A stretch of 62,912 bases of DNA, filler included, from Octopus bimaculoides (GCF_001194135.2; 4 parts of 3 records of this genome joined end to end with filler, not necessarily neighbours in it), one strand, 5' to 3'; counted from the whole stretch's first letter, positions 1 through 62,912 are shown. A program made the numbers and translations. The notes: generated from the sequence alone by a model not told the origin.

Positions 1-409
1 ATATATATATATATATATAAAGTTCTTTATAACTGCATTCAGTTTCATCAAGTGTTGGACACGCATTCATATATGTGTATATATATTTATACATTTGCAT
101 ACATTTGCATACATAGTATATTACAAATAAGAAGATAAGAAAGAGTTGATTACATCTTTCATGACCAGTTACAATCGTCTCTGTACCAACCTTGTTTTCA
201 ACCCCAGTTCATGCAAAAGTTTCATTTGCAATTTTGCAATTAAGAATGTCATTTCTTCAGACCTACATCAAAGTTACGTTCTTACATTGCGTGTCTGCCA
301 ATTATTGAGTTATGTTTGTATCTTAGTATATCTATCCTCGCTTATCATGAGTGTTTGGTTATAAAAAATTTTTTTTAACAAAACCGTAGGGACCCTTATT
401 CCATAAGAC

Positions 410-614
410 AACTAATTCTTTCTACTATAGGCACAAGGCCTGAAATTTTTGTGGGAAGGAATAAGTCGATTGCATCTGGTACTTATTTCATCAACCCCAA
501 AAGGATGAAAGGCAAAGTCGACCTCGGCGGAATTTGAACTCAGATCGTAAGGACAGACGAAATGCCGCTAAGCATTTTGCCCGGCGTGCTAACGATTCTG
601 CCAGCGCGCCACCT
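410..614 (-). mobile_element. tRNA-derived SINE, family A
   Basis: Reverse complement carries GAGTTCAAATTCCGCCGAGGTCGACTTTGCCTTTCATCCTTT, which recurs many times in the window. Confidence 0.85.
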
Positions 615-853
615 TATCAGTCAATTAATGATAGAGACAGGATCTTCGAGAGAAATTTTGCACGGCAGACCAAAACTGTTTCTCCGTCCCAGTGATGGTT
701 GTGATGAGGGTGGACGTCTTTCAAAATTCAAGTGCGCTTGGAAATTTTAGCTGAGAGAAGGGCCTACCGTCAGTTACGCATGGACTCTCTCCATGGCTCT
801 CCGAGCTCTGGGTCCGATATACCCACTATCTCGCCCACTACTTGCATAGGCTT

Positions 854-889
<36 letters not shown>

Positions 890-1146
890 TTAAAGCGAGT
901 AACGTTGTACTTACAGCTGTCGTTGGGGATGATGATGATGATGATGATGATGAAAGTTGTAGTGGTCGTAGGTATGGCGGATAGGAAGTGCGTGGGTGGG
1001 GCTGGGGTTAGAAATTGGAATGGCGCTAATGGCGTTAGCGATCGTAATAGTTGTGGCAGTAGCAGCCAAGTTACGTGATACAAAACCCTCTTCTAACTTT
1101 TAGCAAACAGCATATTTTTGTTTGTTTTTTGGTTTATTTTTAACGC

Positions 1147-1182
<36 letters not shown>

Positions 1183-1675
1183 TTCGGTAAAGACACAGTT
1201 TAAATATATGCGAGTTCATAGAGTCCATTAGTGATGGTGGCATTCAAATATTTAGCTTACGTTCGTGATATTTCTAAAACTTATTCTTAAATTCGACATC
1301 AGGTGTTGTCTTTGGTTCTGCTTCCTGCAACCGAAAGGGTAATCTATAAAAATAGTCGCACTTCCTTTGTGTGCACGTGTGTGTGTCCGTGTCCGTGCGT
1401 GTGTGTGTATACATATATGCAAATGTATATACGTACGTATATATGTATGTGTGTGTGCGTGTATGTGTGTATGTATGTATGTATGTATGTATGCATGCTT
1501 GTTTGTTTGTATGTATGTATATCCGAAAGACCAAATGAAAACATCATGTACTTTAAATAGACGTGTAAAATGATTTAACGACAAATCATGCTCAGTGGGG
1601 CATCCGTTGTTTGACATCCACACATTCCAAATATTTGCCTCGTTCTTATCCAACCCGCATACCTACCAATCTACC

Positions 1676-1913
1676 TTTCTTATTTCTTTATTGTCCACAA
1701 GGGGCTAAACATAGAGGGGACGAACAAGGACAGACAAAGAGATTAAGTCGATTACATCGACCCCAGTGCATAACTTGTACTTAATTTATTGACCCCGAAA
1801 GGATGAAAGGCAAAGTCGACCTCGGCGGAGTTTGAACTCAGAACGTAACGGCAGACGAAATACCGGTAAATCTTTCGCCCGGCGTGCTAACGTTTCTGCC
1901 AGCTCGCCGCCTT
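1676..1913 (-). mobile_element. tRNA-derived SINE, family A (near full length)
   Basis: Same head and core as the 410-614 copy, with a longer 3' part. Confidence 0.88.
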
Positions 1914-2154
1914 CGATTTACCTATCTATTTACCTATCAACCTATCAAACTACACACCTACATTCCTACCTACCCACCTGCCTATACGAACCAACGGGGA
2001 GACCTGCCCCAGCTCGGCAGTTCGACATAGAATGCATTTGTTCACTAAAGTCCACAACAACAACAGCAAGTAAAACCGGAACAACAACAACATCAACAAC
2101 ATCTGCAACAGCAACTAGAGTGTATAGATGAAAACGAATGCCAACGTGTGTGTG

Positions 2155-2340
2155 TGTGTTTTGCCTTTTATCTTTTACTTGTTTCAGTCATAAGACCGCA
2201 GCAAGGCTGGAACATCACCAAGAATTTTAGTCGAACCTCAGTACTTTTTTTAAGCCTAGTATTTATTCTATCGGTCTCTTTTGCCGCACCGCTAAATTAT
2301 GGGAACATAAACACACCAACACCGATTGTAAAGTGGTGTG
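2155..2340 (-). mobile_element. SINE family B, 3' part
   Basis: tcttttacttgtttcagtca... is the reverse complement of the tail at 6600-6650. Confidence 0.75.
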
Positions 2341-2516
2341 GGAGGGGAAACAAACACACACAAACATACATACATACATACATACATACATACATACACA
2401 TAACATACATACACATAACATACATATATACATACATACATACATACATACACATAACATACATACATACATACATACATACATACATACATACATACAT
2501 AAATACATACATACAT

Positions 2517-2650
2517 AGTTCGAATTTACAGAAAACAAAAGACGAAGACAGGTGAAAGAACAACAAGCAGGTGTATTAGTTTGACGCTCAGAAAGAACGG
2601 AAAAGTATTTGACGTTTCGAACCTACGCTCTTCGACAAAAAGGATTGAGA
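2517..2650. repeat. Dispersed repeat, probable Penelope-like element terminus (copy 1)
   Basis: Homologous to 39990-40120 (tttacagaaaacaaaagacgaag...ttagtttgacgctc...acgtttcga.cctacgctcttc). The minus strand has a degenerate minimal hammerhead motif GAAGA...GAAACGTC. Confidence 0.55.
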
Positions 2651-2703
2651 GGGGGGAAAAAGGAATGCGAAGGAACAAAACAGAGAGAGAGAGAGGGAGA
2701 GAG

Positions 2704-2745
<42 letters not shown>

Positions 2746-3737
2746 GTGTAAGGATTAACGGTTCAACATGATGAAATGACCAGAAGAAACGCNNNNNNNN
2801 NNNNNNNNNNNNNNNNNNNNNNNNNNNNNNNNNNNNNNNNNNNNNNNNNNNNNNNNNNNNNNNNNNNNNNNNNNNNNNNNNNNNNNNNNNNNNNNNNNNN
2901 NNNNNNNNNNNNNNNNNNNNNNNNNNNNNNNNNNNNNNNNNNNNNNNNNNNNNNNNNNNNNNNNNNNNNNNNNNNNNNNNNNNNNNNNNNNNNNNNNNNN
3001 NNNNNNNNNNNNNNNNNNNNNNNNNNNNNNNNNNNNNNNNNNNNNNNNNNNNNNNNNNNNNNNNNNNNNNNNNNNNNNNNNNNNNNNNNNNNNNNNNNNN
3101 NNNNNNNNNNNNNNNNNNNNNNNNNNNNNNNNNNNNNNNNNNNNNNNNNNNNNNNNNNNNNNNNNNNNNNNNNNNNNNNNNNNNNNNNNNNNNNNNNNNN
3201 NNNNNNNNNNNNNNNNNNNNNNNNNNNNNNNNNNNNNNNNNNNNNNNNNNNNNNNNNNNNNNNNNNNNNNNNNNNNNNNNNNNNNNNNNNNNNNNNNNNN
3301 NNNNNNNNNNNNNNNNNNNNNNNNNNNNNNNNNNNNNNNNNNNNNNNNNNNNNNNNNNNNNNNNNNNNNNNNNNNNNNNNNNNNNNNNNNNNNNNNNNNN
3401 NNNNNNNNNNNNNNNNNNNNNNNNNNNNNNNNNNNNNNNNNNNNNNNNNNNNNNNNNNNNNNNNNNNNNNNNNNNNNNNNNNNNNNNNNNNNNNNNNNNN
3501 NNNNNNNNNNNNNNAAATTAAGTATCAGTTGCTTACTGAGGTCGATCTAATCGACTGCCCCCATCCCTCCCAAAAAATTTCAGGCCTTGTACCTAGAGTA
3601 GAAAAGAATACATAAAACTTTGATTACATGTATCCATAGTCTTGGAAAACCTTGGCAATAATATAAGCAGAAAGATTTCCAATTTGTGTACTTCTCTTGC
3701 TTTTGGTTTCAGTTTCGCTTTCTTTTCTTTTTTTCAG

Positions 3738-4155
3738 GCGCTTCTTGGCAAATACAATGGATCATGTGGCGTGTGTGGAGACCCGTGGGATCAAAGTCCA
3801 CGGGACCATGAAAGGGGTGGAAAATTTTATGAAGGAATCATAACAGGGACTTTTGAGGAAGGATCAATGATTAAAACTGCAGTACAAGTAACTGCTAATC
3901 ACAAAGGTTATTTTGAATTTCGAGTCTGCCCTTACGATAGCCCTGAAGCTGGTGATATTGAATATTCAAAGGATGGCAATTTTGTTGAAGTTAGTCAATC
4001 GTGTTTGGACAAACATCTGTTAACCCTCGGTGAAACTTCTTACACCAGATATTACATCCCACATACATCACCAATTATGCTTAACAATATCTCTCTCAAA
4101 CTACCAAGTGGTCTGGTCTGCAAAAAATGCTTATTCCAATGGACGTACGTAACCG
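3738..4155 (+). CDS. AA15-family LPMO, internal exon with most of the catalytic domain
   Basis: Acceptor ttttttcAG at 3736-3737 and donor GTAAGT at 4156-4161. Translation ALLGKYNGSCGVCGDPW...HERGGKFYEGIITGTFEEG...VQVTANHKGYFEFRVCP...LKLPSGLVCKKCLFQWTYVT contains the AA15 motifs CGVCGDP, TANHxGxFEF (second His of the His brace) and CxxCxxQWxY. Confidence 0.93.
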
Positions 4156-4405
4156 GTAAGTACAATTCTCTGTTACCATGTATTCAATAAAAGAAAGCAA
4201 TGATATCGATAGATTAAATTAAAATCGTTTCAATTAGTGATCTAAAAAATCATCATAGCTCTATTTTATCATGTTTTTGAAAAAGGTTGTTTTGTTTTGT
4301 TTTACATTGTTGTTTTCTTTAAAGGAAACCATATGATTAAGGCATGTTCTAAAAGTACTTTCAGCGTTAAAGGTTTCGTGGTGGTTGTGTCGTTGTCCCT
4401 TAACC

Positions 4406-4680
4406 CAGGGGTTTTCAAACTGTGGTCCGCGGACCACAGGGGGTCCGTAGACAGCAAATACTTTTTATGGGCAATTTGATTTTATATGTGTTTTTTAAGC
4501 GAGATCTTTTAATTGACAATAAACCTATTTGTTAAATACTGTTAAATAAATAAATGTAAAAATGTATGTTATTTTAAGCAAATATTTATGTATAAATTTC
4601 ATAAGCGTTTATAAGGGGGTCCCTAAGGTAAAGCCTGAAATATAAAGGGGTCCGCAAGTCAAAAAGTTTGAAAACCACTG
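4406..4680. mobile_element. hAT-type MITE in LPMO intron
   Basis: 15-bp TIRs CAGGGGTTTTCAAAC / GTTTGAAAACCACTG with 1 mismatch. Perfect 8-bp TSD CCTTAACC at 4398-4405 and 4681-4688. Confidence 0.92.
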
Positions 4681-4820
4681 CCTTAACCCATTCGAACTTT
4701 GGGATACTACTCATCGCTCTGTTAAGATTACACGAGACTTGAAACACAGACCAGAAAGCTAATGAAACACTTGTCAGTTGTATGTTACTGTTATTGCAAG
4801 TATCAATGATGTAAGTGATG

Positions 4821-5035
4821 TAAAGCAGTGAATTGGCAAATTCGTTAGCACGCAGAGCAAAATGCCCAGCAGCATTTCGTTCGTCTTTACGAACTGAGTT
4901 TAAATTCTGCCGAGGTCGACTTTGCCTTTCATCCATTCATGGTAGATAAAATAAGTACCAGTTGAGTACTGGCATCGATGTAATAGATTAGCCCCTCCTT
5001 CGAAGTTACTGGCTTTGTACTAGAATTTGAAACCA
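4821..5035 (+). mobile_element. SINE family A
   Basis: gaggtcgactttgcctttcatcc core with a tRNA-like head. Confidence 0.8.
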
Positions 5036-5334
5036 AATATATTTTTATGGAGCTAAGATAGCGTTTTGTCCTCGGTTTGTAACTATGGAAGAGATACAAT
5101 ACAAACCATAATGAATCCAGAACGAAATATGAATGGATGCATAGATCTTCGAAGTTCGACCGTGAGTATTCAATTTTACCTAGTCGTCAAATGAACGTGG
5201 TTGAGTATTCGTAGACATGTGCATCTTCAAAGTAATTCTGAAGCAGAATCAGTGTGACACATTGTACAGGTATAATTGATCCGACAGATTTCTATGCAGT
5301 TCCCATCAACCCAATTTTCACTCAGAAGGTGACT

Positions 5335-5625
5335 GAGCACTCCGTCGGTTACGACGAAGAGTGTTCCCAGTTGATCCGATCAACAGAAAAGCCTGCTTGT
5401 GAAATTAACTAACAAGTAGTTGAACACTCCACAGACACGCTTGCCCTTAACGTAGTTCTCAGAGAAATTCAGCGTGACAAGTCTGGCCCATTGAATTACT
5501 GGTACTACTCATATTTACCAGCTGAGTGGACCGGAACAATGTGTCTTTAAAGTGCCTGACACAAGGACACAACCCACTGCCAGGAAGCAAGCTCACGACC
5601 TTATGATCATGAGCCGATTACATAA
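5335..5625 (-). mobile_element. SINE sharing the family C 3' tail but with a different body
   Basis: cactccgtcggttacgacga...cagcgtgacaag matches the tail at 49521 onward, then diverges into a caaggacacaac-containing body. Confidence 0.7.
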
Positions 5626-6019
5626 ACAACGCCAGGCGCATTGACTTTCACAAGGAATTGGTCGAGCCGGAGCTAAAGAAAACGACATTTGCTCAAAACA
5701 CTTGCAGTAAGATTGAACCTGGGACCCCGTGGTTGCAAGAACAAGATAAAAACGCTAAATGCATGACACTGATTTTATTTTTAATAGCTCAGTTTCAGGA
5801 AGAAAGGTAGCGCTAGTAGCTCTCTTCTGGGCCTTGGTAGTTGATGGGGAAAAAAGGAGAAAAATGTTTTCAGAACAGTGACCAAGACCCATTGCTTGCA
5901 AAAGAAGGGGCTCTGTTAAAAAGGGATTCAAGTGTCATTGGTGAAGTTATTGATACCAGTTACTTAGTCAAAACTGAGCCATAACTGTACTTAGTTTCAA
6001 ATTGCTAAGGTGGAAACAC

Positions 6020-6652
6020 AGGAGCAGTCATAGTTCCGTGGTTAAGAAACTCGCTTTGCAACCACGTGGTTCCAAGTTCAATCTTCCTGCGCAGCACCTT
6101 GTTCCTTTTACTATAAACGAACCAGTACCTTTTAAGTGAATTTGGTAGATGGAAACTGTGTGGAATCCCGTCGTATATGTGCATGTGTGTGCGTATCTTT
6201 GACAACTGCCGTCGGTTTGGTTTACGTCCCCGTACATTAGCGGTTCTGCAAAAGAGACAGGCTTAAAAATTAAGTACTGGATTCGATGATTTATTCGGTC
6301 CCACTGCGTGGCACCTTGAGTAAGTGTCTTCTACTATAGACTCGAGCCGACCAAAGCCTTGTGAGTGGATTTGGTAGACGGAAACTGAAAGAAGCTAGTC
6401 GTATATACGTATATATATATATATGTATGTGATGTGTGTGTGTACGTTTATGTGTCTGTGTTTGTCCCCCTAGCATCGCTTGACAACCGATGCTGGTGTG
6501 TTTATGTCCCCGTCACTTAGCGGTTCGGCAAGAAGAGACCGATAGAATAAGTACTAGGCTTACAAAGAATAAGTCCCGGGGTTGATTTGCTCGACTAAAG
6601 GCGGTGCTCCAGCATGGCCACAGTCAAATTACTGAAACAAGTAAAAGAGTAA
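6020..6652 (+). mobile_element. Two adjacent SINE family B copies
   Basis: cactgcgtggcaccttg.g.aagtgtcttctactatag...gtggatttggtagacggaaactgaaagaag core, internal TA/TG microsatellite, and tail ending gactgaaacaagtaaaaga-like. Confidence 0.85.
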
Positions 6653-7214
6653 GGCTGTACCTTTATGTCTAGACGGACCTGAAGCAGACTTAGAGTAAAG
6701 AGGGCATGTCATTAATAAGATCGTAAATGACGGCGAAAAAACTTGGACAAACCTGATTGATCGATTGCTCAAAAGATTAATCAAACAATCGATTAGTAAA
6801 TTGGTTAAATGGTCTACCAATTAATAAATAAATAATAAAGAAGTAAAAAAGAACTAGTGCATGAGTTTTTGTGGCTGTTTTGCCCTAGGTCAACGCTGAT
6901 TGGGCAGATGCATGCCTAAAGATGTCTTCAAGCCGTGATCAACCCGTCATTTAAGCAATGTAAGATTAGATTATCTTGTGTCCTTTCGTTATTTAAAACC
7001 CAGCCGAGAGTGATTTGAAGGTGATTTAGTCAATACATCCAGCAGGTCATTACAAAGAAATACAGACGTCTGTGGAGAAGGAGATTGTTCTTTTTTTTAC
7101 TTTTTTGTCTTTTTGTAAAATAGACCTTCGACGTGGTTTCTGATATTTCCTATTTATGCTTTCATGAAAATTAAAAAAATATTTACACTATGTCCTATTT
7201 TAATTTCAATCCAG

Positions 7215-7442
7215 GTAATAGCTGGGGTAAGTTTCCAAACGGAACGGCTTGCATTGGATGTGGGCTACAAGAAACATTTAAAGCTTGCTCTGATATTGTC
7301 ATCAACCCCAAATCGACCGGTAGCTCAACGTCTACACCACCTATAACCACATATTCTACCACAAAGTCGCCATCTACCGAACAGAGCACAGTACTACTCA
7401 GCAATTCGCCGACAACTGAGGGAACAAAATGGAGAGCAACAG
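7215..7442 (+). CDS. AA15 LPMO exon: end of catalytic domain plus start of Ser/Thr linker
   Basis: Acceptor tccAG at 7213-7214, donor GTTGGT at 7443. Phase 1 matches the previous exon (G+GT = Gly). Encodes GNSWGKFPNGTACIGCGLQETFKACSDIVI, the AA15 C-terminal motif, then STGSSTSTPPITT...KWRAT. Confidence 0.93.
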
Positions 7443-7510
7443 GTTGGTTTTTAATGTAAAACATTACATGTTTACATACATACATAGATGCATGCATTCA
7501 TACATACATA

Positions 7511-7541
<31 letters not shown>

Positions 7542-7924
7542 CGCTCACACACATATGTGTATGTTTGGACAAATGGATGTATATTCTTTTATTCTTTTAC
7601 TTGTTTCAGTCATTTGACTGCGGCCATGCTGGAGCACCGCCTTTAGTCGAGCAAATCGACCCAGGACTTATTCTTTGTAAGCCTAGTACTTATTCTATCN
7701 NNNNNNNNNNNNNNNNNNNNNNNNNNNNNNNNNNNNNNNNNNNNNNNNNNNNNNNNNNNNNNNNNNNNNNNNNNNNNNNNNNNNNNNNNNNNNNNNNNNN
7801 NNNNNNNNNNNNNNNNNNNNNNNNNNNNNNNNNNNNNNNNNNNNNNNNNNNNNNNNNNNNNNNNNNNNNNNNNNNNNNNNNNNNNNNNNNNNNNNNNNNN
7901 NNNNNNNNNNNNNNNNNNNNNNNN

Positions 7925-7964
<40 letters not shown>

Positions 7965-10935
7965 CATATATGCTCACTCACAGTCACGTGAAACACATAC
8001 ATGCACACCCACACACACACGCCTCTATGTGCACATATATATGCAACCATACACATGTACACATATACATATCCGCACACATAAACAAACTGAATAACGT
8101 ACGTTGCTTTCTGGAGAAAATTAAACTCGCATAACGAGTTGAAATTTGAACAAACTACGGGCAGACTAAGCACGCATATAAGTGGCTGTGAGAATGTGTA
8201 CAAACGTTTCGTTAACGTCCATGTGCACATTTCATATAGCTTGCAAATTTTCATATTTTATATTAAAAATAAAATTTCTCATTTGTGATTTTTTTTTTCT
8301 TTTAAACCATAACCATGAATCAACAGAATCAAGACAAAGGGGGAAAAGTACGCTCATGTACGCACGCACGAGCACATATATATGTATTTGCTATAGATTG
8401 ATAAACAGTTAAAACATCCTTTCATGCTATGTGGAGTTTAGCTGTATCTTAGAACGGTTTACCTCTTATTTATATGTATTTCAGTCACTTATGTGACGAA
8501 CAATTTGTTTAACGAACAGGGTTCCGAAATGGATATGTTCGTAAATACAAACCCCACTGTAATAAGTTACAAAAATAATTAGAGCAGAAAGAGACTAATA
8601 TTAATTTGAACCTGACTGCATTAAAGTGTTGGATGTTGGTGATGATGGCAAAGACGATGCCAATGGCAACAATTTCCAATGAAGCTAATACCACATAATC
8701 GTAAGCAGTTACAAATCGTGACAAATTTTCTATCAATGTGTTAAGTATATTGACACTCATTACCGTGGCAATATTGACAAAAGCAAAGACATTAGAAATA
8801 TTGAAGTAAAGCACACATTAACTTGCTTAATACATAATCATGGTAACTCTAAATAATCAAGACTACCACAAAGAGGTTAACATTTTTTGTTCAAGTTACA
8901 AAAAGGAAATACACACAAAATTTTAAAATATATATTTTTGAACTGACTTAATGTACCAAAGTGTAAATTAAATATAAATCAGGAATCAGTAAGGATAGTG
9001 AGAAAAAAGGCTAGTTTGGATCTTAGCTGGGAAAATAAAAGAAACTCTTTAGGAGACAGGATGCAGTTATATGCTTCTGTAATATTTGTTCTTAATGAGA
9101 GCACTTCGTTATCCCATCAAGTATTGACAAGTCGTAAATGTCACTACACAGTATTCATGGTCTCTGGGTCTTCCTGAATGGCACACCTTGAATTATTTTA
9201 GCAGTTATGATGATGCATGTTTTATGCGGCCCACTTCTCGGAAAAAGTTGCCCTTGCTGGTCTACAGCTCGCTCACCAGTTCCTTTTGTGTCCTTATCTT
9301 TTCCTTTGACCACTTCTTGTCCAGTGTGGTATCTGGCTAGAGTTTCTTACTATTTGAGTTTTTGAAACGTAAACACAGTTGGCTTCAATGTTATTAGCTC
9401 AACTAACTGCATTTTTGCTTGGGGTTCTTGCTTTTGTAACTATCCAGAAGGATAGACATATCATTGAGAACAATAGATTTAGTTGGTGATCTTGTTATCT
9501 TAATTCTAGCTTTTGGTGAAATAGAAGAGGTTAGAAAGGGTCAAGTGGTGAAGACATTGTTTAGGCCTAGCTAAAGGCATCTGGCATATGTAAAACTGCT
9601 GTCAGAGAAAAACCATTGTTCCACCATGGGAAAAGTTCTGNNNNNNNNNNATATATATATATATATATATATATAACCTCTGTGTGTGTGTGTTTAACCC
9701 TAAAAAGCTCTATGCATTAACTAAATTATCTAATGTTGAAGAACTGATTTTCTTAATTTAACAAGCAACAATTTCAATTCATTCAGACTATACACCTATC
9801 AAAATGAAGAACACATTGTTGAACAGAGATCCATAAAACCAAAAATATTAGCATTACATGAAGGCATGTTGCTTACTGGTTAGGGTATTAAACTCATAAT
9901 TATGATTGTGGGTCCAGTACCCCAGCCAGTAACATTGTGAATTTGATTCTTGAACTGGGTGGGAAATTGCATCCTTGAGTAAGACACTTCATTTCACATG
10001 GCTTCAGACTACTCTATTAAAATGCATACCTGTTGGTTACTCGTGCAGATGTATTTCTTTCCAGCTCTCACATTCAGGATGTTCCAATAAATCAAGAGTG
10101 AGAGGGCTGAGAGTGCATATGTGTTTGTTTGTGACTACATAAGCACTTAAAACAATTAGAAAAGGCGTGGTACATGCCACCAATCATACTCACTTGCTAA
10201 TGATGACTGTGTTTTATTGGCATTACAGAAATGGAACACCAGTCATGACAGAAACTTTTATTTGAACTTTACCTTGGTTAGGTGGATGCTTCTGCTGATT
10301 AATAAATTCTATAGCTGACTATATGATTCTTGCCCACAAAAATGTTATCAGCATCATTCCTACTAAATGCTATTTATTTGAAAAACATCTCTGGATTATA
10401 TATTCTCCAAACAATACAATTTTCCTATGCCTATGTATGATCTTCAGTATTTATTTAGTGATTCATTGATCACTCATTTTGCACATATAGTGAAGGCTGT
10501 GTTTTGCTGAGAAGACTACAATAAGACTAGAACATGACTAGAAATGCCTTTGCTAGTACATATCATAAAATTCACTTATATATTTTTATATTTTTTACCT
10601 TTTCCTAAATGTGTCAGTAGATAATTATTTCTTTGAATATTTCCAACTATCTTTGATCAATTTTAATTTATCATCCCATATCTTTCTTTGATCGCTTCTA
10701 CACTAAATACCATTTATTATATTATTAATCTATTACTGCTATCTTAGTGTATCATATTAATCTTTCTTTCCCTTTCATATTGTTTCTCATTTTCCTGTGT
10801 GATTAATATTTCCAATTATCTACAACTCATCTAGAAATATCTACATCATGCCAAATACAAAAAAAAACTTACCTATCTATCTCTTACATTCTATATTTTT
10901 TTAAAATTTTATTTTTAAATCTTTGTGCCCATCAG

Positions 10936-11312
10936 ATGTATCCCTGACAACACTAGGCAAATGGACTCGAATTCTGACAAGCAGCCTTGGTACGACTACC
11001 AGTCTAGAAGCAGATGAGCCTACAAAAGCTGAAACTGATAGCTGGTACAGCTCTAAGTTTAGTGCAACAGCAGAGACAGCAACAACAACAACAACAGCAG
11101 CAACAACAACGACAACAGCAACAACAACAACGACAACAGCAACAACAACAACAACAACACAAGCACCAAGTAAAACCACAATTAAAACACAGCAATGTAA
11201 GGCTGTTGGTGTCTGGAAAATAGTTAAAGGAATAAGTCAGTGGTGTATTGATAACTGTCGCCGGGGATTTTGTCCTGCGGGTTACTGTTCACCTGAATGT
11301 AGATATGTTTAA
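10936..11312 (+). CDS. AA15 LPMO last coding exon: Thr-rich linker plus six-Cys module
   Basis: Acceptor atcAG at 10934-10935, phase 1 compatible with the donor at 7443. Encodes a poly-Thr tract then CKAVGVWKIVKGISQWCIDNCRRGFCPAGYCSPECRYV, stop TAA at 11310-11312. The three exons total 1023 nt, an exact 341 codons. Confidence 0.85.
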
Positions 11313-13630
11313 TAATTTGGAGTTTTTTTCACTGGTTATTTAATTGTAATTATTCATGAATGTCTTTTAAAAAGATTTTATTCACTCATATAAATGAGTA
11401 AAAATTGATTTGCTTATAATGATTTGAACCTATGATGCTTTCAATATTATTAGAAAGCTGCAATTATTAACGCTAAATCAGCTTTATGGACTCTTCAGAA
11501 TATTTTTTTTTTTTATTTACTTCAAAAAATTGTTTCCATTCAACAACAACAAAAAATTATATTTTGTCTTACAGAATTTGAAGCATATGTTTCAAAAATA
11601 CAATTTTCAAATTTTTCTTTGGTGTGGAAAAGGGAAGAATAACTTAATTTAAATATTAAGTTGTTCTGCTGCTTGTTGCAATGAAATTGGTTTCCATATC
11701 TTCCCTGCCAAATTGATAGTTATCAACCTGTTTTTCTATTATGGACTCAGTTGTTGTATTGATGATGATTTTTATAAGTATTAACAATCACAAACTCATT
11801 TCAAACAGTTGTATATGACTGAACTGATTGTAAAAGGAATGTGATCATTATTGACATCATTATGACAAGATGACCCCCAAGACAGAGAAATCAATTGGAA
11901 TCAGAAATGATGTATGAGAAAAATGCTCCTACTTAAGTTAAAAATTGCTGTTTGATATCATTCATGTTGAGATGCAAGCAGTTGTTGTACTTTATCTTTT
12001 CTTACAATTTCACATTCATTGATTTCTCAATCATTGGAGCTTATGGGTGCTAAATATGCTACCCAGTTGCTTTCTCTTCTTTTGTAAAGGTATCTATTTT
12101 CTGTTATGTTAGCTTAAATTATATCGCAAAAATATATAATGCCTGCATCAGGCTATAAATATTTGACTGACTACTTAGAAGTGAACCTCTTAGCTATATA
12201 ATTTCTTAAGATCTTAACAGAAATAAAGAAGAGAAAAATTCCATGTTTTTTCATGTGATAAATAACTTGCAAAAGTAACCTCTCTTATTTCATATTGTAT
12301 AAATATATTCTGTTTACAAAAGATACCAATAAGTCTCTACAACTGAAAAATATTTCAGATGCTATGAAATAAGTCCTATAATTTTGGGGTTCAGAGTTTA
12401 AAATTTTTGATTAATGTTGAGTCCAGGATAGAACTTTATATGGCTTATAACAACGTTAAATTCAAAACTATTGGTAACATGTTAGCAAGTTAAATGTTAA
12501 TACATTAATTACAACTTGTGATGAATATATGTATATATTGGCAAAAGAGGAACCATGATTCTGTAGACAAAAAAATATGTGTAAATGCATGATAATTTAT
12601 TCTTACCAGTATAAATGGTTTATTAATAATTGCTCTGTAGGTTTCCCAATTAACATTATTGCAAACTAATTGGTAATTTTGAGTGACAGTTTAAAAACGT
12701 GAATACTTAATAAATTTTGTATCAGACCATGCAAAATTTATGAAGATTTGAATTTTGAGAACATTTTAAAACATAACCAAAAGGGATGCAGTCACAGAAA
12801 GCTGAATTTTTTAGTCAAAGGGTTCAATAGGTTGGAAGATGTAAACTAGCACTTAAGTTCACTGATTCAATTTACCCAGTTGTAAATAGGTTCCATGAGT
12901 TGGTGCAACTTACTGTTGTTGGAACTATCATTAACTGAGTTGTACCATACTCAAGTCATCCAGTTAGACAGGAGTAATGGGAAAAAAAGACAATACTCCA
13001 TGTTTTTCTCTGTAAATAATCCTGTAAAACTGAAGAGGATCTCCAAGAAGTCAAAATCTTACACAGCAGCTTCAACTCAGTACAAAAGCAATTATGATGA
13101 AAGAAGGATAAAAATGTTATTTTATTCTTCAAGTATGTCTCCATGGAGCCTATATAATCTTTTCTGTACCAACATATATTATAACATAATAATGTTTGAT
13201 TTAAAATATTCAATAATCACATTTTATTTTGTAAAGGACATGCATACTCAAGTATTACATGTCTACACTTGATATATTTCTATGCATATAAAAACTAGTC
13301 TTGCGGGGGTAGGGGTGGAGGGCATAAAAGAAATTGCGAGATTGGTCAATGTGTAGTGTGGAGTGTTAAGATTTGTTTTGTTTTTGTTTGTGTTTCATGT
13401 TTATGTTTATGTTTGTTGCTTCTTTATTTGTGTTTTGGAGGGGTTTTTTTTCTGGCCCTCTTATGTATGTATGAGTAAAATATATGCATTTAACTTAAAC
13501 AGCTTGCATTCAGTATTATTCAAAAATGAATACAATAGAAAGTTATACTTTCTTTCACAAACACATGCATGCATACACATATGCACATTTGTGCATTATA
13601 AATTTTGCCAGTTCCTATGTGCATACATAC

Positions 13631-13682
<52 letters not shown>

Positions 13683-14099
13683 ACACACACATAAATACAT
13701 ATGTGTGTGTGTGTGCGTGTGTGGTGCCTGTGTGTGTGGGGGGTGCATGTGTGTGTGTGTGTCTCTGTGTGTGCACGTGTGCATGTGTATATACGTCTAT
13801 ATATGATTCTATGTATTGTCACTGTTTTGTAATAGACTTTTGTAAATATAAACATCAACTGTTAAGTTTCCTAGACTGGAAAACACTCCAGACAAATTAA
13901 TTTCATATATTCTATTAAGGATCAACAGAAATTCTTTCCTGCAGTTTAACAAAATACTACATCTGTTCAAAAATACAATTGCTAATAGCAATCTTCTTAA
14001 ATGGTTATAAATGTTTTGAGCGAGGAACCGGGAGTCAATTTAAAATATTAATATCTTTTATAGTGATGATGATTATGATGATGATAGTAATAATAAAAG

Positions 14100-15005
14100 T
14101 GATTGTCTAATATAGGCACAAGGCTTGAAGTCTGGGGGGAGAAAGTTAGTTGATTACATTGAAACCAGTGCTCAAAGGACATTTATTGCTCATCAGAAAA
14201 TAAATTGCAAAGTTGACCTTAGTAGAATTTGAACTCAGAACATAAAGTTGAGCAGAGTATGACTAAGTACCACATGCTAATTATTCTGTCAGCTCACTAC
14301 CTTAATAATAATAATCTTTTCTACTAAAGGCACAAGGCCTGGAACATTTTAGTCAACTTTGCCTTTCATTCTTTGAGGGTCGATAAGATAAATACCAGTT
14401 GAGTACAGGATCTATGTAATTGAGTAGTCCTCACCCAAAATTGCTGGCCTTGTGCCAAAATTTGAAACCATCATCATCATTATTATTATTGTTATTATTA
14501 TTATTATTATTATTAATGAGATGGCATGGTAACAGAATCAACAGCATGCTGGACAAAATGCTTAGCGGTATTTTTGTCCATCTTTATATTCTGAGTTCAA
14601 ATTCCACCAAGGTGGACTTTGCTTTTCATCCTTCCAGGGTCAATAAATTAAGTACCACTCAAGCATTGGGAGCGATGTAATCAACTCATCACTTCCTCCA
14701 AAATTTCAGGCCTTATACCTATAGTAGAAACAATTATTATAATCATCGTTATCATCATCATCATTATTATATTATTATTATTATCATTAAGGCAGTGAGC
14801 TGGCAGAATTGTTAGCACGCTGGACAAAATGCTTAGCAGTATTTCGCCCATCACTACGTTCTGAGTTCAAATTCTGCCAAAGTCGACTTTGCCTTTCATC
14901 CTTTCGAGTTCAATAAATTAAGTACCAGTTATGTACTGAGGTCAATGTAATCGACTTATCCACTCCCCCAAAATTGTTACCCTTGTGGCAAAATTTGAAA
15001 CGATT
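14100..15005. mobile_element. Cluster of about four SINE family A copies in mixed orientation, separated by (ATT)n/(ATC)n
   Basis: Repeated ctgagttcaaatt...actttgcctttcatcc motifs near 14220 (-), 14355, 14600 (+) and 14870 (+). Confidence 0.8.
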
Positions 15006-15010
15006 ATTAT

Positions 15011-15046
<36 letters not shown>

Positions 15047-15899
15047 AGCTACAGCTATTATATTATGTATAATGTCACAAGGTGTCTGCTTTATTTTTAA
15101 TTTCTCTAATTTCATAAATCCCAATAACACTAGATAGGAAAATTATCTTCCTTGCTTACACATCACCAACTCAACATTTGTAAATGAGTCATTGTATGTT
15201 GTAGGATTTTTTTTCTGTTGTTTCCATCATTTTTTTCCTCCTCCCCCCACCAAAAAAAAAATTGTTTTTTTTTTTCCACACAGATCTTTATATATGTAAA
15301 TGTATAACGACACCCCATCTTTCACTTTCAAATTCATCCTAGTACAAAAACAAAAAAACCTGAAAAAATATATTTTTCTGATTAAAAAAACTGAGTGTAA
15401 ATAATGATTAATATGAAATAAAGATTTATATATATATATATATATACATATTTTAAAATCAAGTATGTGTTTGGTTGTTTTTATTCCAGTCACTTTGTCT
15501 TTCATCCTTTGAGAGTTGATAATGTAATGTATCAGTCAGATATTGGGGTCAATGGTAGCAACTAACCCCATCATCTCAAAAATACTGGCCTTGTGCCTAA
15601 ATAATAATTATTATTGTTCATTGCCTTGCTGAGTATGTTTTAGAGTAATTATATAGTTTTACTATAGTGATTTTAGTACTTTTAGTATAGTAATCTTATT
15701 GTTTTATTTTGTTAAGCTGACCATGACTGCAAGGGACTAGTTGACCACCTTTTGTTATTTGCTCCACAAGGCATAATTTAAAAAAAAAAGATAAGAAAAA
15801 TTTTCAAATCAAACCCAAAAGTTTCAAAATGGTTACCATGCTTTCATCTTTGCCAGCTAACCATCAATAGAAGATTCTACGGGAATAAGGTTAATGGTC

Positions 15900-18700
15900 C
15901 TTCTCTTTGTGTTCGTATTATTTAACATGGCCTTTTGGATGTGCGTAGCTTGGGATTGGGAGCAGGCAATGTGAATGCGCGTAGCTTGGGATCGCTTTCA
16001 AAGAAATGCCACGTGGTCAATGGCCTCAGGTTACCAGATATAGATGTGGTGACCATAAGCGAGAACTGAATTTCCGAGATACGAACCCTCACGTTCATCT
16101 TCGACGGCTAAGTAATTGTATGTATCGCCCAGACAACTGGGCTCGAGAGGTGAAATTGCAGTGTTATTTCGCGATACCGACTATATACCTGAGCCCAGAA
16201 GGTAAATCGATTTAATTGGACATGATCAGCAGCGAAGGCCATACGTTCGGACAATTCGTTGCCTACGCTCATGCAGGAGCAGAGCAACCAAATTTCTTCT
16301 CGAGTGTAAAGGTCTTACAAGGAACGCATAGCTCTTTTGTGCTAGTGTGTGATTGAAGCACCATCTTGGATGCAAGATGGGACTGTGTGGAGTTAACTGT
16401 TAGGAAAATGGCGCGCAAAAGTCTCACAAACCAGCTTAGACATTTTCAACTGCTTGACAGATGAAACCAACTGCATTTCCACAAGGCGTGGGTTGTCCAC
16501 AGTTTTAAGACACCGGTTACAAAGCCACAAATTTATGTTTGTACGGTCGGTCTCAATAGACTTCATAAACAGAGCTAGGTTGCTGGAAGCTGAACGCATT
16601 TTGTCCGCAAAGCTTACACAGACCAGAATTAACGAATTAGTTATTCACGTGAGTAATCGCGAAAGGCATCACGATCAACGTGCTTACGACAAGATTGGCC
16701 TCCGTTTAATTTATTAATATGAAGTACGAAGGCTGCCTTGTCAGAGCTTAGGCAATACTCTAAGACATGAAGGAATGAAAGCCGTTGAATGGGTCAGAGT
16801 GGTGGAGACACAACATAGCAACAACGTAACAATTCAGCCTTTAGCAGATCGTGATCAGCGCGCGACACTCGATCTTGAGCAGATATATCTGACTTTGCAC
16901 GGCTATTCGGGACTAGTAGCGGGCTAGATAGCAAGACCGATTCCAGTGACTACCTCGATGACCTGAGCGACTCTCAACATCGGTGGTGGAGTGATATGAA
17001 AAACCGATAACAGCCGCAGAGATACAGAAAGTGATGACTATTTGCACAAGAGTCATATCGCTTGGTTTAGGCCATCTACCCCACGCGCTTTACGCATATG
17101 CTAGACTTGTTTGGCAGCTTATGGGCAGATATCTACTGTAAATGGTATTTCCTTTTCTGTCAGGAGTTGTAGTACTGCTGAGAAAGGACTCGAACAAAGA
17201 GAGCCACATTGATAACTTATGGCTCATAACTCTGCTAAACGCAGAGTTCAAGATTATGGCCATGGTGTTAGTGAAGGTTGGTGCGTATTGTCGTTTTTCA
17301 TATCTGTGATGTACAGACATGCACCATCTCAAATAGTTCTGTTCATGACAACCTACACTTTATGCAGTACACCATAGAAAAGATGGGTAAGGAACCTGGT
17401 ATGGGTGGGGTCCTGATAAACTCAGATTAATCGAAAGCTTTCGATATGGTTAGCTAACAGCAGTCGGTTTCGGTCCCAGTCTCAAGGACTGAATCACCGC
17501 TATGTACAGCAACATCTGTTCGGTAGTCAGAGTAAATGACCACCAAACGGAACTATTCATTGTAGTTCATGAGCTCAGTTTGTGATAGTTGTTCCCTCTT
17601 GTCTTTTCTATGTGTACTGACTTCAGAATCATAACGTGGGAACAAGAGACTTTGAGAACCATAGCACGAGAACTAGAATGCCAAAATATGTCTCGGTATA
17701 TATGGTCGATGTCATCGTAGAGCCACACACCGAAAACACCGAGATGATCAGCACTGCTCTAAGGAAATACGAGGCAGTAACAGGAGCCCAAACCAACCAA
17801 GAAAAGTCGCTGGTCCTGCAGGTGGGAACCTGGAAAGGAAGATCCATGCCGTCCAACAGTCGTGGGGCTCTGGTCGAATGTACAGGTTTAATTGCTCGCG
17901 GTCGAGAGGACGATATCCCTGAGGGGTCAGACAGAAGTGGCCAACGTCTACATGTTTGGTAGTGCCATCAGCCATGCTAGCCCGAGATGCATGCAAAGCG
18001 ACGGAAACGTCCTACACGCAGTGGTACACTACTCGTGCATTTGCTGATTTGTGAAATTATGTTGAACTGCTTCTATCACATGTTCCGTGTAGGACAGATC
18101 CATGTAAAACAGATCCGACCATCAACCAACTCCATCGAAAACTGCCTTCCTTTGGGGTAAAAGGGCAAGCAGTTCTCCTCTGTTCAGTGGCTATAACGAA
18201 ATATATTATGTGATGGACGAGGCTGAAATCACTGAAGAAAGTCACATCGCCTTCATTTCACCGGGAAGGACGCAGTTTTTTTTGGGGTTTTTTTTTGTCT
18301 GGTGGCTTTAGCAAAAGAGGTTCTGTGGTGAGCCAAGCCAAAAAGGCTGAAGACAAATACCTTCTAATTTGGCCAAGCCTTCGTTAACGTTGAAAAGGAA
18401 ATTGAGGCTTCACTGTGAAATGCTAGCTTCCTGCATACTTGTTGCAAATGGATGAGATTGGCGAGTATGAACCGAATGAATTGGCCTACTCTATGCGCCT
18501 GTGCATGAAGCGTAACTATGGTTTGTGGGGTTTCCACGAGTAACCCTCGGAACCTTGGAAATCTACTTCTTTCGAGAAATTATTCATTGTTAGAATTGTT
18601 TTTGCTACTTTTCTGTTTACACGCCCTTGTAAATAATTCCACATTGTATCATTTAGTACCGCCCCTGATCTCTTTGCAAACACTTTGTGGTTAATAAAGA
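15900..18700 (+). mobile_element. Decayed L1/Tx1-clade LINE ORF2 (APE endonuclease plus RT)
   Basis: Frameshifted pieces: GNVNARSL...DIDVVTISE (APE N-terminus, about 15965-16070), LITLLNAEFKIMAMVL (about 17220), DNLHFMQYTIEK...GGVLINSD*SKAFD (about 17345-17450), VSVYMVDVIV...YEAVTGAQTNQEKS..QVGTW (17690-17835). AATAAA near 18693. Confidence 0.88.
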
Positions 18701-18840
18701 AATAATTATTGTTACTATTCTTATTCTAATTCTTCTTCTTCTTCTTATTATTATTATTATTATTGTTCAGTAGTTTTATTTTTATAACGTGCTTTCACTT
18801 CACTACCGAGCGCAGCTCTGTGCGCCTTGGGTATGTGCTG

Positions 18841-18940
18841 NNNNNNNNNNNNNNNNNNNNNNNNNNNNNNNNNNNNNNNNNNNNTTAATTAATTAANNNN
18901 NNNNNNNNNNNNNNNNNNNNNNNNNNNNNNNNNNNNNNNN
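18841..18940. other. Artificial scaffold spacer N44-TTAATTAATTAA-N44
   Basis: The identical 100-bp construct also occurs at 39870-39969 and 50752-50851. The 12-mer has stops in all six frames. Confidence 0.95.
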
Positions 18941-19933
18941 TTTTTTTTTTTTTTTTTTGATAAATTTTGAACAGATTAACTTCAATCCCAATGAAAAGTC
19001 CCCTAGAGGGACATGAAGTCTAAAGGATTAGGGTCTACTGCTTTTGAGTGAAGTGTTAGAGATTTGTGAGATATTTTTTAAGCGGGTCCAGTGAATGCAC
19101 AAAAGCTTTATCTTTTTTGCTCGCTTAGTAGTGCTAGGTGAAGAAAATAGAGCCAGTAGTTGTTTCATGTTGGTGAATAAGTATTTGGAATTCAGTAAAA
19201 AATGCCATCTTTCCGATGTTTATGTTGTTGTTCTAGTTGTTCTTGTACTTGTTATAAAGTTCCAGGTACGAGTTGGCCTATCAGGGAAAAAGATAGAAAT
19301 TGCTATCCCATTCTTATAAGTCCAACTGCTGTTTTCTTTTTTTTTTTGTTTTTGTGGGAGGGGGCTCGGTAATNNNNNNNNNNTTTCTTTTTTTTTTTTG
19401 TTTTTGTGGGAGGGGGCTCGGTAATCCATAATAATGTTGCTAAGATCTTCTCTACCTCACCTTATATTAAATGTATCCATACGGCCGCATATTGTGATGA
19501 ACTAAATCTACCAACATTATTATAGGACGCCGAGCCCCCAGAAACAGCTGTTGGACTCATATGCCTTTCTTCCACCCCTTTTATTTTCTCTGTCATTTGT
19601 ACTCTGTGTAAGTTGGACCTATTAATATAAATATCTCTATATTTATACATATAAATTCATCATCTGAAAGTTTCACCTTTCGCTTTCTCTCTTTTTGCAT
19701 GTATACATATATACATATTTTATGTTGGATGTATTTAATATATCTAATATATTCGATGTATCTAATTTGTTTATATCCATTAATACTTCTATACCCGCTC
19801 AACCTGACTCCCCTTATAGCCTTCTTTACCTTGTGGAATGATCCAATGTAAAGACATCGGATTGTCTGAATTTGAATCTTCTGAGCAATACTAAGTGTCT
19901 TCTATACACAGAATATCTGGATCTTATCTGTGA

Positions 19934-19966
<33 letters not shown>

Positions 19967-20020
19967 NNNNNNNNNNNNNNNNNNNNNNNNNNNNNNNNNN
20001 NNNNNNNNNNNNNNNNNNNN

Positions 20021-20058
<38 letters not shown>

Positions 20059-20356
20059 GTATCATATATGCATATAAAAGCAATATTGAACACATTTGAA
20101 CATAAGTGTTTGTATGTGCATGCGTGAGCATGTGTGTCTATATGTAAGAATGTGTGTTGAATTTTAAAACAATCTGTGTGTGTGTGTGTCGCTTGAGATG
20201 TATCAAGGTGGTGCTGAGGCTTGTTCTCATGGTTATGATGGTGGTGACAGTTGGGGCGAGGGGGGTAGTGGTGGTGGTAACAATTGTTTGACGACTGACG
20301 ATTATGACAATGTTGATAATGATAATTGTTCAAATAATACGAAGGAAAGGGGGAAA

Positions 20357-20391
20357 AAGAAGAAGAAGAAGAAGAAGAAGAAGAAGAAGAA

Positions 20392-20436
<45 letters not shown>

Positions 20437-20527
20437 TGAAGAAGAGGAAGANNNNNNNNNNAAGAAGAAGAAGAAGAAGAAGAAGAAGAAGAAGAAGAAG
20501 AAGAAGAAGAAGAAGAAGAAGAAGAAG

Positions 20528-20557
<30 letters not shown>
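20357..20557. repeat. (GAA)n microsatellite (contains a small gap)
   Basis: Directly visible. Confidence 0.97.
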
Positions 20558-20559
<2 letters not shown>

Positions 20560-22903
20560 CAACGAATACAGATATATGAATAGAATACAAATAAAGAAGG
20601 GCGGTGGTGGTGGCGATTAGGTTTGCGGAAGTGATGTAAGCAAATAGTCTGATTGGGAAAAAATTCTTTTCTTCACAGATGCTAAAGACTTATTGTTTTC
20701 GGACAAGTCATTCTGTTTACTTTAGGCTGGAGAGTGAAGAGCCATATTTTCTTGCTTGCCTATTGTCCTTTCTTTTCTTTATCATTTTTCTTTATTCTTT
20801 TTTTATGTCTTTACTTTATTCCTTTGTTACCTCCTTTCTTCTTTTCTTTCTTCTTTTCTTATGTCTTTATTTTATTTCATCGCCGTACACGATATTTGCC
20901 ATACTGGAATTGCCATGCTGCTTAATTGACATGTAAACATCTCGCGTATCGGTGGATGCTTGGTTTTAAAAAGGTAAAGCGGAAGGGTGGAGCGTACGGA
21001 GAGTATAGGAGAGCAGTGGTGGAGGTACTGAGCAGACAGAAATTCTGGTGTTTGGTGCCAGCAACGATAAGCTGTAAAGGAAGAGGCGAGGAGGAAGGAT
21101 GTAGGAAATGAGCGATATAATACAACTTAGTGTGTTGAGTTGTTCATTATATTCCATGCTCACGTCATACTTCTCGACTTTTTCGCTGACTTTTTCTCCA
21201 CATGTTTCTCTACCAGCGTCGATAATGTTTTCAGACCAGCACTGAAGTCGTTCAATATATGATTTAATATATAAAAAGAACAATAAGTCGGCGACAGCAA
21301 ATAAAAAAAAATGGCAGTAGTAGAGATCTCGTTTGCTTAGTTGGGAAGAAATTATCCATAGTCCATAGCAGAAAATCATGTGTTTTCTAACCATTGTTAT
21401 TTCTGTTTAATATGATTATATATATAAAAAGAATTTTTAAAGTAACTATGGCGTCACTTAGAAATACATCTCTAAACGAAAGGCTTATAAATCACAAAAA
21501 TGGGGAGACACAAAAACGTGAAAACCCAAGCACAAGAATCTGGATTCAAACATTAGTATCCAAAATGACTGAAAGCAACTTTTGGTATCTTAAAATACTA
21601 TAAAACGAAATACTAGCATGTAAACACGCAAGAAACTAAAACGGTAAAGACGAGAACTTCTAAAGACGCAATCTATGAAATAAAAACCATTAAAACTAAA
21701 CCGCTATAACTATCGTCTGCAGATCAACCTGCAGACGATAGAGTGTAAAGTACTAGTGTCTAAAATACTATAGTTCAAAGAGGAGCAGCTCATAAACCTG
21801 TGTATTACTGTTCTCTGATACGTTGCGTAGATAGTTTCTGTGTTTCGTCTGTGTACAACTCTTAAAGACACTTAGTACGATATTTTATTTAGTTTTTTTC
21901 TTTTATACTTCCTTGTGGTTTGTTATGGAGAGAGTGCGGTTGGTTAGTTTATTATAGAGCTAATATATTGTTTGCAAACCACTCTTGTACCTTCCTGTTA
22001 GCAAAATGTGGTATTAGTGACTGTTCTAGTTATGTTTGCATTCCATTTCTCTTTCTTTACATTTCTCTATGTATAAATGTTTATTGTATGAAGGTACATT
22101 ATGTAAAACCAAGCTTATCTTTTTCTGTACTTCTGATAAATTTATTTTCTTGGGTGTGAAGGTGAGTACTATTTTACTGATAAGAAGGGAAACAGCGTGT
22201 TTGGTAGGTGCAAATTTGAAAGTTTTGCTTTTTTTGTGTAGAGCAAGATTACTTAGTATTTTATGCATGGATGGAAATGTTATAAAGCAGTATTTGAAGA
22301 ACAGTGGGCGGATAAGAGTGTAAAGTCTCTGCAAATGAAGCTACCTGTCATTTTCGTGGAGTTGTGGATATGTAGGTATGGTTGAGAAGTTTGAATGGAA
22401 AAAAATCCTTATGAAATCCAATACTGGAAGTTTCATGTCATTTTAAAGAATTTTGATTACTCTTTTCTGATGATATATGAAAAGAAACAGCAATTTTAAC
22501 AAACGATATTAAGCAACACTAATAATAAATTAAAAAACTTAAAAATAAACAAGCTTTTGACGGTTTAGAGATATTTCAAAATTATGATGCTATGATGCTA
22601 GGTGTATTTTGTCCAACTCTTGTGTTGATATATATATATATATATATATATATTTGATTAATAAATTCAAAAAGGGATAAAACTCTTTTACAAGAATTTT
22701 ATCAAGAAGCCAATGTGTAAAAAAATTCATAAGGGAAATTTCTATTCCCAAGAATATAATTACTCGTTTATATTTATATAATGGGCATTACTACAGAAAA
22801 AAATAATGCCACACACTGGACTTCTCAAAATAACCACATTTAGTACCGAATGCGAGGAAAAACAACCAACAGAAGACGACCAACTTTCTTTTAAATAAAC
22901 TCA

Positions 22904-22965
22904 ACTATGTATCGACCGATTTCGCGATTACTAGAATGAATCTAGATTTCGCTCCTCAGCATAGT
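22904..22965 (-). ncRNA. Type I hammerhead ribozyme fold
   Basis: Minus strand reads ACTATG CTGAGGA GCGA-(21 nt)-TCGC GAAA TCGGTCGA TA CATAGT. It has a 6-bp stem I, an intact CUGANGA/GAAA/UH core, a stem II closed by G-C, and a self-complementary stem III. Confidence 0.85.
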
Positions 22966-23760
22966 ATTGTTCCAAAAATATATATAAATAAACAGANNNN
23001 NNNNNNNNNNNNNNNNNNNNNNNNNNNNNNNNNNNNNNNNNNNNNNNNNNNNNNNNNNNNNNNNNNNNNNNNNNNNNNNNNNNNNNNNNNNNNNNNNNNN
23101 NNNNNNNNNNNNNNNNNNNNNNNNNNNNNNNNNNNNNNNNNNNNNNNNNNNNNNNNNNNNNNNNNNNNNNNNNNNNNNNNNNNNNNNNNNNNNNNNNNNN
23201 NNNNNNNNNNNNNNNNNNNNNNNNNNNNNNNNNNNNNNNNNNNNNNNNNNNNNNNNNNNNNNNNNNNNNNNNNNNNNNNNNNNNNNNNNNNNNNNNNNNN
23301 NNNNNNNNNNNNNNNNNNNNNNNNNNNNNNNNNNNNNNNNNNNNTATATATATATATATATATATATACGATATTCTTTTATTCGATTTTAGCCATTTTG
23401 ACCGCGGCTACGCTGGAGCACCGTCTTTAGTCGAGCAATTCGACACCATCGGTTGTCAAGCGATGTTGGAACACACACAAACAAACATATACACACACAT
23501 ACATATATGTGTTTATCATTAGTCCTACTGCAAGTACTTAAGACTTAACGATTTTCTTCCATTGTGTTCTTAGATTTTACTTTATAGTGGTTTTTCAGCT
23601 GCTGCACTATTTGCTAAATTTGGTGTAATTGACTACGATAGTTAGCTGTGGATTTGTTGTACATATTGTGGTATTTCTGCTGAGGACGAAATCTTTACTT
23701 TGGGTAATCGAAGAATGTTTTGAAACGTTTTATATTTTTAACTAGCATTGAGTCCTTATC

Positions 23761-23810
<50 letters not shown>

Positions 23811-23811
<1 letters not shown>

Positions 23812-24312
23812 GTTGATGTTTTTTTCTTTCTTCAATTTTTTTTTCATTTCTCGACGAGTGTTTTCCGTACACCCAGAGCAGAGAAGCTCATTGTATGCAT
23901 TCCCAGTTTACACACGCAAATTCACAGGTAAAATATGTATTTTTAAAAAAATTAATAAATAAATAAATTCATGAATGGATGTTGTTTTCGCAGCGATAAT
24001 GTTCTTCTCAGTACATGAATCATTCCAGTTAGCACGATTTTTTGCACTTCCTGTAGGGATGGTAAGCCTGGTATCATTTTCAAATAGGTTTCAGTACCTT
24101 TTTTTATCATTCCTAGAGATCCTACAATCACTGGTACGGTAGTCGCCTTGAGATGCCACATTTTTTCAATTTCTATTAGCAAGTCTTTATATTTATTGGT
24201 GTTGTCAAATTCGTTCGCTGCTATATTATGATCACAGGGAATACTCATGTCAATTAATAAACACATCTTCTTTGTCTAATCTTTTATAATAATATCCGAT
24301 TTATTAGCTTCC
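23811..24312 (-). mobile_element. 5'-truncated R4/Dong-like LINE (restriction-like endonuclease domain plus 3' UTR)
   Basis: ANKSDIIIKD*TKKMCLLIDMSIPCDHNI..NEFDNTNKYKDLLIEIEKMWHLKATTVPVIVGSLG is a PD-(D/E)xK RLE motif. Both ends abut (TAA)n. Confidence 0.88.
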
Positions 24313-24333
24313 ATTATTATTATTATTATTATA

Positions 24334-24382
<49 letters not shown>

Positions 24383-24389
24383 TCAGGGA

Positions 24390-24980
24390 ATGATGAACCG
24401 CGATACAATCTTAATATGATTACTGTTGGCTTGTTGGGACCTATATTTACATTGATACACTTTATATCAAGATAAATGGCTATTTCTTGAATTGGAAATG
24501 TCTTTTCAACTAGTCATGGATTTTTATTGGTATTGTTGGTTTTTCTGTTATAATGACTGCCTATTAAGTCACTCCTGAGCCATTTCTATGGCTCTTCTTA
24601 TTCTAGCTTCTTATATTCTTCTTATCATTTATAGCTTTATTAATAAGGATTTTGAAACTGCTATTTTTTAAGCTTTTGGCTTGTACGATACAGCGATAAG
24701 GCTTCGTTATAGTACCATACATTCTTGCTAAAGATGCCCTTATTAGATGACAAGCTGGATTTTCTGATTCAAAGTATGATTCATATGTTTTTGATTATTC
24801 CATTAATAACTGACCTTGGATGGCAGGAAAGTTTACGAAGTTTAGATTGAACTTAGGTTTATGATATACCTATTAAAGGCTATCAAGTGCAATGCCTTAG
24901 AAATTCATAAAGATTTATCGATAGAATGAATTACAGGCGTAAATGAAGTGCTAGAGTCGTAAGAATCGAATAACGTCTTA
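24390..24980 (-). mobile_element. Possible highly decayed Penelope-like RT C-terminal remnant
   Basis: Only weak motifs (VYHKP..., ..PYRCIV...INKAI) among many stops. Confidence 0.3.
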
Positions 24981-25171
24981 GGGGCGATGCCCAACATAGC
25001 GACAGTCCAATGTCTGCAAAATGAATACAAAATAAACGGTTATATATATGTAAGTACATACTTATTTATATATTCGAGTGTAGGTATAAACATACACATA
25101 TGGCATATATATATACACACATTTATGTATATACATATATACATGTGTATGTATGTATTATGTATGTATGC

Positions 25172-25204
<33 letters not shown>

Positions 25205-25359
25205 TGTATGTATGTATGCGAGTACACAAGTGCTAAACAAGTAGGAGATANNNNNNNNNNNNNNNNNNNNNNNNNNNNNNNNNNNNNNNNNNNNNNNNNN
25301 NNNNNNNNNTTTATGTATATACATATATACATGTGTATGTATGTATTATGTATGTATGC

Positions 25360-25392
<33 letters not shown>

Positions 25393-28112
25393 TGTATGTA
25401 TGTATGCGAGTACACAAGTGCTAAACAAGTAGGAGATAATAGCACACGAAAATTAAGTTTTAATTAAAGAGAGTTTTGTTGAAGCAGTGCAACTTCAGAC
25501 AAACTTTTTTTTTCTTTTGTTTTTCTTTAACAATACAATAATTTTCAACACAGCAAGAATAAACAATTGACAATCAGCAATCAAAAACTCGGAGCAGATT
25601 GTCACACTTCAAAATCTATGGAAACTTTTGGCTGAGTCGACTGATTTGGAGCGTAAATAATATACGCAATAATAGACGTGTTAAATGTGTTTGCATTGAA
25701 GTAAATGTTATGGATTTATAAAAGTATATAAACATTTAAACCTCAGCTTCTGTTAACAAAAACAAGACCTTTGTAAATTTAGGATACTCTATACAAACGC
25801 ATGAAAGGCTCTATCGAAATGATTCAATGAGGTATTTAGTTGATCCCTATTTTCCTCGATTATTAACAGTGGATTTAAAAGTTAACCTAAGCAGGATTTT
25901 AATTTGGAAATGTAAACATGAGTACCTAAATGGCAGAGAACTTTGTTTACTCCCAGTTATTCTTTGATCGGTCTGATTAATTAATGAATAATACTGGTTT
26001 GTAACATGCAGGTCGTGGCAAATGACCCAGTTTTGTAGAAAATTAGCATCGATTATACCAATCCCAGTACATAATTTGAACTGATTTTATCGACTACTGA
26101 ATGATATAGGAAAAAAATATTACTGGACTGAAGATATAACTAACTACTGCTAGATAATTCAACATCTCTACCAAGCGCACTCTTTGTTATAGAAATTGTC
26201 TCTAACGGAAGCGCAAGGCCACAAATTTTGTAGAGAGAATTAGTCAGTTAAATCGATCTTATCACTTAGCTAGTACTTAATTTTATCGGCCTAAGATGGA
26301 AAAGAGCAAAACTGATTTCGGCGAGATTTGAACTCAGCCGAAATTAATACTGCAAGACACTTGTCTTCAATAGTCTAACGAATCTACAATCCATCTTATA
26401 ACGATAATATCTTTAAAAAATAAATATATACTTTGTAGGCCCATCTGATACACTGATGGCCGACATGTCTATATCAGATGTCCCTATATTCAAATTATCC
26501 ATATTGCTTTCTCCTTTCATATTCTTAGACTTTGCTCGAAGGCACTCATCTATATCTTGTAATAGGGTTCACAGTGATAGCAAAGAACTCATCTTTCTGT
26601 TACGATACTGTACATAAAATATGAACTTCCTTTAACACCTCTGACATTCTCTATAAACACAATAATCCATTTATTACATCCAACGTTGTCAACACAATAG
26701 ATATTTCTTTATGTTATTTTGTTAATCCCTTTACTTCGAGTCTATAATTTCTCCACGTTGCTCATGCTGTGTCAAATCTGAAAGGTCACATACTAAATAT
26801 TTTCCAAAATTGTCTCTAAATAAAAGTGTTAACACCGAGTAATCCCTCTCTGCCTAAATTTTTACTTACATAAGTCAAATTTCACAAATGTTAAACAATT
26901 ATGTATCAGTTATCAATCAATGTAACCAATAAAGAAGAACCGCCTCTAAATTGTCGTATTTGTCCATTTTGTCAGAGTCGATGAAGCAACATAAATAGCA
27001 GTAACCAAAAGTCACACATAAACTAACACATAAACGAATTTAAAACAAAATAACAAGCTTAACCTCTTCATGTGTTAATCCGATGTGAAATTTAAACATT
27101 CTTATACAATGCCATTTTAAAACTACATGCGCACACGCACGCACACAATATACACTCGTACGGGAGTGTGTACATTGTCTTTTTTGAAGTGTGTAATTTA
27201 ATCCTGCATTAATTGTATTTAACTCGGCTATGTCTTATTTAAATATATCTTCTAGGTCTCCAAATTTTCTTTGTTCCACTGTAAAGTAAACTGAAATATG
27301 TGTGTGTATGTAAACCTGCCACATATACATGTATATAGGTGTGTATATATATATATTAATGAAGATATTTTTCTCCTTCACTTGATAACAATAATGCCAA
27401 TAAAAATGAAAAAGGTAATAACAATCAAGTAAAAATATTAATAAAAAGAACTGACAAAAAAAAAACATTTTAAATAAACATATAGAAGAAATAATAAGCA
27501 AAACGCTGAAGGACAGAAAATGTCAACTGCGAACGCGTAAGGTCGCTTCCCACAACGAGTACTGGCTGTCATAACATGTTTTTGGCAGTTGAAGCCAGAA
27601 GCAAGGTCGTGTTGAGATTCTGACTGTGTTTAAGTACTTGGAGTGTCCTTTGTGTCAGAAGAATGACTGCGGGTTGCAATGCAATGCCGAGGTCAGTTTG
27701 CCTCTAAGTATCCATTAGAAAATCAGTGCTTAGCTACGTCCCACACCTACCGTTTCTGCTGCTGATATAGCGCTAGCTTGGAGATCATATTATTGTTGAT
27801 CTGATGATTCTTGTTGTTGCTGTTGTTGTTGGTTGTTGGTTGTTGTTGTTGTTGTCGTCGTCGTCGACGACGGTGTTAAAGGATAATGGAAGTGGATATA
27901 TTTGTGCTGGGGCTTCTGTTTCTTCCGATAGTAGTAGTAAGAGATGCTGCTGTTGTTGTTGTTGTTGTGGTGGTGGTGGTGATGGTGGTGGTGGTGGTGG
28001 TAGGGGGAAATGTTGGTGATGCTGACGTTTGTGGGGGCGATGTTGAGTAGGTGAGCAACATCGCAAACATTAAGGTTAAAGGGAGAAGTCACAATAACAA
28101 CAGCAAAGTGCA

Positions 28113-28115
28113 ATA

Positions 28116-28164
<49 letters not shown>

Positions 28165-28179
28165 TAATAATAATAATAA

Positions 28180-28210
<31 letters not shown>

Positions 28211-28301
28211 AAGAAGAAGAAGAAGAAGAAGAAGAAGAAGAAGAAGAAGAAGAAGAAGAAGAAGAAGAAGAAGAAGAAGAAGAAGAAGAAGAAGAAGAAG
28301 A
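28113..28301. repeat. (TAA)n followed by (GAA)n compound microsatellite
   Basis: Directly visible. Confidence 0.97.
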
Positions 28302-28444
28302 ATATAGCGCTGCAATAAGGAGAATAACAATGATGTCAAAAGAATTTACCCTAGCAATTGACACTATCGTAATTACACAAGGAAAAGAAAAATTGTATGG
28401 AAGATCATAATGCTAGTGATGCTGCTACTACAAAACTGCTGCTG

Positions 28445-28488
<44 letters not shown>

Positions 28489-30559
28489 NNNNNNNNNNNN
28501 NNNNNNNNNNNNNNNNNNNNNNNNNNNNNNNNNNNNNNNNNNNNNNNNNNNNNNNNNNNNNNNNNNNNNNNNNNNNNNNNNNNNNNNNNNNNNNNNNNNN
28601 NNNNNNNNNNNNNNNNNNNNNNNNNNNNNNNNNNNNNNNNNNNNNNNTGTGTGTGTGTGTAAAGCACTTTGCAGCGATTCTTTTCAAATTCTGAAATTAA
28701 GAATATACATATACCAATTTTAACTTCTATATCATTTTTTCCAGATCGAGTCTATATGTTTTCGAGATGACGGATCTGTTATTTCGTATCCAAAGCTTAA
28801 AACTGTAAGCAATTTCTTTCATCAAAATGATTGATGCGGATTAAATATTATAATTACCAATATAAAAACAATGTTTGCTAAAATATATGGATTTAAACAT
28901 CGCTTCAGAGCAACGACCTTAGTTGCAAGCGTAAGCAATTTGTTTTCCATTTTCGTAAACGGAGGTATCATTAAACGTGCTAAACAAAATTTCGACTTAG
29001 TTTCTAATTTTAAACCCTATGCACGTATGCTTCGAAATTTATCTTTGCCGGCCGATATGAGAAGTACCATTAGAGCTAAATAATTTAATACACTGTCGAG
29101 TACGGTGTCCTGGCATGTAAGCGCCGAAGTATTGAGGTTATCAAAAGAATATACAATATGTTATTAATTTCAATGTAGACGAAACAAAATAAACACTAAA
29201 ATGTTATTATCTCTAAAACTCTAAGAGGAATTTAAAAGTCATTGAATTGATTCAGTAATATGATGCGACTCAGATGGCAGTTGAAAAGGCATCTGACTTT
29301 GTTGCATATACACGGCAGTCATGTGTCCTAATCTAGGTAACCTAAAACGATGCTGAACAAAATTATTCAGCCGAGAGAGAGATTATGGAACTCCTGCAAT
29401 GGAGTTCCAGCATAACCCCAAGTAGGAAAGCAAAATACACGAACCCAAGGATGCAAAGGAAACAACTGATGCAATTCGTAACAGTATATAAATTCTTATA
29501 GTGCGTGAAGTTTTCTATGAGAAGGTAGGCTAAAATTTCATCGAGTTCACCATCTTGCCAACATGCACCTTAGTAAATATCTGACACAAATTATTATAAA
29601 TGTTCAACTTTCATTCCAGTGACACAGAATTAATCTAGACATTGCGACTTGGCAACTCCTGGGAATATTTTTAGCTTTATCCAACCATATATCTTCCACA
29701 TATAATCGAGATAGCCATGAAGCTAACACTGATTTCACAAACAATAACCTTGGAAACATAATCCAATGATGACATGGTCATTTTGCACTTTTCATATCAA
29801 TTGAACCTCATCGTGTCACAACCCCTTAAACATGGACAGCACACAACTAGAGCCCTCACTATTGCGTCTAATTTTAGGATTGATTATCTCACCTGCAGAA
29901 AGAACATCCATAACGCTACTCCTTGCTTTCAATTCAGGAAATACTTCTCCTGCAATTACTGGCATTCTTCAAAGTTCATATGGGACCCACAGCGGAACAT
30001 AGGTCGTACAACTGCTCAAACAGACATTTTAGAATACATAAGAGGTAAGTAAGATCAGTTGAGTAATTTGCATAAATCACTCACAGTCACACTCCAGCCT
30101 CCAATATTATAATGGCCCTTGCTCCTCAGAGGTATGATTTCTCATAATATCCCGCTTAGGCATACCCGATTCAATTTGTTCTCCTTTGTTTTCTACACCA
30201 CCCTGGACCTAATACGCTACGCCCCACTGCTTCCTATTCAGAATGTCACCACTTTGTTGGTAACTCGATAGAGTTAGTGGAATATGAATAGTATTAATCA
30301 CACCGGCCTAAGCGAAGAAGGAAGTTTAAAAACATTCATTGGCAGTGCCTAGTTCTTCAAATAAATGTCATTCTGGAGTGTGTATGTGCATGTCCATGTA
30401 TATATGTGCACGTACACATCCATTCACGCACACCAATACGATTGTTTCGTATTTGCTTCTTAATCGTCGTGTTACCATGTTACTTTGGACAAAGATCTTA
30501 TGGCTTTATGTCTGTTAGATTGGGTAGACAGAAATTGCATGGAAGTCCGTCAATAACTA

Positions 30560-30771
30560 CAGAGTGTCCACAAGATCTGGGTACATGGAGTAAATAAAAT
30601 CATAACATAAACAATTAAATATAAGAAATAATGATTTCTTCAAATATGTGTTAATCCCCATGTGGGTACACGGAGTAAATAAAATCATAACATAAACAAT
30701 TGAACATAAAAAATAATAATTTCTTAACGTATGTGTTAATCTCCATGTACCCAGACTTTGTGGACACCATG
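30560..30771. mobile_element. Tc1/mariner-type MITE with internal 85-bp tandem duplication
   Basis: TA flanks at 30558-30559 and 30772-30773. About 31-bp TIRs CAGAGTGTCCACAAGATCTGGGTACATGGAG / CTCCATGTACCCAGACTTTGTGGACACCATG. Internal units start at 30578 and 30663. Confidence 0.88.
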
Positions 30772-32504
30772 TATAATAGAATTCATTTGCCTAACGTTTG
30801 ACGCATTTGATCGAACACGAAACCACGTTATTACAGAGTGAACTTCTTCACTAAAACGTGTAACCTCTACGTGTGTGTGTGTCTATGTGTTTTATGAGTG
30901 AGTGAGTGACTGAGTGAGTGAGTTAGTGAGTGACTGAATGAGTGAGGGACTGAGTGAGTGTATGTATGTGTTTGTTGGTGTCAGTGTACTTGTACATTTG
31001 TAACAATAACTAATAAATAGTACAACCAGAAATTCATACATTTCAAAGGTTTACATTTCATTGTTTCTCTGTCCTCTCACTTCTCTTTTCTTCTCCTCCT
31101 CTCCCTTTCCTTTCCTTCTGCCTTTCTTTTTTTTCTTTCCACTTCATAACATTTGAATAAATGACAGCAGACACCTGGTTAAAATGATTTGTTTATTTAA
31201 CTTCAAATTATTCACTTGTTCCTCACACCCGATATCATCAACGACAAGGACTCAGTCTGTGTTACCTTCATATATATATTGTTACTAGCTAGCGTATTCC
31301 AATATCATTCAATAGACTCACAATATTATATATTCTTTTATCAGTAGTTTTTTTTTTTCTTTTTATTTCATCTACGAAATAAACTACTTGTTCTCCTTAA
31401 CTGATCTGTGACTTGATCTGCTCATGAAACACTAAACAAGAGTTGCTGTAGCCAGGACATTTTGTGAGAAGAAAGAGGAGAGAGAAAGAAAGAAAGAATG
31501 AAACAGAAGAAGAAAGAAGAAGTCTCCTAAAATAACTGTTGCTGTTAAGAGTGAGGGTAAGGGAGAGCAGAATGCCTTAAGGAAACTACAGGAAATATAA
31601 AAGGGTTTAATCACAACTTCAGACAGACAGCGAGATAAACTAATTTCAGTAATTTATTTTCTCCCGCTGTTTAGATATGTTTTGGAGTTGGTTGAGGCTT
31701 TGTAAGCCCAACCCGCAAAATGCTCAAGATTAAATGTATCAAGATATATTTTTAAGTAAAATCTTATTGTATTGTCAATTCGTAACCAAACAAATACCAG
31801 TGTATTCCACAACAAAAGGAGAGTACTTGAAGGACATTGCGGTTCGAGTTTAAAATTTTTTTTTTTTTTTTTTGTATNNNNNNNNNNNNNNNNNNNNNNN
31901 NNNNNNNNNNNNNNNNNNNNNNNNNNNNNNNNNNNNNNNNNNNNNNNNNNNNNNNNNNNNNNNNNNNNNNNNNNNNNNNNNNNNNNNNNNNNNNNNNNNN
32001 NNNNNNNNNNNNNNNNNNNNNNNNNNNNNNNNNNNNNNNNNNNNNNNNNNNNNNNNNNNNNNNNNNNNNNNNNNNNNNNNNNNNNNNNNNNNNNNNNNNN
32101 NNNNNNNNNNNNNNNNNNNNNNNNNNNNNNNNNNNNNNNNNNNNNNNNNNNNNNNNNNNNNNNNNNNNNNNNNNNNNNNNNNNNNNNNNNNNNNNNNNNN
32201 NNNNATATCTTTTATCTTTTGCGTGTCTCGGTCATTGGACTGCGGCCCTGCTGGTGCACCACCTTGAAGCGTTTAGTCGAACACATCGACTCCAATATTT
32301 TTTCTAAAGTCTGATAATTACTCTTTCGGGTTCTTTCCTTGAACAGTGAATTGGCGAGGACGTAAACAAACCAATACTGGATGGTTCGAGACAAACTCAT
32401 ACACAAAATCACACATATACGCACGCACACACACACTCACACATTCATATTCGACGGGCTTCTTTCAGTCACTCTCTATCAAATCTACTCATTTAGACTT
32501 GTTA

Positions 32505-34158
32505 TAAGCACTGCAACTTCGTCGGTTTGGTGTTTGTTAAAGCAACCCTGATACTGCCTTGGTGAAGCGCGGTCACCTCGAATGACAACCTTAAACTGAT
32601 TGGTGTTAGTATCTCTACCCTGAAGAGCTGTTTTGAAAATGGCTACGTAGGCGTTTATGGTATGAAGCATATATTGAAGAGGCTGCAGAAGAGATGGTCT
32701 TATTCCTGGAGCAACTGAAGCTCTTCGTACAATTTCCTCAAGTCCGTTCCCATAAAGTAAATCTGGAGAAAGCTGTGTTCATCGCCATCTTGTGGAATAA
32801 GGGAGACAATTTGGTGGTAAATTTGGCCTTGTACTTTCAAGGTGGGCATATATTTTCCATCTCTTATTGGTGTATGATCAAAGCTTGTCATTTGGAATGC
32901 GGACTTGTAGGCTCTTATATTCCGAAGAAAGTGTTTAGAATCTGGTTGGTCTCCGAGCAGCAGGGACTTCAAAAGTTCGGCACTGACTTGTAAATGATGC
33001 AAGCTAACCGTTCCATTGGAGTAACGTATACCGGTTGATTCTGCTGGCCACCTCATTACATTACAATAGACGCAAACTGTAGACATGTATATGGGTGTGA
33101 TGCGTAGTCCTTATGGAGGCTATAATGAAAGGCTTTGTTAGGCCAGCAACAGGAAGGAACCCTTGAAAAGATACGAGGACGCATTTTATGTTGAGAGTCA
33201 GCCCCAAGCCTTGTGACCTTTTAGTCAACAGTCTCTAAACCACAGCTATTTCGAGTAGAAGCAGTATCGCGAGCACGCCGGTGTTCTGCTTGCTGAGCTC
33301 TCTGTGATGCTCTGGTGACTGCAGTAGAAGCAGCATTGCGAGCACGCCGAAACACACTTTGGTCTTCTGTCTCGCTTGTCCGCAAAAGCGTTTTTTTGGT
33401 TTTTCTGCCAATGTCATTCTTGCTTTTTTGAGGCATCCTATCGAAGATCTGTAATTGAATACAAAGTGGAAAACTTCAAATGGGATATAGCTTTCTACAA
33501 TATGCGATGTTGACCGATAAAGAACCAAAACTTGATGAATAAGCTACCAGAAAATTCGTAAAAATAATAAGAAGAATTTTCCAAAATATCGTTCAATTAT
33601 GCTGATAAAAAAAATAACTCATAATTTGAAATGTTGTTACTATTCCTTCTTCATGTAATGGAATTAAATAATAAATAATAGGCATGTGCGTGTCAAATCA
33701 AGTGAGTCACGCAAAAGTCGAAAAATACCAATTAGTTTTTGTCTTAAGAAACAGTTACCTAAAGTTTTAGATATTTGTCACCTAAATTTCCACGTTCAAG
33801 TACCAATCAATTTATCGTTTTCTACTGTCAATTGAATTTTGCTGTGAGAAAATATTCACAAAGTTGATTGATCGCCAATTAGTGCCATTTATTCGTTAAA
33901 GTTAATATTTTAGTTCATTTTTATTTATTCAAAATAATTGCTTTGTTTCCTTACTCTTTTGTATCAGCTTATTCATTAAACACAGAACGAAATGCCTGCA
34001 TGCACGTGTTCGATTACCGTCCATTCTAGAATGATATCCATTTTTACTGCGATCACATATGTTCTTTCATGAAATTTAACTGGTACAACTATTGGGACGT
34101 CTTTTACCTATGTGTAAAATTTCAGCGAAATCAATTGAAATGTATAGCTTTTATAATC

Positions 34159-34200
<42 letters not shown>

Positions 34201-34218
34201 CGGAACTTATATAATAGA
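32505..34218 (-). mobile_element. Helitron relic, 5' half (intact 5' terminus plus Rep N-terminal fragments)
   Basis: 5' end A|TCTATTATATAAG at 34218. ORF pieces MPQKSKNDIGRK..., CVYCNVMRWPAESTG...HFLRNIRAYKSAFQMTSF...MPTLKVQGQIYHQIVSL...FLQIYFM and MLHTINAYVAIFKTAL...EVAVL are typical of the Helitron RepHel N-terminus. Confidence 0.88.
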
Positions 34219-34261
34219 TATGTGTTTGTGTTTGTGTGTATGTGTGTGTGTGTATACACGC

Positions 34262-34322
<61 letters not shown>

Positions 34323-34464
34323 AAAACTCACCTGTCAGGTTTTTGCTAAGACTGTTAACAGATACTATATAATTTATAAAATTTTGTTTTATAAAAAATA
34401 TATATTTAATATATATATATATATATAGGTATACACACACGGAAGCACACACACACATACGGGT

Positions 34465-34497
<33 letters not shown>

Positions 34498-35386
34498 CTC
34501 TCTCTCTCTCACACATACACATGAATTATACTGAAAATTTGCTATTTATACTAGTAGTGCTTTGTACATCCAACAGCAATTAATAGTAGATGAAAAGTGA
34601 TTTTGGGCTTGACAATGCTTCAATTCAGGGAGTAGTCAACCATATTGAAATATCTAGAGTATATTGAAATATCTAGAAATATCTAGAGACAATATGTAGC
34701 TATAGGGACATGTATGTAACTATAAGGACAGAATTAAGTCAAGTGTTCAAGCACCTACTTCATTATCTTCCCCAGCATGAGCTTTTTTTCCATACCTATA
34801 GAACGGTTTTCGAAAGTGTAAATCCTTAGACCGGGAGTAATATTCTGATAAACACAAACATGACAGCTATTCAAACGAAAGATTAACCTTCATCCATATT
34901 TATTCTATGTATTTTCCTTCTGAAGTTTTTTTTTTTTTTAATGTATTCAACAATGGATATCTTTTAAAATAAAATAAAAATATAATACATAGCTGTATAT
35001 ATATATTTTCGAGAAAATGCCGTCGGAAAACATTTCATTTTAAAGATAAGTTTCGCGTTAGATTTCCACCTCACGGCAAAGTATTCAGAAACGCAAAATT
35101 TCTGTAAAACAGAGGATTACTGTATACAGTATTTCTAAAAGTCTTGCTTAAAATCACAATGTTTAAGTTGGATGTGTAATTAATGGGATTGTTCGAGTTC
35201 CTTAGTGCATATTTAACGACCTGGAAAGATAAAAACTAACAGCAGCTTCATAGAAATTAGCATTCACAGCGTAAAGTGGCATAACTTAAGTTATTTACGC
35301 ACAATATATTTGTATGTATATATATGCATATATGTATATATGTGTTTGTATATGTTTATATGTGTGTGCGGGTGGGTATGTATGTA

Positions 35387-35417
<31 letters not shown>

Positions 35418-35418
<1 letters not shown>

Positions 35419-36270
35419 AAGTCTGATCAATAAGTATCCGGACTGATGCTATAGAAACGAACTTAAAGCACATAGAGTGAAGCCATTTGGCACAGTTTGG
35501 CCTGAAGCTAAAGTTTAACGTTTTAGCTCACTTCCACTGTTTACAGCAGTGCTTGGAAGGAAGGTGTGTAGCATGTTATCGTTGCATTGAGATTGAAAGA
35601 GAAAAATGTCATGGTGATACCTACTCAGAGGCCTACGGCAAGTTGTAGAAAATGAATGGAGAGGTGTGTTTGAGCTGTATACGAGGTGTTCAGATGTTTT
35701 CAAGATGGCCGAAAAAAATGTCAATATTGACGACGTTCTGGGAGACCCGCGACCAGCAGAACTGAGAAAAATATCGCAGATGTGCGTGCAGCTGTGAGGG
35801 GAAATCATCAAATCACCATCCGTGAGTTATCAGAGGATGTGCAGGTTAGTTACGGTTCAGTTCAGTCCATTATCACTGAAGATTTTGGGTAGGAGACGCG
35901 TATCTGCCAAGTTTGTGCGAAAACTGCTTTCAGATGACCAAAAGGACACCCAGGTTTCAGTTGCTCAAGATCTCCTTGATTGTGTCGAGAACGATGAAAA
36001 CTTTTTTGAAAACTTTGCGTAGGCCGCTAAGCAGGTATCGCCAAGAATTTGGCAAAATTTGATGCAGAGATTCTTTGCTCAATTTTCTCTGTCATGATCA
36101 TGGTCAATTCCTTCCAAGCACCGTTGTAAACTCTAGAAGTAAGGTAGAACGTTAAAACGTTGTGCGCATGCACTTCAGAGTTTAAGGTCAATCTTCGCCA
36201 AGCAATTTCACTGTGCGTGCTTCAGCATCGTTACTATATCCGCAGTCCGGATACTTATTGATAAGTCTTT
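35418..36270 (+). mobile_element. Internally deleted mariner element
   Basis: 28-bp TIRs AAAGTCTGATCAATAAGTATCCGGACTG / CAGTCCGGATACTTATTGATAAGTCTTT. HTH remnant ...ITIRELSEDVQVSYGSVQSII...RRVSAKFVRKLLSDDQK. The catalytic domain is absent. Confidence 0.9.
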
Positions 36271-36370
36271 GTTTTTAAATGTATGCTTGTTTATATGCAT
36301 ATATATCATACATATATATGTGCACATATATATATATGCATGTACAATAACATGTATATAATATTCATAT

Positions 36371-36402
<32 letters not shown>

Positions 36403-37072
36403 NNNNNNNNNNNNNNNNNNNNNNNNNNNNNNNNNNNNNNNNNNNNNNNNNNNNNNNNNNNNNNNNNNNNNNNNNNNNNNNNNNNNNNNNNNNNNNNNNN
36501 NNNNNNNNNNNNNNNNNNNNNNNNNNNNNNNNNNNNNNNNNNNNNNNNNNNNNNNNNNNNNNNNNNNNNNNNNNNNNNNNNNNNNNNNNNNNNNNNNNNN
36601 NNNNNNNNNNNNNNNNNNNNNNNNNNNNNNNNNNNNNNNNNNNNNNNNNNNNNNNNNNNNNNNNNNNNNNNNNNNNNNNNNNNNNNNNNNNNNNNNNNNN
36701 NNNNNNNNNNNNATGACGAAGGGAAATAGCCCTGAAACTCGAGTCGCCTTTATATATTTATATTTACATATTTATATATATGATCCTTTATATTGAACAC
36801 TCAATATTTCATCTACATTCAATACTTTCTTTCGTGGTGCCATCCATTTTTATTTTATTTTATTTTATATTATATATTGTATATTATATTATATATTGTA
36901 TATTCCATACTCTATACCCCACATTGGTTCTGCAGGAATATAAATAAAACATAAAAAACAGACAGTGTTGGAACTCTTTTAAACAAAATAATATATTCCT
37001 CTATACACAATCATACAAAAAACCCCACCTTTTTTGTATTTATTTTTACTCGCATATATATATATATATGTG

Positions 37073-37729
37073 CAGTGTTGGACGAAATAATGGAAATACC
37101 TTAAAATTTCAAACAAATTTATTTTAATGGGGGTAGGACTGCCTTTGGCTATAAATACAGTTTGAATTCTACGAGCTGTGGACTCGTAAAAGTTTGAATT
37201 GTTTCCAAAGGATGAGTTGTCCGAGAAAATAACATTCTTCCACTGCTTTAGGAACCGATTCTGTAGGTTTTTAATCCACTTTAAACGCTTTGCAACGTTT
37301 GTGTTTGAAAGTAGTAGTTTTCTGATTGCAGCCCACCCGTGAAATCTGGCTGTGTGCAACACCTGGCGAACAGTTTTTGTAGAAACTGGGTTCTCGAGGT
37401 GGTCATTAATCTCTGCAGTAATTTTGGGAGCTGTACTTTTGTGATCCTTTCTAAAAATTCGCGTAGGAGTCTGACGGAGTTTTGTTTCGACGAAGAGGTT
37501 TTCCCGCTCTCTCAAAGGCTGTCATTACTTTTGAGACAGTACTTCTTGATACACCAAACATTTCGGCTGTTTTCGTCACGCAAGCGCCTGCTATACGAGC
37601 ACCAACAATCTGACCTCTTTGAAAGTCCGATAGATCTGTCATTTTAATGAATTTTAATTACCTTTTTCTTATAGATACTTCAAAGCTATGACGCTATGAT
37701 TGGTAGGTGTTTCCATTACTTTGTCCCTG
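37073..37729 (-). mobile_element. Internally deleted Tc1-like element
   Basis: TIRs CAGTGTTGGACGAAATAATGGAAATACC / GGTGTTTCCATTACTTTGTCCCTG followed by TA. Encodes MTDLSDFQRGQIVGARIAGACVTKTAEMFGVSRSTVSKV and STAPKITAEINDHLENPVSTKTVRQVLH. Confidence 0.9.
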
Positions 37730-37734
37730 TATAG

Positions 37735-37847
<113 letters not shown>

Positions 37848-37876
37848 NNNNNNNNNNNNNNNNNNNNNNNNNNNNN

Positions 37877-37949
<73 letters not shown>

Positions 37950-37951
<2 letters not shown>

Positions 37952-38230
37952 CACCTTGGGCAACTCTCTTCTACTATAGCACTGGGGCGACCAAAGCCTT
38001 ATGAATGGATTTGGGAGACGGAAACTGAAAGAAGCCTGTCGTATACATATATGTATATATTTGTGTGTTTGTGTCTGTGTTTGTCTCCCCACCATCGCTT
38101 GACAAGCGATCTTGGTGGGTTTACGTCTCGATATAATGAGTACCAGGCTTACAAAGAATAAGTCCAGAAGTCGATTTCTTCGGCAAAAAGGCAGTGCTCC
38201 ATCATGACCGCAGTGAAAATGACTAAAAGA
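37950..38230 (+). mobile_element. SINE family B (head lost)
   Basis: gcaccttgggcaa...gacggaaactgaaagaagcc core and tail. Confidence 0.8.
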
Positions 38231-38425
38231 AGATATAGTATAAAAGAATACACACACACACACGTGTTAAAACGTGGGTAGCTGATGAAGTAGAATGTTC
38301 TCTATGTGGCTCGTGTGTTCTCGTCTACGTTTGTTTGCAATGTCCTGTACCCAGATATGCACCTATACATACAGGTGGATGTCGGTATGCACATACCTGT
38401 ACGTATATATGCATATACTCATTTA

Positions 38426-38488
<63 letters not shown>

Positions 38489-39524
38489 TAATGGAATAAT
38501 TACTATAAAGCATTGTGTAGAATATATTGTATAAAAGATCGTGGGTAAGGCCAAAATAATGTGAAGTAAATGCAAGGTAAATCACTAGAATATACAGAAA
38601 TGTCTCAGAAATCAGGCTAAATTTTATCTAAAGATCCACTTGCAGTCAAGACAGTGCTGTAATATATACAATTCTAAAATATTACACCTTCATACCAGCC
38701 TTAATGTAATATCTTTTATGAAACTATTTATATTAATACTATATCTTTGTACAGGAAAAATAAATCTGATTTGTTCTCTTATATTACATTCTTATTTGTC
38801 TGATATTTAAACTAAATCTAATTTCATTGCATGTATGTGTAAATGTATAAAGAAGGACATAAGAATATGTCTGAATGTGTGTGTGGATGTGTAGATTGTT
38901 ATAGCTTTATGGGGGACATCATACATATACAACCTCACAGATAAACGCAGAAGCTTCGAAATACAAATTGAAATGTACAAATAAAACGAACGATTCGGCT
39001 CACTGAAAACAAGGATCAGTTTACATAGCTCCCCTGCGGGTGACCTTTATGTATAATGACAGTCTCAAGCTAGTGACCCAAAACCTTAAAGAAAGACACA
39101 GTAGGGTGTTTATGGCCATCAGTGACCATCTCACTTGTTGACACCATAGAAAACAGTAAATTAAATTTTCTTGTCAATTGGGAATAAGACACTGTCAGAG
39201 GAACACACCTTAACTATTCAGTACATTGTGACACATAGGCATTGGTTTTTGTTAATGGTAGTAAACATTTTAAGAGTGATCTAATTACACAGATTTATGT
39301 GACAGCTTTAAGGTTAAAGATGATGCTAAATGTAAATTAACGCTTAAATTTTCTCTAATAACGAAGTCAAAAAGAAATAATTTCAGTTAGACGAACAATA
39401 ATGGAGGAAGTAAACAAATAAATGGAATGAATACCTACATGAATATGTTGTTGAATTAGTTGCAAGGAAATGAATAAAACCTTTTTTTAAGTATAGAGTA
39501 TTCATGCCTGTCTAAAAGGGATGA

Positions 39525-51752: not shown

Positions 51753-52951
51753 NNNNNNNNNNNNNNNNNNNNNNNNNNNNNNNNNNNNNNNNNNNNNNNN
51801 NNNNNNNNNNNNNNNNNNNNNNNNNNNNNNNNNNNNNNNNNNNNNNNNNNNNNNNNNNNNNNNNNNNNNNNNNNNNNNNNNNNNNNNNNNNNNNNNNNNN
51901 NNNNNNNNNNNNNNNNNNNNNNNNNNNNNNNNNNNNNNNNNNNNNNNNNNNNNNNNNNNNNNNNNNNNNNNNNNNNNNNNNNNNNNNNNNNNNNNNNNNN
52001 NNNNNNNNNNNNNNNNNNNNNNNNNNNNNNNNNNNNNNNNNNNNNNNNNNNNNNNNNNNNNNNNNNNNNNNNNNNNNNNNNNNNNNNNNNNNNNNNNNNN
52101 NNNNNNNNNNNNNNNNNNNNNNNNNNNNNNNNNNNNNNNNNNNNNNNNNNNNNNNNNNNNNNNNNNNNNNNNNNNNNNNNNNNNNNNNNNNNNNNNNNNN
52201 NNNNNNNNNNNNNNNNNNNNNNNNNNNNNNNNNNNNNNNNNNNNNNNNNNNNNNNNNNNNNNNNNNNNNNNNNNNNNNNNNNNNNNNNNNNNNNNNNNNN
52301 NNNNNNNNNNNNNNNNNNNNNNNNNNNNNNNNNNNNNNNNNNNNNNNNNNNNNNNNNNNNNNNNNNNNNNNNNNNNNNNNNNNNNNNNNNNNNNNNNNNN
52401 NNNNNNNNNNNNNNNNNTATATATATTTTAAATAATATGAATACTTTTAAAAAAATAACGTCAATAAAGGGGGATTACTTTCTTGGTAAGGGACATAATT
52501 CAATAAGTAGCTAAAAACGTTCAAGAAAGCGATCCATTACCGGTTCAGCCATTCTCATTTTCAATGACTTCGAAAAAGAGGGGCAGTGCCCATGGGTTTG
52601 CAAGAGCCTCGGAGTCCGGAGGGAGGAAAGGAGAAAATTCTTCTAAAATCAGGGGCATTTCTGTGAACGTTTTATTATGATGTACTCTACTGAAATGTAT
52701 TGAGTAAAATTGATTTTATATATAATTTGACATAAAACAGTAATACATACATACATATATACATACATTATATACATGCATATGTGTGTATTGTGTGTGT
52801 GTATATATATAATACATACAAGTGAGTAGTTAAACAAATGTAGGGCACTGAACATTTATTGGGAGTTACATGTATAGAGCAAAACAGCTTGATTCAAACA
52901 CACACAGATACACACACACAGACACATACACACACATACACACACATACTA

Positions 52952-53625
52952 CACGTGGGGCAGAGAGGACGGACGTTTTTGAAATGGCTATTACTGAGCC
53001 CCAGAGGATGGGACATATGTTCGACAGGTACCATTCGGTCCGTGGTCTCTTAGCATTTCTTTTTCTTTTCAGGTGAAGTTATGGCGCTGTGGACGATAGA
53101 GCATCGCGTGTTTGCCTACGACAGTTATGTGAAGAATAACGAGTCTGGTACAACAGTTCAGCGCGAGTTTCGGCGCCACTTCAACATTCAGGCTGTTTCT
53201 ACCTGCAATACAATCTTACATTGGGTGAATGCATTTCGTACACGAGGTACACTAATGAATAGGAGACTGGCAGGCATCGGTAATCGATCGGTAAGGCGTA
53301 TTTTGCATGAAGACCTGCATTTCCGCCAGTACAAATTGGTCATTTGGCAATAGTTGAAACCATGGGACTATGCACACTGGCTTAACTTCGCGCGTCAGAT
53401 GGTGGCAATTTTTGAGGCAAATGACAACCTCATTTTGTTAATGAGTGATGAAGCTCGTTTTCATCTCAATGGCATGGTAAATCAACAGAACCGTCGTTAT
53501 TGGGTTCTTGAAAATCCGAGGGAACTGCAAGAAAGACAACTTCACAGCCCAAAAGTGACGGTCTAGTGTGCGGTTGGAAAAGCTGCTGTCATTGGTCTTT
53601 ACTTTTTTGAAGACAAATCAGGTTT
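52952..53625 (+). mobile_element. Tc1/mariner-superfamily transposase relic (DUF4817-like HTH; rosa/maT-like)
   Basis: MALWTIEHRVFAYDSYVKNNES...VQREFRRHFN...TILHWV..F, then LMSDEARFHLNGMVNQQNRRYW..ENP..LQERQLHSPKVTV*CAV....IGLYFFED, with stops and a deletion. Confidence 0.85.
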
Positions 53626-55092
53626 TGAAATTTGCTTTTCTTGAATTTTATATTTGCTCTTTCTTGTTGCAGAAGTACAACAGAACAGTTCGATACTTTA
53701 TAGTACACAATAGTATTGAGAAGAAAACAACCGTGAATGTAACGAATCGAATTATGTCTTTACTTGAATTACTTTTCTCGATGCTTCCGTGGTGTAAGAT
53801 TTTCAGTTTCAACAAACGGACTCAAATGAAGGAAGTACAACTTCAAAATACATACACATATAGATACACACACACACACACATAGACATATATATGCACA
53901 TATGCATACATGCACATATGCATACATGCACATACATACATATATCCACACATATACACATACACTTACACACATACACACAACGCACACACACACACAC
54001 AAAGTTTGGGAAAGAGAGAGAGTTCAGAGAAAGAGCTAGTATTCTCAATGGAAGATGTATTCTGCTGCTAATATAATCGACTACATCCTCTTCCTCCCCT
54101 ACTCTCCCTCTCCTTTACTCCCTCATCCCTTTCCTCCCTCATCCCTTTCCTCCCTTCCCTCACCCAATCCACTCCATCCCCTCACCCATCTTCTCACCCT
54201 CCCCTCCTCCTCTACATTATCATCAGAATCAGCATCCTCACGACTTCCACCATAGTACTCCAATGATATTTTTGCTCATCAATTTCACCAATGATAATTG
54301 AAAAAGATCGATAGATTCGGCTGGCCAAGTGCAACACCTGTGAAACAACCCAGCGGAACGAGTAATACTCAATGGGAAGGATGCGGGCGTGAGTTAAACC
54401 CGATATTATCTTTCTACTACTTAAAACAATGACTTGTCTAGCGAAAAACAGCAGCTGTCACAGACTTTCATATCGATTTTATACCGATTTACTGAAGCAC
54501 TGATTTGTCNNNNNNNNNNNNNNNNNNNNNNNNNNNNNNNNNNNNNNNNNNNNNNNNNNNNNNNNNNNNNNNNNNNNNNNNNNNNNNNNNNNNNNNNNNN
54601 NNNNNNNNNNNNNNNNNNNNNNNNNNNNNNNNNNNNNNNNNNNNNNNNNNNNNNNNNNNNNNNNNNNNNNNNNNNNNNNNNNNNNNNNNNNNNNNNNNNN
54701 NNNNNNNNNNNNNNNNNNNNNNNNNNNNNNNNNNNNNNNNNNNNNNNNNNNNNNNNNNNNNNNNNNNNNNNNNNNNNNNNNNNNNNNNNNNNNNNNNNNN
54801 NNNNNNNNNNNNNNNNNNNNNNNNNNNNNNNNNNNNNNNNNNNNNNNNNNNNNNNNNNNNNNNNNNNNNNNNNNNNNNNNNNNNNNNNNNNNNNNNNNNN
54901 NNNNNNNNNNNNNNNNNNNNNNNNNNNNNNNNNNNNNNNNNNNNNNNNNNNNNNNNNNNNNNNNNNNNNNNNNNNNNNNNNNNNNNNNNNNNNNNNNNNN
55001 NNNNNNNNNNNNNNNNNNNNNNNNNNNNNNNNNNNNNNNNNNNNNNNNNNNNNNNNNNNNNNNNNNNNNNNNNNNNNNNNNNNNNNNNNNNN

Positions 55093-55143
<51 letters not shown>

Positions 55144-55244
55144 TATATGCATATGTACGTTGGCATGTATGTACGCACATATACTAAGCACACACACGAG
55201 CACACACAGATACACACACGTATAAATCTGAAAATAGATACAAT

Positions 55245-55464
55245 AGAGTGATGAAAAGTTCTAGACTCTAAGGGTGTGACGAAAAGTCTAGTTGAAAGCC
55301 CGACCTTCTGATTTCTTTTACAGGGCTTAGGAAAAACTGAAGGACCGCTGCAATATGTGTGAATCTGGGAAGAGAAATATGTTGAAAAAAAAAATCATAA
55401 TAATTGACTGATCTTCCTGTATTTCCTTTTACCCAAAGTGAGGAACTTTTCAGCAAATGTTTGC

Positions 55465-55465
<1 letters not shown>
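55245..55465 (+). mobile_element. Short non-autonomous mariner remnant (transposase C-terminal end)
   Basis: ...KLKDRCNMC.NLGREYVE-like end of a mariner ORF. Degenerate TIR gaaaagttct / ggaacttttcagc. Confidence 0.55.
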
Positions 55466-55509
<44 letters not shown>

Positions 55510-56069
55510 AGACAGATAGAATAAGTACTGGGATCGATTTGCCTCACTAAGAATTATTCAAGAAGCCATAAAGAGGGTTAACTCGAAGACCCAATCAATT
55601 CATATATTTTATCTTTTTCTTGTTTCGGTCATTGAATTGCGGTTATGTTAGGGCACCACCTTAGAGGATTCGGCTAAACCCTTCAAGGCAGTACCCCAGC
55701 ATAACCACAATTCAATGAGTGAAACAAAGAAAAGATAAGATATGTGAGATGACTGGGTCTTCAAGTTTCCCCATTTATGATTTCTTGAATCATTCTTAGT
55801 GAGGCAAATATATCTAACAGATTTGGCTCCACACAATTTACTGAGTTCTTTCATCAGCAAATATTCATTGTATTTTATAATTTGTAATTTAACGACTCTA
55901 TAACACGTACATCTGTGTGTGTTTGTGTATGTATGTATGTTTGTATGTGTGTATATATGTTTGTTTGTTTGTATGTATGTATGTATGTATGTATGTATGT
56001 ATGTACGTGTTTGTTTTTGTGTGTGTATGTGTGTGTTTATGGTTGATGTACATCGTCTGAAGGATGTAT

Positions 56070-56445
56070 TGTTGTTGTTGGCACTACGTCGAGGGTTCCA
56101 GTTGATCCGATCAACGGAACAGCCTGCTCGTGAAATTAACGTGCAAGTGGCTGAGCACTCCACAGACACGTGTACCCTTAACGTAGTTCTCGAGGATATT
56201 CAGCGTGACACAGTGTGACAAGGCTGACCCTTTGAATTACAGGCACAACAGAAACAGGAAGTAAGAGTGAGAGAAAGTTGTGGTGAAAGAGTACAGCAGG
56301 GTTCGCCACCATCCCCTGCCGGAGCCTTGTGGAGCTTTAGGTGTTTTCGCTCAATAAACACTCACAACGCCTGGTCTGGGAATCGAAACCGCGATCCTAT
56401 GACTGTGAGTCCACTGCCCTAACCACTGGGCCATTGCGCCTCCAC
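56070..56445 (-). mobile_element. SINE family C, full length
   Basis: Highly similar to 49521-49896. Perfect 12-bp TSD TGAAGGATGTAT at 56058-56069 and 56446-56457. Confidence 0.93.
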
Positions 56446-58348
56446 TGAAGGATGTATAAGTATCGGCGAAAAAACTGATAAACCTTGTGTGGTATTTGTT
56501 TCGCTCATGTTGCATATACACTGTTTTGTCATTCTCTGAAATGATCATCTTTCTAGGAACTTGTAACCAAGGACGCTTTGGTTCACAAATGTCATATAAA
56601 TTAAAAATAGATGAATAATCCAAATTGGCAGATGTTGGTGTATCTGTATTATTTCAACTTAAAGAAAGAGGATACTTTACATATGCCAAAAGATATGATC
56701 ATGACTGAAACTTTTGTATTTAAGTATTTTAGTTTTTTGTATGCAAATTATCAGAAAGTTCTAAAACCTAACTCAAACACATCATTAGGTGATGAAATGA
56801 ATAGAATAAGAACTTGGAGAAAATGTGTTGTCATCGACTGGCCATTCTGTTAGCCTATCGGTAACATATTTTCACCGATCTCTAGGATTATTTTCTATTT
56901 TATAATTGATAAGGTGAATCTTTCCCGAAATATAATAGAGGCTTTAAATAACCCATGATTAAATTTTTTTTTCAAAATTACTTTTTAGTTTTGTTCTATG
57001 AAGTTTCGTACACCGTCATTGCACAAATCCAAAACCATGTTTGAGTTTATAGAAGAAACAGTTGCCACCATTTCGCTCAGCCATTCTTCATTACACGAGG
57101 AGACGCTGTGAATGACCCTCTAAGACCCTTTTCATATTGAGAGGGGTGAAGAAAGAGAGACAGCGACAAAGTGAGAATGATTGAATCTGGTATATAAATG
57201 GTACTTTATCTATCGATCCCAGAACGATAAAATGTAAAGTTGACCTCGGTTGCATTTGAACTTAGAGCACAGAGATTCGGAACAAGGCACTCTAACGAAT
57301 CTAAACCCTCACTTTTTTCAAAGTAGACACCAACTAAATCTCTTCAGTGAAGATTGGGAAAATCGATTGGATCGATCCCAATTTGAGAGCAGAAACCTGC
57401 TTCGTTAATCAAGTATTGATTAACACAACCACAAAATTGACCCTGTACCTAATTAAAATAAATCCGTATTTTTCATTTTATCTAACAACATTTCACACTG
57501 AATGAAACTAACTCGCATCTATCCATCATATTATTCACCATAATCTAGCCACATCTCAAATAATGAATTTCGAAGTTGTTACGTATAGTTTATTTTATAA
57601 TTATTAGAACTAAAAAACTAAAAATTAAAACAATAAAAGGACAAAACAAAAAATGCATCCCTAATTTCAGAATCAGACGAAGCGTTTAGTTTCCTTTTTA
57701 ATTTTCTTTTTTTTTTTCCTTTCTTTCTCTCTTTTTTCTTTTTTTTGTCTTTTCCGAAATGGAGGTCACATTGAAATTAAGCAACAATAGCAACATCAAT
57801 AAGCACATAGCAACAGCTGTTTGTTTTAGCTCTAATGAACGAACATTGCTTTTATTAAATGAATTTTTGATTGAAATTTTAATAAGCTTCCATTCCAGTA
57901 ACACGTGGACTTAAATTTTCAATAAAACAATCATTAAATGGATTTGTGAAGTTTTTTTTTTTTAAAGTTTTAATTGCAACCTCGGGAATAATGGTAAACT
58001 AGTTGTTTGTTATGCATTGGCTTCCAGAAGACAAAAATAAATAGATAAATAAAAAGTAAAAATATATAAATAAAATAAAATGAAACAGAATAAAATAAAT
58101 AAAATTAGAGCTCGTGGTCTTTAGCTGGTTAACCATCCCACTGTTGATTGATTATTGTTTAACAATAGCGGAGGGGTGCATAATGAAGTTCCACTGAAAT
58201 ATGCTACTGGGGTTATTGATGGGTTTCTTGAACAAGACAAAGCAGTGTGAGATTTGGTACAACATTGAAAATAATCGTTACAAACAACCTAATAATCCAC
58301 AAACGCACGCTCGCGCACGCACACAAATTGGATTCTAAAATATAAATA

Positions 58349-58950
58349 CAGTAATGTCTCACTTTATGAGGACCCGCTTTACGAGACCCCGGGTTCACGA
58401 GTATTATTTTATTATAAATATAAAAAGGTTAAACAACCATTTTGCGTGTGTGGCAACTTCGCAACATGTGGCAACACTGGTTCTGAAGTGCCTACACAGC
58501 AGCATATAGCAACGGAGTAAAATGACGGCTTAGAATTTGTAGAGAGCGAAAGAAAGCTTCTTCTAAGTAAACAGCTCTAGACTTATTTTAAAAAGAAATC
58601 TATAAGTCCGTCTACGAGTGCTTGTGAATCGGCAATCGCGTCTACAAGTGACGGTGTGCGCGAGTCTAGTGCGTGTGAAAGTGATTCAGAAAGCAATTAT
58701 AATAATATTTTTTTTATTATAAATAATCTTGACATTCTTTTTACTTTACATAAAATGTTCTTTACATTCTACCACTATTTTATTGCTATTTATTTACGTA
58801 TATTACAAATTTTATAAGTAAGACATTTTTCTGGAAACGAATTACGATTTATAATATTGCTACTATGGGAAATTATTGCCCTGCTTTACGAGTTTTCGCT
58901 CTACGGGCGGTTTCCGGGAACAAGTTAACTCGCAAATCGAGGCATTACTG
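58349..58950. mobile_element. Tigger/pogo-type MITE
   Basis: TA flanks. TIRs CAGTAATGTCTCACTTTATGAG / CTCGCAAATCGAGGCATTACTG. Confidence 0.8.
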
Positions 58951-59146
58951 TATAAAAATAAACGCATAAACGCACTCATGTATGCACACACACACACACT
59001 CACGAATAATACATATATATGAAGAAACTTGGAGATGAGAAACTTGGACGTGACAGTCAATCCTTTTGTTTATTTATTTAATTTGACGTCATTCACATTG
59101 TTTGAAATTCAGTTGTGTCTTCGTCACCAATTCGGAAAGTATAGAA

Positions 59147-59326
59147 CAGTGCTCCGCAACCTTTTTTCTCTTGCGGTACACATATTCTTTTTAAAATTCG
59201 GCGGCACACCTGAAGTAAAAATATAGCTAAAAGTATAAGGAAAAAAATTATATCCGGGTTACACTGCGGCATACCTAGCATCGTGGTGCACTAGTGTGCC
59301 GCGGTAATACCGGTTGCGGAGCACTG
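59147..59326. mobile_element. hAT-type MITE
   Basis: Perfect 15-bp TIR CAGTGCTCCGCAACC. Perfect 8-bp TSD GTATAGAA at 59139-59146 and 59327-59334. Confidence 0.94.
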
Positions 59327-59802
59327 GTATAGAACAAAGTGAAAAAATAGGAAAAGTCACACAAGTTTATGAAGAGGGGTGAAGAACGATAAAATGTAAA
59401 GTTGACCTCGGTTGCATTTGAACTTAGAGCACAAAGATTCGGAACAAATACTACAAGGCACTCTAATGAATCTAATCCCTTACAAAGTAGACACCAACTA
59501 AATCTTTTCAGTGAAGATGGGGAAAATCACACACAGACGCACGCACACACACACACAGATATACGTACGTACGTACATCCATCCGAACTTGGGATCATGG
59601 GGAGAGAATGTAAATCCTTAATTCATATGCTACAAATAATCACGATATCAGGGTCCTTGAAACTCTGCAAGCCCTCGTTAAGATTTAAAGGATGATGGTT
59701 AAAACAAGTTACTTTCCTTTACAACCTTGCTACCAAATAGGTTGCTGGTCAAAAATTACTCTTAGTTAAAAAGTGAAAGAGGACATAGATACATACATAC
59801 AT

Positions 59803-60163
59803 TTGTTGTTGGCACTCCGTCGCTTACGATGTCGAGGGTTCCAGTTGAGCTTGCTCGTGAAATTAACGTGCAAGTGGCTGAGCACTCCACCGACACGTGT
59901 ACCCTTAACATAGTTCTCGGGGATATTCAGCGTGACTAGGCTGGTCCTTTGAATTACAGGTACAACAGAAACAGGAAGTAAGAGTGAGAGAAAGTTGTGA
60001 TGAAAGAATACAGCAGGGTTCGCCACCATCCCCTGCTGGATCCTCGTGGAGCTTTAGGTGTTTTTGCTCAATAAACACTTAACAACACCCGGTCTGGGAA
60101 TCGAAACCGCGATCCTATGACCGCGAGTCCGCTGCCCTAACCACTGGGCCATTGCGCCTCCAC
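59803..60163 (-). mobile_element. SINE family C
   Basis: Third copy with a small internal deletion, lying in (CATA)n. Confidence 0.9.
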
Positions 60164-60574
60164 TTCATACATGCATACATACATACATACATATATACAT
60201 AAGGTCACTGTCAACTCCTAAACGCATATGACTATCACCGACAAGTTACCTTATCCAAGATGTTGAAGACAATAGCTTTCAACAATGTCCGTACTGAAAT
60301 CTAAAGTTAATAACGGCTGAGGAGTCGAAAGCAGGCGAAATCACATAACCTGGTAGTTCCGGCAGCTGTGGTAGATGATTCTTGTCTTTCGACGATATAA
60401 ATACGAGTGCTTTTATGTACCACAGGTATATATGAGAGGTTCTCTCTGAGTAAATAACGTAGTATCCAGTGTTCTAATAACACAGCCACTTTAAGTTGGA
60501 CTGCCTCTTAGTATTAATACTGCTTCTGTCGCTGTTACACCCCTCACACACACACACACACACACATACACACC

Positions 60575-62154
60575 CTAGCCTAAGTACCCGGTGTTGCTCG
60601 GAAATTTAAATAATGTTAAAGGAAATAACTATATTTATTCTGATAAAAAAGATATTTTCAGAAATATTCTATCAGATGACGTAAGTATAAACAAAGTTAT
60701 TAAAGCAAATTCTGAAATCAGTCACAGTTTAATTTTGTAGAACTTCTAAATATACAATGTTTTTAGTGTGTCCTTTAATTGGTGTACAAAGAAAAAGGGT
60801 TATGGGACTCCCAACTCGCGAACATCCTACATATAATTGAGAGAAGCAATGCGAAGCAAGGTTAAATCTAATAACATTGAGAGATTGTGCTTGAGATTTG
60901 TTTATGGACGTAGCAAAACTTAGTTTCACTGGGAACTGGGGCCGTTTAAATTCAGAGGTGAGGTGATGTGGGATTAATGGGGTCCTTGGAATGAAGACAT
61001 CGTCACCCTTATATTTCCCAAGAGAAGTTAGTTTTAGCGGTAAGGCCTAAACCCCTTGTTTCATTATGACAATTAAAAACCGTTTATCTTTACTTAAAAA
61101 AAAAAAAAAACAGAGGTTGGGGTCGTAGATGTATGACGGAGAATTATTCAATATAGTGTTTGCTTCTGTTAGAATCGTTTACCTTTAATGCGGAAAAACA
61201 AAACCGACGTATATGACAGGTATGTAAAACATTTTTCTGTTTTTGAAAAAAAGTTTAAAATTTAGTGACCCCTCCCCTAGAACCTTCGCCGAGTAATGAA
61301 AAATCTCCATGCCAAATTTGGTACAGATTGATTCAGCGGTTTGGCTGTGCAGNNNNNNNNNNNNNNNNNNNNNNNNNNNNNNNNNNNNNNNNNNNNNNNN
61401 NNNNNNNNNNNNNNNNNNNNNNNNNNNNNNNNNNNNNNNNNNNNNNNNNNNNNNNNNNNNNNNNNNNNNNNNNNNNNNNNNNNNNNNNNNNNNNNNNNNN
61501 NNNNNNNNNNNNNNNNNNNNNNNNNNNNNNNNNNNNNNNNNNNNNNNNNNNNNNNNNNNNNNNNNNNNNNNNNNNNNNNNNNNNNNNNNNNNNNNNNNNN
61601 NNNNNNNNNNNNNNNNNNNNNNNNNNNNNNNNNNNNNNNNNNNNNNNNNNNNNNNNNNNNNNNNNNNNNNNNNNNNNNNNNNNNNNNNNNNNNNNNNNNN
61701 NNNNNNNNNNNNNNNNNNNNNNNNNNNNNNNNNNNNNNNNNNNNNNNNNNNNNNNNNNNNNNNNNNNNNNNNNNNNNNNNNNNNNNNNNNNNNNNNNNNN
61801 NNNNNNNNNNNNNNNNNNNNNNNNNNNNNNNNNNNNNNNNNNNNNNNNNNNNNNNNNNNNNNNNNNNNNNNNNNNNNNNNNNNNNNNNNNNNNNNNNNNN
61901 NNNNNNNNNNNNNNNNNNNNNNNNNNNNNNNNNNNNNNNNNNNNNNNNNNNNNNNNNNNNNNNNNNNNNNNNNNNNNNNNNNNNNNNNNNNNNNNNNNNN
62001 NNNNNNNNNNNNNNNNNNNNNNNNNNNNNNNNNNNNNNNNNNNNNNNNNNNNNNNNNNNNNNNNNNNNNNNNNNNNNNNNNNNNNNNNNNNNNNNNNNNN
62101 NNNNNNNNNNNNNNNNNNNNNNNNNNNNNNNNNNNNNNNNNNNNNNNNNNNNNN

Positions 62155-62195
<41 letters not shown>

Positions 62196-62650
62196 GACAG
62201 AGAATTATGAAAAGTGAAACTATAGTGTTATGAAAAATGAAACTATTATGCTGCTTATGAAAAGTAAAACTATAGCATTATGAAAAGTGAAATTATTATA
62301 CTACTGCAAAGAAAAATTCGAAACGGTCGTATAGTGGGGGTGAGATTTAGTCCCCTATATGGGCAAGGGCCAAAATTTGACCCCCTTACAACCTCCCTCG
62401 AGAAATGAAAATCCTTCATGCCAAATTTGGTATTATACTGCTGAGAAAAAAGTCGGGAGGGTTGTCTAGAAGGAACTACAGCCCCCTATATGAGCAAGGT
62501 CCAAAATTTGACACCCCTAGAACCTTCCCAGAGTAGTGAAAAACCTTCATGCCAAATTTGGTACAAGCTGATCGAGCAGTTTGGCTGTTCATAGAGGAAA
62601 CACACACACACATAAACACACACACAGATAGAGGATTATATATATATATA
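60575..62650 (-). mobile_element. Non-autonomous Helitron (duplicated 5' modules, PIF1 helicase C-terminal remnant, 3' hairpin plus CTAG)
   Basis: GKYKGDDVFIPRTPLIP...EFKRPQFPVKLSFATSINKSQAQSL...CFSQLYVGCSRVG...TKNIVYLEVL at 60735-61040. 3' end CCGAGCAACACCGGG-TACTTAGG-CTAG at 60602-60575. Repeated catgccaaatttggta modules at about 61310, 62420 and 62550. It may be more than one element. Confidence 0.75.
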
Positions 62651-62652
62651 TA

Positions 62653-62912
62653 GGCGCAGGAATGGCTGTGTGGTAAGTAGCTTGCTTACCAACCACATGG
62701 TTCTGGGTTCATTCCCACTGCGTGGCACCTTGGGCAAGTGTCTTCTACTATAGCCTCGGGCCGACCAAAGCCTTGTGAGTGGATTTGGTAGATGGAAACT
62801 GAAAGAAGCCCGTCGTATATATGTATATATATATATATATATATATGTGTATGTGTGTGTGTGTGTGTGTGTATGTTTGTGTCTGTGTTTGTCCCCACCA
62901 ACATCGCTTCAC
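62653..62912 (+). mobile_element. SINE family B with intact tRNA-like head (runs off window)
   Basis: GGCGCAGGAATGGCTGTGTGGTAAG...GGTTCATTCCC (A and B boxes), then gcaccttgggcaagtgtctt, which resembles the CORE-SINE domain. Confidence 0.9.

What the first reader, a model, noticed from the sequence alone, without database searches (positions are those of the whole stretch)
3738..11312. Modular copper-dependent LPMO (AA15) in a probable cephalopod genome
Seen: three exons with canonical splice sites and matching phases encode an AA15-like catalytic domain, a long Ser/Thr linker and a Cys-rich tail. Established: AA15 LPMOs oxidatively cleave chitin or cellulose and were characterised mainly in arthropods. 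The TANH alanine and the Phe of QETF match the arrangement in chitin-active AA10 and AA15 enzymes. Inference: this is a secreted chitin-remodelling oxidase, plausibly for beak, radula, sucker cuticle or digestion of crustacean prey. All long ORFs here are partly intronic, so an unspliced annotation would miss it.
Basis: partly seen in the sequence, partly recalled or inferred. Interest (0 to 1): 0.75.

Follow-up and report, generated by a model that had tools for sequence, protein, structure and literature searches.

The report
Octopus AA15 chitin-oxidising enzyme gene
This is the last three of four coding exons of an octopus gene for a copper enzyme (AA15 LPMO) that most likely cuts chitin oxidatively; the family was already known in octopuses, so the gene is an ordinary, uncharacterised member, though it evolves unusually fast.

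Summary
The three exons exist exactly as described (3738-4155, 7215-7442, 10936-11312, + strand). They have AG/GT borders and fitting phases, and give a 340-codon frame ending in TAA. The product matches the Thermobia AA15 crystal structure (E 1e-29). It is the syntenic orthologue of Octopus sinensis LOC115219724 (protein 77% identical, DNA about 88-94%, same splice sites).

All three assembly gaps lie in introns and hide no coding sequence.

The gene is cut at its 5' end. The first coding exon (signal peptide, catalytic His1, 63 codons in O. sinensis) is not in the piece. By synteny it lies about 1.4 kb (rough estimate) upstream of base 1.

The residues that can be checked are present: Ala53, His55, Trp143, axial Phe161 and 9 of the 10 family cysteines.

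The Cys-rich tail is one copy of the 6-Cys module of insect moulting enzymes LPMO15-1 (profile hits at 47-56 bits). The module is absent from Pfam and occurs on many AA15s and some GH18 chitinases.

AA15s in molluscs and octopods are already in the literature, so this is a new member of a known kind.

Extra: dN/dS against O. sinensis is about 1.1-1.4, yet frame, splice sites and all cysteines are kept.

The parts
1..3737 (+). 3' part of intron 1, including assembly gap 2793-3514 and SINE-like repeats. Coding exon 1 is not here.
   Evidence: Collinear with O. sinensis intron 1 (window 476-2006 = L001 12029-13922; 3515-4230 = 14322-15035). No match to the exon 1 peptide.
3738..4155 (+). Coding exon 2 of 4 (418 nt, starts in phase 0). 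It encodes AA15 core residues ALLGKYNGSCGVCGD...QWTYVT.
   Evidence: AG/GT borders and open frame. tblastn with P0001 gives E 2e-78. Same borders as O. sinensis exon 14542-14959.
3894..3902 (+). Codons Ala53-Asn54-His55 (TANH). His55 is the second histidine of the copper 'histidine brace' (His91 of TdAA15A) and Ala53 corresponds to Ala89.
   Evidence: Alignment to 5msz, coordinates. His is invariant in the homologue alignments. Residue roles are from PMC5823890.
3948..3983 (+). A 12-residue loop insertion (AGDIEYSKDGNF). It is shared only with O. sinensis and two unnamed Logan transcripts.
   Evidence: Alignment A2, and a gap at this point in the 5msz alignment.
4156..7214 (+). Intron 2 (3059 nt).
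   Evidence: GT...AG borders. 89-95% identical to O. sinensis intron 2.
7215..7442 (+). Coding exon 3 (228 nt). It encodes the end of the catalytic domain (to 7303) and the start of the Ser/Thr linker.
   Evidence: tblastn E 3e-36. Same borders as O. sinensis 18009-18248.
7223..7225 (+). Trp143 (GNSWG), the surface aromatic residue equivalent to Tyr166 of TdAA15A and Trp168/169 of insect LPMO15-1 (substrate binding).
   Evidence: Counted on the 5msz alignment, coordinates. Role as listed in PMC12955341 and PMC5823890.
7268..7279 (+). Gln158-Glu-Thr-Phe161. Phe161 is the axial, non-coordinating residue (Tyr184 of TdAA15A).
   Evidence: Gln, Glu and Phe are invariant in alignments A2 and A6.
7443..10935 (+). 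Intron 3 (3493 nt as assembled), holding assembly gaps 7700-7924 and 9641-9650.
   Evidence: Both flanks of each gap are collinear with O. sinensis intron 3. The protein alignment is continuous across the junction.
10936..11312 (+). Coding exon 4 (377 nt including TAA at 11310-11312). It encodes the rest of the linker and the Cys-rich tail.
   Evidence: tblastn E 4e-39. Same acceptor as O. sinensis 22267.
10941..11072 (+). A conserved island inside the 'linker' (aa 218-261, SLTTLGKW...KFSATA). Against O. sinensis it has 0 non-synonymous and 2 synonymous differences.
   Evidence: Per-codon comparison. AlphaFold puts beta strands here at modest confidence, pLDDT 52-68.
11076..11159 (+). Thr/Ala codon repeat (ACA/ACG/GCA). 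It is 14 codons longer than in O. sinensis and is a mucin-like, probably O-glycosylated spacer.
   Evidence: 68 of the 133 linker residues are Ser or Thr. pLDDT is below 50.
11196..11300 (+). The 6-Cys module (aa 303-337), spacing C-X15-C-X3-C-X4-C-X4-C-X3-C. It is one copy of the module found twice in insect LPMO15-1.
   Evidence: A profile of the module finds 646 representative proteins. It hits both repeats of Tc, Lm and Of LPMO15-1 at 47-56 bits. AlphaFold pLDDT 86.7, two helices.

Best explanation
The window holds coding exons 2-4 of a four-exon octopus gene, the syntenic orthologue of Octopus sinensis LOC115219724. The gene encodes a modular family-AA15 lytic polysaccharide monooxygenase.

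Shown here:
- the gene structure and the orthology;
- the AA15 fold and sequence;
- the second copper-binding histidine (His55), Ala53, the axial Phe161, the surface Trp143, and 9 of the 10 family cysteines;
- a roughly 130-residue linker that is half Ser/Thr and mostly predicted disordered;
- a C-terminal 35-residue six-cysteine module homologous to the two repeats of insect LPMO15-1.

Inferred from the orthologue: a signal peptide is removed so that His1 becomes the N-terminus. His1 and His55 then hold one copper ion.

Inferred from characterised relatives (TdAA15B, OfLPMO15-1, chitin-active AA10s):
- The reduced copper centre uses O2 or H2O2 to oxidise C1 of glycosidic bonds in crystalline chitin. 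This opens the fibre to chitinases.
- The glycosylated linker acts as a spacer.
- The six-cysteine module anchors the enzyme to its substrate. The module also follows the linker of GH18 chitinases.

Whether the chitin attacked is the animal's own (beak, radula, sucker and gut cuticle) or that of crustacean prey is not resolved.
For: Gene structure and orthology:
- Exon structure and frame.
- Same exons and borders in O. sinensis.
- Synteny at 88-94% DNA identity.

Family:
- PDB sequence hit to 5msz at 1e-29 and Foldseek hit to 5msz at 1.3e-12.
- LPMO_10 on the orthologue at 1.1e-15, residues 28-230.
- Invariant His, Gln-Glu-x-Phe and cysteines in the alignments.
- Residue roles and the link between axial Phe and chitin: PMC5823890, PMC12955341.

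Tail module:
- The tail profile hits both repeats of the three studied insect LPMO15-1 proteins (E 2e-13 to 1e-10 at Z = 1e6).
- It hits 45 of 117 further AA15s, including Limulus, mantis shrimp, lobster and millipede.
- Among 142 module-bearing proteins, 24 carry LPMO_10 and 2 carry GH18. BLAST finds an AA15 domain in about 45.
- P0033 is GH18 + Thr linker + 3 modules.

The gene is under selection for function. Against O. sinensis the frame has no stops and only in-frame indels, and all 15 cysteines are kept. Neutral simulation gives 0.023 and 0.024 for the first and last of these, and introns carry 7.1 gap openings per kb.

Insect LPMO15-1 knock-down blocks cuticle chitin turnover (PMC9156745).
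Against: - His1 and the signal peptide are not in the window, so an intact 5' end in this species is unproven.
- Pfam gives no hit on the fragment itself.
- No expression data, copper binding or activity could be tested.
- No cephalopod or mollusc AA15 has been characterised.
- In shipworms the endogenous AA15s are barely expressed in digestive tissue (PMC8561940, PMC6767633).
- dN/dS of about 1.1-1.4 overall and 1.5-2.2 in the catalytic part is unusual for a housekeeping enzyme.
- The function of the six-cysteine module has never been tested, and the AlphaFold model of it has no PDB match.
Confidence: 0.8

Rival explanations
1. Same enzyme, but its job is predatory or digestive. It would be secreted in saliva or the gut to breach or digest crustacean exoskeleton chitin, rather than to remodel the octopus's own chitin.
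For: - The coding sequence diverges at least as fast as the introns (9.5% against 7.4%).
- dN/dS is 1.1-2.2, a pattern more usual for proteins at an interface with other organisms than for developmental enzymes. This reading is inference.
- Thermobia uses AA15s in digestion (PMC5823890).
Against: - The tail module is the hallmark of the insect group that works on the animal's own cuticle (PMC9156745).
- Shipworm AA15s are not digestive.
- No tissue data are available here.
- dN/dS is not significantly above 1 (Fisher p 0.4-0.8).
Confidence: 0.3
2. A non-catalytic LPMO-like protein: a mucin-like chitin- or copper-binding component of a mucus or cuticle layer that has lost oxidase activity.
For: - Sources name relatives 'integumentary mucin C.1-like', 'mucin-5AC-like' or 'zonadhesin'.
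- The Ser/Thr linker is long.
- Amino-acid constraint on the catalytic domain looks relaxed.
- Histidine-brace proteins without LPMO activity exist (Bim1/X325; PMC10952591).
Against: - Every active-site residue that can be checked is conserved: His55, Ala53, Gln158, Glu159, Phe161, Trp143, and His1 in the orthologue.
- The source names are automatic labels driven by the Thr-rich linker.
Confidence: 0.1
3. The copy in this species is decaying (a young pseudogene), which would explain dN/dS of about 1.
For: dN/dS is about 1.1-1.4. Exon 1 cannot be inspected.
Against: Over 340 codons there is no stop (P 0.023 if neutral) and no frameshift, although introns show 7.1 gap openings per kb. All 15 cysteines are kept (P 0.024), all four splice sites within the window are intact, and a 44-codon stretch has no amino-acid change.
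Confidence: 0.05
4. The enzyme acts on cellulose or another polysaccharide rather than chitin.
For: TdAA15A cleaves both cellulose and chitin, and some AA15s carry cellulose-binding CBM1 (PMC5823890).
Against: - An axial Phe together with the AA10-like Ala is the arrangement of the chitin-specific TdAA15B and of LPMO15-1.
- The module also sits on GH18 chitinases.
- Octopuses are carnivores (general knowledge).
Confidence: 0.05

Closest known systems
Octopus sinensis LOC115219724 (P0001, 394 aa, 'uncharacterized protein', RefSeq model)
   Same: Syntenic orthologue with identical exon borders, domain order, all cysteines and all active-site residues. Protein identity is 77% overall and 83% in the catalytic core.
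   Different: - It is a different species: DNA identity is about 90%.
- There are 74 non-synonymous against 20 synonymous differences.
- The Thr repeat is 14 codons longer here and 'NTEQ' is missing.
- The O. sinensis model is complete with exon 1, whereas the window is cut.
- Neither gene has been studied experimentally, as far as the searched literature shows.
Insect group I LPMO15-1 (TcLPMO15-1, LmLPMO15-1, OfLPMO15-1; PMC9156745)
   Same: Same architecture: signal peptide, AA15 domain, and a C-terminal six-cysteine motif. The active site has the same TANH and E-T-F arrangement. The tail module is homologous. These are the only AA15s with this module whose function is known: cuticle chitin turnover at the moult, according to the paper.
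   Different: - One module copy here instead of two.
- Spacing is C-X4-C and a final C-X3-C, instead of C-X6-9-C and C-X1-C.
- The Ser/Thr linker is about 130 residues, where insects have a short non-mucin spacer.
- Core identity is only about 41%.
- In an NJ tree the octopus clade lies outside the arthropod groups, so it is not an orthologue of the insect group.
Thermobia domestica TdAA15A (PDB 5msz) and TdAA15B (PMC5823890)
   Same: Best sequence and fold match. The His brace partner, Ala89 and the disulfide cysteines are conserved. TdAA15B shares the axial Phe and is chitin-specific.
   Different: - The Thermobia enzymes are a catalytic domain only, and are digestive.
- TdAA15A has an axial Tyr and also cleaves cellulose.
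- The octopus clade has a 12-residue loop insertion, and its mature N-terminus begins His-Ala rather than His-Gly.
Chitin-active bacterial AA10s (e.g. CBP21 / SmAA10A)
   Same: Same Pfam family (LPMO_10). An axial Phe with the Ala close to the copper site, as stated in PMC5823890.
   Different: Only distant sequence similarity (20-30% according to PMC5823890). They are bacterial and carry different appended modules.

Membership tests
CAZy AA15 LPMO | Significant sequence and fold similarity to a characterised AA15 catalytic domain | tested here: met
   phmmer against PDB finds only 5msz, E 1e-29, covering query 5-169. Foldseek on the AlphaFold model: 5msz at E 1.3e-12, next hits above 1e-3.
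CAZy AA15 LPMO | Signal peptide cleaved to leave histidine as residue 1 (first half of the histidine brace) | tested here: inconclusive
   The exon that would encode it is not in the window. The O. sinensis orthologue has MSRTK...VVYYVEG followed by HARLLRPPSR, and LPMO_10 starts at that His.
CAZy AA15 LPMO | Second copper-binding histidine (His91 of TdAA15A) | tested here: met
   His55 (3900-3902) aligns with His91. It is invariant in alignments A2 and A6.
CAZy AA15 LPMO | Axial Tyr/Phe and the nearby Ala (Tyr184 and Ala89 of TdAA15A) | tested here: met
   Phe161 and Ala53 align with them. Phe is invariant among the metazoan homologues aligned.
CAZy AA15 LPMO | Ten conserved cysteines of animal AA15s (PMC5823890) | tested here: met
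   Nine lie in the window's catalytic part: C10, 13, 64, 89, 128, 131, 152, 155, 164. The tenth is the CGG cysteine of exon 1, seen in the orthologue.
CAZy AA15 LPMO | Match to the family HMM (Pfam LPMO_10; dbCAN AA15 was not available) | tested here: inconclusive
   The window fragment gives no hit even at E 1. The full-length orthologue and two relatives score 50-59 bits against a 23-bit cut-off. The failure is attributable to the missing N-terminal 37 residues.
CAZy AA15 LPMO | Copper binding and oxidative cleavage of chitin or cellulose | not testable with these tools
   Needs recombinant protein, EPR and a MALDI assay.
Insect group I LPMO15-1 (PMC9156745) | C-terminal six-cysteine motif | tested here: met
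   An HMM of 50 modules, including the window's, hits both repeats of Tc, Lm and Of LPMO15-1 at 55.5, 54.7 and 46.7 bits.
Insect group I LPMO15-1 (PMC9156745) | Two tandem repeats with spacing C-X15-C-X3-C-X6-9-C-X4-C-X1-C | tested here: not met
   The window has a single copy with spacing 15-3-4-4-3.
Insect group I LPMO15-1 (PMC9156745) | Phylogenetic placement within the group | tested here: not met
   In an NJ tree on 156 columns, the window, O. sinensis and two Logan transcripts form their own clade (87.5% bootstrap) outside the arthropod sequences. Identity to Tc, Lm and Of is about 41%. The method is simple, so deep nodes are not reliable.
CBM14 (peritrophin-A chitin-binding domain) as the identity of the tail | Match to Pfam CBM_14 | tested here: not met
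   No Pfam family at E up to 1 on the whole product, and only a meaningless E 0.43 hit on the tail alone. Qu et al. also state that the repeats are unrelated to CBM14.

The most novel reading that the evidence does not exclude
Two linked ideas.

(a) The 35-residue six-cysteine tail is an uncatalogued carbohydrate (chitin)-binding module family.
- It is absent from Pfam and has no match among solved structures.
- It is present in at least 646 protein clusters, in up to 21 tandem copies.
- It is attached mainly to AA15 LPMOs and sometimes to GH18 chitinases, across molluscs, brachiopods and arthropods.

(b) The octopus AA15 carrying it is under diversifying selection, because it works at an interface with other organisms (prey exoskeleton or chitinous parasites) rather than in housekeeping cuticle turnover.
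Probability: 0.3. Interest if true: 0.55.

Novelty: new member of a known kind. Interest (0 to 1): 0.3.

Why it matters
No cephalopod or mollusc AA15 has been characterised. Cephalopods build several chitin-based hard parts (beak, radula, sucker linings, gladius or stylets) and also eat chitin-armoured prey, so a chitin-oxidising enzyme bears on both biomaterial formation and feeding.

The family's presence in octopods is already recorded (PMC10952591), and the O. sinensis orthologue is in RefSeq. The gene itself therefore adds little.

Two by-products are the more useful leads:
- The tail is the same untested six-cysteine module as in insect moulting LPMOs. It is widespread, and also occurs on chitinases.
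- The octopus gene changes its amino acids at or above the neutral rate while staying intact.

Tried and rejected
- Pfam on the 340-aa window product gave no family at E up to 1. This is explained by the missing N-terminus, because the orthologue hits LPMO_10.
- A search for exon 1 in the window, by regex for HG..P..R in six frames and by tblastn with word size 2, found nothing. Synteny places it upstream of base 1. The idea that it hides in gap 2793-3514 is rejected: in O. sinensis that interval is plain intron, about 400 bp long.
- The first homologue search with the whole product returned only 13 proteins, probably because Thr-rich words filled the candidate list. A search with the 40-residue tail alignment found no candidates, because the queries were too short for the word index. 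The exhaustive profile search and a catalytic-domain profile were used instead.
- Foldseek on the tail model found no PDB match at E up to 10. For 40 residues this is weak evidence of novelty.
- tRNA scan and Rfam found nothing in 1-18840.
- A reverse-transcriptase-like stretch seen by eye at about 16000-18100 was not confirmed: Pfam on three stitched frames gave no hit.
- Other genes: the ORFs of at least 90 aa elsewhere in the window look repeat-derived or low-complexity by eye. The O. sinensis record has no other called gene in the syntenic 32.6 kb.
- The pseudogene reading was considered and rejected on frame, cysteine and splice-site retention.
- Identity of the tail with CBM14 was rejected.

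Full report

Yes. The three intervals 3738-4155, 7215-7442 and 10936-11312 on the + strand each follow an AG. The first two are followed by GT(A/T)GGT-type donors. Their lengths (418, 228 and 377 nt) add up to 1023 nt. Joined, they read as 340 codons plus TAA, while the other two frames are full of stops.

The structure does not rest on reading alone. The Octopus sinensis protein P0001 (LOC115219724, 394 aa) aligns by tblastn to exactly these three blocks, with E 2e-78, 3e-36 and 4e-39. I reconstructed the O. sinensis gene on its own chromosome. The only GT-AG combination that reproduces P0001 is 10001-10189, 14542-14959, 18009-18248 and 22267-22604 in locus L001. Its acceptor and donor sequences are nearly letter-for-letter those of the window.

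**2. The assembly gaps**

The window is collinear with the O. sinensis locus, in the same orientation, at about 88-94% nucleotide identity from about base 476 to 18576.

- Gaps 7700-7924 and 9641-9650 lie in intron 3. The flanks match in order: 7496-7699 = L001 18690-18884, 8078-9406 = 19743-21074, and 10385-14079 = 21722-25365.
- Gap 2793-3514 lies in intron 1: 1921-2006 = 13837-13922, and 3515-4230 = 14322-15035.
- O. sinensis has no exon in any of these intervals. The protein alignment is unbroken across the exon 3/4 junction (...KWRAT|D[V/A]SLTT...).

No reading frame crosses a gap, and no coding sequence is hidden in one.

**3.

The PDB alignment starts at residue 40 of the mature Thermobia enzyme.

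In O. sinensis a first coding exon of 189 nt encodes MSRTKNMSPYTLLHLLLVLVVVYYVEG followed by HARLLRPPSRASLWRFGYNVRNNNYNDNEGYCGGRE. That is the signal peptide, the catalytic His1, a surface Tyr and the first family cysteine.

Nothing like it is in the readable window. By synteny it sits upstream of base 1: window 476 = L001 12029, and the exon is at L001 10001-10189. If spacing is conserved, that is about 1.4 kb upstream. The window therefore carries coding exons 2-4 of 4, and about 83% of the catalytic domain.

This also explains why Pfam finds nothing in the fragment. The full-length orthologue and two relatives match LPMO_10 over the whole profile at 50-59 bits, against a cut-off of 23.

**4. 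What it is**

The only solved structure with sequence similarity is the AA15 LPMO of Thermobia domestica (5msz, E 1e-29). An AlphaFold model of the 340-aa product has a confident beta-sandwich core (residues 34-170, pLDDT about 70-90). Its best Foldseek hit is again 5msz (E 1.3e-12), and AA9 and AA10 LPMOs appear among the weak hits (E 3e-3 to 1.4e-2).

Counting along the alignment gives these correspondences with TdAA15A:

| Window residue | Window coordinates | TdAA15A residue |
|---|---|---|
| Ala53 | 3894-3896 | Ala89 |
| His55 | 3900-3902 | His91 |
| Trp143 | 7223-7225 | Tyr166 |
| Phe161 | 7277-7279 | Tyr184 |

Sabbadin et al. (PMC5823890) give His1 and His91 as the copper ligands, Ala89 as AA10-like, and the axial residue as Tyr in cellulose-type isoforms. 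[quoted passage not shown] PMC12955341 lists H1, A/S89, H91 and F186/187, plus Y24 and W168/169, as the key residues of insect LPMO15-1.

Nine of the ten conserved animal AA15 cysteines are in the window, and the tenth is in the orthologue's exon 1. His55, Gln158, Glu159, Phe161 and the cysteines are invariant across the aligned metazoan homologues.

**5. Linker and tail**

Residues 170-302 are 51% Ser/Thr and mostly predicted disordered. They include a Thr/Ala codon repeat (11076-11159) that is 14 codons longer than in O. sinensis.

The last 38 residues carry six cysteines spaced C-X15-C-X3-C-X4-C-X4-C-X3-C. Pfam has no model for this.

*Spread of the module.* A profile of 12 such modules, searched exhaustively against 1.84 billion representative proteins, found 646 proteins at E <= 0.001. 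They are often tandem, with up to 21 copies in one 1459-aa protein.

*What it is attached to.*
- Of 142 hits scanned, 24 carry LPMO_10, 2 carry GH18, and single ones carry trypsin or Ig domains.
- BLAST detects an AA15 domain in about 45 of them.
- One hit (P0033) is a GH18 C-terminus, then Thr linkers, then three modules. That is the position CBM14 usually occupies in animal chitinases (the CBM14 comparison is general knowledge).
- Named carriers are 'uncharacterized' or 'chitin-binding type-4 domain' proteins of Mya, Littorina, Patella, Haliotis, Sinanodonta, Mercenaria and Lingula.
- In a second set, 45 of 117 AA15s carry it, including Limulus, a mantis shrimp, a spiny lobster and a millipede.

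*Link to insects.* Qu et al. [quoted passage not shown] RNAi of these genes blocks thinning of the old cuticle at the moult. I took the Tc, Lm and Of LPMO15-1 sequences from that paper's supplement and scored them with an HMM of 50 modules. Both repeats of all three are hit: 55.5, 54.7 and 46.7 bits, E 2e-13 to 1e-10 for a nominal database of one million sequences. The octopus tail is therefore one copy of that same module.

*Structure.* AlphaFold models the module confidently (pLDDT 86.7) as two short helices. Foldseek finds no PDB match. For a 40-residue query that is only weak evidence of a new fold.

**6. Relationship to the known groups**

A simple NJ tree on 156 catalytic-domain columns groups the window with O. 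sinensis (100%). These two join two unnamed Logan transcript assemblies (P0002 and P0003, 58-61% identical) in a clade with 87.5% bootstrap. The clade lies outside the arthropod sequences, including LPMO15-1 (about 41% identity).

This clade shares a 12-residue loop insertion (3948-3983) and a mature N-terminus of His-Ala instead of His-Gly.

The gene is thus a clear AA15. It shares the architecture of insect LPMO15-1 but is not a member of that insect group.

**7. How it most likely works**

*Shown:* the gene structure, the AA15 core with its checkable active-site residues, a largely disordered Ser/Thr linker, and the LPMO15-1-type module.

*Inferred from the orthologue:* secretion, with His1 as the N-terminus.

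*Inferred from characterised relatives:*
- A single copper held by His1 and His55 is reduced. It uses O2 or H2O2 to oxidise C1 of glycosidic bonds on the surface of crystalline chitin, which creates chain ends for chitinases.
- The glycosylated linker acts as a spacer.
- The module holds the enzyme on its substrate. Its co-occurrence with AA15 and GH18 supports this, but nobody has tested it.

I put about 0.95 on 'AA15 LPMO gene, orthologue of LOC115219724'. I put about 0.6-0.7 on 'chitin-active oxidase'. The site of action, own cuticles or prey, stays open.

**8. An unexpected feature: fast evolution**

Against O. sinensis the 326 aligned codons show 73.5 non-synonymous and 19.5 synonymous differences.

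| Region | dN/dS |
|---|---|
| Whole coding sequence | 1.14 (NG86) to 1.39 (YN00) |
| Catalytic part | 1.5-2.2 |
| Tail | 1.2-2.7 |
| Linker | 0.64-0.81 |

- Coding divergence (9.5%) is not lower than intron divergence (7.4%).
- The excess over 1 is not significant (Fisher p 0.4-0.8). The values are nevertheless much higher than I would expect for a housekeeping enzyme (general knowledge).
- The gene is not decaying. There is no stop (2.3% of neutral simulations). All 15 cysteines are kept (2.4%). The only indels are three in-frame ones in the linker, although introns show 7.1 gap openings per kb. All splice sites are intact.
- Inside the 'linker', a 44-codon island (10941-11072) has no amino-acid change and only two silent ones. 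AlphaFold puts low-confidence beta strands there.

The pattern fits a mix of strict constraint on a few positions and diversifying or relaxed evolution elsewhere. With two species, it cannot be resolved further.

**9. Novelty**

Sabbadin et al. already list molluscs among AA15 holders. A 2023 review names 'cephalopods' and 'octopodes' explicitly (PMC10952591). The O. sinensis orthologue is a RefSeq model carrying the LPMO_10 domain.

The literature searches found no study of a cephalopod LPMO. The role of mollusc AA15s is called undetermined (PMC6767633).

This is therefore a new, uncharacterised member of a known kind. Interest is modest. The module and the evolutionary rate are the parts worth following.

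**10. Surroundings**

- No tRNA or Rfam family is present.
- The other ORFs of at least 90 aa look repeat-derived or low-complexity by eye.
- O. sinensis has no other called gene in the syntenic 32.6 kb.
- The window carries at least seven copies of a ~170-nt SINE-like repeat and a second repeat family.
- A 1.5-kb stretch (16026-17539) is absent from O. sinensis.
- A retroelement-like translation seen by eye near 16000-18100 was not confirmed by Pfam.
- The only AATAAA within 1.3 kb of the stop is at 12222. The 3' end of the transcript is unknown.

Noticed in passing
window 3738-4155, 7215-7442, 10936-11312 against L001 14542-22604: Amino-acid change is at or above the neutral rate between the two octopus species. 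dN/dS is 1.14-1.39 overall and 1.5-2.2 in the catalytic part. Coding divergence is 9.5% against 7.4% in introns. Even so, the frame, splice sites and all 15 cysteines are kept. The excess over 1 is not significant.
   Followed up: partly
window 10941-11072: A 44-codon island inside the Ser/Thr 'linker' (SLTTLGKWTRILTSSLGTTTSLEADEPTKAETDSWYSSKFSATA) has no amino-acid change and only 2 silent changes against O. sinensis. AlphaFold gives low-confidence beta strands here. The island is absent from the shorter linkers of P0002 and P0003.
   Followed up: partly
window 11196-11300; proteins P0014-P0161: The six-cysteine module is a large family with no Pfam model. It has 646 representative proteins, up to 21 tandem copies, and occurs on AA15s, on GH18 chitinases (e.g. 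P0033), and once each with trypsin and Ig domains. It is predicted to form two helices and has no PDB fold match.
   Followed up: partly
They have no AA15 domain and the family is unknown.
   Followed up: no
window 3948-3983 and O. sinensis exon 1: The octopus-type AA15 clade has a 12-residue loop insertion (AGDIEYSKDGNF). In the full-length relatives the mature N-terminus is His-Ala, not the usual His-Gly.
   Followed up: partly
window 476-616, 1744-1913, 4821-5043, 14181-14267, 14352-14512, 14572-14740, 14788-15010: At least seven copies, in both orientations, of a ~170-nt SINE-like interspersed repeat. It also has many copies in the O. sinensis locus, and three copies lie in tandem at 14.35-15.0 kb.
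   Followed up: partly
window 2159-2414, 6294-6652, 7582-7699: A second interspersed repeat family, with 5-6 copies in the O. sinensis locus. One copy abuts gap 7700-7924, which is also flanked by (CA)n/(TG)n microsatellites. This probably explains why the assembly broke there.
   Followed up: no
window 16026-17539 and about 16000-18100: A 1.5-kb stretch has no counterpart in O. sinensis (an insertion here or a deletion there). Translations in this area looked reverse-transcriptase-like by eye, but Pfam found nothing in three stitched + frames.
   Followed up: partly
window 11076-11159: The Thr/Ala codon repeat (ACA/ACG/GCA) is 14 codons longer than in O. sinensis. A 4-codon 'NTEQ' unit present in O. 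sinensis is missing at 7350-7360. The linker length changes by in-frame slippage.
   Followed up: yes
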